Assembly (NCBI GenBank): GCA_051313645.2
Contig: JBNRSN020000003.1
Coordinates: 323,268,001-323,332,000, forward strand
Length of the DNA stretch: 64,000 nucleotides
From: Centroscyllium fabricii
Lineage: Eukaryota
Direction: 5' to 3'
Shown: positions 1-64,000 of the stretch, piece by piece
How positions within the stretch are numbered: position 1 is the stretch's first letter
Layout of the letters: each line of letters starts with the position of its first letter
Notes under the pieces: generated by a model
Told to the model about the DNA's origin: nothing
The model's input: only the letters and a program-made list of their open reading frames with translations
Database searches by the model: none
Program-made: the position numbers and the translations under genes

Positions 1-844
1 TAAACTAGTCGACGTTTATGAAGGCTCTGTGTGTGATCATTAATAGATATAACAGTAACATTGTCCAGGTACGGGAATGTTGCCTCTAACGCATTCTCAT
101 CTACCATACGGTCCATTTCCCATTGGAAAACGGAAACTCCATTCGTTACCCCGAAGGGTACCCTAGGGAATTGGTACAGGCGCCCATTTGCTTCAAAAGC
201 CGTGTAAGGGCGGTCGTCTCTTTTTATGCGGAGCTGGTGATAGGCAGACTTTAAGTCAATAGTGGAGAACACACGATACTGGGCAATCTGGTTCACCATC
301 CCGGAGATGCAAGGCAAGGGATAAGCGTCTATTTGCGTATATATGTTGATGGTCTGGCTGTAGTCGACCACGAGCTGTTTCTTTTCCTTCGTTTTAACCA
401 CCACTACCTGAGCACGCCACGGGCTATTACTATTTTCGATGATACCCTCCCGTTGTAGCCTTCCTACTTCTTCTTTTATAAATTGTTTATCTTCCGAACT
501 GTACCGTTGACTTTTGGTCATGATAGGTCTACAGTTTGGGGCGTGGTTCGCAAACAGGGATGGCGAGCTTATCTTTAAGGTGGAGAGGCCGCAGACTGTG
601 AGCGGGGGCTGTGATCCGCCATATGCAAGTGTGACGCTCTCGTGGTGGCACTGAAAATCTAGGCCTAGAATTAGTTTCACGCAGAGCTGTGGCAATACGA
701 AGAGTTTAAAATCTTTATACTCTGTGCCCTTAACAGTCAGTGTTACTTTACAGAAACCGGTTACCTCCGAAGTGAGGGACTTAGATGCCATCGCGATTTT
801 GCTCCGGGTAGGGTACACCTTTAATGAGTACGGTTTGATGCGGC

Positions 845-1122
845 TGTGGTAACCATATATATGTATATAAATTACCACTGTAATATTGGTGCCAATATTG
901 CCACTGTACATAGTAAGATGTTGCGACACTGTCGTGGGGCCAGGTCAGCCACACCTCTAACTCCTCCCCCAGGTGAGGCCCTTTATAGGTGAGGACTGAC
1001 CGGACCCGACCATTCTGTACCTGTTGTTCGTTCGGAGTATAGCTCCTATGTAAGTCAATAAAAGCCTGTAGTTAAGGTCACTACTCGTCTTTGGCTTTAT
1101 TGAGTTAATTGACGATACGTCC
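845..1122 (+). mobile_element. Solo LTR inserted into the protease region of the Gypsy element
   Basis: Starts TGTGGTAACC, has AATAAAAGCC, ends GACGATACGTCC. 5-bp TSD GCGGC at 840-844 and 1123-1127. Clearly similar to the LTRs at 33718-33994 and 38201-38477. Confidence 0.92.
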
Positions 1123-2137
1123 GCGGCTAGGGTGAATAAAACTCTCAGTACTCTCGCAATCGATTAAACACTTCATCGGGTGTCCATTTACCTTAACGTC
1201 CATCATAGACTTCGATCGTGGATGCGGTCTGGACTGGTCGACCGTGATTGAGGCGATCGTAGAACCATGGGCGGCTGCTGAAACTATATCAAATTCCGGG
1301 ACCACATGTAGGGCCGTGGAGTCGGTATCTGGTATGGGTATCCCCTTACATACGTTGCTGAAATATCCCCATTTCTTGCACTTGAAACATGTGGCATCTC
1401 TCGCGGGACATCGGTGTCTGGAGTGCTAGAGCTGGCCGCAGAAGTAGCATCTTGGTCCGCGGGACATCGCTGCAGTGGTGGGGCTGGGTGGAGACTCGCG
1501 TGGTGTAGGGCTGGTCCAAGGCCTGGATGGAGAGGATGGCGCCTCCTTACTCGGCACGCACGAGGCTGAGAGGGGAGCATGGCCTGACGCATAGGTCTCG
1601 GAGTTCTTCTGTCCCCCATCCAGCGATCAAGCTGTAGCCACGGCTGTCTTTAGATCCAGAGTGTCCTTTTCAAGCAACCTCTGCCTAATGTAATTTGATT
1701 GAAGGCCCGATATAAACTTATCGCGAACCGCTTCTTCCTAGTATGCGATGGCCGTCACAGCCTGGTATTTGCAGTCCTTCGCCAGGGCCTTTAGGTTCTG
1801 CAGAAAATCATCCAGCGATTCCTCCGGTAGTTGCCTGCGGGTAGCCAAGAGATGCTGGCATACACCTCGTTAACAGACTTCAGGTATTGGGTCTTAAGAG
1901 TCGCGAGCGCATCGTCATATGTAGTAGCGTCCGAAATTAGCGAGAAAATCCAATGACTTACTAGGTTAGTCAATAGGCCCAGTTTGTTGACCCCATCATC
2001 GAGTGATGCAATGAAATGTTCGAAACACCGGAGCCAATGTGCGAATTTCTTCGGTGCGCCTGCCGAATGTGGATCACAGTCCAGACGCTCTAGCTTCAGG
2101 AATCTGTCCAACCCTAGGAGTTCTAAGCTACTAAAAT

Positions 2138-2428
2138 TGATGTGCCTTTAATAGAGACTGAGACAGGTAGTTATAATTCAAACAGTTGGCTTTTAATAGC
2201 TTAGAACTGGACTGCACTGGAGCCACATGTTGCCTTACAGAAATGGCTTCTCAGACTGAACAAGGAGGCGGAGCCAGGGGCGAGGTCACAGATCTGGACA
2301 ATCAATGGCACAACAGAGTGAACACAGCATTCCTGGCCAACCAAGAAAACAGCAGGGTTGCAATAGATTACAATAGGGAACTATACACAGGTAGAATGAG
2401 GTATACTTATAAGGCTTATTTCACCACA
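2138..2428 (-). repeat. 5' LTR of the Gypsy element
   Basis: Minus strand TGTGGTG...GGCACATCA with ATTAAAAGCC poly(A)-like signal; gag begins about 27 nt downstream. Confidence 0.85.
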
Positions 2429-2442
2429 ACCTGTTATTCCTC

Positions 2443-4226
2443 ATGGCTGATCCCAGTCCCAGGGAGAGAGCTCGCCAGTTCACCAACTGGGCATTGGAGG
2501 CATTCGTCGCGGCAGTCGAAAGGAGGGCCGTGCTATTCCTGGCCAATGGCAGGAGGCCATCACCCCAGGTCATCCAGGCAATGTGGAGGGAAGTGACCCA
2601 GGATGACTCGGCCAGCAGTGTGGTCCTCAGGACCCTCACACAGTGCCGTAAAAAATTCAACGACCTCACTCAGGTGGTCAGGGTGAGCACATGCTTTAAC
2701 AAGTCCTATATACCAGCACCTGAACCTCAGTCTGTACACATTGCACAAACTCCACACCCCCACCGCTCACCCACCAAGCATCTCCTCCTACTGAAACTCG
2801 CATCCACATCTCTCGCCTTGCCTACAATCACAGCTATTCAACTACGGCAGGCACATCCCCCCCCCCAAACACATAGCTGCACACTCACTCACACTCGTTC
2901 CTTTCTCTTGCAGGCCAAGCTGGCCGTCGGCAACGTCGACCCTCTAGGGGGCAACAACGGTATGTTCATCCCCACTCTCTCTCTCATCTCACTTCCCCCT
3001 CACACCACAAGCCTTTCCCGCTTACCACCTCCTGATACTGTCTGCATTCCTTGCTCCCTTCCTGCCCCCTGCCCTCACCTTAATGCGAGTCTTGTGCTTT
3101 TATACTTTCAGAGAATCAGCAACCAGATGACCAGCCTGTCCCTGAACCCCCCACTGAGAATGAGGCGGGTGAAGAGGATGAGGAGCAAAGCCCCGCGTCA
3201 CTGCATCTCTCACCCGCCGGCACCACCTCAGATACTGGCACTACGCCATCTTTAGAGGCAGGTTTAGTAGAGGGGTCGGCACTGGGTGTTACACCGGGGA
3301 CGAGCGGGCTACAGCAAAGCCAGGGGGAAAGGGGAAAGGGTAGCTCAAGAGCCAGCTCCCTGGAGGGTGAGTTCGTGCGCCAGTTCTGCTGCACAGGACT
3401 CAGGTGAGGACCTCAATGGGGAGGTTTCCACAAGAAGGGTGATGGCCATACACACTGAGATGATGAGTGCAATGGCAAGGGTGCTCGAGAGCTTATCGGC
3501 AATGGTAAGGAGTCCGCCTCCAACATTGTACAGAGCTCTGCGCACGCCCTGGAGCTCATCCTTGGCAGTCTGCCAAGGATAGTGGACTCCCAGAGAGACC
3601 GTGCGGATCCAGACCTCGTGCCGCGTGTCATGGGCGATGTGGCAGCATCCATTGCATCACAGGTGGAAGCCACGCAATGTCTTAGTGCTGTAATGGAATC
3701 AATGGTTGCTGCCATCGAGTCTCAGGCTGCTCTCATGCAGTCTCAGCTTGATGCCACAAAGGTTCTGACTGCTGCCATCATCACTGGGTCCACCACAATC
3801 CACCGGGGATCTCACGGTGTCGCTGCAGGCCAGCAATCTGTGCTCCAGCAGATTGGTAGGGATGCTGAGGTGCTGCCCCAGGGGAGTGGCAGTGGGTCAG
3901 TGGAGCAGGAACCTGCTGTTCTCTCTCAGGATGACAGCATTCCTGCTCCCTCCACTGCCACTCTGCTATTGCACTTGTCGCTGTCTGTCATCCAGCCAGG
4001 CCAGACTGCCGCCGCCCATCCTGAGGTGATGCAGTCTACAGCCGGGCCCTCCAGGCCCAGAGCTGGTCGACGGCGTCCTGCAAGGCCATCTGGAGTCTCT
4101 GGAACTGACACTCAGCAGCCTTCCACCAGCCTTGATGCAGCCACTGGGGAGACACTACGTAGGAGCAGTAGATTAGGAAAAAGCACTGTAAAGAGGGGAA
4201 GTAAGGGTTTGCACAAGAGTGATTAG
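2443..4226 (+). pseudogene. Harbinger Myb/SANT-like DNA-binding protein; predicted exons 2443-2682, 2914-2959, 3112-4226; frameshifts in the last exon
   Basis: RARQFT..ALE...MWREV...RTLTQCRKKFNDL trihelix/Myb-SANT motif. Donors AGG|GTGAGC and ACG|GTATGT; acceptors with pyrimidine tracts (TTGCAG, TTTCAG). Acidic, then Q/A/S-rich C-terminus. Confidence 0.8.
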
Positions 4227-4741
4227 TTAATATTGTTGTTCTATATATGTGTTTACTGAATGATGCTAAATTTATTTTTTAATTAAATTTTGCAGATTTT
4301 GTGATGTCCCTCATTCCAGCTTTGTGCTGTGATATGATGCAAAATGGATTGAATGATGGGAATGTGGTGAGCAACCGGGATGTGGGGTAGAATTTATTGG
4401 AACTGCAGTCTGATGAGGCGGTCACAGACTGCCCTACCAGAAGGCCGATTGAGTGGCTGCCTCCTCCCTCGCTGCTGTTCCTCCTCCTCCTGTTCCTTCT
4501 CCTTGTCCTCCTCTTCTCTCTCTTCCTCCTCCTGAGGTGGTGGAGTTATGCCTGGTGGCAATGGCTGGACCCTCATGATGGCCAAGTTGTGTAGCAACAG
4601 CAGAACATGATGAAATGGGACACCCACCCAGCCCGCCAGCCGAGTACTGGGGGGCTCCTCCTGAGTGGTCAAGGCAGTGGAACTGTTGCTTCAGGAGGCC
4701 GATGGTCTGCTCAATGATGTTCCTGGTAGCAGCATGGCCCT

Positions 4742-5013
4742 GTTCCTGGGACTAGGGACAGGGTCACTGGAAAGGCTCGGAAGCTAAGCAGAGCCAGGCC
4801 TGGTTAGTACTTGGATGGGGGAATACCAGGTGCAGAAAGTCACAAAAAGAGCCCTGGGGGGGGCAGGTGCCTGAAGATTGTCAGAAAGATGGAATGGTGG
4901 CGCGCACAGATGCAGTGGCTTTGCTGGACTCTTGGGAGCTTGCAAGATCACATTTTGTTGTTCATGTACTTGTACATTGTATAATGACAATAAAAGTTGA
5001 ATTATTATTATTA
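4742..5013 (+). mobile_element. Short retroposon-like insertion containing a 5S rRNA-derived segment (SINE3-like) with an AATAAA..(ATT)n tail
   Basis: 4776-4833 CTCGGAAGCTAAGCAG..CAGGCCTGGTTAGTACTTGGATGGG..GAATACCAGGTGC matches the 5S rRNA internal control region. Ends ATGACAATAAAAGTTGAATTATTATTAT and interrupts the transposase frame. Confidence 0.7.
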
Positions 5014-5155
5014 TATCAGTGCTGGGCAGCAGTGTCGGGGTTGTGGAGGGGAGCCATGAGCCAGGTGGAGAGTGGATAGCCCTTGTCTCCGACCAGCCAG
5101 CCGCGAGCTTGATGTGGTGGCTGGAAGAGTGCTGGCACACCGGTCTGGTGCAGGA

Positions 5156-5547
5156 TAGAAACATAGAAGATAGGAGCAGGAGTAGGCCATTCGGCCCTTC
5201 GAGCCTGTTCCGCCATTCAATGAGATCATGGCTGATCATCCAAACCCAGTACCCTGTCCCTGCCTTCTCCCCATATCCCTATCGAGCCTGCACCGACACA
5301 TATCCCACCCTATCCCTGTATCCCCACATATTTAATCTGCCTAACACTAAGGGTCAATTTATCCTGGCCAATCAACCTAACCCGCACATCTTTGGACTGT
5401 GGGAGGAAACCGGAGCACCCGGAGGAAACCCATGCAGACACGGGGAGAATGTGCAAACTCCACACAGATAGTCACCCGAGGCTGGATTTGAACTGGTCTC
5501 TAGTGCTGTAAGGCAACAGTGGTAACCACTATGCCACCGTGCTGCCC
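5156..5547 (-). mobile_element. HE1-like V-SINE (tRNA head, V domain, CR1-derived tail)
   Basis: GGGCAGCACGGTGGCATAGTGG head, GGGTTTCCTCCGGGTGCTCCGGTTTCCTCCCAC V domain, CR1 tail ending (CTATGTTT)n. Confidence 0.9.
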
Positions 5548-6667
5548 ATATGAAGGCATTGTGGCTGCTGCCAGGATAGCAGGCATTGACGGTGAGGAGT
5601 CGCTGTCTGTGGTCGCACACCAACTGGGCATTAAGTGGGTGGTAGCCTTTGCAGTTACGGAAGACCTCATGATTGTTAAGGGGTACCCGCAAAGCCACGT
5701 GGGTGCAGTCAATGGCGCCCTGCACCACGGGGAAGCCCGCCCAGGCAGAACAATTCTGAAAGTAATAAACGTTTAACTCACTGAAAACGGCTGTTTTGCA
5801 ATGTGAACCTGACAAGGCAGCATTTATTGGCCACTAAAAATAAAACGGATGTTGATCCCTTTAAATACCGCTCCTATAGTGGCCATTCAAATGCATCACA
5901 CCTCCTCTTCCTGCTGTTGTTCACGCCAGGGGCAACAGTCAAATTTGCATCTGGGCCGTTAATGGGGTGTTTCACACGTGTTGATGTCACAATCTGGCAG
6001 CCGCTAAAGGCCTAGACGATAACTGATAGCGCGAGAAATCCCAGGTGAATGTCACATGTGGCGTTGGGTCCGCAAACCCATTAGCGCCCCCACCGGGTGC
6101 TAACGGGAGGTGCTAACATGTCGAATTCTGAAAGCAGATTTTTCAGCCACTATAAATAAGTGGCCCTGATGTTCCACATAACAGCCCTATTGTGATAAAA
6201 CAGCATATCCTCCAACTCACTGATGGGTGATCTGCTAATGATCTAATACAGATTTAACAAAGGACTGTTGATGGTTAAGATTGCACCCAGGATCAACCGG
6301 AACATTGTGATGCTGCAAAATAATTACAAGCACATATTTGGTTTTTACACTGTTACTTTCTCTACCTATTAACTTTATTCAATTCCATCCTGAGAGTGTT
6401 TACTTCTCCTGCAAAAACCACATATGAAGATCGGAACTAATGTAATGTGTTATATATCGCTGAAAGCTTTGTAGTTAACATCAAACAGCATAGGAGCAAT
6501 CCCTCGAGTCAGATGGGAATCATCGAAGCAGCGATGTTTTTTAAGCTTTCAAATGTCTAAGCCTTGAGCTGAAGGTATCAAACACCTTTCTTTCTCGGCT
6601 ATATGAAAAACAATTACAGTTCCTTGTCTTACAATCATAATAGGTGCTAGCTGTGGCTCAGTGGGTG

Positions 6668-7094
6668 AAAGAGAAACAAAGACTTGTATTTAGATAGCGC
6701 GACTGCAGGACATCCCAAAGCGCTTTACTTTTGAAGTAAACATGGCAGCCAATTTGTGCACAGCAAGATCCCACAAACAGCAATACGATAACGACCAGAT
6801 CATTTTTTTTAGTAATGTTGCTTGAGGGATAAATGTTTGCCCAGAGCACCGGGGAGAACTCCCCCTGCTCTTCTTCTAAATAGTGGGCAAGGGATCTTTT
6901 CCATTCACCTGAGAGCGCAGACGGGGCCGCAGGTTAACGTCTCATCCGAAAGACGGAACCTCCGACAATGTAGCACTCCCTCAGCGCCGCACTGGGAGTG
7001 TCAGCCTAGATTATGTACTCGCGTCTCATGGAACAGGTCTTGAACCCACAACATTCTGACTCAGAGACGAGAGTGTGCTACCCACTAAGCCACA
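6668..7094 (-). mobile_element. SacSINE1-like Deu-domain SINE
   Basis: tRNA-like head TGTGGCTTAGTGGG, body with GCTGTTTGTGGGATCTTGCTGTGCACAAATTGGCTGCC and L2-like tail; many copies in the window. Confidence 0.85.
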
Positions 7095-7238
7095 ATAGGG
7101 TGCTCATACTTGAGCCACGCAAATGTCTCCTGGCAGATGCAGAATGGAAGTGAATATCAGTAACCCTTGGCACTTACAATTTCAGGGGCAAGTTTTGGCA
7201 GGCCCATTCATTGATATAGCCTGCTTTTAAAAACTCCA

Positions 7239-7640
7239 GGGCGGCACGGTGGCATAGCGGTTAGCACTGTTGCCTCACAGCATTGGATACCTGGGTTCAA
7301 ATCCAGCCTTGAGTACTGTCTGTGTGGAGTTTGCACATCCTCCCCGTGTCTGCGTGGGTTTCCTCCGGGTACTCCGGTTTCCTCCCACAGTCCAAAGATG
7401 TGCGGGTTAGGTTGATTGGCCAGGATAAATTGACCCTTAGTGTTAGGGGGATTGAATATGTGGGGTTACGGGGATAGGGTGGGATATGTGTCGGTGCAGG
7501 CTCGATAGGGATCGAGGGATAAGGGGAGCGGGCAGGGGCGGGGTGCTGGGTTTGGATGATCAGCCATGATCTCATTGAATGGCAGAGCAGGCTCGAAGGG
7601 CCGAATGGCCTACTCCTGCTCCTATCTTCTATGTTTCTAT
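7239..7640 (+). mobile_element. HE1-like V-SINE
   Basis: Same head, V domain and CR1 tail as 5156-5547. Confidence 0.9.
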
Positions 7641-10412
7641 AATGCCATGGCTAATTTTCAATACAGCAAATGCTGTATTTGCTGGAGCATGAACTCTAAT
7701 AAATTTGATTTAAACAGGTTAAATCCTATATTTTATCTAACTAATGTGTAGCAGCAGATATGATCGGTGATGTAATGATATCATTGAGCAGCCTACCCCC
7801 ATCAACACAGTCTCCCCTGGTTATTAGCACAGATTACAGTGGAAAGCATTTATGAAACAGTAATGTTTTCTTGTGGAGATGGGCGTAATGCACAGGGAGG
7901 GCAATGGAAATAGGAATTTAATTTATTGGTCACAGGAAATGAAGCCAGAATGTTAACATTAATGCCTGGCATTTGCTGTGTTTTAAGCTGGCATGCAGAG
8001 TTAAGCAGCCAGTGAAGATTCTTAACAGCAGGGTGAAAATACGAGCATTTAACTAGTGATAAAGAATTATTCAATTATATAAGTGGTGACATTTGCCCCT
8101 TAACTTGCAATTACATTATTCACCCCTAAAAGGTGTGACTTATGTTAATGCTCTTTATTAAAAAAAATGATATGGCTGGTGCTAGAATTTGGAGACCGAT
8201 CGCAGCATTTGTCTCTTTATTTTTTGCGTGTATTACAACCCATCAAGCATTACGTCCAACTTGGAAGACTTGGGGAAGTATTAGGTGCTCTCTTGTTATT
8301 AGGCTGACTGATTGAGACGTGTTTACTTTCTTTGAAATGTGGCTTATATGTTCTAAAGGCATGTCTTAAATTAAGACGTTTTTCAACTTAATTCCTAGTT
8401 TCAGGAGGTGTACAGTGCCGTGCAGTGTGATACTGAAATTACTAATGCGTACCTGACCTGAGAGTACTCAACAGTTACTGAAATTACTGAGGTGCACCTG
8501 ACCTGAGAATACTCAACACAGTTACTGAAATTACTGAGATGTGCCAGACCCGAGAGTACTCAACACAGTTACTGAAATTACTGAGGTGTACCTGACCTGA
8601 GAGTACTCAACACAGTTACTGAAATTACTGAGGTGTGCCTGACCTGAGAATACTCAACACAGTTACTGAAATTACTGAGGTGTACCTGACCTAAGAATAC
8701 TCAACACAGTTACTGAAATTACGGAGGTGTGCCTGACCTGAGAATACTCAACAAAGATTCTGAAATTACTGAGGTGTGCTTGACCCGAGAGTACTCAACA
8801 CAGTTACTGAAATTACTGAGGTGTGCCTGACCTGAGAATACTCAACACAGTTACTGAAATTACTGAGGTGTGCTTGACCTGCGATTACTCACCACAGTTA
8901 CTGAAATTACTGAGGTGTGCCTGACCTGAGAATACTCAACAAAGATTCTGAAATTACTGAGGTGTGCTTGACCTGAGAGTACTCAACACAGTTATTGAAA
9001 TTACTGAGGTGTGCCTGACCTGAGAATACTCAACACAGTGACTGACATTACTGAGGTGTGCTTGACCTGCGATTACTCACCACAATTACTGAAATTACTG
9101 AGGTGTGCCTGACCTGAGAATACTCAACATAGTTACTGAAATTACTGAGGGGTGCCTGACCTGAGAGTACTTAACACAGTTACTGAAATTACTGAGGTGT
9201 GCCTGACCTGAGAATACTCAACAAAGATTCTGAAATTACTGAGGTGTACCTGACCTGAGAGTACTTAGCACAATTACTGAATTTACTGTGGTGTGCCTGA
9301 CCTGAGCATAATCAACACAGTTACTGAAACTACTGAGGTGTACCTGACCTGAGAGTACTCAACACAGTTACTGAAATTACTGATGTGTACCTGAATTGCG
9401 AGTACTCACCACAGATTTTGAAATTATTGAGGTGTAACTGACCTGCGAGTACTTAACACACTTACTGAAATTACTGAGGTGTGCCTGACCTGAGAATACT
9501 CAACACAGTTACTGAAATTACTGAGGTGTACCTGACCTGAGAGTACTCAACACAGTTACTGAAATTACTGATGGGTACCTGAATTGCGAGTACTCACCAC
9601 AGATTTTGAAATTATTGAGGTGTAACTGACCTGCGAGTACTTAACACACTTACTGAAATTACTGAGGTGTGCCTGACCTGAGAATACTCAACACAGTTAC
9701 TGAAATTACTGAGGTGTGCCTGACCAGAGAATACTCACCAAAGTTACTGAAATTACTGAGGTGAGCCTGACCTGAGAATAATCAACACAGTTACTGAAAT
9801 TACTGAGGTGTAACTGATCTGCGAGTACTCACCACAGTTACTGAAATTACTGAGGTGTGCCTGACCTGCGAGTACTTAACACAGTTACTGAAATTACTGA
9901 GGTTTACCTGACCTGAGAATACTCAACACAGTTACTGAAATTACTGAGGTGTACCTGAATTGTGAGTACTCACCACAGTTTTTGAAATTACTGAGGTGTA
10001 ACTGACCTGCGAGTACTCACCACAGTTACTGAAATTACTCAGGTGTGCCTGACCTGCGAGTACCTAACATAGTTACTGAAATTACTGAGGTGTGCCTGAC
10101 CTGAGAGTACTCAGCAAAGTTGCTGAATTTACTGAGGTGTGCCTGACCTGAGAATAATCAACACAGTTACTGAAATTACTGAGGTTGTGCCTGACCTGAG
10201 AATACTCAACACAGTTACTGAAATTAGTGAGGTGTACCTGACTTGTGAATACTCAACACAGTTACTGAAATTACTGAGTTTTGCCTGACCTGAGAGTGCT
10301 CAGCACTGTTACTGAAATTGCTGAGGTGTACCTGACCTGTGAATACCCAGCAGTTACTGAAATTACTGAGATAGCCCTGACCTGACAATACTCAACACAG
10401 ATACTGAAATTA

Positions 10413-11663
10413 CATAGAAACATAGAAACATAGAAAATAGGTGCAGGAGTAGACCATTCGGTCCTTCGAGCCTGCACCGCCATTTAATGCGTTCATGGCT
10501 GAACATAAGAACACAAGAAATAGGAGCAGGAGTAGGCCAATCGGCCCCCCGAGCACGCCCCGCCACCCAACAAGATCATGGCTGATCCTACCCTACCTTC
10601 ATACTACTATCACCCTTCATCCCACCCAAAGAACCATGTGATCTCCTGGGAGAGGCGAAAAACCGGATTAAAACCCAGGTCCAATTTGGGGAAAAGATCC
10701 GGGAAATTTCTCTCCGACCCCAATCTAGGCAATCGAAACTTGTCCAGGAGATCACTCAGGTCTTACTATACTAACAATAGCTCAGGTCCACTTCCCTGCC
10801 TGCTCCCCGTAACCCTTAATTCCCTTGTCTGCTAAAAAACAGTCTATTTCCGTTTTAAATTTATTTAATGTTCCCGCTTCCACAGCTCCCTGAGGCAGCG
10901 AATTCCATAGATTAACCACCCTCTGAGTGAAGAAGTTTCTCCTCATCTCAGTTTCAAAAGAGCCCCCCCTTATTCTAAGACTATGCCCCCTAGTTCTGGT
11001 CTCCCCGATCATTGGAAACATCTTTAGCGCATCCTCCCGATCAAGGCCCCTCACGATCTTATACGTTTCAATAAGATCGCCTCTCATTCTTCTGAACTCT
11101 AATGAGTAAAGTCCCAACCTATTTAACCTTTCCTCATATGTCAACCCCCTCATCCCTGGAATTAACCGTGTAAATCTTCTCTGCACTGCCTCCAGAGCAA
11201 GTACATCCTTTCTTAAGTATGGACACCAAAACTGCACACAGTATTCCAAATGCGGTCTCACCAATACTGTGTACAGCTGCAGCAAAACCTCCCTGCTTTT
11301 ATACTCTATCCCCCTAGCAATAAAGGCTAAGACTCCATTGGCCTTCCTAATCACTTGCTGCACCTGCATACTAACTTTTTGTGATTCATGCACTAATACC
11401 CCCAGGTCCCTTTGCGTTGTATTACCACGTAGCTCCCCCCCATTTAGAAAATAACTTGCTCTATGATTTTTTTTCCCAAAATGTATAACTTCACATTTAT
11501 CAGTATTAAATTTCATCTGCCAAATCGCTGCCCACTCACCTAGCTTATCTATGTCCTTTTGCAGGCTTTTTCTGTCCTCCTCACTCCCTGCTTTTCCTCC
11601 CATTTTTGTGTCATCTGCAAACTTTGATATATTACACTTGATCCCCTCCTCCAAATCATTTAT
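10413..11663 (-). mobile_element. 5'-truncated CR1 LINE (ORF2 RT C-terminus 10782..11654 plus 3' UTR)
   Basis: ISKFADDTK, LVRPHLEYCVQFW, RRMRGDLIETYK and FFTQRVVNLWNSLP motifs; octamer-repeat tail. Confidence 0.95.
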
Positions 11664-13538
11664 ATTACTGAGTTGTGCCTGACCTGAGAGTACTCAACAC
11701 AGTTACTGAAATTACTGAGTTGTGCCTGACCTCAGAGTACTCAACACAGTTACTGAAATTACTGAACTCTGCCTGACCCGAGAATAATCAACACAGTTAC
11801 TGAAATTACTGAGGTGTACCTGACCTGAGAATACTCAACACAGTTACTGAAATTACTGAAGTGTACCTGACCTGAGAATAATCAACAGTTACTGAAATTA
11901 CTGAGGTGTACCTGACCTAAGAGTACTCAACACAGTTACTGAAATTACTGAGGTGTACCTGATCTGTGAATACTCAACAGTTACGGAAATTACTGAGGTG
12001 TACCTGACCTGAGAATACTCAACACAGTTACTGAAATTACTGAGGGGTGCCTTACCTGAGAATATTCAACACAGATACTGATATTACAAAGGTGTGCCTG
12101 ACCTGAAAGTACTCAACACAGTTACTGAATTCACGGAGGTGTGCCTGACCTGAGAATAATCAACACAGATACTGAAATTACTGAGGTGTGCCTCACCTGA
12201 GAATACTCAACACAGTTATGGAAATTACTGAGTTGTGCCTGACCGGAGAGTACTCAACACAGTTACTGAAATTACTGAGGTGTACCTGACTTGTGAATAC
12301 TCAACACAGTTACGGAAATTACTGAGTTGTGCCTGACCTGAGAGTACTTAGCACAATTACTGAATTTACTGTGGTGTGCCTGACCTGAGCATAATCAACA
12401 CAGTTACTGAAACTACTGAGGTGTACCTGACCTGAGAGTACTCAACACAGTTACTGAAATTACTGATGTGTACCTGAATTGCGAGTACTCACCACAGATT
12501 TTGAAATTATTGAGGTGTAACTGACCTGCGAGTACTTAACACACTTACTGAAATTACTGAGGTGTGCCTGACCTGAGAATACTCAACACAGTTACTGAAA
12601 TTACTGAGGTGTGCCTGACCAGAGAATACTCACCAAAGTTACTGAAATTACTGAGGTGAGCCTGACCTGAGAATAATCAACACAGTTACTGAAATTACTG
12701 AGGTGTAACTGACCTGCGAGTACTCACCACAGTTACTGAAATTACTGAGGTGTGCCTGACCTGTGAGTACTTAACACAGTTACTGAAATTACTGAGGTTT
12801 ACCTGACCTGAGAATACTCAACACAGTTACTGAAATTACTGAGGTGTACCTGAATTGTGAGTACTCACCACAGTTTTTGAAATTACTGAGGTGTAACTGA
12901 CATGCGAGTACTCACCACAGTTATTGAAATTACTCAGGTGTGCCTGACCTGCGAGTACCTAACACAGTTACTGAAATTACTGAGGTGTGCCTGACCTGAG
13001 AGTACTCAGCACAGTTGCTGAATTTACTGAGGTGTGCCTGACCTGAGAATAATCAACACAGTTACTGAAATTACTGAGGTTGTGCCTGACCTGAGAATAC
13101 TCAACACAGTTACTGAAATTACTGAGGTGTACCTGACTTGTGAATACTCAACACAGTTACTGAAATTACTGAGTTTTGCCTGACCTGAGAGTGCTCAGCA
13201 CAGTTACTGAAATTGCTGAGGTGTACCTGACCTGTGAATTCTCAGCAGTTACTGAAATTACTGAGATAGCCCTGACCTGAGATTACTCAACAGTTACTGA
13301 AATTACTGAAGTGTGCCTGACCTGAGAGTACTCAGCACAGTTACTGAATTTACTGAGGTGTACCTGACTTGTGAATACTCAGCACAGTTACTGAAATTAC
13401 TGAGTTTTGCCTGACCTGAGAGTGCTCAGCACAGTTACTGAAATTGCTGAGGTGTACCTGACCTGTGAATACCCAGCAGTTACTGAAATTACTGAGATAG
13501 CCCTGACCTGACAATACTGAACACAGATACTGAAATTA

Positions 13539-14769
13539 CATAGAAACATAGAAACATAGAAAATAGGTGCAGGAGTAGACCATTCGGTCCTTCGAGCCTG
13601 CACCGCCATTTAATGCGTTCATGGCTGAACATAAGAACACAAGAAATAGGAGCAGGAGTAGGCCAATCGGCCCCCCGAGCCTGCCCCGCCACCCAACAAG
13701 ATCATGGCTGATCCTACCCTACCTTCATACTACTATCACCCTTCATCCCACCAAAAGAACCATGTGATCTCCTGGGAGAGGCGAAAAACCGGATTAAAAC
13801 CCAGGTCCAATTTGGGGAAAAAATCTGGGAAATTCCTCTCCGACACCAATCTAGGCGATCGAAACTTGTCCAGGAGATCACTCAGGTCTTACTATACTAA
13901 CAATAGCTCAGGTCCACTTCCCTGCCCGCTCCCCGTAACCCTTAATTCCCTTGTCTGCTAAAAAACAGTCTATTTCCGTTTTAAATTTATTTAATGTTCC
14001 CACTTCCACAGCTCCCTGAGGCAGCGAATTCCATAGATTAACGACCCTCTGAGTGAAGAAGTTTCTCCTCATCTCAGTTTTAAAAGAGCCCCCCCTTATT
14101 CTAAGACTATGCCCCCTAGTTCTGGTCTCCCCGATCATTGGAAACATCTTTAGCGCATCCACCCGATCAAGGCCCCTCACGATCTTATACGTTTCAATAA
14201 GATCGCCTCTCATTCTTCTGAACTCTAATGAGTAAAGTCCCAACCTATTTAACCTTTCCTCATATGTCAACCCCCTCATCCCTGGAATTAACCATGTAAA
14301 TCTTCTCTGCACTGCCTCCAGAGCATGGACACCAAAACTGCACACAGTATTCCAAATGCGGTCTCACCAATACTGTGTACAGCTGCAGCAAAACCTCCCT
14401 GCTTTTATACTCTATCCCCCTAGCAATAAAGGCTAAGACTCCATTGGCCTTCCTAATCACTTGCTGCACCTGCATACTAACTTTTTGTGATTCATGCACT
14501 AATACCCCCAGGTCCCTTTGCGTTGTATTACCACGCAGCTCCCCCCCATTTAGAAAATAACTTGCTCTGTGATTTTTTTTCCCAAAATGTATAACTTCAC
14601 ATTTATCAGTATTAAATTTCATCTGCCAAATCGCTGCCCACTCACCTAGCTTATCTATGTCCTTTTGCAGGCTTTTTCTGTCCTCCTCACTCCCTGCTTT
14701 TCCTCCCATTTTTGTGTCATCTGCAAACTTTGATATATTACACTTGATCCCCTCCTCCAAATCATTTAT
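13539..14769 (-). mobile_element. Duplicate of the CR1 fragment at 10413-11663, with a 20-bp frameshifting deletion near 14325
   Basis: Same 5' truncation point and same flanking satellite variants; near-identical sequence. Confidence 0.95.
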
Positions 14770-15780
14770 ATTACTGAGTTGTGCCTGACCTGAGAGTACT
14801 CAACACAGTTACTGAAATTACTGAGTTGTGCCTGACCTCAGAGTACTCAACACAGTTACTGAAATTACTGAACTCTGCCTGACCCGAGAATAATCAACAC
14901 AGTTACTGAAATTACTGAGGTGTACCTGACCTGAGAATACTCAACACAGTTACTGAAATTACTGAAGTGTACCTGACCTGAGAATAATCAACAGTTACTG
15001 AAATTACTGAGGTGTACCTGACCTAAGAGTACTCAACACAGTTACTGAAATTACTGAGGTGTACCTGATCTGTGAATACTCAACAGTTACGGAAATTACT
15101 GAGGTGTACCTGCCCTGAGAATACTCAACACAGTTACTGAAATTACTGAGGGGTGCCTTACCTGAGAATATTCAACACAGATACTGATATTACAGAGGTG
15201 TGCCTGACCTGAAAGTACTCAACACAGTTACTGAATTCACGGAGGTGTGCCTGACCTGAGAATAATCAACACAGATACTGAAATTACTGAGGTGTGCCTC
15301 ACCTGAGAATACTCAACACAGTTATGGAAATTACTGAGTTGTGCCTGACCGGAGAGTACTCAACACAGTTACTGAAATTACTGAGGTGTACCTGACTTGT
15401 GAATACTCAACACAGTTACGGAAATTACTGAGTTGTGCCTGACCTGAGAGTGCTCAACACAGTTACTGAATTTACTGAGGTGTGCCTGCCTGAGAATACA
15501 TAAGACCATAAGAACATAAGAAATAGGAGCAGGAGTAGGGCAATCAGCCCCTCGAGCCTGCTCCGCCATTCAACAAGATCATGGCTGATCTGATTCTAAC
15601 CTCAATTTTATTTTTACTCTCCATCCCGCCCAAACCCATGTGATCTCCCGGGAGAGGCGAAAAACCAGATAAAAAACCCAGTGGCCAATTTGGGAGAGAA
15701 AATCTGGGAAATTCCTCTCCGACCCATCTAGGCGATCGAAAACTGGTCCAGGAGATCACATGGCCAATCTGAACCTAGCC

Positions 15781-18700
15781 TCACGTCCACTTTCCTGCCC
15801 GCTCACCATAACCCCTAATTCCCTTTACTTCCAGGAAACTGTCTATCTCTGTTTTAAATTTATTCAATGTAGTAGCTTCCACAGCTCTCTGGGGCAGCGA
15901 ATTCCACAGCCCCACCACCCTCTGAGTGAAGAAGTTTCTCCACATCTCAGTTTTGACATGGCAGCCCCTTATTTTAAGATTATGGCCCCTCGTCCTAGTT
16001 TCACCCACCATTGGGAACATCTTCACCGCATCCACCCGATCAAGCCCTCTCAGAATCTTATATGTTTCAATAAGATCGCCTCTCATTCTTCTGAACTCCA
16101 ATGAGTAGAGGCCCAATCTACTTAGCCTCTCGTCATATGTTAGCCCCTCATCCCTGGAATAAACCTAGTGAACCTTTTTGGCACTGCCTCGAGAGCAAGT
16201 ATGTCCTTTCTTAAATATGGATACCAGAACTGCACGCAGTATTCCAGGTGTGGTCTCACCAATACCCTGTACAACTGCAGCAAGACCTCCCTGTTTTTAT
16301 ACTCAATCCTCTTAGCAATAAAAGCCAACATTCCGTTGGCCTTCCTGACCACCTGCTGCACCTGCATATTAACTTTTTGTGTTTTCTGCACCAGGACCCC
16401 CCTGATCCCTTTGCACTGAAGTACTTTCCAGGTTCTTTCCATTTAGATAATAACTCGCTCTATTATTTTTCCTGCCAAAGTGCATAACTTCACACTTTCC
16501 AGTATTATACTCCATCTGCCAAATCTCTGCCCACTCACTTAGCCTATCTATGTCCTTTTGCAGGTTTTTAATGTGCTCCTCACTCATCACCCTCCCTCCC
16601 ATCTTTGTGTCATCCGCAAACTTTGATATGTTGCACTTGGTCCCTTCTTCCAAATCATTAATTTAGATTGTAAAGAGTTGAGGTCCCAGCACCGACCCTT
16701 GCGGAACACCACTAGTGACTGACTGCCAGTCTGAGAATGAACCATTTATCCCAACTCTCTGTTTTCTGTTAGAAAGCCAATCCTCCACCCATGCCAGAAT
16801 ATTACCCCCAACCCCGTGATGTGATTTTTTATCTTGAGTAATAATCTTCTGTGGGGCACCTTGTCAAATGCCTTTTGGAAGTCTAAATACACTACATCCA
16901 CTGGTTCCCCTTTATCCACCCTATATGTTATGTCCTCAAAGAACTCTAGCAAATTTGTCAAACATGACTTCCCCTTTGTAAAACCATGCTGACTTCATCC
17001 TATTAAATTATGTTTATCCAAATGCCCTGTTACTGTTTCCTTAATAATGGATTCTAACATTTTGCCAACCACAGATGTTAGGCTAACTGGTCTATAATTT
17101 CCAGCCTTCTGTCTATTACCCTTTTTAAATAAAGGCGTTACGTTAGCAGTTTTCCAATCTGCCGGAACCTTTGCCGAGTCCAGAGAGTTTTGAAAAATTA
17201 TTACCAACGCATCCACAATCCCTACTGCCACTTCCCTCAAGACCCTAGGTGCTTTTAAAAGGATGATAGACAGGTACATGGAGGGGAAGGAACAGTAGGG
17301 GGGACAGGAAAAATCAGAGATGGACTAAGGGCGGCACTACATTGAGGGCCCAAGGGCCTGTACAGTGCTGTATATTCTATGTTCTATGTTCTATGTAAGC
17401 CATCAGGTCCAGGGGATTTATCGTCCTTAAGTCCCATAATTTTCCCGAGTACCACTTCCTTAGTGACTTTAATCATAATTAGCTCCTCCCCCCCTAGAGC
17501 CACCTGTTTATCCAATGTTGGGATATTTTGAGTGTCCTCTACTGTAAAGACTGATACAAAATATTTGTTCAGTGCTTTTGCCATCTCCATGTCCCCTACC
17601 ATTAATTTCCCATTAATGTCACTATAGAAACTCTTGCTATCTGTTTTAATATTTTTTGCTAATTTACTTTCATAATCTATCTTCCCTTTCTCAATCAATC
17701 TTTTTGTTATTTTTTGCTGACTTTTAAAAGCTTCCCGATCTTCTATCTTCCCACTAGATTTAGCTACCTTATATAACCTTGTTTTTAGTCGGATACTCTC
17801 CTTTATTACTTTACTTAGCCATGGATAGCTGTTTTTTCCTTTACACCCTTTTTTCCTCAGTGGAATATATTTTTCTTGAAAGTTGTAAAATAACTCCTTG
17901 AATACACGCCACTGATCATGTACCGTCTTACCCTTTAATCTGTTTTCCCAGTCCGCCTTAATCAATTCTGCTCTCATACCATCATAGTCTCCTTTATTTA
18001 AGCTCAGTACCCTTGTTTGAGATCCAACCCTCTCACCCTCTAATTGAATTTGGAATTCGACCATGTTATGGTCACTCTTTCCAAGGGGATCCTTTACTAG
18101 GACATTTTTTATTAATCCTGTCTCATTACACAGGACCAGATCTAAGATTGCTTGCCCCCTGGTCGGTTCAGTTATGTACTGTTCAAGGAACCCATCCTTA
18201 ATACACTCAATGAACTCTTCCTCAAGGCTGCTCTGTCCAACTTGATTAGTCCAGTCAATATGAAAGTTAAAATTGCCCATAATTATAGCTGTTCCCTTAT
18301 TACAAGCCCCAACTATTTCCTGATTTATACTCCGACCAACTGTGTTACAACTGTTTGGAGGCCTATAGACTACACCCACCATTGTTTTTTTCCCTTTATT
18401 ATTTCTTATTTCCACCCAAACTGTTTCACTATCCTGATCCTTTGAGCCAATATCATTTCGCTGTATTGCTGTGATTCCTTGCCTTATTAACATAGCCACC
18501 CGACCTCCCTTTCCTTCCTGCTTGTCCCTCCTAATTGTTAAATACCCTTGTATGTTTAATTCCCAGTCCTGGTCACCCTGTAGCCATGTTTCCGTAATTG
18601 CCACAAGATCATACCCATATCTAATTACTTGTGCCATCAACTCGTCTATTTTGTTACGAATACTACGTGCATTCAAATAAAGGACTTTCAAATATGTTTG

Positions 18701-18829
18701 ACACTTCATTCCTGCTTTTTCCTTTTTTACAACTTTACCTTTATCTCCATACATTCTTTCTCTTCCTGACACACTCTGTCTTTTAATTCCCCCATTGTTA
18801 CCTATGTCCATTACCTTCTCCAGTGTCAT
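15781..18829 (-). pseudogene. CR1 ORF2 (APE endonuclease + reverse transcriptase), frameshifted, with an internal deletion and an insertion
   Basis: YLNARSIRNK, AITETWL, VYRPP, SDHN, KSPGPDG, NYRPVSLTS, LDFQKAFDKVPH and FADDTK across several ORF pieces. Confidence 0.95.
17250..17393 (+). mobile_element. Short 3' end of a different CR1 family, inserted antisense in ORF2
   Basis: FKRMIDRYM end of ORF2, GGCCCAAGGGCCTGT hairpin region and (TTCTATG)n tail; splits the GPDGLH/PRVL motif. Confidence 0.8.
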
Positions 18830-18869
18830 TTTATTTATTTGCTCTCTCGAAACCTCCCCCCTTCTAATT

Positions 18870-19823
18870 AGTTTAAAGCCCTCTCTGCAGCCCTAGTTAT
18901 ATGATTCGCCAGGACACTGGTCCCAGCCTGGTTCAGGTGAAGCCCATCCCGCCGGAACAGTCTCTCCTGTCCCAGTACTGGTGCCAGTGTCCCAAGAGGA
19001 AAAACCCACTTCTCCCACACCAGTCTTTGAGCCACGCATTTAACTCCCTAATTTTATTTACCCTAGCCAAATTCGCTTGTGGCTCAGGTAATAACCCAGA
19101 GATTATTACCCTTGAGGTTCTGTTTTTTAGTTTGACCCCTAGCTGCTCATACTCCTGTAACAGAACCTTCTTCCTTGTCTTATCTATGTCATTGGTACCA
19201 ACATGTACCAGGACAACTGGATCCTCCCCCTCCCACTGCAAGTTTCTCGCTGGCCCAGAAGAGATGTCCTTAACCCTGGCACCGGGCAGGCAACACAGCC
19301 TTCGGGACTCCCGCTCTCGGTTGCAGAGAACCCTATCTATCCCCCTGATGATACTGTCCCCTACCACTACAACATTTCTATTAACTCCCCCCTCTTGAAT
19401 GGCCCCCCATTCCACGGTGCTGTGGCCAGGTTGCTCATCCTCCCCACAGTCCCCGCTCCCTCCCTCACAGGGAGTAAGAGCCTCAAACCTGTTGGACAAG
19501 AGCAAGGTCTGCGGCTCCTCCAACACTACCTCCTGGATTCCCGTACCTGCCTCATTCATAGTCACACCATCCTGTCCCTGACCACGATCTACATTTAAGT
19601 TAATTAATCTATTTGGTGTGGCTACCTCCTGTAACACAAAGTCCAGGTAACTCTCCCCCTCCCTGATGTGTCGCAGTGTCTGAAGCTCGGACTGCAGCTC
19701 ATCAACACGAAGCCGGAGTTCCTCGAGCAATAAACACTTGCTGCAAATGTAGTCACCGCGAGCATCAATGGAGTCCATGAACTCCCACATCTCGCAGCAG
19801 TTACACATCAATTGCTCACCCAT
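18870..19823 (-). pseudogene. CR1 ORF1 (zinc finger/leucine zipper + SGNH esterase-like domain)
   Basis: CxxCxMWE...CxKC, coiled coil, VVGDSII, CLPGARV and HVGTND; frameshift near the C-terminus. Confidence 0.92.
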
Positions 19824-20130
19824 TCTATATATTTAATATAAGTTATTATTATTAGTTACGCAAAAAAAACCTTTGCCCTGATATAGCTGAATATCACACT
19901 ATTTAAGAGCACTTTCCACTTATGAGGTATAAAGTGTAAAATGGAAGCAAGAGTACTTACCAACCAGCTCATTACCAACCTCCTTCGGATTGCCCCGCCG
20001 CTCCTCCTCGGTGGCGTTGGCCGAACCTAAGATTTGGGACAGAAGCAAAACAGAGAAGCACCCCCTCACCTCCCACTTGCCCGAACTCTCCACTTACCAA
20101 ACTCTCGCTAGCACTCTATGCCCTCCGCAC

Positions 20131-21062
20131 TAAGTCCTGCCCCTTTTTAAAGTCTGATTCAACTTCCTGTTTTCTTCAAAATAGTTTCAAATGAATAAAT
20201 GTAATTTATTTTTAACTTAAACTCTCTTAAATAAATAAATAAATAAAATAAAATATACTTCTGCAACCTTCTTACAAATTCACCACATTTGAACTCACTC
20301 CCAGCTCACAGCACTTTTCACATAATTCCCGCCCATTTTTAAAGTATGATTCAACTTCCTGTTTCCTTCAAAATCGTTTTAAATGAATTAATTTAATTTA
20401 TTTTTAACTTAAACTCTCTTAAATAAATAAATAAATAATAAAATATACTTCTGCAACCTTCTTACAAATTCATCACTTTTGAACTCACTCCCAGCACTTT
20501 TCACAATAGTCCCGCCCCTTTTTAAAGCCTGATTCAACATCCTGTTTTCTTCAAAATAGTTTTAAATGAACAAATTTAATTTATTTTTAACTTAAACTCC
20601 CTTAAATAAATAAATAAAATAAAATAAAATATACTTCTGCAACCTTCTTACAAATTCACCACTTTTGAACTCACTCCCAGCTCACAGCACTTTTCACATA
20701 AGACCCGCCCCTTTTTAAAGCCTCATTCAACTTCCTGTTTTCTTCAAAATAGTTTTAAATGAATAAATTTAATTTATTTTGAACATAAACTCTCTTAAAT
20801 AAATAAATAAATAATAAAATATACTTCTGCAACCTTCTTACAAAATTCACCACTTTTGAACTCACTCCCAGCTCACAGCATTTTTCACATAAGTCTCTCC
20901 CCTTTTTAAAGCCTGATTTAACATCCAGTTTTCTTGAAAATAGTTTTAAATGAATTATTTTAATTTATTTTTAACTTAAACTCTCTTAAATAAATAAATA
21001 ATAAAATATACTTCTGCAACCTTCTTACAAATTCACCACTTTTGAACTCACTCCCAGCTCAC
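20131..21062 (-). repeat. Five tandem monomers of about 187 bp at the CR1 5' end (putative internal promoter)
   Basis: Units start at about 20131, 20323, 20505, 20698 and 20890. Most carry CAGGAAGT, TTTAAAAA and GGGGCGGG-like motifs on the minus strand. Confidence 0.9.
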
Positions 21063-23413
21063 AATACTCAACACAGTTATTGAAATTACTGAGGTGTACC
21101 TGACCTGAGTGTATTCAACACAGTTACTGAAATGACTGAGTTGTACCTGACCTGTGAATACTCAACACAGTTACTGAAATTACTGAGATATACCTGACCT
21201 GAGAACACTCAACACAGTTACTGAAATTACTGAGGTATACCTGACCTCAGAGTACTCAACACAGTTACTGAAATTACTGAGATGTGCCTGCCTGAGAGTA
21301 ATCAACACAGTTACTGAAAATTACTGAGGTGTACCTGACCTGAGAATACACAACACAGTTACTGAAATTACTGAGGTGTACCTGACCTGAGAATACTCAA
21401 CACAGTTACTGAATTTACTGAGGTGTACCTGACCCGATAATACGCAACACAGTTACTGAAATTACTGAGGTGTACCTGACCCGAGATTATTCAACACAGT
21501 TACTGGAAATTACTGAGATGTGCCTGACCCGAGAATACTCAACACAGATACCAAAATTACTGAGGTGTATTTGACCTGAAAATACTCAACACAGTTACTG
21601 AAATTACTGAGGTGTACCTGACCTGAGAGTACTCAACACAGTTACTGAAAATACTGAGTTGTACCTGACCTGAGAATACTCAACACAGTTACTGAAATTA
21701 CTGAGATATACCTGACCTGAGAATACTCAAGACAGTTACTGAAATTACTGAGGTGCACCCGACCTGAGAATAATCAACAGTTACTGAAATTACTGAGGTG
21801 TACCTGACCTGAGAGTACTCAACACATTTACTGAAATTACTGAGGTTAGCCTGACCTGAGAATACTCAACACAGTTACTGAAATTACTGAGGTGTGCATG
21901 ACCTGAGAATACTCAACAGTTACTGAAATTACTGATGTGTACCTGACCTGAAAATACTCAACACAGTTACTGAAATTACTGACGTGTACCTGACCTGAGA
22001 GTACTCAACACAGTTACTGAAATTACTGAGGTGTACCTGACCTGAAAATACTCAACACAGTTACTGAAATTACTGAGGTGTACCTGACCTGAGAATACTC
22101 AACACAATTACTGATATTAATGTGGTGTACCTGACCTGAAAATACTCAACACAGTTACTGAAATTACTGTGGTGTACTTGACCTGAGAATACTCAACACA
22201 GTTACTGAAATTACTGAGATATACCTAACCTGAGAATACTCAAGACAGTTACTGAAATTACTGAGGTGTACCTGACCTGAGAGTACTCAACACAGTTACT
22301 GAAATTACTGAGGTTAGCCTGACCTGAGAATACTCAACACAGTTACTGAAATTACTGAGGTGTGCCTGCACTGAGAATACTCAACACAGTTACTGATATT
22401 AATGTGGTGTACCTGACCTGAAAATACTCAACACAGTTACTGAAATTACTGAGGTGTACCTGACCTGAAAATACTCAACAGAGTTACTGAAATTACTGAC
22501 GTGTACCTGACCTGAGAGTACTCAACACAGTTACTGATATTAATGTGGTGTACCTGACCTGAAAATACTCAACACAGTTACTGAAATTACTGAGGTGTAC
22601 CTGACCTGAAAATACTCAACACAGTTACTGAAATTACTGAGATATACCTGACCTGAGAATACTCAAGACAGTTACTGAAATTACTGAGTTGTACCTGACC
22701 TGAGAGTACTCAACACAGTTACTGAAATTACTGAGGTTAGCCTGACCTGAGAATACTCAACACAGTTACTGAAATTACTGAGGTGTGCCTGACCTGAGAA
22801 TACTCAACACATTTACTGAAATTACTGAGTGTGCATGACCTGAGAATACACAACACAGTTACTGAAATTACTGAGGTGTACTTGACCTGAGAATACTCAA
22901 CACAGTTACTGAAATTACTGAGGTGTACCTGACCTGATAATAATCAACAGTTACTGAAATTACTGAGGTGTACTTGACCTGAGAGTACTCAACACAGTTA
23001 CTGAGATTACTGAGGATAGCCTGTCCTGAGAATACTCAACACCGTGACTGATATTACTGAGGTGTGCATCATGTGAGAATACTCAACACAGTTACTGAAA
23101 TTACTGAGGTGTGCCTGACCTGATAATACTCAACACAGTTACTAAAATTGCTGAGGTGTATGTAATGATATTGAGACTTCCGGCAGGAAGTCGGATGAAC
23201 TCTGCTTATGAACTTCCAGTGACATCACTTCCTGTACATGTCACTTCCTGTGTAGTAGTATAAATTCTGCTGCTGTTCAGTCTGAGATAATGCTTCCCTA
23301 TGTAAATATGTTAAAACTCTCAACTCTGTAAATAGCTGATTAAAGCTTTGCTTAAAGTATTTGATGTGTAGGTCGCTTTTGTCACATCAATTTAATCAGC
23401 TACTACGCTCAAA

Positions 23414-24556
23414 ATGTTTGAAACCTTCGGACAAAAAGGAACTGAGGACCCCAGGGAACCACCCATCATGGAGAGCCTCTTCAAACCCAGAACTCTTGAC
23501 CTGGATCCGAACTCGCCATCAGCCGCAAAGGTATGGAAGCACTGGTACCATACTTTTGAAAATTTCCTGGAAGAATGTGATGCGAGTGATACTGCTAAAC
23601 TCCGGCTACTGGTAAACTATGTATCCCCTAACGTGTATGAATATCTGGACAAATGGGATAACTTTAATGAAGCAATCCGAGCTCTTAAAGAACTGTATAC
23701 AAAGCCACCCAACGAGATTTATGCTAGACATTTACTGGCCACGGCCCGGCAAGGGCCGGAGGAATCTATCGGTGAATTCCTGCAGACACTGCGCAGGCTC
23801 AGTACGAACTGTAACTTTCAGGCAGCCTCGGCCGCGCTTTACCGTGAGGAAATGATCCGCGATGCCTTCATCAGCGGGATTTCCTCCCCACTGATACACC
23901 AGCGTCTACTGGAGAGTAAGGCCCTAGAGTTGCAAAAAGCTTTCGAACTGGCTTGCTCTCTTGATCTAGCAAAAAGAAACTCAGATCTTTATCAGTGGCC
24001 CAGAGCTCGAAGTGCTGCTGTAACTTCAAACAGACCTTTCAAGGGGCCACAGGTGAACCCAATCATAGACGACTCTAGCCCTGATGAGCTTAGTGATGAG
24101 GAGGAGGATGACCCTACACTAGCAGCCTCTTGGCAGTCCAGGAAAAACTGCTTCTTTTGTGGAGATATCTTCCACCCAAGAAAATTCTGCCCAGCCCGTA
24201 ATGCAATCTGCAGCTACTGCAGCAAAAAAGGGCACTTTGCAAAGGTGTGCCAATCCAGAACTTCTGCAAGAGCTAATCAAGCTAGGCCCTACAGAGCTGC
24301 TCCAATTAAGGCCTACCAGGGCGCATCAATTAGGGCCTATCAAGACGCACCAGCCAGGACCTATCAGGCTCCCACTCGAAGGAGCTCGCCTAGAATCACT
24401 GCTGCACTCTGTGCTACCATGCCAATAACGGCTGCATGCCCTCAGAATCTGGTCCAGGCAGCCACAAGGGTCACAATTAATGGACATACTTTTGATGCCC
24501 TAATTGACTCTGGTAGCACTGACAGCTTAATAAGGGGCAAATCATCAGAAAATTGA
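23414..24556 (+). CDS. gag: Gypsy Gag with zinc knuckles plus start of the aspartic protease
   Basis: CFFCG..H..CP and CSYCSKKGHFAKVC knuckles, ALIDSGST protease motif; frameshift near 24545. Confidence 0.9.
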   Translation: MFETFGQKGTEDPREPPIMESLFKPRTLDLDPNSPSAAKVWKHWYHTFENFLEECDASDTAKLRLLVNYVSPNVYEYLDKWDNFNEAIRALKELYTKPPNEIYARHLLATARQGPEESIGEFLQTLRRLSTNCNFQAASAALYREEMIRDAFISGISSPLIHQRLLESKALELQKAFELACSLDLAKRNSDLYQWPRARSAAVTSNRPFKGPQVNPIIDDSSPDELSDEEEDDPTLAASWQSRKNCFFCGDIFHPRKFCPARNAICSYCSKKGHFAKVCQSRTSARANQARPYRAAPIKAYQGASIRAYQDAPARTYQAPTRRSSPRITAALCATMPITAACPQNLVQAATRVTINGHTFDALIDSGSTDSLIRGKSSEN

Positions 24557-27513
24557 AACTGCACACTTATCCATCAGACCAGGCAATTGCAATGGCCCAA
24601 TCTTCACTTAATACTAGAATCTCGGGCTTCTGTATTGTGGACTTAACCCTTAATGGGCGCCTGTATCCCTCCACCCGTCTCTCAGTCCTTAACGATCTAT
24701 GTAGTGATATCATTCTGGGACTAGATTTCCAAAGACAACATAACAAGCTGACCATTGAGTTCGGGGGTTCTAAACCCGGACTCGTTATCTCTAAATCATC
24801 ATCCAAAACGCCATTTTGTGCACTGTCAGCAGCCTCTCTGGACGAACCGTCGTTATTTACCAGCGTTACGCCTCAGTGCAAGCCGATAATAACTAAGTCT
24901 CGGCGCTTTAGTCAGGAGGATCGATCCTTCATTGATACAGAAATCTCTCGACTCCTGGCCGAGGACATCATTGAACCTTGTTCATCGCCTTGGCGGGCTC
25001 AGATCGTCATTGTTAAAAACTCCTTGAAATCTCAGAAGAAACGCCTATGTATCGATTACTCTCAGACCGTTAATCAATATACGGATTTGGATGCTTACCC
25101 ACTGCCACGTATCGATGACATGGTGAATAAACTGGCTGAATATTCACTATTTTCGACTTATGATCTGAAGAGTGCTTACCATCAGGTACCCCTAGGGGCC
25201 TCAGATAAGAAATATACAGCCTTTGAGGCTAACGGACAATTGTATCAATTTTGCCGTCTCCCATTCGGAGTCACCAACGGAGTAGCCGTCTTTCAACGAG
25301 CCATGGATGGCTTAGTGAAGCAAGAAGACTTGAGGGACACTTTCCCTTATCTCGACAATATTACGGTTGCTGGCCATGACCAACAAGAACATGACGACAA
25401 CCTTCGAAGATTTCGGGATGCACTTTATCGTCGCAATCTGATTTTAAATGAAACCAAATCCGTGGAATCACAGCCCACCATTAACATTCTCGGCTACTGT
25501 GTGGGTAATGGCATCATCAAGCCTGATCCTGAAAGACTTCGGCCCCTCCAGGAGCTTCCTCCACCTAACAGTCCTGCTTCCTTGCGTCGGGCCCTCGGCC
25601 TATTTGCCTACTATGCGAAGTGGATTCCTGATTTTTCTGACAAAATTCAACCTTTGTTGAATGCCAGGACATTTCCATTAGGAACAACGGCCATTACAGC
25701 CTCTACTACCCTTAAACAACATTTGAAGACAGCAACCCTCCACTCCATCGATGAGAACCTCCCATTCGTGGTCGAATGTGACGCTTCAGAGGTGGCGATC
25801 TCAGCTACCCTCAATCAGGAAGGTCGCCCTGTAGCTTTCATGTCTAGGACCCTATAGGGTGCCGAAGTGCACTATCCACCGGTGGAAAAAGAAGCCACGG
25901 CCATCATTGAGGCTGTACGAAAATGGAACCATTTTTTAGCTCGCCGACACTTCACGCTGATAACGGACCAGCGATCAGTAGCGTTCATGCTGGACAACCG
26001 CAAAAGAACCAAAGTCAAGAATAATAAAATACAACTGTGGAGGATGGAATTGGCCTCTTTTGGCTATACTATTCACTATCGCCCTGGTAAAGATAATGTG
26101 GCCCCGGACACTCTTACTCGAGCATTCTGCGCTGCTACATCACCCTCCACTCTCGCAGATATTCATGATGGATTATGTCATCCTGGTGTGACACGTATGT
26201 TACATTTTGTACGGTCACGAAATCTCCCATTCTCAACCGGAGACATCAAGTAAATGTGTTCAGAATGCAGAACCTGTGCTGAGCTAAAACCCCACTTTTT
26301 CCGGCCCCCGGCTGGTGTACTTATACATGCGACACAACCAATGCAATGACTGAGCATTGATTTTAAGGGCCCTGTACCCTCGTCCACTAGGAACATATAT
26401 CTGCTTACGATGGTCGACGAATATTCACGTTTCCCATTCGCCTTCCCCTGCCCTAATATGCTGTCTTCCACAGTAATCAATTGTCTCGAGCAGGTATTCG
26501 CGCTCTGTGGCATGCCAGCTTACATCCATTCAGATCGGGGTCCATCTTTCATGTCCACTGAACTTAAGGACTACCTCTCGGAAAGAGGTATCGCGACAAG
26601 CAAAACAACACCATACCACCCCATCGGTAACGGCCAGGTGGAAAGATATAATGGCATCATATGGAACTCTGTACGCCTTGCCCTGAAATCCCAGGGTCTA
26701 CCCAACCAGTAATGGGAGATGGTGTTACCAGATGCATTGCACTCCATACGGTCCTTGCTTTCCACAGCCACGAACACGACGCCTCATGAACGGTTCTTCA
26801 GTTTCCAGCGTCGCTCATCGTATGGAGCATCACTCCCTTCATGGCTGACCACTCCAGGGCCCGTATTGCTCAGAAGATATGTCCGAACTTCCAAGCATGA
26901 CCCTCTTGTGGACGAGGTAGAACTAACTGAGGTCAACCCCAACTACGCTCACATACGACACCCTGACGGACGAGAGTCTACAGTATCGTTGCGGGACCTG
27001 GCACCCTGCCCATCAGGACCTAGAGGGTCATCTAGGGATAATACCCTACCGGGAAACTCCAGAGAACCACTGGGTACCACTCTTCAGGACCCCGATCAGG
27101 CACCAATTACCTTTGAGCCGGTAGGATCACGCACTCGGAGCTTCGACTCACCTGGTACCTCATTCCAGGATGCTGATCAATCCTCAACTGACACGGAGCC
27201 CATAGGGGCTCGTACGCGGAGTCATGATCCTCCCTGTGCCCCACGCCAAAATGCCAATGGGCCATCGACAAGCTTGGTACCTTCTCCCGACCAAGGGCAG
27301 ATCAACTCTGAACCTATTGGATCTCGCACACGGAGCCATGATTTCCACAACCCATCGCCGGGTAATCCAGGCCATGTTGGATTTGACCCAGATTCGAAGA
27401 CCCGCAAACGGCCCAGTAACTCAGACATTGACCATCAAAACACTCTACCAACCCAAGAGAACGAACTTAAACGTATGCGGCTCCTCCTCGTACATCTACT
27501 TCAGAATATTTGA
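24553..27513 (+). pseudogene. pol: Gypsy Pol (RT, RNase H, integrase) with four in-frame stops
   Basis: IDYSQTVN, YLDNI, VECDASE, HHCC, VDEYSR, HSDRG and NGQVER; stops near 25855, 26251, 26347 and 26710. Confidence 0.93.
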
Positions 27514-30500
27514 TTTCTGCCTCATAATCTTCTAGGAGGGAAGAATGTAATGATATTGAGACTTCCGGCAGGAAGTCGGATGAACTCTGCTTATGAACTT
27601 CCAGTGACATCACTTCCTGTACATGTCACTTCCTGTGTAGTAGTATAAATTCTGCTGCTGTTCAGTCTGAGATAATGCTTCCCTATGTAAATATGTTAAA
27701 ACTCTCAACTCTGTAAATAGCTGATTAAAGCTTTGCTTAAAGTATTTGATGTGTAAGTCGCTTTTGTCACATCAGTGTACCTGACCTGAGAATACTCAAC
27801 AGTTACGGAAATTACTGAGGTGTACCTGAGCTGAGAATACTCAACACAGTTCCTGAAATTGCTGAGGTGAGCCTGACCTGAGAATACTCAACACAATTAC
27901 TGAAATTGCTGAGGTGTACCTGACCTGAGAATACTCAACACAGTTATGGAAATTATTGAGTTGTACCTCACCTGAGAGTGCTCAACACATTTACTGAAAT
28001 TACTGAGGTGTGCCTGACCTGAGAATACTCAACACAGTTACTGTAATTACTGAGGTGTACCTGACCTGAGAATAATCAACAGTTACTGAAATTACTGAGG
28101 TGTACCTGACCTGAGAGTACTCAACACAGTTACTGAGATTACTGAGGATAGCCTGACCTGAGAATACTCAACACCATTACTGATATTACTGAGGTGTGCC
28201 TGACCTGAGAGTACTCAACATAGTTACTGAAATTACTGAGGCGTGCCTGACCTGAGAATACTCAACAGTTACGGAAATTACTGAGGTTTACCTGACCTGA
28301 GAATAATCAGCACAGTTACTGAAATTACTGAGGTGTACCTGACCTGAGAATACTCAACATAGATACTGAAATTACTGAGGTGTGCATGACCTGAGAATAC
28401 TCAACACAGTTACTGAAATTACTGAGGTGTGCCTGACCTGAGAATACTCAACACAATTACTGAAATTACTGAGGTGTGCCTGACCTGAGAATACTCAACA
28501 CAGTTACTGTAATTACTGAGGTGTACCTGACCTGAGTGTACTCAACACAGTTACTGAAATTACTGAGTTGTACCTGACCTGACAATACTCAACACAATTA
28601 CTGAAATTACTGAGGTGTGCATGAGCTGAGAATACTCAACACAGTTACTGAAATTACTGAGGTGTACTTGACCTGAGAATACTCAACACAGTTACTGAAA
28701 TTACTGAGATGTACCTGACCTGAGAATAATCAACAGTTACTTAAATTACTGAGGTGTACCTCACCTGAGAGTACTCAACACAGTTACTGAGATTACTGAG
28801 GAGAGCCTGACCTGAGAATACTCAACACCATTACTGAAATTACTGAGGTGTACCTGACCTGAGTGTACTCAACACAGTTACTAAAATTGCTGAGGTGTAC
28901 CTGGCCTGAGAATACTCAACAGTTGCGGAAATTACTGAGGTGTACCTGAGGTGAGAATACTCAACACAGTTACTGAAATTGCTGAGGTGATCCTGACCTG
29001 AGAATACTCAACACAATTACTGAAATTGCTGAGGTGTACCTGACCTGAGAATACTCAACAGAGTTACAGAAATTACTGAGGTGTACCTGACCTGAGAATA
29101 CTCAACACAGTTACTGAAGTTACTGAGGTGTACCTGACCTGAGAGTATTCAACACTGTTACTGAAATTACTGAGTTATACCTGACCTGAGAATACTCAAC
29201 ACAGTTACTGAAATTACTGAGATATACCTGACCTGAGAACACTCAACACAGTTACTGAAATTACTGAGGTGTACCTGACCTGATAATAATCAACAGTTAC
29301 TGAAATTACTGAGGTGTACCTGACCTGAGAGTACTCAACACAGTTACTGAAATTACTGCGGTATGCATGACCTGAGAATACTCAACACAGTTACTGAAAT
29401 TACTGAGATGTGCCTGACCCGAGAATACTCAATACAGATACCGAAATTACTGAGGTGTACCTGACCTGAGAGTACTCAACACAGTTACTGAAATTACTGA
29501 GGTGTACTTGACCTGAATATACTCAACACAGTTACTGAAATTACTGAGATATACCTGACCTGAGAGTACTCAACATAGTTAATGAAATTACTGAGGTGTG
29601 CATGACCTGAGAATATTCAACACAGTTACTGAAATTATTGAGGTGTGCCTGACCTGAGAATAATTAGCACAGTTACTGAAATTACTGAGTTGTTCCCGAT
29701 CTGAGAATAATCAACACAATTATTGAAATTACTGAGGTGTGCATGACCTGAGAATACTCAACACAATTACTGAAATTACTGAGGTGTGCATGACCTGAGA
29801 ATACTCACCACAGTTACTGAAATTACTGAGGTGTACCTGACCTGAGAATAATCAACACAATTACTGAAATTACTGAGGTGTACTTGACCTGAAAATACTC
29901 AAATTACTGAAATTACTGAAGTGTACCTGACCTGAGAGTACGCAACACAGTTACTGAAATTACTGAGATGTGCCTGACCCAAGAATACTCAACACAGATA
30001 CTGAAATTACTGAGTTGTACTTGACCTGAAAATACCCAACAGTTACTGAAATTACTGAAGTGTACCTGACCTGAGAGTACTCAACACAGTTACTGAAATT
30101 ACTGAAGTGTACCTGACCTGAGAATACTCAACACAGTTATTTACTGAGTTGTACCTGACCTGAGAATACTCAACACAGTTACTGAAATTACTGAGATATA
30201 CCTGACCTGAGAATACTCAAGACAGTTACTGAAATAAATGAGGTGTACCTGACCTGAGAATAATCAACAGTTACTGAAATTACTGAGGTGTACCTGACCA
30301 GAGAGTACTCAACACAGTTACTGAAATTACTGAGTTGTTCCTGATCTGAGAATACTCAACACAATTACTGAAATTACTGAGGTGTAACTGACCCGAGAAT
30401 ACTCAACACAATTTACTGAAATTACTGAGGTGTACCTGACCTGAGAGTACTCAACAGAGTTACTGAAATTACTGAGGTGTGCCTGACCTGAGAATACTCA

Positions 30501-32165
30501 ACACAGTTACTGAAATTACTGAGATATACCTGACCTGAGAATATTCAAGACAGTTACTGAAATTACTGAGGTGTACCTGACCTGAGAATAATCAACAGTT
30601 ACTGAAATTACTGAGGTGTACCTGACCAGAGAGTACTCAACACAGTTACTGAAATTACTGAGTTGTTCCTGATCTGAGAATACTCAACACAATTACTGAA
30701 ATTACTGAGGTGTAACTGACCCGAGAATACTCAACACAATTTACTGAAATTACTGAGGTGTACCTGACCTGAGAGTACTCAACAGAGTTACTGAAATTAC
30801 TGAGGTGTGCCTGACCTGAGAATATTCAACACATTTACTGAAATTACTGACGTGTACCTGACCTGAGAGTACTCAACACATTTACTGATATTAATGTGGT
30901 GTACCTGACCTGAGAATACTCAACACAGTTACTGAAATTACTGAGGTGTACCTGCCCTGAGAGTACTCAACACAGTTACTGAAATTACTGAGGTGTGCCT
31001 GAACTGAGAATCATCAGCACAGTTACTGAAATTACTGAGGTGTACCTGACCTGAGAATTCTCAACACAGTTACTGAAATTACTGAGGTGTGCCTGACCTG
31101 AGAATACTCAACAGTTACGGAAATTACTGAGTTTCACCTGCCCTGAGAGTACTCAACACAGTTACTGAAATTACTGAGATGTGCCTGACCTGAGAATACT
31201 CAACACAATTACTGACGTGTACCTGACCTGAGAGTACTCAACACAGTTACTGATATTAATGTGGTGTACCTGACCTGAGAATACTCAACACAGTTACTGA
31301 AATTACTGAGGTGTGCCTGACCTGAGAATACTCAACACAGTTGCTGAAATTACTGACGTGTACCTGACCTGAGAGTACTCAACACAGTTACTGATATTAA
31401 TGTGGTGTACCTGACCTGAGAGTACTCAACACAGTTACTGAAATTACTGAGATATACCTGACCTGAGAATTCTCAACACAGTTACTGATATTAATGTGGT
31501 GTGCCTGACCTGAGAATCATCAGCACAGTTACTGAAATTACTGAGGTGTACCTGACCAGAGAGTACTCAACACAGTTACTGAAATTACTGAGGTGTGCAT
31601 GACCTGAGAATACTCAACACAGTTACTGATATTAATGTGGTGTACCTGACCTGAGAATACTCAACACAGTTACTGAAATTACTGAGGTGTGCCTGACCTG
31701 AGAATACTCAACAGTTACGGAAATTACTGAGGTTTACCTGACCTGAGAATACTCAACACGGTTACTGAAATTACTGAGTTGTGCCTGACCTGGGAGCAGT
31801 CTCGCCTCTGAGTCAGAAGGCCATGAGTTAAAGTCCCACTCCGCAGACTTGGAGCTCATCATCCGACAACTCAGTGCAGTACTGAGGGCGTCCTGCACTG
31901 TCGGAGGTGCCGTCTTTCAGATGAGGTGTTAAACTGAGGCCCCTTTTGCCCTTTCAAGTGGACGTAAAAGATCCGATGGCACTATTTTGAAGAAAAGCAG
32001 AGTGTTCTCCCCAGTGTCCCCTTGGCCAATCTTTATCCTTCGTTCAACATCACCACAACCGATGATCTGGTCATTATCACGTTGCTGTTTGTGGGAACTT
32101 GCTGTGCACAAATTAGCTGCCATTTTTCCCACATTACAACAGTGACTACACTTCAAATGTACTTC

Positions 32166-33023
32166 TGGTGGTAAACCACAATACGGTTTACCACCACGTA
32201 TCCACTGTGTATATAATTACCTTGTTATTCAATTCAATTCAATTCAATTCAATTCAAGTAGCTTTATTGGCATGAATGGTATCAACCTTTGTTGCCAAAG
32301 CATTTACATACATAAAAATACATTTGTCGAACATTGTAACATACATATAAATAATACATTTTTAGATGTAATAGCAACAGTACTAACAGAGTATATACAA
32401 CCGCATCCGTAGTAATATCAGTAGATGCATAGCTTAAATGCAGTTTCAAACAATATCACAGTCAATGTTGGTCATTTTCCGCCTGTGTGTGCGTGCATGT
32501 TGGTCATTCATTGTCCCTCAGGTTGTGGCATGCTGTTACGTATTGTGCACCGAGCTGTGCCCTGTCTCTTTCGCCAAGGATTATTTTTAGTTTTAAGGTA
32601 TCATCTAATTTTTTGAAATCTGGGATTTCTAGGCCCAGTTTGTCAAAGTATGATTTCCTTGTTTTTTCAAATTTTTTGCAATTTAGGAGGAAGTGCATCT
32701 CTGTTTCAACCTCATCCGTCAAGCAGTGACCGCATATTCTATCTTCTCTTGGCTGCCAGGATTTCTTCTGTCTATTCACTGTCTATTCACTGTTTGTATA
32801 TAGTTACTTGCAATACCGTTCGCCACCACTGTTTGTAACCTCGGTTCTCAGAGGCCGCGGTCAGTGCTGGCTCCACCCACATTCCGTGTATAAAGCCAGC
32901 GGCTGCTGAGCTTTCCCCATTTTCCCCTGGACTCGACTGTGGAAGGAGTCGGGCTCAAATCACTGCTAATAAAAGCCTTAGTTGAACCTCAACCAGTCTT
33001 TGAGTTTAATTGGTCGTGCATCA
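32166..33023 (+). mobile_element. Solo LTR, itself interrupted by a LINE 3' end
   Basis: TGGTGGTAAACC...TATAAA...AATAAAAGCC...GCATCA; TSD (A)CTTC. Confidence 0.82.
32226..32780 (-). mobile_element. 3' end of a non-CR1 LINE with a C-terminal CCHC zinc finger and (TTGAA)n tail (possibly RTEX-like)
   Basis: ORF 32504..32779 RICGHC...EVETEMHFLLNC; 3' UTR ends CCAATAAAGC..(TTGAA)n; TATTCA at both junctions. Clade assignment uncertain. Confidence 0.7.
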
Positions 33024-34014
33024 CTTCACTGGCTGTAAGACACTTTGGGACATCCTGAGGTGGTGAAAGGTGCTATACAAATGCAAGACTTTCTTTCTTT
33101 CTTCCTTTGACCTGAAAATTCTCAACACTGACACTGACAAAGAAATTCAGCAGGAGGTTAGCAGTGGTGCTACCGGGTATTGCCCGCTCTTCTGTGCGCG
33201 CAGATCACAACGTCATCTCCAGGCGCAGTGCCCCGGTAGCGCTTCGGGAGAAAAATTACCCCTGCGCGCCCCGCAGCAGCGGCAGGCGATGTTACTGACT
33301 GCTGCAGGGGTCGCGAACAGCGCGGCCGGCCGCTCACGGGGCGCCAATTGAAGGCACGGTGGCTGGCCGACAGGGAAAAGAATTGCCAATTTAAAAATTA
33401 AATTTCTGAGCACCGGACATGGGCTGGAGCACTCCCGCACCCTGGTGCTCCAGCCGATGCCCAAAAAAATATGTAGAGCTTGCAGCGGGGTGCCCCGCCC
33501 TTTAATTGAGGGAAGACCCCCCCTGCAATGCGGCAGTGGGTCTGCTGAGCAAATCGCCCCAGATCAGGACATTTCCTGCCTCTTGCGCTCCAAGCGGCAA
33601 GTGGAGCGCTTGATTTAATGCTCCACTTCCCTCTTGGAGCAAAAAATGGGAATTTAACTAATATCTGAATGGTTAGCGCCTGGCGCCAAGTTTTCAACCA
33701 TTTTTGACTAAGTGCCCTGACGTATCGTCAATTTGTCTTAATAAAAGACTAGACGAGTAGTTACCATAACTATAGGCTTTTATTAACTTACTTTGGAGCT
33801 ACCCTCCGAACGAACATCAGAACAGAATGAGGGAGCCCCGGTCAGTCCTCACCTATAAAGGCCTCACCTGGGGGAGGAGTTAGAGGTGTGGCTGACCTGG
33901 CTCCACGACAGTGTTACAAAGCGGTGTATCATACAAAGCCAATGTTGGCGACAATATTACAGTGGTAATCGTATATACAATATGGGTTACCACATTCACC
34001 CCTTCTTGAAAATT

Positions 34015-36300
34015 TTAAGTCCGGCGGGGTGAATGGACAGAGCAGTTAATTATGAGCTTGTCCGGCGGTCGTGTCAGCCTGGAGGACTGCCGGGGCTCCG
34101 ATAAAGGTTCGCCGTGTTCCGTACTGCTCGAGTCCGGTGGTGGTGACAGTGGCTCTGGTGCCGTGATTTCGGATGCTGGTGGTCTCAATTGGTCCGAGCC
34201 ATCGGAATGGTGGTCTTGGGCTGGCCACGGCTGGGGCTCTGGAAACCTCGGAGGCCATCGTAGATGTAGGGGGTGTTCTAGATACTGTGGCTGGGCGGGC
34301 TGCTGCCCGACCAGGGGCTCTGCTGTGGTGCTCCCGGCAGACGCCAGGTCCCTGATGGATACGGTGTCCTCGCGCCCATCCGGGAACTGCACGAAGGCAT
34401 ATTGCGGATTCGCATGCAGGAGCTGCACCTTGTCCACCAGGGGGTCGGTCTTGTGGCCACGGACGTGTCTCCTAAGGAAGACCGGCCCCAGTGTCGTGAG
34501 CCATGGAGGAAGAGCTGTCCCCGAAGTCGACTTCCTGGGGAAGGAAAAAATCAAGTCATGAGGGGTGGTGTTAGTGGCTGTGCACAGGAGAGAGCGTATT
34601 GAATGCAGCGCGTCTGGGAGGACTGCCTGCCAATGGGCCACTGGAAGGCCTCTGGATTTCAGAGCCAGGGTGACCGCCTTCCAGATGATCCCAGTCTCCC
34701 TTTCTACCTGGCCGTTCCCCCAGGGGTTATAACTGGTCGTTCTGCTCATGGCAACCCCTTTCTGGAGCAGAAACTGACGCAGTTCATCGCTCATGAATGA
34801 TGACCCTCGGTCGCTATGGATGTAGCTGGGGAGACCGAAAATGGCGAACTGCGTGGTGAAGTGTTTTATCATCGTTGCGCTCGTCATATCTGCGCAGGGG
34901 AAGGCGAAGGGGAAGCGGGAGAACTCATCTACGACCGTGAGGAAGTATGAGTTGCGGTCGGTGGTGGGGAGGGGGCCATTGAAGTCCACGCTTAGACGTT
35001 CAAAGGGGCGGGTGGCCTTAATGAGGTGCACCGTGTCTGGCCGGAAAAATTGGGGTTTGCACTCGGCGCAAACAGGGCACTCTCGGGTCATAGCCTTGAT
35101 CTCCGTGATGGAGTAGGCGAGTCTGGTGACACCCGGGTGGCAAAGGCGGTCGTGGAGGTCCTTCAGCCGGTCTAGCTGGGCACTGGCGCACGTTCCCCTG
35201 GACAGTGCGTCCGGGGGTTCATTGAGTTTACCTGGTCGGTAAAGAATGTCATACTCGTAAGTCGAGTGTTCGATCCGCCACCGCAGGATCTTATCATTCT
35301 TGATCTTACCCTTCTGTTTATTATTAAACATAAACGCCACCGACCGTTGGTCGGTGAGAAGGGTAAAACGCTTACCGGCCAGGTAATGACGCCAGTAGCG
35401 CACGGCCTCCACGATGGGTTGGGCCTCCTTTTCCACTGCAGAGTGGCGAGCTTCGGGTCCCTGTAGGGTGCGGGAGAAAAACGCTACGGGCCTGCCTGCC
35501 TGATTCAGGGTGGCAGCAAGGGCAATGTCCGAAGCGTCGCTCTCCACCTGGAAGGGAATGGATTCATCAACAGCGAGCATGGTCGCCTTGATGATGTCTT
35601 CCTTTATCCGGGCGAATGCCGTTTGGGCTTCTACCGAGAGGGGGAAGACGGCAGCCTTGAGGAGTGGTCTAGCCTTATCTGCGAACTGTGGGACCCATTG
35701 TGCGTAGTAGGAGAAAAATCCTAGGCATCTCCTCAAGGCTTTGGGGTTGTGAGGTAGGGGCAGTTCTTGTAGGGGGCGCATACGCTGTGGGTCGGGGACG
35801 AGGACCCCGTCCTCCACCACGTATCCGAGGATGGCGAGCCGGTCTGTATTAAAGACACATTTGTCCTTGTTATACGTAAGGTCCAGCTTATCTGCCGTGT
35901 CAAGGAATTTGGCCAGATTGGCATCGTGGTCCTGCTGGTCGTGGCCGCAGATGGTCACGTTGTCCAGGTAAGGGAAGGTTGCCCGCAAATCGTTCTGGTC
36001 AACCATGTGGTCCATCTCCCATTGGAACACTGACACTCCGTTGGTCATGCCGAAGGGGACCCGGAGGAAGTGGTAGAGCCGACCGTTCGCCTCGAAGGCG
36101 GTGTACGGGCGGTCGGCTTTCCAGATCGGGAGTTGGTGATACGCCGACTTAAGGTCGATCGTGGAGAACACCTTATATTGGCCGATCTGATTGACCATGT
36201 CCGAGATGCGGGGGAGGGGGTAGGCGTCGAGCCCGGTGTAGCGGTTGATAGTCTGGCTGTAATGGATAACCAGCCGCTGTTTCTCGCCAGACTTCACCAC
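34015..36300 (-). CDS. pol: Gypsy Pol RT-RNase H-integrase, open for 761 aa but frameshifted from the upstream protease
   Basis: (D/H)YSQTINRY, YLDNV, VESDASD, HHCC, VDEFSR, HSDRG and NGQVER. Confidence 0.93.
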   Translation of the reverse strand: MVKSGEKQRLVIHYSQTINRYTGLDAYPLPRISDMVNQIGQYKVFSTIDLKSAYHQLPIWKADRPYTAFEANGRLYHFLRVPFGMTNGVSVFQWEMDHMVDQNDLRATFPYLDNVTICGHDQQDHDANLAKFLDTADKLDLTYNKDKCVFNTDRLAILGYVVEDGVLVPDPQRMRPLQELPLPHNPKALRRCLGFFSYYAQWVPQFADKARPLLKAAVFPLSVEAQTAFARIKEDIIKATMLAVDESIPFQVESDASDIALAATLNQAGRPVAFFSRTLQGPEARHSAVEKEAQPIVEAVRYWRHYLAGKRFTLLTDQRSVAFMFNNKQKGKIKNDKILRWRIEHSTYEYDILYRPGKLNEPPDALSRGTCASAQLDRLKDLHDRLCHPGVTRLAYSITEIKAMTRECPVCAECKPQFFRPDTVHLIKATRPFERLSVDFNGPLPTTDRNSYFLTVVDEFSRFPFAFPCADMTSATMIKHFTTQFAIFGLPSYIHSDRGSSFMSDELRQFLLQKGVAMSRTTSYNPWGNGQVERETGIIWKAVTLALKSRGLPVAHWQAVLPDALHSIRSLLCTATNTTPHDLIFSFPRKSTSGTALPPWLTTLGPVFLRRHVRGHKTDPLVDKVQLLHANPQYAFVQFPDGREDTVSIRDLASAGSTTAEPLVGQQPAQPQYLEHPLHLRWPPRFPEPQPWPAQDHHSDGSDQLRPPASEITAPEPLSPPPDSSSTEHGEPLSEPRQSSRLTRPPDKLIINCSVHSPRRT

Positions 36301-36334
36301 TACTACCTGGGCCCGCCAGGGGCTGGTGCTGGCT

Positions 36335-38175
36335 TCAATTATCCCCTTCCTTCAGCATACGCCCGACCTCCGACCTGATAAACGTGCGATCCCCCACACT
36401 GTACCGCCGACTCTTTGTAGCAATAGGTTTGCACTTGGGGTCGAGGTTGGCGAACAGTGAGGGGGGGTCGATTTTCAGGGTGGAGAGGCCGCAGGCCGGG
36501 CTCCGCTTTGGGAAGGGACTGTCCCGGCTACTGACGGTGAGGGGGGGCAAGGTCCCGCCGAACTCCATTGTCACGCTCTTGAGGTGGCACTGGAAATCCA
36601 GACCTAGTAAGGCTGGGGCACACAACTGCTTGAGGGTGTACAATTTAAAATTACGGTACACGCAACCCTTGACCGTGAGCGTGACGGAGCAGTAGCCGGT
36701 GACCACCGCGGTGTGGGACTGTGAAGCCAGGGAGACTTGGTAGTTCGTGGGCAGGATCTGCAGTCCATAGCGCTGCGCTGTATCGGGGTGTATAAAACTC
36801 TCCGTGCTTCCAGTGTCAAACAGACAATTGGTAATATGGCCGTCAATTTTAATCGGCATGATTGAGTCAGAAAGGTTGTGTGGCCTAGCCTGGTCCACTT
36901 TAGGTATGGCTGAGGCCGAAGTGTGCCTTTGTGTGTGGGGGCCCCCTGCTGGTTGGGGCTGTACACAAAATGGCGGCGCCCCTGGCTCGCACATGGTGGG
37001 GCCCTGGAGACAAAATGGCGGCGCCGAGGGGTCGCACATGGCGGGCCGCTGGAGACAAGATGGCGGCGCCGAGGGGTCGCACATGGCGGGCCGCTGGAGA
37101 CAAGATGGCGGCGCCGGGGGGTCGCACATGGTGGGCCGCTGGAGACGAGATGGCAGCGCCCGTGGTTTGCACGTGGCGGGCTGCGGTGACTGGGTTGGCG
37201 GCGCCCGTGATTCGCATGCAGTGGGCCGCGCTGGGTCTGCCGCTGGCGTTGGGGGGTCGCGCTTGGCCGGCCTTTGCCGCATCAGGGTGGGAGATGGGGG
37301 CGCTTTCCTTCTACCCCCGGACCGTCGCTGGATCGCGCTGCTATTGCAGCTTACCTGAGGTCTGGCGGAGCTTTCACAGGCTGCGCTGTTGTACCTGGAG
37401 TTGGGCGCTGCTGGTGCTGATCTGCAGGTCTTCGCATAGTGTCCCTTTTTGGAGCACCTCTCACAGGTCGCGGTCCTTGCTGGGCAACTCGCTCGTGGGT
37501 GCAGTTCCTGGCCGCAGAAATAGCACCGTTTGTCCTTTGCGGCTGTCGCAGCCATCGTGGGGGTCTCGACCCGTTGTGGTGCTGCCCAGGCCTGGGCCCG
37601 TTGTGGCGCGGCCCACATGTCGTAGCCCTGCGGGTTTGTGCCGCTGTACGCCTGCAGCTTATTGCGTGCTCCTTCAACGGAGTTAGCTATGGAGATCGCC
37701 TCCTCAAGGGTCAAAGAGTCCTTTTCGAGCAGCCGCTGGCGGGCTTCCACGCACCTCAGGCCAGTTACATACACATCACGGATGAGGAGATTCGCCTCCT
37801 CTTCTGCTGTCCGGGCTTGGCAGCCACAGACCCGTACCAGGGCCTGGAGCGCTTGCTCAAATTGTTCATTAGTCTCACCCGGTAGTTATGGTCTGGTCAC
37901 GAGCACATGTCTGGCGTAGACCGAATGGACCAGGCGCTCGTAGCATTTCCTCAGCTTTTCCACTGCCCCGGGAAGGTTTTGGCATCTCGGATGAGGGAGA
38001 ATACTCGGCTGGATATCCTAGACTGGAGAACCTGCAATTTGTTCTCGTCGGTTGTAGCCTTGGCGGCGTCCATATAGGCCTCCAGGAGACCGAACCAGTG
38101 TTCGAACGTGGTGGCGGCGGCTGGGTCCTGTGGACTGATGTCCAGCTTCTCTGGCTTTACCGCACCGCTCTCCAT
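36335..38175 (-). pseudogene. gag: Gypsy Gag-protease, frameshifted, with an internal 45-bp tandem repeat
   Basis: CYFCG..H..CP, CERCSKKGHYAKTC and CLFDTGST; 15-aa repeat MCDPSAPPSCLQRPA. Confidence 0.9.
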
Positions 38176-39003
38176 TTCAAAATTTTTAAGTTAAGAAAAT
38201 TGACGTATCGTCAATTTGTCATAATAAAAGACTAGACGAGTAGTTACCGTAACTATAGGCTTTTATTAACTTACTTTGGAGCTACCCTCCGAACGAACAT
38301 CAGAACAGAATGAGGGAGCCCCGGTCAGTCCTCACCTATAAAGGCCTCACCTGGGGGAGGAGTTAGAGGTGTGGCTGACCTGGCTCCACGAGAGTGTTAC
38401 AAAGCGGTGTATCATACAAAGCCAATGTTGGCGACAATATTACAGTGGTAATCGTATATACAATATGGGTTACCACATGCCCCAAATGGCCCTTTCGAGT
38501 AATATTCTCTCCCTGCAGCACAAAAAAATCTTGCCGTCACAGTGCTTAAAATCTGGCGTTTTTTAAATATTGCAGTTACTAATGGATTTCTAATTCTATT
38601 GCAGTGCGGGTTTCACGGCTGCTAAGTTCAAGAAATAATGACAGTTAGAATAGGCTTTCTTTGATAGCCATCCTCACACATCATTTTACTCAAACCTTGT
38701 CAGACATGTCTGATGTGTTTGTCTCCGCATCCGCTCACCAGATACATTTCAGGACACATATGTAAAGGGAGCACTGACAATCCTGTTAGTGGGTAGATTA
38801 TTATGATTAATTGCATAGAGCAGTGTGCGGAGAGACATGGCAATGGATGGGTTGATACTTGTGTGGGAAACTGCTTTGGAGAGGGGCGGACAAGGGACAC
38901 CCACTCATCCTGGGTAAGCCAGTACATTTTTTTTTAACCTGAACTTTGATTTGAAATATTTCTCCTTTAACTCTTTTTATCATGCGTTTGCAAAATAGAG
39001 ATA

Positions 39004-39382
39004 CAGGTCCGACACCGTTAATCCGGAACCGGTGGGACCAGGCCGGTGCTGGACTAGTGAAAAATCCGAACGATTGAAGCTTTGGCGAGCGCATGCGCAG
39101 ACCATTCAAAATGGCCGCTGTGAAGGCCGGCAGCCATTTTGAATGGTCTGCGCATGCTCTCACCGAAGCATTAATCATTCGGGGAGAGGCCCGGGCATGC
39201 GCAGCCAAGCGCGGTGGCCATTTTGCGCATACGCAGACCAGTCTGGCAGTCGGGGTGAGGCCCGGGCATGTGCAACCAAGCGCGGCTACCATTTTGCGCA
39301 TGCGCAGACCAGGCAGCCGGATTCGTTCCGGACGACTGAAGTTTCCGGATTACTGGTGTCCGGATTAACGGTGCCGGACCTA
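39004..39382. mobile_element. Tc1/mariner (Tigger-like) MITE
   Basis: TIRs of about 24 bp (CAGGTCCGACACCGTTAATCCGGA), TA on both sides, internal palindromic repeats. Confidence 0.85.
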
Positions 39383-39568
39383 TATAAAGAAAGCAGTTCA
39401 ATTAAAGATTTTAAGGAGCCGAATAAAGGAAATTGCTGATGGAGATATCTTTTTACTCTTTGGTTCTTTGTATGATTAAGAAGTCACAGGCTGGATTTGG
39501 GGGTTGGAGGTTCCCTCAGGCCGGTTTTTCGGGTCTGAAATGGGCGCCACGCATGGAGCACGCAACGA

Positions 39569-39938
39569 AGGGCTGCCGACTCTGGTTGGATGTATTCCTG
39601 GAGGTTTCATCACATGACCTCCTGCCTCCAAATGCCCCTCCCACCATTGGTCGCCCGACACGTCCACCCTCACGGCACCCCCATCTTCCCACAGCCAATC
39701 GGAAAACGAATAGACTCTGCATTACCCGATTGGATGATTCTTGACTGTCGGTCAAACAGACTTTTCTCCCCCATCTCCACTTTTATTACTAATAAGCAAA
39801 AGTGGTCAAAGAAAAATGGAAAAAAAAACACCATTACTTTTAACACTCCGATTGTTTTTCTCCCTGGGTGTTGCACCCAGCAGTGTCCTGGAGATTAATC
39901 TTCAATTCCTGGAGACTCCTGGAGGGTTGGCAACCCCT
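39569..39938. mobile_element. hAT-like (Blackjack-type TIR) MITE
   Basis: AGGGCTGCC...TGGCAACCCCT termini; related partial copy at about 59424-59701. Confidence 0.6.
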
Positions 39939-40321
39939 GCACGCACCACAAATGAGTGGCCCCAGGCTGGCCCGAAATTGGGCTTAGGGCCTCCTTATTT
40001 GGGAGAGCTGCCAGCCACCTGTTGGGACTCCACAGGCAGCTCACCCATTTTAAATAGGTAAGTCCCAGGAAAATGGGTGGAGCGGCAATGGGAAGGTGGA
40101 GGTGGGGGGGGGGGAGGTCGGGTGTGCGATCGGTATACTGTGGTATCGGATGGGTGGGGGAGGCATTCCTGCTCTCTCTGGCTCCAGAGGAACGTTTCAA
40201 CTAATTTTTGTTTTAAAACAAACTTTTAAGTGGCTGTTGAAGAATCCTGAGCAGACACCAGACTCCTGCACCTGTTTCTGATTCTGATCTTGCTTCTGAT
40301 CATTCTCTTGCTCCTGTTCTT

Positions 40322-40625
40322 TTTTTAAATTCATTCACAGGATGTGGATGTCACTGGCAAGGCCAGCATTTATTGCCCATCCCTAATTGCCCTTGAGAAG
40401 GTGGTAGTGAGTTGTCTTCTTGAACTGCTGCAGTCTGTGTGGTGAAGGTACTCCTACAGTGCTGTTAGATAGGAAGTTCCAGGATTTTGATCCAGCGACG
40501 ATGAAGGAACGGCGATATACCCTGTACTTCTAAGTCAGGATGATGTGTAACTTTGAGGGGAACTCACAGGTGATGGTGTTTTCATGTGCCTGCTGTCCTT
40601 GTCCTTCTAGATGGTAGAGTTCACG
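40322..40625 (-). mobile_element. 3' fragment of a CR1-group LINE
   Basis: Minus strand reads as an ORF end (GLQQFKKTTHYHLLKGN*), then GGGCAATAAATGCTGGCCTTGCCAG..(TGAA) and an A-rich tail. Confidence 0.65.
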
Positions 40626-40635
40626 GTTCTGGGAG

Positions 40636-40735
40636 GTTCTGATCCTGTTCCTGATCCTGTTCCTGCTCCTACACCTACTCCTACTCCCACTCCTACTCCT
40701 GATCCCGCTCCTGCTCCTGATTCTGATCTTGTACC
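40636..40735 (+). repeat. Degenerate hexamer microsatellite (TCCTGC/TCCTAC/TCCTGA)n; also at about 40260-40320 and 47550-47572
   Basis: Read directly; it produces the spurious PAPTPT and RSRS ORFs. Confidence 0.8.
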
Positions 40736-40911
40736 TGTGATATCTTGGGACACAACATATATATACAACTGCAAAACATGGCTTTTGGTAAGAACTGTAC
40801 TGCCCATGTGCTTTATTATTACATATATCAGTAGTCACCAGGTGGTGCTATTACACTTCTCACTCCTTATTGAAGAAGTTAATCACAGCAAATAATCATT
40901 GTACATGACTT

Positions 40912-41283
40912 GGGACGACACGGTGGCGCAGTGGTTAGCACTGCTGCCTCGCAATAAGGAGCTCCTGGGTTCAAATCCTGCTTGGCCCGGGACCTCTCTG
41001 CGTGGAGTTCGCATGGTCTCCCCGTGTTCGTGTGGTTTTCCTCTGGGTACTCCGGTTTCCTCCCATCACCCAAAGACATGCAGGTTAGGTGAATTGGAGA
41101 TACTAAAAAAAAAAAAAAATTGCCCATGAGTATGTGTGAGATATAGTTCTTAGATTTGGGGGTGTCGGGGCATATGGGGAGAGGGTAGGAGAGGGGTGCT
41201 GGGTTTGGATGATCAGCCACGATCTCATCAAAAATGGCGGAGCAGGCTCGAAGGGCCGAATGGCCTACTTCTGTGTTTCTGTG
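40912..41283 (+). mobile_element. HE1-like V-SINE variant
   Basis: tRNA head, V domain and CR1 tail; sister copy at 46758-47137. Confidence 0.85.
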
Positions 41284-42469
41284 CATGGTCTGCACAACTC
41301 TTGGTATACATTTCTGAAATGGAACCCATTTTATGTTTCCAAATTCTACTATAGAATTCTGTAACACAAACAAAAGATATGAACTTATTTTCCATCTTTA
41401 CAAATTAAACTTTACCCCTGGTTTTCTGTTTCGAAGAGGTTGTCTTCTTTCTTGAACAGAACTTTCAGATCTTGTTGCAGGACTTTGACTGATTCTAGGC
41501 TGAGCCTGCAGAGAATTTTTCTCCAAGGGCTGACCGTAATCTACATTTGGACTGTTTGTCTGCCTGACTTTCTCTTGGACTTGTTTCTGGTACGTCTGAT
41601 GTAGCATTTGCTACTGGTACTCTACTTGACTCATCAGAATAAATTGAATCGTCCCAGCTTTCAACACCTTGCACATCTGTAGGTAAGATATGATCAATGT
41701 GAACACACCCAACCTTTCCATGATCAAACATCTTGACCAAATATGCATGAGGGCCACATATCTTCATTAGTCTTCCTGGTAGCCACTTTAACCATTTATG
41801 GTGATGGTTCTTTACTCTAAATTTCTGGTTCAACTTCACACTTCTCTCTCTAACTCTACCTTTATCATGACTCTTTTTCTGCCTTGATTGTTTCTCTTCT
41901 ACTGACTGTGCCAAGTTTGGCTTTAACAACGAGAACCTGGTTCGTGGCTGTCATTTGAGAAACATCTCTGCTGATTTTCTACTATAAGTGGTATGAGGAG
42001 TATTCCGATAGGTAATCAGAAAATTTGCCAGTTTGTGGTCCAATGACAACTGACGTTTCTTTGGATTTGAATCCAACATCTGCTTGATGAGGGCACGTTT
42101 GACAATTTGTACTGTGCGCTCTGCTGCACCATTTGAAGCAGGGTGGTATGGTGGAACTTTGGTACGTTTCACACCGTTTTTGCTCATGAACTGTGTGAAC
42201 TCTTCTGAACAATATTGCAGCCCATTATCAGACACAATTTCTTCTGGGAGGCCATATGAAGAAAGCAATCTTTGCAAATTGTTTAGTGTTTTGCTTGTTG
42301 TTATTATCCGCATCGGAAACACCTCTACCCAGTTTGAGTGACTATCTATCACTATGAACAATTGCTGTCCTTCTAGCTCAGCAAAATCTGCATGTAACAT
42401 TTGTCACACTCTGGGAGGCCATTTCCTTGGCTGTAATGGTACTGATGGTGGTTCACCGATTGACATATT

Positions 42470-43233
42470 GGGCCAGAAATCCCGATGAGCGCAGGAGGTT
42501 TTGGAGCCGGGTATTAGCGCATCCGAGCTCCGAATTGCAGGGAGCAGCCGTTTCCAGCTGCTACCTGCAATTCCGAAGGCGTCCAGCGGGGGGTCGCGAG
42601 CTGCTGCGAGCTGGATTGCGTTCGCCTACGTACCAGGAGGCGCGCAGTGCACTTCCGATTTTTTTGCGAATTTTGTTATCGGGGTAAGTATTGAAGATTT
42701 TACACTTAAAAATATCAGACGTAAGCACCCATTTTTAGCAGGTAAGTCTTTATTTTATAGAATTTAATTATTGTTTTTCCAGGTTTTTAATTTTTTTTAA
42801 CTTTAAAGACAGGTAAGCATTCTTTTACGCCAGTTAAAGACTTTAATTTTTTTTCTAAATTTTTATTTTTTCTTTAAAATAGGCAATTTATGTTAGTTAG
42901 AGTATTGTTAAAAAATTTGGTGTTTATTAAATTTTATTTTTGTGTTTAGATGTGTTTTTGAAGCTCTTCCTTTTAAAAACTTACACAAATTTCTCCGTGT
43001 AAGTTATGAATGGAGGATTGCTTCCATTGATTGGCTCCCTGCAGATCACGTGGTCACATGCAATATCTTGCGCTAATTACGCCGTTGAGTTGCACCAGCA
43101 GGTCGCTTAGAGCTTTCAGAAGCTGTACAACTCGGGAGTTCACATCGTAGAATTGCAAAACAGCAAAAGTGCAGGGTAAATGTACCTTGGAGCCTTGCAC
43201 TTGCACAAAGGCTCCAAGGCTAATTTCTGGGCC
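42470..43233. mobile_element. Harbinger-type MITE in the integrase HHCC region
   Basis: TIR GGGCCAGAAAT / ATTTCTGGGCC; 3-bp TSD ATT. Confidence 0.82.
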
Positions 43234-44560
43234 ATTAACTATGTACTCTATCTCTTTATCTAAACCTGGCCACCATAAGTAACTGCGTGCAAAACTCTTG
43301 GTCATGCACAATCCCAGGGGCCGGTGATGAAGATCTCCTAACAATTTGGACCTGGCAGCTCATCAACGTATGAGATATAGAACATTTCTTCCCTGTTGGG
43401 TGTAACTTGTGATGGGGACCTGGCAACCTGGACATAGCATCAGCAATACTGTGATCAGCTGCTCGTCTATGCTCAATGTTATATGTATACGCTGACAAAA
43501 TCAAAGCCCATCTCTGCATTCGGGCTGCAGCCAAGTTTGGCACTGGGAATTTTGGATGGAGGATTGCTGTCAGGGGCTTATGGTCAGTAACTGCGGCAAA
43601 CTTACGACCAAACAAGTATTTGTGAAACTCCTCGACCCCAAATTTTAATGACAAAGCTTCCCTTTCGATCTGCGCATAATTCCACTCACTCCCCCTGAGA
43701 GTGCTTGAAGCAAAAACAGTTGGTCCCTCCTCCCCACTGTCTAGTTCATGAGAGATCACTGCCCCAACTCCGTATGGAGAGGCGTCACATGCTAACTTGA
43801 TCACCTCAGATACATCATAGTGAACTAACATGGTAATCTCTACTAACTGGCTTTTACACTCTTTGAATGCTGTGTCACATTCTTTTGACCACTTCCAAGG
43901 GACCTGTTTTCTCAACAGCTCATTCAGTGGATGTAACAATGTAGCCAAGTTTAGGAGGAACTTTCTGTAATAATTCAATAGACCCAAAAATGATGGAAGT
44001 TCAGAGACATTCTTGGGAGTGGGTGCATTTCTGATTGCATCCAGCTTTCCCTTGGTTGGATGTAAAGTATTTTATCTACTCACACTTGTGAGCTGTCACT
44101 TGTACTCCGTGCTTCTCCAGCACTTCATTCAATATCTCATCATGGATTTGTCTGTTTGGTGCTGAAAAGAGTATGTCATCCAAATAACACACTACCCCTT
44201 CAATCCCTTGCAAAATTTTGTTCATCACCCCTTGGAATATGTCAGGGACTGAAGGCACTCCAAATGGTAGCCGATTGAACTGATATAGGCCTCGGTGAGT
44301 AGTTATAGTCAAGCATGACTTGGACTCTTCATCGAACTCAAGTTGTAGGTAGGCGTTTATTAGATCTAACTTTGAAAAGATCTGGCCACCTGTGAGCTTG
44401 TGAACCAATCTTCCATATTTGGCAACATATTGGGTAGATTACACGCTAGAACCTGGTTTACGGTTACTTTATAATCACCACACAACCTTAACTTACCATC
44501 TGACTTAGGTACAAAAACAATGGGTGTAGCCCAATTACTCCGATCTACCTTAGAGATAAT

Positions 44561-45475
44561 GGAGGGGATATTCCTGGTGGTACGGGAACCTGGCGGGGAT
44601 TGGTTGGGGCGGGTTCCTGTCCCCCCCGCCCAAGGACCTGGGATGCCCGCACGATTTTGCCTCAAGTGGCCAATCAAATCCCCGTCGGTCAGCGCCGTTT
44701 TGAATACACACTTTTGAGTCAGGAAGCGTGGGACTTCCTTTCACATTGTGAATGACCGGCCGGCTTTTGATTGACAGGCCTGAAGAGTTTCAGTAGCCAG
44801 AAACCACAAAGCCTGACTGACAGTTCTGAAGTGGTTCCTTTCTTTCAATGTTGATAGAGGCATTGTGATGTCACAATCCAATGCAAATATTGAAACCACA
44901 AATCTAACAGTTCAAGTGGACTGACTGTTTGTTTGTAGTTTCACTGGAATGTAAACAGAAACTGATCCCCTGGGTGATTGACAACTTGCTTCTCAGACAC
45001 AGCTCGCAGCACGATGTCTGTGAATGGCTGGCATTTAAAGGTAAGTGATTTCTATTTTTTGGGGCTCTGAAATTTCCCACCCTTGGGTGCCAGCTGTACC
45101 TCCAGCATGGTGGATGCTAGCAAGCTACTGTGTGGTTACTGTGCCCATGCCTTGAAGGTGGCAGTCACCCAGCCGATTGGGTGCCCGCCAGCTTTCAACG
45201 GCAGGGTTCCCACCAGGCAGGTTTTGGGTGGGAAGAGGGTCAAAATAGCTGAGAGCCCTTAAAATAGGATTACCCAGGCAATTAAGGGCCCTCAACGAGC
45301 TCATTGAGCATCCCCGCCGGTGGCCGGCGGGAAACATTCGGGGCGGGAAAACCCGCCCAAGGAAACTGGCAAATCGGCGGGGATCCAGCGGGGTGGGTTC
45401 CTGCCCACCAGATTTGCAATTTTACACCCTGCCCTGCCGGAAACCCACACTCAGGGACCTCGGAAAATCCCCCCC
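44561..45475. mobile_element. Harbinger-type MITE in RT
   Basis: TIR GGAGGGGATATTCC / GGAAAATCCCCCCC; TSD AAT; removing it rejoins LETENI|ISKVDRSNW. Confidence 0.85.
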
Positions 45476-46757
45476 AATGTTCTCAGTTTCTAGTCTTTTG
45501 AGTTCTTGCTCAACTTTCTCCTTGAGTGCGTATGGTATGGGACGTGGCTTGCAGTAAACTGGTCTTGTGTCCTTCTGCACTCTGACACTCGCCTTGAATT
45601 GTTGGATCGGACTGCCTGTTTCGCTGAACACCTTCAGATACTGCTTGACGACATCATCCTTTGATGCAAATTTCGCTTACACATGAAAAATCTCATTCCA
45701 ACCCAGCTTCAGTGATCCTAACCAATTTCTATCTATCAAGGCAGGCTTGTCTCCTGCCACTACTATGTGAGACAAGCGATCCTTGTATTTCACTGGTATG
45801 GTGACACTTCCTACTACAGGGATTTGCTCTCTTGAGTAGCCTCGCAGCTCTACCTTTGATTTCTCTAGTCGATAATCACACAACTTGTCGCGATATAGCG
45901 ATTCCAGTACTATGCTCATGGAAGTGTCGATTTCCGTGGGTATCCTGGTTCCTGCGACATTTACTTGGATGACAATACCTCGCGAATCGCTGTTCGATAC
46001 CTTCGTGTTCCTGATGATGTAAATCTCCAGAAACTCCTCGTCCTGCTGCTGCTCTATAACGGTACGTGGTGTCTGGCGATTCCTACTTCTAGCATTGCCA
46101 GTCGATTTACTCTTCTGTCGGCACGCTGTCGCAAGATGCCCAGTTTTCTTGGAGTTGAAACACTCTGCCTTCGCATATGGACAGCTTTGAGCGATGTGTT
46201 GTCTCAGGCACCAATAGCACGACTTCAGTGCACTGTTACCTTGGCCAGTTGCTGAGTCCTTAGGGCCCAACTGCCTTTTAGTTTTAGCCTGCAGTCGATT
46301 CACCTCGGTTGTCTGACGACTGGAAATGGCGCAAAACTCTCGGGAATATCGTTCGGCCATATCCATCAACATAGCTCTCTGACAAACTAAGTCAAAAGTC
46401 AAGTTAGGGGTTGACAACAATTTACTTCTGATACATTCATTTTTCAACCCACAAACAAAGCGGTCACGCAAAGCTCGGTCCTGAAAGTTTCCGAAATGAC
46501 AGTGAATGGATAGTTTTTTAAAGCTACAATGTACACACTGATACCCTCGTCATTTAATTGATTGCGTGTTCTAAAACGATAACTTTCAGCAATTTCCAGG
46601 GGCTCAGGACTGTAGTGCAGAATCTCCTTCAGTGGCATGTCCTTCGGCTTGGTGGGAACAAGCACATTTTTCAGGGTTTCGTACATCTCGGGGCCTGCTT
46701 CAGTCAAACAAAAGCCCATTTCCTTTCCAAAACTGCCCAGTTATGGTTTACATCATC

Positions 46758-47137
46758 AGGGATGACACGGTGGCGCAGTGGTTAGCATTGCTGCCTCGCA
46801 ATAAGGAGCTCCTGGGTTCTAATCCTGCTTGGCCCGGGACCTCTCTGCGTGGAGTTTGCATGTTCTCCCCGTGTTCATGTGGGTTTCCTCTGGGTACTCC
46901 GGTTTCCTCCCACCACCCAAAGACATGCAGGTTAGGTGAATTGGAGATACTAAAAAAAAAATTGCCCATGAGTATGTGTGTGAGATATAGTTCTTAGAGT
47001 TGGGGGTGTCGGGGATATGGGGAGAGGGTAGGAGGGGGGGGCTGGGTTTGGATGATCAGCCATGATCTCATCAAAATGGTGGAGCAGGCTCGAAGGGCCA
47101 AATGGCCTACTCCTGCTCCTATCTTCTGTGTTTCTGT
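46758..47137 (+). mobile_element. HE1-like V-SINE variant inserted in gag
   Basis: Near-identical to 40912-41283. Confidence 0.85.
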
Positions 47138-47411
47138 GGACTTTGACAATACTATTTACGGTGAAAAACATTTCTAGCTGCTCCACATATGCTCCGAAAG
47201 TCTCTCGGTCACGATCAAACTCACCCAAGCACTTTATTATTCCCCTAGACCTGGCCTTCTGGATTCTGGCAACGTCGACAGTTCCACCACGCGTGCTTGA
47301 AGTTACCTCAGATTCTTAAGTTTTTTCTGCAAAACAAAGATTCTCTAACAGTCCCTCTGTCGGTTGGCAGGATTATCTGCCAACAAAAATTTCAGCCAGG
47401 GAATTGACAAA

Positions 47412-47427
47412 CCCATCCTCGTCACCA
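47412..47427 (-). promoter_or_regulatory. tRNA primer-binding site, probably tRNA-Ser(GCU)
   Basis: TGGTGACGAGGATGGG 4 nt after the 5' LTR, complementary with one mismatch to the vertebrate tRNA-Ser(GCU) 3' end CCCAUCCUCGUCGCCA (recalled, not searched). Confidence 0.75.
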
Positions 47428-47724
47428 ATTCTGTGACATCTTGGAACACAGCATATATATACAACTGCACAACATGACAAGAACTGTTCTGCCCATGTAC
47501 TTTATTATTATATATATCAGCAGTCAGCAGGTGGTGATATTACAGTGCTGTACCTGCTCCTGCTCCTGCTCCGCATTGTCCAGTTTGGTATAAACGAGCC
47601 TAAAACAGGCGATAGGCCCCTCAGGTACATATGTAAGGGGCCTGCTTTAAGCGGTTCCAGGGACATCTGAAAAATGGTTGGACCCAATATCGGGTCGAAT
47701 GGCTTTCAAGCCTCATTGGAATAA

Positions 47725-49362
47725 GGGAAAGCCATTCAGTTCTTTGAGCCTGTTCCGCCATACAATTAGATCATATATGATCTGTATATTAACTCCATCT
47801 ACCCATCTTGGTTCTATAACCGTTAATACCCATTTGCCTAACAAAAATCTATCAATCTCAGTTTTGACATTTTTAATTGATCCCCAGCCCCAGCCTAGCT
47901 CTAATTTTAAGGTTATGCCTCCATGTTCTGGACTCCCCCACCAGAGGAAATAGTTTCTCTCTATATACCCTATTAAATCCTTAAATCATCTTAAACTCCT
48001 CAATTAGATCACCCCTTAATCTTCTATACTCGAGGGAATAGAAGCCTAGTCTGTGCAAACTGTCCTCATAATTTAACCCTTCTAGCCTCAGTATCATTCT
48101 GGTGAATCTGCGCTGCAGCCCCTCTGACGTATCATCAATAAGACTAAAAGATGAAGAGTTACCTTAACTAAAGGCTTCTATTAACTATAAAACAGAGCTG
48201 GTCTTTGGCTGAGCTCAGGACGGTGAATGAACAGGGAATAGTGAGCAACCACCTATGTACTCCGACCTGAGGGGAGGAGTTAGAGGCGGGGCAGTTCCTG
48301 CCGTCAGTTATATACAGATATGTACAGATATACGGCCAGTATTCCCGTCAGGTCATTACTGGTACAGACATTATATACAGTGGTAAATACAGGTTTACCA
48401 TATTCACACCTTCTTTAAAAATGAGTCCGACGGGGTGAATGTGTGTCAGCATTCTGCAATCAGTCTCTCGGGTGGCCTTGTCTGCCGGAGGGACCGACGG
48501 GGTGCCGGTGCTGGTGGTTCCGATCGCGGGGTCGGGGGCGTGTTGTCCGCCACTGGTGTCAGCGGCGTGCTGTCCGTCCTCCAGTCGTCGGCCGTTGATG
48601 TCGAGGGCCCCGGTGTGTATGTGTGTGTGGGCCAGTGTTCGGTGGATGGTGACTGGCAGAGCTGGGGCTCAGCCGGAGGTTCCGTGTTCGTGGTCCCGGC
48701 GGGCGCCAGGTCCCTGATTGAGACCGTGTCTTCGCGCCCGTCCGGGTATGCCACATAAGCCTATTGTGGGTTGGCGTGGAGCAGGTGCACCCGTTCCACC
48801 AGGGGGTCCATCTTGTGGCCGCGGACGTGCTTCCTAAGCAAGACTTGCCCTGGGGTGGTCAGCCACAGCGGGAGTGCTGACCCTGAAGTCAATTTTCTGG
48901 GGAAGGAAAACAGTTGTTCGTGAGGCGTGGCGTTGGTAGCGGTACACAGCAGAGAGCGGATGTAATGGAGCGCGTCAGGGAGGACCTCTTGCCAACGGGA
49001 GACTGGAAGGCCTCTGGATTTAAGGGCCAGGGTGACCACCTTCCAGATCATCCCGTTCTCTCTTTCTACCTGGCCGTTTCCCCGGGGGTTGTAATTGGTC
49101 ATTCTGTTCGAGGCAATCCCTATCTGGAGCAGAAACTGACGCAGTTCGTCGCTCATGAACGATGACCCCCGGTCGCTGTGGATGTATCCGGTCAGGCCGA
49201 AGATGGCGAATAGCGTGGTGAAGTGTTTGCACAGATATATGTCCAGTAATGCCGTCAGGTCATTACTGGTACAGACATTATATACAGTGGTAAATACAGG
49301 TTTACCACACCCTCCAAGGCCAATATATCCTTCCTGAGGTGCAGGGCCCAGGACTGAACACA
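47725..49362 (-). mobile_element. Old CR1 3' fragment split by an LTR element
   Basis: LRKDILALE|GLQRRFTRMI junction at the TSD; LYSLEYRRLRGDLIE; degenerate tail. Confidence 0.8.
48125..49309 (-). mobile_element. Internally deleted Gypsy element (partial 5' LTR + integrase 3' half + full 3' LTR)
   Basis: TSD CCCTC at 48120-48124 and 49310-49314; LTR at about 48125-48401; PPT AAAGAAGGTGTGAA. Integrase resembles 34015..36300; 49230-49309 repeats the LTR start. Confidence 0.9.
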
Positions 49363-49365
49363 GTT

Positions 49366-49826
49366 AAAGAAAGACTCGCGTTTCTATAGTGCCTTTCGCG
49401 ACCTCAGGATGTCCCAAAGTGCTTTACAGCCAATGAAGTACTTTATGAAGTGTAGTCACTGATGTAATGTAGGAAACCTGGCAACCAAATTGTGCACAGC
49501 AAGATCCCACAAACTGCAATGGGATAATAACCAGATAATCTGTTTTAGTGATATTGGTTGAAGGATAAATATTGGCCCGGGACACTGGGGGAAACTGCTT
49601 TGCTTTTCCTTGAAATAGTGTCATGTGATCTTTTACATCAAGCTGAGAAAGCAGACAGGGCTTCGGTTTAACGTCTCATCCAAAGGATGGCACGTCCAAC
49701 AGTGCAGCACTCCCTCAGTACTGCATTGGGAGTATCAGCCTAGATTTTTGTGCTCAAGTCTCTGGAGTGGGGCTTGAACCCACAACCTTCTCACTCAGAA
49801 GTGAGAGTGCTAGCCACTGAGCCACG
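49366..49826 (-). mobile_element. SacSINE1-like Deu-SINE
   Basis: Full-length match to the other copies. Confidence 0.87.
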
Positions 49827-50871
49827 GCCCTCATCATCAGATGGGGTCTAACCAGAGCTTCACATAACTTCTACCCTTTTGTATTTCAGCCCCCTTGAGA
49901 TACAAGCCTCCTTTGGGCACAGGACGTTGGTCCCCAAAATTGGCCCTCGTTGTGTCCACTTTACGCCCATCAAATGAGAAAGGCAGGGATGTCTGATTTC
50001 TTCCCCAAGGTCTCTTCATTCCAAAATGCAAATCCTTCTCACTCGCCCAGTGCTCCTCACGTCCTGCGACAGCTGCTGACTGCACACACACACATGCCTA
50101 CAACTAATAGCTCTTGTTCTTGGAATCAAAGCTAGCAGCTTCAGCCTAGCAGTTTGCCCTGCTACGAGAGAGAGAAAGTTAAATTAGAATCTAATTTTAG
50201 TGCTGTCATTATATCACGTGCATTTGCCACTGGTAGTGACTTGAGGTTTATGGTGTACTGTTGCCAAAAGGTTAATCTGATACCTGCACCGGAAATACTA
50301 CCTTCAATTTGGCTTTACAATGATATCAATATAATTGCCACTGCTGCTTTTAATTAACATTCTTCTTTCTTTAAAAACTCCAGAAATTGAGCAGCCGCTG
50401 GATAAAGCCATTCTATTCTTACAGATGGCTGTCCCACTGACTCCTTCTATTGGTAAAAATTGACTGGCAGTTGGCTGCTGGTAGGAAGCATACTGTACGT
50501 CCATCTGATTGAACGTTGCACTGGGTTTTACCATCTGCAACCATCAGCTCCCCGCTCGCATATCTCTACAAGTGGCCAGTATTGGGCCTAACGCAAGTGT
50601 ATTCACAAATTAACCCGAAATGACCACTTTGGGTTACTTTAGGTTCTCACTTGGGGATCGGTACAAACCTCCATAGCGCAAACTAAGGGGGTAAGAATTT
50701 TCGCTTTTTAATTTTGTTTTCAGTATAATCGCAGTGTGTAAACAACCTAGGAAGTTTTTTTTTTCAGTGAGGAAATTTGGACTGAAGTCCTTCCTACTGC
50801 TTACACCATGGGCGAGCTGAAATATAAGAGGTGGCGGTATGTGATTGTTAAAGAGGAGGAAAGGGTTTTAA

Positions 50872-51460
50872 AAGAAAAACTTGCATTTATATAGCGCCTT
50901 TCACGACTTCAGGACATTCAAAGCGTTTTACAGCCAAAGCTCCCACAAACAGCAATGTGATAATGACCAGATAAACAGAATTTTTTTGTGGTGTTGATTG
51001 AGGGATAAATATTAGCCAGGCCACCGGGGAGAACTCTCCTGCTCTTCTTCGAACAGTGCCATGTTAATACAACCACCTGAGAGACCAGATGGGGTGCCAG
51101 TTTAACATCTCATCTGAAAGACGGCACCTCTGACAGTGGAGCACTCCCTCAGCACTGCACTGGGAGTGTCAGCCTAGATTTTTGTGCTCAAGTCACTGGA
51201 CATAAGAACAGAAAAATTAGGAGCAGGCCCCTCGAGTCTGCTCCGCCATTCAATAAGATCATGGCTGATCATCGACCTCAACTCCACTTTCCCACCCGAT
51301 CTCCATCTCCCTTGATTCCAAAAATCTATCTATCTCAGCCTTGAATATACTCAATGCTTCATCATCTACAGCTCTTTGGGGTAAAGAATTCCAAAAATTC
51401 ACAGTGGGAATTGAACCCACCACCTTCTGACAGTAGAGACAAGGAGTGCTACCCACTGAG
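50872..51460 (-). mobile_element. SacSINE1-like Deu-SINE with a CR1 3' fragment inserted (about 51200-51398)
   Basis: Similarity to other copies; insert encodes NFWNSLPQRAV. Confidence 0.8.
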
Positions 51461-51462
51461 CG

Positions 51463-52648
51463 GGGCGGCACGGTGGCATAGTGGTTAGCACTGTTGCCTT
51501 ACAGCACTAGAGACCCGGGTTCAAATCCAGCCTCGGGTACTATCTGTGTGGAGTTTGCACATTCTCCCCGTGTCTGCGTGGGTTTCCTCCGGGTGCTCCG
51601 GTTTCCTCCCACAGTCCAAAGATGTGCGGGTTAGGTTGATTGGCCATGATAAATTGACCCTTAGTGTTAGGGGGATTGAATATGTGGGGTTACGGGAATA
51701 GGGTGGGATATGTGTCGGTGCAGGCTCAGTAGGGATCGAGGGATATGGGGACAAGGCAGGGACTGGGTTGGATGATCAGCCATGATCTCATTGAACATAA
51801 GAACATAAGAACATAAGAAATAGGAGCAGGAGTAGACCAATCGGCCCCTCGAGCCTGCTCCGCCATTCAATAAGATCATGGCTGATCTGATCCTAACCTC
51901 AATTTTATTTTTACTCTCCACCCCGCCCAGACCAATGTGATCACCTGGGAGAGGTGAAAAACCAGATTTAAAAAAAAAAAAAATCAGGAAAATTCCTCTC
52001 GGACCCATCTAGGCGATCGAAAACTGGTCCAGGACATCACATGGCCGATCTGAACCTAGCCTCACGTCCACTTACCAGCCCGTTCACCATAACCCCTAAT
52101 TCCCTTTAATTCCAGGAAACTGTCTATCTCAGTTTTAAATTTATTCAACGTAATAGCTTCTACAGCTCTCTGGGGCAGCAAATTCCACAGCCGCACCACC
52201 CTCTGAGTAAAGAAGTTCCCCCTCATCTCAGTTTTGAAATGGGAGCCCCTTATTTTAAGATTATGCCCCCTAGTCCTAGTCTCACCCACCATTGGGAACA
52301 TCCTCACCGCATCCACCCGATCAAGCCCTCTCACAATCTTATATATTTCAATAAGATCGCCTCTCATTCTTCTGAACTCCAATGAGTAGAGGCCCAATCC
52401 ACTCAGCCTCTCGTCATATGTTAGCCCCCTCATCCCCGGAATTAACCTAGTGAATCTTCTCTGCACTGCCTCGAGAGCAAGTATGTCCTTTCTTAAATAG
52501 GGACACCAGAACTGCACGCAGTATTCCAGGTGTGGTCTCACCAATACCCTGTACAACTGCAACAAGACCAACATTGAATGGCGGAGCAGGCTCAAAGGGC
52601 CAAATGGCCTCCTCCTGCTCCTATCTTCTACGTTTATATGTTTCTATG
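51463..52648 (+). mobile_element. HE1-like V-SINE split by an antisense CR1
   Basis: SINE 51463-51795 resumes at 52572. Confidence 0.87.
51796..52571 (-). mobile_element. 5'-truncated CR1, same family as 15500-21062
   Basis: ORF 52062..52595; TSD CATTGAA at 51789-51795 and 52572-52578. Confidence 0.93.
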
Positions 52649-52961
52649 AGCCACAGCTGTACCTTTAAATAATTACTACGAGGGGAGCTGGGTAGCCATA
52701 GTGCAAGTTAGAACCCCCCCCCCCCCCTCCCTGCATTCCATCCTTAACCGGAGAGCACTGTGATGGGCAACTGTTGCTTTCAGAGGGGGAAGACTAGTGC
52801 CCAAGTGGGCAAGGAATTAAAGAGAATGCCCATTATGTTACCTTGCCAGCCCTGGCAAGGTCATTGAACATTTGAGTGACATTGCTCTGCCATCCAGGTG
52901 GGTGAGAGAGTTGGTGAGTAGCTCCTGTGCCACCTCCCTCCAGGCAGTGTTAGTTACATTT

Positions 52962-53136
52962 CTGGGTTTTTTATCTGGTTTTTCTCCTCTCCCGGGTGAT
53001 CACATGGGTTTGGGCGGGATGGAGAGTAAAAATAAAATTGAGGTTAGGATCAGATCAGCCATGATCTTGTTGAATGGCGGAGCAGGCTCGAGGGGCCGAT
53101 TGGCCTACTCCTGCTCCTATTTCTTATGTTCTTATG
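52962..53136 (+). mobile_element. CR1 3' UTR fragment
   Basis: Reverse complement of about 15505-15680. Confidence 0.88.
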
Positions 53137-53183
53137 GGTGGTTTGGTTGCATTCGCATCCAGGAACTGTGTGCTTTGCAGTGT

Positions 53184-53590
53184 CAGCTGTAGCTCAGTTG
53201 GTAACACTCTCTTCTCTGATGCAGAAGGTTGTGGGGTTAAGTCCCACCCCAGAGACCTAAGCATGAAATCCAGGCTGGCATCCCTAAAGGAGGGCTGCAC
53301 TGTCTTTCAGTATGAGATGTTAAAATGAGGTCCTATCTGCTCTCTCAGGTGGATGTAAAAGATCCCATGTGTCTATTTCGCAGGGGATTTCTCCCTGGTG
53401 TACTGGACCAATATTTATCCCTCACTCAACATCACTAAAAAAAAACAGATGATCTGTTATGTTATCATATTGCTGTTTGTGGGGCCTTGTTGTGTGCAAA
53501 TTGGCTGCTGCGTTTCCTACATTTCAACAATGACTACACTCCAAAAAAGTACATCATTGGCATGAAAGATGCTACATAAATGCAAGTTTT
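53184..53590 (+). mobile_element. SacSINE1-like Deu-SINE
   Basis: Similarity to other copies. Confidence 0.82.
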
Positions 53591-54056
53591 GCTTTCTCCT
53601 GCCCTATTATTTCCTTTAGAAGAGTTTGGCATTCTGAATGAATGAAGCAATGCATTTTGCTTCTCTGGCTTGGCAGCGTGCCCTGCTGCCCTCTGGGCAC
53701 AGATGGCACTCAGGTGGTCATAATTCTGTACAAGTATAACAACAATGTTGATAAGACGTACAGTGAAGCCATCAGAGAGTGAAGTGAAAGAGCCAAACTC
53801 GGTTCCTCTTTTATCTGTTTCGCCCCCCCACCTCCCCCCCACCCCCTCCCCACCCCCCGTCTGCTGCTGAACTGTGCAGGTTGAACTGTCCTTTTAAAGG
53901 CTACATGGAAATTTCCAGGTTTTTCAGCTGCTTATACCCATTGTACATTAATGACTGCACCAGTGAGCAGACCCAGGAAACCCACATATAACTCCCTCTG
54001 CAGGCTACCAGTGGACACTTTGTTTTAAGCGGAAACATCAGTGCCATTCATCATTG

Positions 54057-54875
54057 TCAGCTGTGGTTCAGTGGGTATCACTCTTACCTCTGAGTCAGAA
54101 GGTTGTGGGTTCAAAGTCCCACTCCAGAGACTTGAGCACAAAATCTAGGCCGACACTCCCAGTGCAGTACTGAGGGAGTGCTGTATTGTCGGAGGTGCTG
54201 TCTTTCAGATGAGATGTTAAACCGAGGCCCTGTCTGCCATCTTAGATAGACGTAAAAGATCAAACGACACTCTTTTGAAAAAGAGCAGGGGAGTTCTCCC
54301 CTGTGTCAAGGGATATGGAGCTCAGGCGGAAAAGTGGAGTTGATGGGGAAGATCAGCCATGATCTTATTGAATGGCGGAGCAGGCTTAAGGGGCTTTTTG
54401 GTCTACTACTGCTCCTAGTTCTTTTGTCCTAGCCAATGTTTATCCCTCAACTAACATCACTGTAATGAAATCTGTTGTCTGTATGTATTCGTTGGCACTC
54501 ATGTATATTACCCCCCCCCCCCCCCCCCCACTGTGTATAGTTTCACTTCCTGTTTCCTGACTAAACCTGGGAGATTCCAGGAATTGGCTTTGGCTCCGCC
54601 CCTGGCTCACCTTACATAAAGATCCAGGATCTGTATAATTCATTCCTGTGAGACAGCCATCGAGATGTGAGCTCTAATTCTTAGTGATTAAAAGCCTTTC
54701 TGTTTAAGTCTATAACTTCTAGTTTTGTAGTTATTGAAGGCACATCAATCACTAAATCAGATGATCTGGTCATTATCACATTGCTGTTTGTGGGAGCTTG
54801 CTGTGCACAAATTGGCTGATGCGTTTCCTACATTACAGCAGTGACTACATTTCAAAAAATACTTTATTGACTGTA
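54057..54875 (+). mobile_element. SacSINE1-like Deu-SINE with a nested CR1 tail (about 54305-54425) and a solo LTR
   Basis: SINE sequence is collinear around both inserts. Confidence 0.82.
54461..54747 (+). mobile_element. Solo LTR
   Basis: TGTAATGA...ATTAAAAGCC...GGCACATCA; TSD ATCAC at 54456-54460 and 54748-54752. Confidence 0.9.
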
Positions 54876-55005
54876 TAAGTGTAAGTTTTTTGTTTCTTTT
54901 CATTTCAAGAACATTTTAGGCCTGAATGTCAGCAGGCTATCTTTCCTGGCCCTCACGACATCAGAGCTTGCTCCTGTCCTCAAATGACGTCCACAGGCAC
55001 TTATT

Positions 55006-55704
55006 GAGGCAGAAATTCCGATCTCTACGGGTGTGTACGCGCTGTGAACTCACCCATAGGGCCAACGGAAATGCCGGTTTTTGGCATGCACTGCTTTTGA
55101 CAGATCCTCCGGCTGCGCGGGAGCAGGGCCTCTGCAGGTGGAGAGTTCCGATTTTTGGAGACCCTCTGCCCGCAGAAAACACTTACAATTCTTGCACCTG
55201 ATAAAAGCAGGCGCAAGGCCAGCTTTTACCAGGATAAGAGTTGAAAAAAAGTTTTTTTTCAATTTCCACTGATTTATCATTTAAAAATACTTTAAAGAAA
55301 GGTAAGTTTATTTTAGCCCCGTTAAAAACCTTAACTTTTTTTTCAAAAAATAAAAGTTTTGTTTAAAATGCTTAATTTATGTAATTTAACGTCATTTTAA
55401 AAATATGATTAAAAAAATAATAATTTAAAGTTTTACTATGTTTTGGGGGGTGATCTCTATTCATATATTTGACAAATGTATGAAGGGAGATTCTCTTCTG
55501 TGATTGGCTCCCCATGGCCCACGTGATCGCAGGAACACTGCGAACCACCTGCGCCTCTGGGATACCTGGGCCCTGCGCACCGGCAGTTTGGAGAGGCCCA
55601 ACAACGGAACTCTGCGCCTCCCGGGAGCCCTCCAGTCCAAGCGCAGGTTTTTCCAGATCGCCGCCCTCCGCCTGCAGGAGGCCTGCGAACGGAATTTCTG
55701 GGCC
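55006..55704. mobile_element. Harbinger-type MITE related to 42470-43233
   Basis: GAGGCAGAAATTCCG / CGGAATTTCTGGGCC termini; shared AT-rich core and GATTGGCTCCC..CACGTG motif. Confidence 0.72.
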
Positions 55705-55833
55705 ATGGTTTCTTATAAGCTGTCACTGGGTAGCAATCAGAAGTGGCAGCCCAGGACAACTGTCCCCTTCCTAGCTTGGAGACGCTGATGTCAATTATAA
55801 CATCACGCTGCCACGCCAGTTATAATCAGCTAA

Positions 55834-56700
55834 TAACAACAATTTGCATTTATGTAGCGGCTTTAACGTAGTAAAAAGTTCCAAGGCGCTTCACAGGAGT
55901 GATTAGCAAACAAAATTTGACACAAAACCACATAAGGAGATATTAGGACCGGTGACCACATGCTTGGTCATAGAGGTAAGTTTTAAGGAGCGTCTTAAAC
56001 GAAGAGAGAGAGGTAGCGAGGCAGAGAGGTTTAGGGAGGGAATTCCAGAGCTTAGGGCCATGACAGCTGAAGGGACAGCCACCAATGGTGGAGCAATTAA
56101 AATTAGGGATGTGCAAGAGGTCAGAATTGGAGGAGCGCAGAGATCTCAGAGGGTTGTTGTTGTGTATGTGCCTTTAACCTATTATGCTGGGCACTCCTTT
56201 ATGTGGTGTAGTAATACTGCAGTGCTTAGGCCAACCACTAGGGTATATAAGTTCGTGTGTGTAGTGATATGGTTGTTGACATCGGGAGATTGATGTAAGA
56301 AGTCAGTCCAGTCGTGAGTCTCATGGAAGTTCCATACTCTGTAACTGATGAAAAAACACCTATTTATTTGTTTTATACCCTGGAGTTGAGTCCGTTATTC
56401 GATAACATGTATAGCACGGACTTAACAGTTGTAGTGCTGGAGGAGGTTACAGAGAAAGGGAGGGGCAAGGCCATGGAGGGATTTGAAAACAAGGATGAGA
56501 ATTTTAATATTGAGGCGTTGCCAGATTGGGAGCCAATGTAGGTCAGCAAGCACAGGGTGAACAGGACTTGGTGTAAGTTAGGTTTGAAGATGAGAGGCTG
56601 GCCAGGAGAGTATTGGAATAGTCAAGTCTAGAGGTAACAAAGGCATGGATGAGGGTTTCAACAGCAGATGGGCTGAAGCAGGAGTTGAGATGGGCGATGT
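55834..56700 (-). mobile_element. L2-clade LINE 3' fragment split by a solo LTR
   Basis: Minus strand encodes LWNSLPKPLCLATSLSSFKTLLKTYL; tail GCTACATAAATGCAAATTGTTGTT resembles the Deu-SINE tail. Confidence 0.78.
56158..56427 (+). mobile_element. Solo LTR of a separate family
   Basis: TGTT...AACA termini, TATATAA box, TSD GTTGT at 56153-56157 and 56428-56432. Confidence 0.78.
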
Positions 56701-57204
56701 TGGCACTTCCACCTGCATAGCATCAGCTAACTCAGCACAATGTCTGTGCGAATCACTTCCACAGCCAGCGATGCATTTACCAATGAGAATTTGTTTTCTT
56801 TAATACGAACGTCATGTAATTTACTGAAAATTTTCACATCAGATATTGAAATATACTGTTCCAAGATTGACACATAAAGAGCAAGGAGAAATATAAGAAG
56901 GTTGCAATGGAGATTTTCTTTTGCCACAGATTGCCACATGCCACAAACCGGGTGGAAGATAACACTTTAGATTTTCTGGCCCCATCTGCCACCAGCGAGA
57001 TCCTGTGTCACCAGCAAATCTTCAGAGAATCGACTCTTGTGTTTCTGAGGGATTGCCAGAAATAAAATTTGCTCTACCCCATTTAAGGCTTATGAGGAGA
57101 TCATGATGCAGTGATTCACTGCTGAAATGCTATAAATTGTGAGCAGTGAGGGCATGAGATCCAAAGACAATGGATGAATCTACATTCACCAATTCATCGA
57201 TGTG

Positions 57205-57635
57205 TCAGCCATGGCTCAGTGGGTAGTAGCACTCTCGCCTCTGAGTCAGAAGGTTGTGGGTTCGGAATCCCATTCCAGAGACTTCACAAAATCTAGATCT
57301 GACACAACCAGAGGCAGTCCTGAGGGAGTGCTGCACTGTCTGAGGTGCCGTCTTTCAGATGAGATGATAAACCCAAGGTCCCGCCTGCCCTCTCTGATGG
57401 ACATAAAAGATCCCACGGCATAATTCTGATGAAAAGCAGGTGAGTTCTTCAGGTGTCCTGGTTAATATTTATCCCTCAATCAAGATCACTACGGCAGATG
57501 ATCTGGCGATTGTATCATTGCGGTTTGTGGGACCTTACTGTGTGCAAATTGGCTGCCATGCTTCCTACATTACAACAGTGACTTCAAAAAGTACTTAATT
57601 GCTGTAAGGTACTTGTGGACACTATATAAATGCAA
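57205..57635 (+). mobile_element. SacSINE1-like Deu-SINE
   Basis: Similarity to other copies. Confidence 0.82.
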
Positions 57636-57639
57636 TGAT

Positions 57640-57899
57640 GTAAAGGAAGGACTGAGAGAGAAAATATATTCACCCAAAGGGTGGTGGGGGTCTGGAACTC
57701 ACTGCCCGAAGGGGTGGTAGAGGCAGAAACCCTCATCACATTTAAAAAGTACTTGGATGTGCACTTGAAGATCTGTAACCTACAGGGCTACAGACCTAGA
57801 GATGGAAGGTGGGATTAGATGGGTAGCGCTTTTCCGACTGGCATGGACACGATGGGCCAAATGGCCTCCTTCTGTGTCATAATTTTTCTATGATTCTAT
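57640..57899 (+). mobile_element. CR1 3' fragment
   Basis: FTQRVVGVWNSLPEGVVEA; (TTCTATGA)n tail. Confidence 0.82.
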
Positions 57900-58732
57900 G
57901 GGGGTGATTTTAATTCAGAAGTCGGGTAGGAAGCGGGACTATAACTTTCGGGGTTGTAGTCCCACCTCCATCGAGATGCGGCCAATCCACACAATTTTAA
58001 CTTGATTGACCTTATTGAGCCCACACAGCATGCTCAGCAGGCCAATTAAGGGCCACCCGGCAACAGGTGACATCACAGACTGAAATTTCATCCGTCAGGA
58101 GGTTTTGACAGATGAAATATCAGCGTTTCACAGAGCCCTGTTTGAAGCTGTCAAACACTGACAGTCTTACTTCTAACCTGAGTCCTTCTCCACAGACTCA
58201 GTTAGAAATCTCTCCTGCACAGAAAGCTGCAGGCTGTCACTTTTGACAGTTTGCAGCCATTCTGCTTTCTGTGCCAATGAGATGAGGGACTCCCAGGACC
58301 TAAAGGAAGGCTGAAAAGGTAAAAAAAGGTCATTTAAACTTCTTTAATCACTTTAGACATACCAAACACACTTACCTTTGCACTCATGCACACATCACTC
58401 ACCTGAACACTGAAATCTCGACCCCTCCAAGTCCTTCAACCCGATGGCCCGACTCCTCTAACTTGCCGTGGTTTGGAGCCATCGGGAATCCCACACTTTA
58501 ACCTTCAAAATAGGGATTAGGCTAAAAACTGCCTGTTAACTACCAGTTAATTGGCACTAATCCCTTCCTGCCTTGGGTAGGCGGGTCCCAGTGTGGGGCG
58601 GGTGCCCGCCTCCTTTGAAACTGGCATGGAGGTGGGTTTGGGTGTGGGATGGGGTCGGGGTCACTGATTTTGGGATTTTAACCCCCCGCGTGCCTCCAAT
58701 CCCAACTCCACGGCACAATGAAAATTGAGGCC
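57900..58732. mobile_element. Probable Harbinger-type MITE related to 44561-45475
   Basis: GGGGGTGATTTT / AAAATTGAGGCC imperfect termini; shared GGCCAATTAAGGGCC and CTGACAG motifs. Confidence 0.55.
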
Positions 58733-58859
58733 TATGAGTCTATGAGAACCTTGGGAAACAGCTGAATTGAGATACTATTTGCCACTGTGAAAAGGAAAAA
58801 AATTAGACTTACATCTCATCACATCTCAGAAGAATTTTAATGTAATTCACATTAAATAT

Positions 58860-59160
58860 TTATGAAGTGCAGCTACTCTAATGTTGGCTAATGTGGTAGC
58901 CATTTTGTACACACCACGACCCCGAAACACCATAGGAACAGGCATAGGCCATTCAGCCACTCAAGTCTTTCCCACCAATGAGATAACTGGCCAGTCAATC
59001 TGTTTTTTTGGTGTTGTTGGTTGAGAGAGGAATGTTGTCCAGGGCACAAAGAGAACCTCTTGCTCATCTTCAAACAGTAAAACCATGAAATCTTAGACTC
59101 CAGTGGAACACAGAACGGGGCCTCAGTTTGACAGTTCATTTGAAGGATGGCATGTCTGAC
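58860..59160 (-). mobile_element. Degenerate Deu-SINE fragment
   Basis: Partial similarity to other copies. Confidence 0.5.
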
Positions 59161-59423
59161 TCTTAGAGTTGCCAACTCTGGTTGCAAGTCTTCCTGGAGC
59201 AACCTTTACTTTGCTCAAGTCTTGGGGAGGAGCAGATTTTCCCCTTGCTGCCCGGGTGTAAAAAACACTCGATTCTCATTTCACATCAAATTTGGCACAA
59301 ATGGAAATCAGGCAGTTTCTAGAACGGGTAGTCTATGCGCCATGCCAGCTTGATGCCTCAGTGGCAAGTTGAAAATCTAACCCCTTTGTGTCTATGGAGG
59401 CGACAGCACTGCACTGCACGATT

Positions 59424-59701
59424 AGGATTGGCAACTCTGGTTGACGTATCTGCTGGAGGTGTCATCACATGACCTCCCACCTCCAACCATCCCCACACTC
59501 CCGCCATTGGTCACCCGATATGCCCTGCCTTCCCTGCAGCTAATTGGAAAGTGAACAGACTCTTTGCTACCCAAATTGGATGATTCTTGTCTGGTTAAAG
59601 AGCCTTCCTATTTGCCCCCTCGCCAATATTTTTATGACTAATAAACAGGAGTGTTCAAAGATGCCCCTGTGATGCCTATGGAGTTGTCCTGGAGATTAAT
59701 C
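59424..59701. mobile_element. hAT-like MITE, partial copy of 39569-39938
   Basis: Collinear similarity (GGAGGT.TCATCACATGACCTCC ... GTCCTGGAGATTAATC). Confidence 0.65.
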
Positions 59702-59843
59702 ATAGAATCATAGAATCTTACAGCACAGAAGGAGGCCATTCGGCACTTCGTGCCTGTGCCGGCTCTTTAAAAGTGCTATCGAATTATCCCCAGTCTCCTG
59801 CTCTTTCCCCATAGCCCTGATAATTTATTCCCTTCAAGTATAT
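59700..59843 (-). mobile_element. CR1 3' tail fragment
   Basis: (CATAGAAT)n, GGAGGCCATTCGG and GYGERAGDW ORF end. Confidence 0.78.
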
Positions 59844-62456
59844 TGTAGAGGCATACAGGCCTGAAGAACCACGCTGGACACAGAAGATTCGGAAAACAAG
59901 CATTTAATATTAACTCAGCTATGGCCAGGTAGCGAAAGAGAGTGAGCCACCTGGAACCAAGGTATTTAAAGGACCCGCGGTTGGTGATGTCACTGCCGGG
60001 TGTCCACCTGGCGACGTCATCACGCCGGAAGTCGCGGTGACGTCATCACGCCGCCCGGCGGGCGGGGCTGTCTCGCAGTACTCCCGAGGCGGATTCGATG
60101 GTCCTGGTGGGCGTGTCGCCACACAGCTCCCCCCCAGAATCCGTGAGGGAGAGCGAAGTTCAAGCTAAAGTAGAAAGGAGCATAAAGTAAAAATAAAAAA
60201 GTGGAGCATAAAGTAAAATAAAAAATGGAGCATAAAAGGTGAGTCTCAGGCGAGGCATTGCAGTGGCCGGATGATGCGGCCGGCACGTGTCGTGCGCTGC
60301 TCCTTGTTCTGCGTGGGAGTGTGGGTGGGCTTTGGTGCGGTAGGGCGTCCGCGCTTTGGTGGCTGCGCGGGGACTGTTGTCTCACCCGCCATTACATGTG
60401 CCGGTTAGAGCCGGTCGATTGAGACAGTCTCAGCTCTGTTGCCCATTTTAATCTGGAACGTTTTAGGTCCCGCCCGAAGCACTCTGTACGGTCCGTCGTA
60501 CGGTGGCTGTAGTGGTGTTCGATGTGTGTCGTGGCGGACAAACACATACTTGGCATTTTCGATGCCGTCTGGAACACGTGCTGCCGGCTCTCCGTGCCGG
60601 GCCACCGGAAGTGGTTTGAACGCCGCTGCCTGGTTATTGAAGTCTTTGAGGCAGCGGTCGGCTGACCAGGGTTCGTTGGTTTGTGGGACGAACTCGCCTG
60701 GTACGGTTAGGGGTTGTCCATAGACCAGTTCCACCGCTGAGGCGTGCAGGTCTTCCTTAGCCGCTGAACGCAGGCCGAGCATTACCCAGGGCAGGCGGTC
60801 GGTCCAGGTCACGTCTTTGAGGCTGGCCCGCAAGGAAGCTTTGATGGAGCGGTGGAACCGTTCGCAGAGGCCATTGGCCTGTGGATGGTAGGCGGTGGTT
60901 CAGTGCAGGGTTGCCCCGAGGTCGTGGGCGATGGTTGCCCATAGGGTTGAGGTAAATTGGGGGCCCCTGTCTGATGTGATGTCGGTGGGGATGCCGAAAC
61001 GTGCGACCCAGGTGGCAATGAAGGCCCTGGCCAGGTCCGCGGTGGTGGTAGCGGTGAGGGGGACCGCTTCTGGCCAGCGGGTGCTGCGGTCGACCATGGT
61101 CATGACGTGTGTATGTCCCCGTGATGGTGGTAGTGGTCCGACCAGGTCAATATGGACGTGGCTGAAGCGTCTAGCTGGGATGGCGATCGTTTCCACTGGT
61201 GCCTTGATGTGCTTGTGCACCTTGGCGCGCTGGCAGGCATTGCACGAGTTGGTCCAGGTGCGGACATCCTTGCGCAGGCCACGCCAAACGAATCGCGCAG
61301 AGATCAGCTTTGTGGACGCGCGGACACCGGGGTGGGACAGGTCATGGAGGGTCTGGAAGATGTGTCGCCTCCATGCGTGGGGGACGACGGGTCTGGGCTG
61401 CGGGAGGGAGACGTCGCAGCGGACCTCCATGGCTGTGGGCCCGTGTGCTACGGTGGCCAAGAGCACGCCGGGGAGGTTGGTAGCTGGGTCGAGCAGATCA
61501 GGGTCGGTCAGTTGGTCGGCCGCCAGTTTGGCGTAGTCGACGGCCGTTTGAACGGAGTTGATGGTGGAACGTGAGAGGCAGTCAGCAACCACGTTGTCGC
61601 GGCCGGCGATGTGCTGTATGTCGGTGGTAAACTCTGACACAGCCACGAGCTGGCGCTGCTGCCTGGCCGACCAGGGTTCGGAGATCTTAGCCATTGCAGA
61701 CACAAGTGGCTTGTGATCCACGAAGGCTGTAAAGTGGCGGCCCTCTAGGAGGAAGCGGAAGTGGCGCACTGTGAGGTAGAGAGCGAGTAGCTCCCTATCG
61801 AAGGCGCTGTACTTGACCTCTGGGGGCCGGAGTTGCCGGCTGAAAAAGGCCAGGGGTTGCCAGGAGTCGCCTGTCCACTGCTCAAAGACTGCTCCGACGG
61901 CGCGGTCGGAGGCGTCGGTGGTGAGGGCTACTCTGGCGTTGGGCCTAGGGTGGGCTAGGAGCGTGGCGTTGGCCAGGGCGGTTTTGGTTGCGGTAAAGGC
62001 GGTGGAGGCTTCAGCCGTCCACTCGACCGCAGCCTTGTTGGACTGGCCGCGGGTGGCGTGGTAGAGGGGTGCCATGAGAGCGGCTGCTCCTGGGATGAAG
62101 CAGTTATAGAAATTAACCATCCCGAGGAATTCCTGCAGCCCCTTGATGGAGTGCGGGCGGGGGAGTTCCTGAACCGCCTGTACCTTGGAGGGCAGGGGTA
62201 TGGCCCCGGTCTGGGAGATGTGGTGGCCGAGGAAGTCGATCGTCTCGAGGCCGAATCGACATTTGGAGGGGTTTAATATAAGGCCGTGTTCGGCCAGGTG
62301 GTTGAAAAGGGCCCTGAGATGGAGGAGGTGTTCCTGGGGGGAGGTGCTGGCCACGAGGATGTCGTCTAGATAGACGAACGTGAACTGCAAGTCCCGCAGG
62401 ACTGAGTCCATGAGGCGTTGGAAGGCCTGGGCCGCGTTTTTGAGTCCGAAGGGCAT
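59844..62456 (-). mobile_element. Gypsy element 3' half (RT C-terminus, RNase H, integrase, PPT, 3' LTR at about 59844-60123); different clade
   Basis: MPFGLKNAAQAFQR, YLDDIL, TTDASD, HIDLVGPLP, TSDRGPQF and GPY motif (PPYDGPY); one stop at 60900; PPT TTCTGGGGGGGAG. Confidence 0.93.
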
Positions 62457-63986
62457 TAAGGATCATTTTCCAGAACTCAATAGACTCTGGATCAGTACCC
62501 ACGGATTGGAGGGTGGCTAATGTTACCCCAATATTTAAAAAGGGGGGCAGAGAGAAAGCAGGGAATTATAGACCAGTAAGCCTTACATCAGTAGTGGGCA
62601 AAATGCTCGAGTCCATCATCAAGGATGTAATCTCGGAGCATTTGACAAGTAGGGATGAGATCGGACAGAGTCAACACGGGTTTACAAAAGGTAAATCATG
62701 TTTAACTAATCTATTGGAATTCTTTGAGGAAGTAACTCGGAAAATAGATGGCGGAGAGCCAGTAGATGTGGTGTACCTTGACTTCCAGAAAGCTTTCGAT
62801 AAGGTTCCACATAAAAGATTAGCATGTAAAATTAAGGCTCATGGGATTGGGGGCAAAGTTTTGATGTGGATAGAGAACTGGTTGGCAGACAGAAAACAGA
62901 GAGTTAGAATTAACGGCTCGTTTTCTGAGTGGCAGTCGGTGACTAGTGGAGTACCGCAGGGGTCTGTCCTGGGACCTCAGCTGTTTACAATATATATTAA
63001 TGATCTGGATCAGGGAATTGAATGTAATATCTCCAAATTCGCGGACGACACCAAACTAGGAGGGGGGGCAGGCTCTGAAGAGGGTGTCAGGAAGTTACAG
63101 GGCGATTTGGATAAGTTGGGGGACTGGGCAGATAGATGGCAGATGCACTATAATGTGGATAAATGTGAGGTTATCCACTTTGGGGGCAAAAACAGGAGGG
63201 CAGATTACTACTTAAATGGCAATAGATTGGGAGATGGGGAGGTGCAGAGAGACCTGGGTGTTCTTGTACACCAGTCGCTGAAGGCGAGCACGCAGGTGCA
63301 GCAGGCGGTTGGGAAGGCAAATGGTATGTTGGCCTTCATATCAAGAGGGTTCGAGTATCGGAATAAGGATACCTTACTGCAGCTGTACAAGGCACTGGTG
63401 AGCCCACACCTCGAGTATTGTGTACAGTTCTGGTCGCCTCGCCTGAGGAAGGATGTTCTTGCCATGGAAGGAGTGCAGCGGCGTTTCACCAGGCTGATTC
63501 CTGGAATGGCAGGAATGACCTACGAGGAGAGATTGTGTAGTCTGGGCTTGTACTCGTTGGAGTTTAGAAGATTGAGAGGCGATCTCATTGAGACGTATAA
63601 AATTCTGAAAGGTCTGGACAGGCTAGATTCAGAGAGAATGTTTCCAATGGCGGGGGAGTCCAGAACCAGGGGCCACAGTCTAAGGATAAGGGGTAAACCA
63701 TTTAGGACAGACATGAGGAAGAATTTCTTCACTCAGAGAGTGGTGGGCCTGTGGAATTCCCTGCCACAGAGGGCGGTGGAGGCCAGTTCATTAAACATAT
63801 TCAAGAGGGAATTGGATATATTTCTTCAAACTAAAGGGATTAAAGGTTATGGAGAAAAGGCGGGGACGGGGTACTAGCTTGCTAAAGATCAGCCATGATC
63901 TCATTGAATGGCGGAGCAGGCTCGAAGGGCTGAATGGCCTACTCCTGCTCCTATCTTCTATGATTCTATGATTCTATGATTCTATG
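62457..63986 (+). mobile_element. 5'-truncated CR1 with an intact RT reading frame (62513..63877) and a short 3' UTR
   Basis: 454-aa open RT; tail (TTCTATGA)n. Confidence 0.95.
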
Positions 63987-64000
63987 ACTTGTGCTGTGAT

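Follow-up and report, generated by a model that had tools for sequence, protein, structure and literature searches.

A PBS complementary to its own LTR and probable self-priming in a clade of animal Ty3/Gypsy retrotransposons

How does an LTR retrotransposon begin reverse transcription when the sequence just after its 5' LTR is complementary to the LTR itself? The question is raised by an element, called E1 here, at the start of the window, by which we mean the whole 64,000-nucleotide stretch of Centroscyllium fabricii DNA that was analysed. A sequence-only reading had proposed a functional pairing between LTR and leader in place of a tRNA primer site, and this overall view stands, without the G-U wobble and the likeness to an 18-nt retroviral site on which it partly leaned. 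The reading that we favour, with a probability of about 0.65, is that the element primes reverse transcription with its own capped 5' RNA fragment, cut after a poly(A)-type hexamer, and not with a tRNA.

The LTR/leader duplex of the window element

E1 is a decayed Ty3/Gypsy retrotransposon. One family copy (L361) has the Pfam domain order zf-CCHC, protease, RT, RNase H and integrase, and two of the three E1-family copies retrieved are whole, 4.27 kb long, with a 5-bp TSD and a PPT. The window copy is interrupted by the solo LTR at 845-1122 and by further insertions, and no 3' LTR of this copy was found within 10 kb; upstream of the window (window 1-55 and locus L211), nested insertions break it further. 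Two more elements of the same clade lie in the window, E2 at 23161-27774 on the plus strand and E3 at 33718-38477 on the minus strand, with LTR-pair identities of 99.6% and 98.9%. E2 sits within a long array of a 47-bp satellite (window ~8,300-31,800; ~180 copies of 85-90% identity) that is split by LINE and LTR insertions, and a palindromic-repeat cluster with a 25-28 bp hairpin occupies window 39,091-39,311.

An RT tree places E1, E2 and E3 in one cluster with 31 metagenome relatives, apart from two other elements of the window, and E3 is the sister of E1. The best relative with a solved structure, with E2 as the query, is the Ty3 RT, and the nearest named homologues of E3 come from Scyliorhinus, Hypanus and Mobula (72-80%), followed by cnidarians (~60%). 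No chromodomain was detected in L361 (down to E 0.1), in the E2 and E3 ORFs or in the precomputed domains of 120 homologues. The RT catalytic motif is YxDN in 98 of these homologues and YxDD in 22, with both states scattered over the tree. The PBS of E1-E3 has neither a TGG start nor a match to a tRNA 3' end, and an unrelated element near window 47,425, which served as a control, carries an ordinary TGG site. The labels Mag and CsRN1 are, as we assume from motifs, those of tRNA-primed Gypsy clades.

The 18-bp pairing that had been read from the sequence is real. On the minus strand, 2208-2191 pairs with 2136-2119 at 18 of 18 positions, of which 17 are Watson-Crick and the one at window 2131 is U-G; beyond both edges the match breaks off sharply. 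One arm lies inside the LTR and the other begins 1 nt outside it, as had been stated. The LTR limits are secured by 29 other genomic copies, which part from the window sequence upstream of 2428 (the best-scoring among 1,676 candidates, with 30 of 40 listed matches retrieved), and by loose ends of contigs, drawn from 4 of 6 public runs, which cluster at 2138 and 2428. Gag starts 7 nt past the duplex, and the earlier claim that no TGG-type site precedes it holds over the 26 nt that separate LTR and gag. Retention in other copies, which had been suggested as a check, is clear: 18 of the 29 pair at all 18 positions by Watson-Crick bonds and 11 carry scattered changes. We found neither copies devoid of the complement nor an LTR boundary that encloses both arms.

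Within the window, the minus strand contains 15 duplexes of at least 14 bp (arms within 300 nt, at most three G-U pairs), that of E1 among them, and the E1 duplex is the sole 18-bp one with at most one G-U pair, the palindromic repeat at 39.1 kb excepted. Folding of the minus-strand RNA, also suggested earlier, gave a modest signal over 2105-2208 (z -2.43) that weakened over 2100-2240 (z -1.01); folding energy by itself is a weak pointer to the duplex. No Rfam family matched window 2000-2500.

The argument that the U-G pair favours an RNA-level structure fails. The wobble G at 2131 occurs in 0 of the 29 other copies, exact junction patterns number 4 with the G against 295 with the Watson-Crick base, and ~99-100% of contig depth at this position (three runs, related organisms) is the Watson-Crick base. 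Being a rare substitution (4 of 299 exact junctions), the wobble is uninformative on RNA versus DNA. That a retroviral PBS also measures 18 nt is a coincidence, as the duplex in relatives spans 11-19 bp, mostly 13-14. The real backing for the pairing is covariation across families together with by-products joined at the duplex. Overall, the E1 duplex is real and the idea behind it likely right, with the RNA-level argument from the G-U pair wrong. The features are collected in Table 1.

Table 1. Features of E1 and of related elements in the window, with the basis of each assignment
Feature	Window position	Strand	Basis or remark
5' LTR of decayed Ty3/Gypsy element, family E1	2138-2428	-	291 bp, TG..CA; ends set by 29 copies and loose contig ends
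LTR arm, predicted 3' end of self-primer	2191-2208	-	pairs with 2119-2136; predicted cut between 2191 and 2190
AUUAAA poly(A)-type hexamer within arm	2192-2197	-	sequence reading; putative poly(A)-signal role
PBS, 1 nt after LTR, complementary to own LTR arm	2119-2136	-	pairing and position; 18/29 copies fully Watson-Crick
G of G-U wobble, rare substitution	2131	-	0/29 copies; 4 vs 295 exact junctions; contig depth
Predicted initiator CC-A-TTTC, A at 2244	2241-2246	-	54 nt before arm 3' end; analogy to sister families, and L241
Cryptic att-like site TGTCC, LTR position 129	2296-2300	-	left end of recurrent 402-bp fold-back insertions elsewhere in genome
Remains of gag, protease and RT	56-2111	-	stops, frameshifts, nested insertions; RVT_1 E 3e-13
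Solo LTR, E3-like family, inserted in E1 element	845-1122	+	TSD GCGGC
E2 arm/PBS pair, 12 bp (arm 23333-23344, PBS 23391-23402)	23333-23402	+	12/12 pairs in 29/30 copies
E3 arm/PBS pair, 13 bp (arm 38273-38261, PBS 38199-38187)	38187-38273	-	13/13 pairs in 25/30 copies

Covariation of arm and PBS across families

As judged by sequence comparison, the duplex is a mark of the whole clade: in sister families as in metagenome relatives, the PBS matches the arm of its own LTR. E2 and E3 have the geometry of E1 with different sequences, perfect over 12 bp in 29 of 30 copies and over 13 bp in 25 of 30, respectively. A search pattern that fixes only the ends of this geometry has 73,798 exact hits in the genome, versus 1 for the control. 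The first 30 hits in list order comprise 10 arm variants, each matched by its own PBS at the positions that the pattern leaves free. Among these hits, the pairing run averages 13.0 bp with the own arm versus 7.6 across variants, and it reaches at least 13 bp in 25 of 30.

The same holds for metagenome relatives. The 80 loci comprise 23 with an LTR pair, most of which have the duplex, and 57 without. Rescanning of 31 loci without an LTR pair yielded 22 with E1-like geometry, 2 with a variant and 7 in which the duplex was not found. For closer comparison, 26 relatives were picked for having the duplex (L151 and L032, in which the anchor was not found, were left out). In this selected set, positions 1-13 are Watson-Crick paired in 24-26 relatives, and own pairing has a median of 13.5 versus a cross median of 4 (650 pairs). 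All 26 arms end in AAA followed by purine-C (AAA/RC). The arm hexamer is A[AU]UAAA in most relatives, with GUUAAA or GAUAAA in some. Covariation extends to a single-copy compensatory pair that separates L105 from L106. Relatives of the element were looked for in viral contigs and none were found; a search for copies of the primer outside LTRs returned matches swamped by PBS antisense.

Additional regularities surround the arm. In 23 of the 26 relatives, the base ten positions from the 3' end of the predicted primer is G, whatever the length of the A-tract, and all 26 have C as the second base past the arm; this G and C possibly form a recognition signal for the predicted cut. One metagenome element, L099, has an arm much like that of E1, with compensatory pairs, and an RT that is not sister to E1's.

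The covariation bears on an alternative in which the helix only masks the poly(A) signal of the 5' LTR and an unknown host RNA acts as the primer. The hexamer indeed lies inside the helix in most families. However, the PBS varies with each family's own LTR, and a shared host primer could not follow such changes; the 3' arm also keeps a constant distance of 1 nt to the att end, no Rfam family matches, and the by-products described below require DNA that ends in PBS sequence. We consider masking as the sole function highly improbable. With priming by the element's own RNA, the element may in addition gain from having its 5' poly(A) hexamer masked.

Fold-back by-products and the predicted RNA start

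What is new in this analysis is a set of reverse-transcription by-products, preserved in the genome as fossils, whose junction coincides exactly with the duplex. The first example (L181; G000:C1 near 732,650) is a 535-bp palindrome flanked by a direct 5-bp TSD, in which a whole LTR is followed by the PBS, which runs on as the reverse complement of U3. A direct TSD around a fold-back unit means that the unit pre-dates integration, so DNA that ends in PBS sequence arises during reverse transcription and pairs with the arm. This is what is expected of a true PBS whose primer has the arm sequence. A targeted search for E1 gave 33 fold-back junctions versus 295 normal ones, and fold-backs hence make up about a tenth (33/328) of the exact E1 junctions with a Watson-Crick PBS.

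All 33 E1 fold-backs were examined, and in 19 of them the sequence begins at LTR 127-129, from where it heads back toward the end of U3. Ten are independent 402-bp insertions with a perfect 5-bp TSD, in which sequence from U3 to the arm is followed by a minus-strand copy extending past the 5' arm. No private variants were common to the 13 units tested; the 402-bp insertions are therefore recurrent and do not go back to one founder, and a self-propagating 402-bp family, which we had considered, was discarded on the same grounds. Four of the 33 (L220, L224, L226 and L236 of G000) are E1 elements with the arm-PBS loop inverted. We had predicted beforehand that the fixed left ends of fold-backs would mark the RNA start. 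This prediction failed in E2, where left ends fall at a cryptic att-like site inside the loop in 8 of 26 loci, with a TSD. The fixed left ends are cryptic integrase ends.

In 11 of the 26 E2 loci, extension of the strand that ends in the PBS went on through U3 and PPT, so the 3' arm was also accessible. A TRIM-like E2 mini-element of ~850 bp, built of LTR, PBS, inverted U3 and PPT region, PPT and LTR, occurs at L243, L247, L249, L251, L253, L257, L259 and L267 (G000); one junction is common to these 8 of the 26 loci, so the mini-element appears to have spread after the fold-back error. Extension through U3 and PPT, like the structure of the E1 402-bp products, is what would be seen if the copy of the arm in the 3' R were the primer, with the RNA closed into a circle or dimer and the PBS paired to the RNA 3' end after trimming. 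Copying from that end would continue into U3, yet stops accumulate at the initiator, as described next, and plus-strand DNA folding back on itself accounts for the U3-ended products. Priming from the 3' R is quite unlikely in our estimate.

The position of the RNA start was read from by-products of E3-like families. Of 700 fold-back junctions counted, the first 90 in list order were read: 43 reach the U3 end, 13 of which are whole palindromes with a TSD, and 47 stop earlier. An initiator could be located for 44 of the 47 early stops (L270, L329 and L330, with none in the best reference, were left out). It lies 51-54 nt before the arm 3' end, and a TATA-like box stands 28-33 nt ahead of the initiator A in 74 of 83 LTRs. 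Relative to this A, 18 of the 44 stops fall at -1 to +1 and 18 are short by 4-29 nt; beyond it, 3 lie within +2 to +6 and 5 far past, and the stretch from +7 to +41 has none. The 18 stops at the initiator represent 8 distinct junctions, with 9 loci sharing one gag junction (4-nt microhomology) and 3 another. A wall at the initiator means that the template ended there, which fits the 5' end of a capped RNA. The wall does not prove which copy of the arm primes, because mis-annealing of plus-strand strong-stop DNA to a second, uncut RNA would produce it too.

For E1 itself there is one clean stop. In L241, the copy ends 1 nt before it reaches the corresponding initiator, which is at LTR 185 (window 2244) and precedes the arm end by 54 nt; no TATA box is present at the matching place. 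By analogy to the sister families, the RNA of the E1 clade likely starts ~53-54 nt before the arm 3' end (window 2244 in E1). The arm would then not be the 5' tip of the RNA, unlike in Tf1. When the RNA is folded from the predicted start, the helix is the dominant predicted structure, with a pair probability of at least 0.95 at 17 of 18 positions in L003. A TGTAAG at -31, considered as a TATA box for a start at the arm, was dropped as unsupported. No poly(A)-ended contigs occur among the retrieved metagenome loci.

A start at the arm would reproduce the Tf1 geometry: an alternative transcript would provide a primer of 11-18 nt, and the transcript from the upstream initiator would not prime. 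The sharp 5' limit of pairing at 13-14 bp and a conserved, initiator-like A-G-pyrimidine at primer positions 11-9 agree with such a start, and two metagenome contigs (L103 and L138) begin within 2 nt of the arm, a weak hint, as contig starts cannot show RNA starts. Against this, the early stops form a wall only at the upstream initiator, as seen with a search pattern that is blind to stops within the first ~20 nt, and no TATA box precedes the arm by 30 nt in the 26 relatives. We hold a Tf1-like start to be very unlikely.

The wall is equally predicted if priming occurs in trans, by short capped RNAs that end at the poly(A) site of the 5' LTR and, once trimmed or cut so as to end in ...AAA, bind the PBS on a genomic RNA that has itself stayed uncut. 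Such a primer would terminate exactly at the poly(A) hexamer, and LTR 184 is where one duplicated E1 event (L218/L219) begins, as would be seen with a template left uncut and copied right up to its start. The strongly predicted cis helix would nonetheless mask the hexamer, and some relatives without a canonical hexamer still keep AAA/RC. Self-priming in trans seems unlikely to us on this balance.

Proposed mechanism and comparison with known systems

The complementarity, its position, the family-specific covariation and the integrated by-products whose junction is the duplex are established. On these observations we built a model of priming by the element's own 5' RNA. Transcription would start at the initiator ~53-54 nt before the arm 3' end, and the arm would fold onto the PBS. 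Cleavage of the RNA between ...AAA and RC would follow, probably through the element's own RT-RNase H, by analogy to Tf1, and the capped 5' fragment of ~53 nt would prime minus-strand DNA. Plus-strand synthesis would next copy the 3' part of the primer, by which the PBS is rewritten from the LTR in every cycle and the two arms stay matched. Such rewriting would explain both the tight covariation and the single-copy compensatory pairs. Plus-strand synthesis that overruns would copy the LTR to the RNA start and then jump into leader, gag or pol, and PBS-ended DNA that folds back on its own arm would give palindromes that integrase inserts. The model leaves one feature unexplained, namely how plus-strand synthesis normally comes to halt 13-18 nt into a primer of 53 nt. 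A related possibility is that the clade at large, to which at least 70,000 junctions of the genome belong, uses a capped primer of ~53 nt that ends at the hexamer, perhaps made by host 3'-end processing at the 5' LTR and active in trans. Such a primer would constitute a priming route distinct from both tRNA and Tf1 priming that can be read from integrated by-products; we hold this view to be doubtful.

Self-priming has been tied to the Tf1/sushi chromoviruses and a few plant lineages, as far as the accessible text of PMC4600332, PMC10085805, PMC11042837 and PMC6317226 goes. Here it likely operates in an animal clade that is very abundant and lies outside the chromoviruses, and with a different geometry in which a long capped primer ends at the hexamer. 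Self-primed elements would evade host control exerted via tRNA fragments, and annotation tools that require a tRNA PBS would miss them. A self-complementary PBS also has a visible cost, to be seen in the share of fold-backs among exact E1 junctions. The by-products, in turn, allow RNA starts to be located and priming to be traced with genome sequence as the only data.

A search of the accessible literature found no account of the geometry, of the clade's priming or of the by-products. The clade's priming is not described in the accessible parts of PMC3601003, PMC12471100, PMC6934838, PMC5006619 and PMC2774666, and a prior description may exist elsewhere. The size of the whole E1-family copies, near 4.2 kb with short LTRs, fits Cigr-1. 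In the accessible text of PMC6238403, Cigr-1 (Ciona, molluscs) is a small, non-chromoviral clade of animal Gypsy elements, and its priming is not described there. Placement of the E1 clade in Cigr-1 is a tentative lead, to which the available portions of PMC6238403 and PMC3670739 added no evidence.

Plant Tcn1 (Gypsy) and TAR (Copia) provide a second comparison. Their self-primer was deduced from complementarity of at least 10 bp located 0-5 nt after the 5' LTR (PMC6317226, in the part available), and by the same rule E1 qualifies, its 18-bp match beginning 1 nt beyond the CA and a TGG site being absent. Tcn1 and TAR belong to other lineages and hosts than E1, and the available part of that paper describes neither a link to a poly(A) signal nor a long capped primer. 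The E1 helix also resembles another retroviral structure in one respect. The 5' poly(A) hairpin of HIV-1 holds a promoter-proximal hexamer in a helix within R-U5, and priming is by tRNA. The hexamer is thus kept in a helix in both, whereas in E1 the partner strand is the PBS itself.

The closest precedent is Tf1 of Schizosaccharomyces pombe. RNA cutting and self-priming are known for this element (PMC4600332, PMC10085805, as seen in part), and its RNase H is needed for self-priming, according to a title in the reference list of PMC4600332. Like E1, Tf1, Tf2, Tj1 and the Tf1/sushi chromoviruses have the Ty3/Gypsy domain order and no tRNA PBS. Both groups have a sequence just after the 5' LTR that is complementary to their own LTR, and both copy the PBS into single-stranded DNA at the cDNA 3' end (for Tf1/sushi, the accessible text of PMC4600332, PMC10085805 and PMC11042837). 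There are also differences. Unlike Tf1/sushi, the E1 clade lacks a chromodomain, and its RT motif is mostly YxDN. The Tf1 primer is 11 nt long, compared with a duplex of 12-18 bp in the E1 clade, where the arm ends in a poly(A)-type hexamer and, by analogy with the sister families, is likely located ~36-40 nt inside R and not at the 5' tip of the RNA. Side helices of the 'pretzel' type gave no family-specific signal in 22 families (own 6.4 versus cross 6.1, and own 4.6 versus cross 4.9), in a simple complementarity test that is crude and that short helices could escape. With no chromodomain, no hint of side helices by this crude test and an arm probably inside R, we do not place the E1 clade in Tf1/sushi. 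Its self-priming would be a variant of a known mechanism, one that appears to have left unusually direct traces in the genome.

Follow-up and report, generated by a model that had tools for sequence, protein, structure and literature searches.

A conserved, covarying LTR/leader helix as putative self-priming site of an animal Ty3/Gypsy lineage outside the Tf1/sushi group

Among retrotransposons, Tf1 is the case in which self-priming of reverse transcription has been demonstrated; predictions of it extend to related chromoviruses and to two lineages in plants. According to the accessible text of the respective sources, the first 11 bases of Tf1 pair with the priming site and are removed by RNase H (PMC7175516), the site being surrounded by a three-duplex fold (PMC10085805), and self-priming is recorded for Tf1/sushi, Tcn1 and the copia element TAR (PMC6317226). 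Tf1 and Tf2 of Schizosaccharomyces pombe, Tj1 and the Tf1/sushi elements have in common with the lineage described here that they are Ty3/Gypsy elements without a tRNA site (PMC7175516, PMC10085805 and PMC4600332, in the parts available), and the Tf1/sushi group, as far as described there, also shares with it a site adjoining the 5′ LTR that is complementary to an LTR segment over a core of ~11 pairs. Self-priming is predicted also outside Tf1/sushi, namely in plant Tcn1 (Gypsy) and TAR/Houba/Osr-1 (Copia), where 10 nt or more directly behind the 5′ LTR can likewise pair with an LTR segment; these elements differ from ours in host and lineage, and the accessible part of the source mentions neither an overlap with the poly(A) signal nor an internal position of the primer (PMC6317226). 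In the literature searched, including the available portions of PMC5341516, PMC11042837 and PMC6934838, no description of self-priming in animal Gypsy elements other than chromoviruses was found; GyDB, Repbase and Butler et al. 2001 lay outside this search and may hold an earlier note.

The element under study lies on the minus strand of a 64,000-nt stretch of the Centroscyllium fabricii genome (assembly of 7.2 Gb), hereafter the window. It has TG...CA LTRs, a target-site duplication, a polypurine tract and the domain order PR-RT-RH-IN (Table 1), and by its sequence it is a young Ty3/Gypsy element. Its best match among solved structures is Ty3 Gag-Pol (E 8.9e-54), and its named protein relatives come from sharks, rays and cnidarians. 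Gmr1-like Gypsy elements are defined by an integrase upstream of the reverse transcriptase (RT); this order was not found here, the focal integrase coming after RNase H. Within gag, a short tandem repeat with a period of 45 nt (window 36987-37160) varies among copies. As the LTR pair, the 5-bp target-site duplication and the polypurine tract fix the boundary of the element, the leader segment that we call arm B starts 1 nt past the terminal CA of the 5′ LTR; with the gag ATG 11 nt later, this places arm B at the primer-binding position.

Table 1. Features of the focal element and of related elements in the window (window coordinates).
Feature	Position	Strand	Remarks
5′ LTR	38201..38477	-	277 nt, TG...CA
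3′ LTR	33718..33994	-	277 nt; 3 differences vs 5′ LTR
Target-site duplication, left copy, 5 bp (GGGCA)	38478..38482	-	
Target-site duplication, right copy, 5 bp (GGGCA)	33713..33717	-	
Polypurine tract, before 3′ LTR	33995..34007	-	
Arm A, candidate self-primer TAAGTTAATAAAA	38261..38273 (minus-strand 38273-38261)	-	AATAAA hexamer 38267-38262 inside; GCC next
Arm B, putative primer-binding site TTTTCTTAACTTA	38187..38199 (minus-strand 38199-38187)	-	C at 38195, most copies A
Spacer, 1 nt, LTR end to primer-binding site	38200	-	A in 33/35 elements
U5-terminal hairpin, 6-bp core	38200..38214	-	ends at spacer base; 9-bp version 38197-38217
Predicted small hairpin, 4 bp, on the 5′ side of arm A	38278..38290	-	by eye in several relatives
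TATA-like box, predicted	38335..38342	-	81 nt before arm A 3′ end
Initiator-like motif	38307..38313	-	predicted start 38311; 31 nt after TATA-like box
Gag-protease region	36335..38175	-	frame break near 37950; arm B ends 11 nt before the ATG
RT-RNase H-integrase	34015..36351	-	no chromodomain match; frame break at 5′ end (near 36340)
LTR/leader helix, second window family, 12/12	23333..23402	+	LTRs 23161-23389, 27546-27774
LTR/leader helix, third window family, 17/18, one G.U	2119..2208	-	
Solo LTR, sister subfamily, 82% identical	845..1122	+	5′ LTR copies elsewhere with compensated helix

A sequence-only reading of the window had pointed out that an LTR segment (arm A) is nearly complementary to arm B, immediately after an LTR end regarded as certain from the two LTRs. 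Both arms are indeed found at these positions and pair at 12 of 13 bases, and the boundary is backed by both LTRs together with the GGGCA duplication on each side. Among the 9,590 CA sites of the window, 8 are followed after 1 nt by a 13-nt complement (at most one mismatch) to a segment sought 30-150 nt upstream, and three of these eight are 5′ LTR ends of the lineage (38199, 23391 and 2136). When the 200 nt upstream were shuffled, the control that the same reading had proposed, 12 pairs were reached in 0 of 500 cases. The single mismatch turned out to be a peculiarity of few copies: at 38195, which that reading had proposed to check, the family consensus has A in place of C, this base being present in all 29 copies retrieved with a gag-only query that left the arms out, each of which pairs 13/13, so that the 12/13 pairing of the window copy is a minority variant. 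The A form also makes up >99.9% of the contig depth in two public runs, where an arm-to-arm joint in the contig output was taken as an inverted-repeat mapping effect. A first set of 30 copies had given 21 C and 9 A, scattered over sub-lineages, and primer-templated repair of the mismatch was considered on that account; it was discarded, since the query used for this set included site 38195 and therefore biased the split. Free folding of the window copy alone was unremarkable (z -1.71) and favoured an alternative inside the LTR, because this copy carries the mismatch. No Rfam match was obtained in 38100-38500 (E up to 1), and neither a known RNA family nor a ribozyme was found there.

To follow the helix beyond this copy we assembled 35 related elements, 22 from the source genome and 13 from metagenome contigs, chosen among helix-bearing elements and with most near-copies dropped; all have a 10-19 bp LTR/leader helix that starts 1 nt after the LTR end. 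Out of 79 metagenome loci, 24 had a gag start and at least 90 nt upstream of it, the other 55 being left out because their 5′ end was unusable or their gag start unclear. Of the 24, 22 have a helix of at least 10 pairs starting at LTR end +2, a motif having served to place one of the junctions; the two exceptions belong to a single family and are damaged. In a further family of the source genome, at least 11 LTR-leader pairs are kept by 23 of 30 copies, and the other seven are decayed or deleted. Lineage elements met by chance in other fetched regions had the helix in 19/19 cases, a count that excludes protease-region matches and one match of another lineage. A viral contig collection yielded no relative of the lineage. 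In the sister families L237, L302, L301 and L235 we also noted an inverted repeat of 11-12 bp, 50 nt apart, in the coding sequence of the protease/RT junction.

The position of the helix is fixed and its inner edge is sharp. In the 16 elements tested for this, LTR end +2 is without exception the first paired base of the helix, which comprises 10-19 Watson-Crick pairs, while at offsets -10 to +1 ten pairs were reached by one element at one offset only; the next inward pair is non-canonical in 35/35 elements. The arms themselves change and their pairing is kept: among the 35 elements there are 25 distinct arm 11-mers, and arm positions 1-11 are nevertheless Watson-Crick paired in 33-35 of them. 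When positions 5-11 are paired with the leader of the same element, 31/35 cases are perfect; when they are paired with leaders of other elements, 31 of 1,190 are. The sister subfamilies of the focal family have three different arms together with leaders that match them, and in the second window family 16 copies have a T-A pair, 13 a C-G pair and one a T.G pair. As the T-A/C-G split separates two subfamilies and goes back to one event, repeated switching in this family was rejected, and the split documents compensation, not templated copying. A conserved hairpin directly after the arm was striking by eye, yet its frequency (14/35) lies within that at other offsets (5-17), and it was dropped; with regard to the three-duplex ('pretzel') fold of Tf1, stems flanking the site were seen in part of the elements and did not exceed background.

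These data bear on the simplest alternative, namely a functionless complementarity that arose by chance in AT-rich sequence. Both arms are AT-rich, and five of the eight look-alike sites of the window are not LTR ends; against this, shuffled sequences reached the observed helix in 0/500 cases for 15 of 16 elements and in 4/500 for one, and the fixed position and covarying arms are left without a cause. The covariation and position data refute this alternative, to which we assign practically no probability. The LTR/leader helix is a real, conserved and covarying structure, and the complement proved to be conserved, selected and common to three families of the window, a perfect match being the family norm.

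A tRNA-type site, judged by TGG within 6 nt of the LTR end, was found in 0/35 elements. Three families that do have TGG-type sites reached 5-9 pairs at best and showed no helix. As a second control we searched the genome for sushi-type elements by means of the Tf2-type SH3 and integrase zinc-finger families. This group, in which Chromo and SH3_Tf2-1 were both found in 2/2 elements tested, has the known pattern of an 11-nt arm preceded at 28-30 nt by a TATA box, with the 1-nt spacer and with a poly(A) signal far downstream; the sushi-type chromoviruses with an 11-nt Tf1-like self-primer recorded in this genome are L230, L231, L233, L243, L244, L257-L259, L265, L268 and L269. In contrast to Tf1/sushi chromoviruses, which are characterised by a chromodomain at the integrase C-terminus, the focal pol and five homologs gave no Chromo or SH3_Tf2-1 match (6/6 proteins). 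RT-RNase H identity between the focal lineage and sushi-type elements of the same genome is 25-31%, and in RT-RNase H trees the focal clade and the chromodomain-bearing group form separate branches, each supported at 100/100. The trees took 40 and 25 of 59 rows, with near-copies and short rows left out, and covered five lineages from our own sequences alone, without outgroup. Judged by these sequences, the focal lineage is outside the Tf1/sushi group and without chromodomain. A sister relation of the two was not rejected (p-AU 0.155), and an independent origin of self-priming is therefore not established. With a view to the named metazoan Gypsy clades (MolGy, Cigr-1, Mag, CsRN1), three clade motifs were looked for in those supplements of PMC6238403 and PMC8556966 that could be read, and gave no match.

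The two groups differ also in the architecture of the priming region. The distance from the arm to the LTR end is 30-65 nt in the focal lineage compared with about 120-225 nt in Tf1/sushi; the focal helix has 10-19 bp, and its arm ends in TAAA, usually with a poly(A) hexamer; the predicted transcript start lies upstream of the arm. The focal helix in all probability works like Tf1 self-priming in a lineage that is not a member of the Tf1/sushi group.

The sequence-only reading had described, besides the complement, a perfect 9-bp hairpin across the LTR end and had suggested that the two stems could be alternative conformations. The hairpin exists, and compared with chance it is weak, as the window holds 7 perfect hairpins of at least 9 bp and its block shuffles 0-3 (10 shuffles). 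Its outer three pairs vary, one A being missing in 11/30 copies and in 7/29 of the copies found with the arm-free query, and a stem of at least 6 bp ending at +1 occurs in 9/35 elements, compared with 2-7 at upstream offsets. In four natural copies with perfect arms, the predicted pair probabilities of the 6-bp core (0.94-0.99) and of the long helix (0.81-0.86) are high together; in the window copy with the mismatch, and only there, the helix probability is lowered to ~0.2. With variable outer pairs, presence in 9/35 elements and a core predicted to form together with the helix, the idea of a conserved alternative conformation was not supported. Retroviruses have a short U5 stem, the U5-IR stem, that ends next to the primer-binding site, and Tf1 has an analogue of it. 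The 6-bp core resembles these in lying beside the primer-binding site and differs in that a stem of at least 6 bp is present in 9/35 elements only; it is best read as a subgroup-specific U5-terminal stem beside the primer helix.

Regarding the function of the complement, for which both poly(A) control and priming had been contemplated, priming is better supported as the main role, with poly(A) masking as a possible further one. We consider it probable that arm B is a self-priming primer-binding site of the Tf1 kind that replaces the host tRNA. This reading builds on what was observed, namely a helix that starts at a fixed place and whose two strands change together across families, at a site where no tRNA-type sequence is present. 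Arm A in the element's own LTR RNA would pair with arm B and prime minus-strand DNA instead of a host tRNA; following the Tf1 model, the RNase H of the element would cut behind arm A, where TAAAA adjoins GCC, and the 3′ end so produced would be extended across U5 by the reverse transcriptase.

What the primer would consist of depends on the transcript start, for which we looked at promoter motifs. The TATA, initiator and poly(A) patterns used are the usual consensuses. For the initiator of LTRs, TCAKTY is given in the available text of PMC3601003. A TATA-like box is present 80-88 nt before the arm 3′ end in 17/22 elements of this genome, compared with 0-5 of 22 in other 9-nt windows, and an initiator-like motif lies 48-56 nt before the arm 3′ end in 12/22, with a second peak (9) at 111-119 nt; the counts are not independent, as the 22 elements are related to one another and the TATA window was picked once the data had been seen. 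The two motifs are 30-31 nt apart and well upstream of the arm in most elements of this genome. Across the 13 metagenome elements no shared position of the TATA box emerged; L040 and L069 of this set fit the Tf1 spacing. In the focal copy, the motifs predict a start about 38 nt upstream of arm A. With this upstream start, the primer would differ from a free 5′ end of 11 nt: it would measure ~50 nt, carry a cap and be paired over no more than its final 11-19 nt, and from the motif positions it may be cut from inside R. An objection to such an internal primer is that a 5′ extension would be left, into which plus-strand synthesis could run, with no stop signal evident.

The transcript could instead start as in the classical Tf1 type, either with the A at arm position 11 or where the helix has its outer end; its first 11-19 nt would then be the primer, as Tf1 itself uses its first 11 bases (PMC7175516, as far as accessible). 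This 5′ end would suit the 11-pair core, which is near-invariant in pairing, and the sequence of arm positions 11-8, mostly A-G-Y-T: positions 11 and 10 are A and G in 30 and 32 of the 35 elements, respectively, a pair of bases similar to an initiator, as would be expected if, in the manner of Tf1, an 11-nt primer formed the 5′ end. Initiator-like words were also seen at the helix end in 5/22 elements of this genome and in L042. Nevertheless, a TATA box at the Tf1 spacing (26-34 nt before the primer), present in 11/11 sushi-type controls, is found in 5/22 lineage elements and absent from 17, while TATA and initiator motifs stand well upstream. Moreover, pairing continues beyond position 11 in 31/35 elements and tapers outward, from 35/35 at position 11 to 31, 28, 20 and 18 at positions 12-15; a taper with no sharp stop suggests that there is RNA upstream of position 11. 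We therefore hold a Tf1-like 5′ end to be rather unlikely. It shares the priming step with the explanation that we prefer, and the transcript start alone differs.

A further variant concerns the copy of arm A that is used. The primer might come from the copy in the 3′ R, of the same or of a second RNA, thereby circularising the genome and leaving the whole R for strand transfer. Conceivably, this would follow from the arm with its poly(A) signal sitting at both RNA ends, and strand transfer would not have to rely on the short overlap, about 10-30 nt, to which a cut in the 5′ copy would reduce it. Tf1, however, uses the 5′ copy (PMC7175516, available part), and the 5′ copy lies 30-65 nt from the site and can pair with it during transcription, so that we give the 3′ copy little chance. 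The likelihoods that we attach to the Tf1-like 5′ end and to the 3′ copy overlap that of self-priming itself and are not additional to it.

The arm is also remarkable for the poly(A) signal that it contains. Its 3′ end is TAAA(A) in 34/35 elements, followed by GCC or ACC in 30/35, and AATAAA or ATTAAA is found in the arm in 27/35 elements, including 22/22 of this genome. Among the metagenome elements the paired hexamer is non-canonical in 8/13, three of these eight having a canonical hexamer downstream, outside the helix; the helix thus tracks the primer position more strictly than it tracks the poly(A) signal. Given that the hexamer is part of arm A and that only the 5′ LTR is followed by arm B, the poly(A) signal at the 5′ end may also be concealed by the helix. 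The comparison of 5′ and 3′ LTR contexts by folding, as the sequence-only reading had suggested, pointed in this direction, the hexamer being predicted unpaired with a probability of 0.47-0.78 in the 3′ context and of 0.14-0.17 in the 5′ context of typical copies. In retroviral 5′ LTRs, the HIV-1 poly(A) hairpin holds an AAUAAA within R in a 5′-end helix. The focal helix is alike in this respect and differs in that the strand pairing with the signal is found beyond the LTR, in the place of the primer-binding site, which makes the helix possible at the 5′ LTR only. Masking of the 5′ poly(A) signal is, on these predictions, a plausible second role of the helix, and masking explains the hexamer in the arm equally well as priming, which speaks against priming as the sole account.

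Carried to its end, this would make the helix mainly a poly(A) switch, in which the leader hides the AAUAAA of the 5′ LTR, that of the 3′ LTR is used, and another RNA does the priming. Such a switch would account for the canonical hexamer in 27 of 35 arms and for its more open prediction in the 3′ context, and the predicted start site keeps the signal inside R. It leaves unexplained, however, the fixed start at LTR end +2 and the absent tRNA site and sits poorly with the non-canonical and displaced hexamers of the metagenome elements, and a host primer could not follow the element-specific changes of arm B; for these reasons we regard it as improbable. Returning to self-priming, its fullest version, in which this animal Gypsy lineage would self-prime independently of Tf1/sushi, with a capped, tRNA-like primer of ~50 nt released from R at TAAA/RCC and a helix that silences the 5′ poly(A) signal and so couples full-length transcription to priming, is put forward tentatively.

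Other repeats of the window were recorded along the way. Several satellite arrays with a 47-bp unit lie within 8431-31792 and contain the second LTR element (23161-27774) and LINE pieces. A LINE-like element on the minus strand (18933-19832 and 17384-18892) has a GDSL/SGNH-type esterase ORF ahead of the endonuclease ORF, the esterase match being below the curated cut-off. An older Gypsy element with a TGG-type primer site and an LTR of ~105 nt lies at about 40735-47560 on the minus strand and carries the same short repeat inserted in gag and before its 3′ LTR; at 60405-62462, also on the minus strand, a LINE interrupts a partial copy from another Gypsy family, which is young, high in copy number and equipped with a TGG-type site. 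Elsewhere, L254 is a head-to-tail array of a tRNA-primed Gypsy family with a spacing of 7,246 nt.

If self-priming holds for this lineage, it would be a second abundant animal lineage with this mode, and tRNA-free priming would be commoner than assumed; it would also explain why a primer site is absent for such elements in tRNA-based annotation. Should the primer be internal, it need not equal the 5′ end of the RNA, and the helix would offer a simple answer to how a short LTR avoids its own 5′ poly(A) signal.
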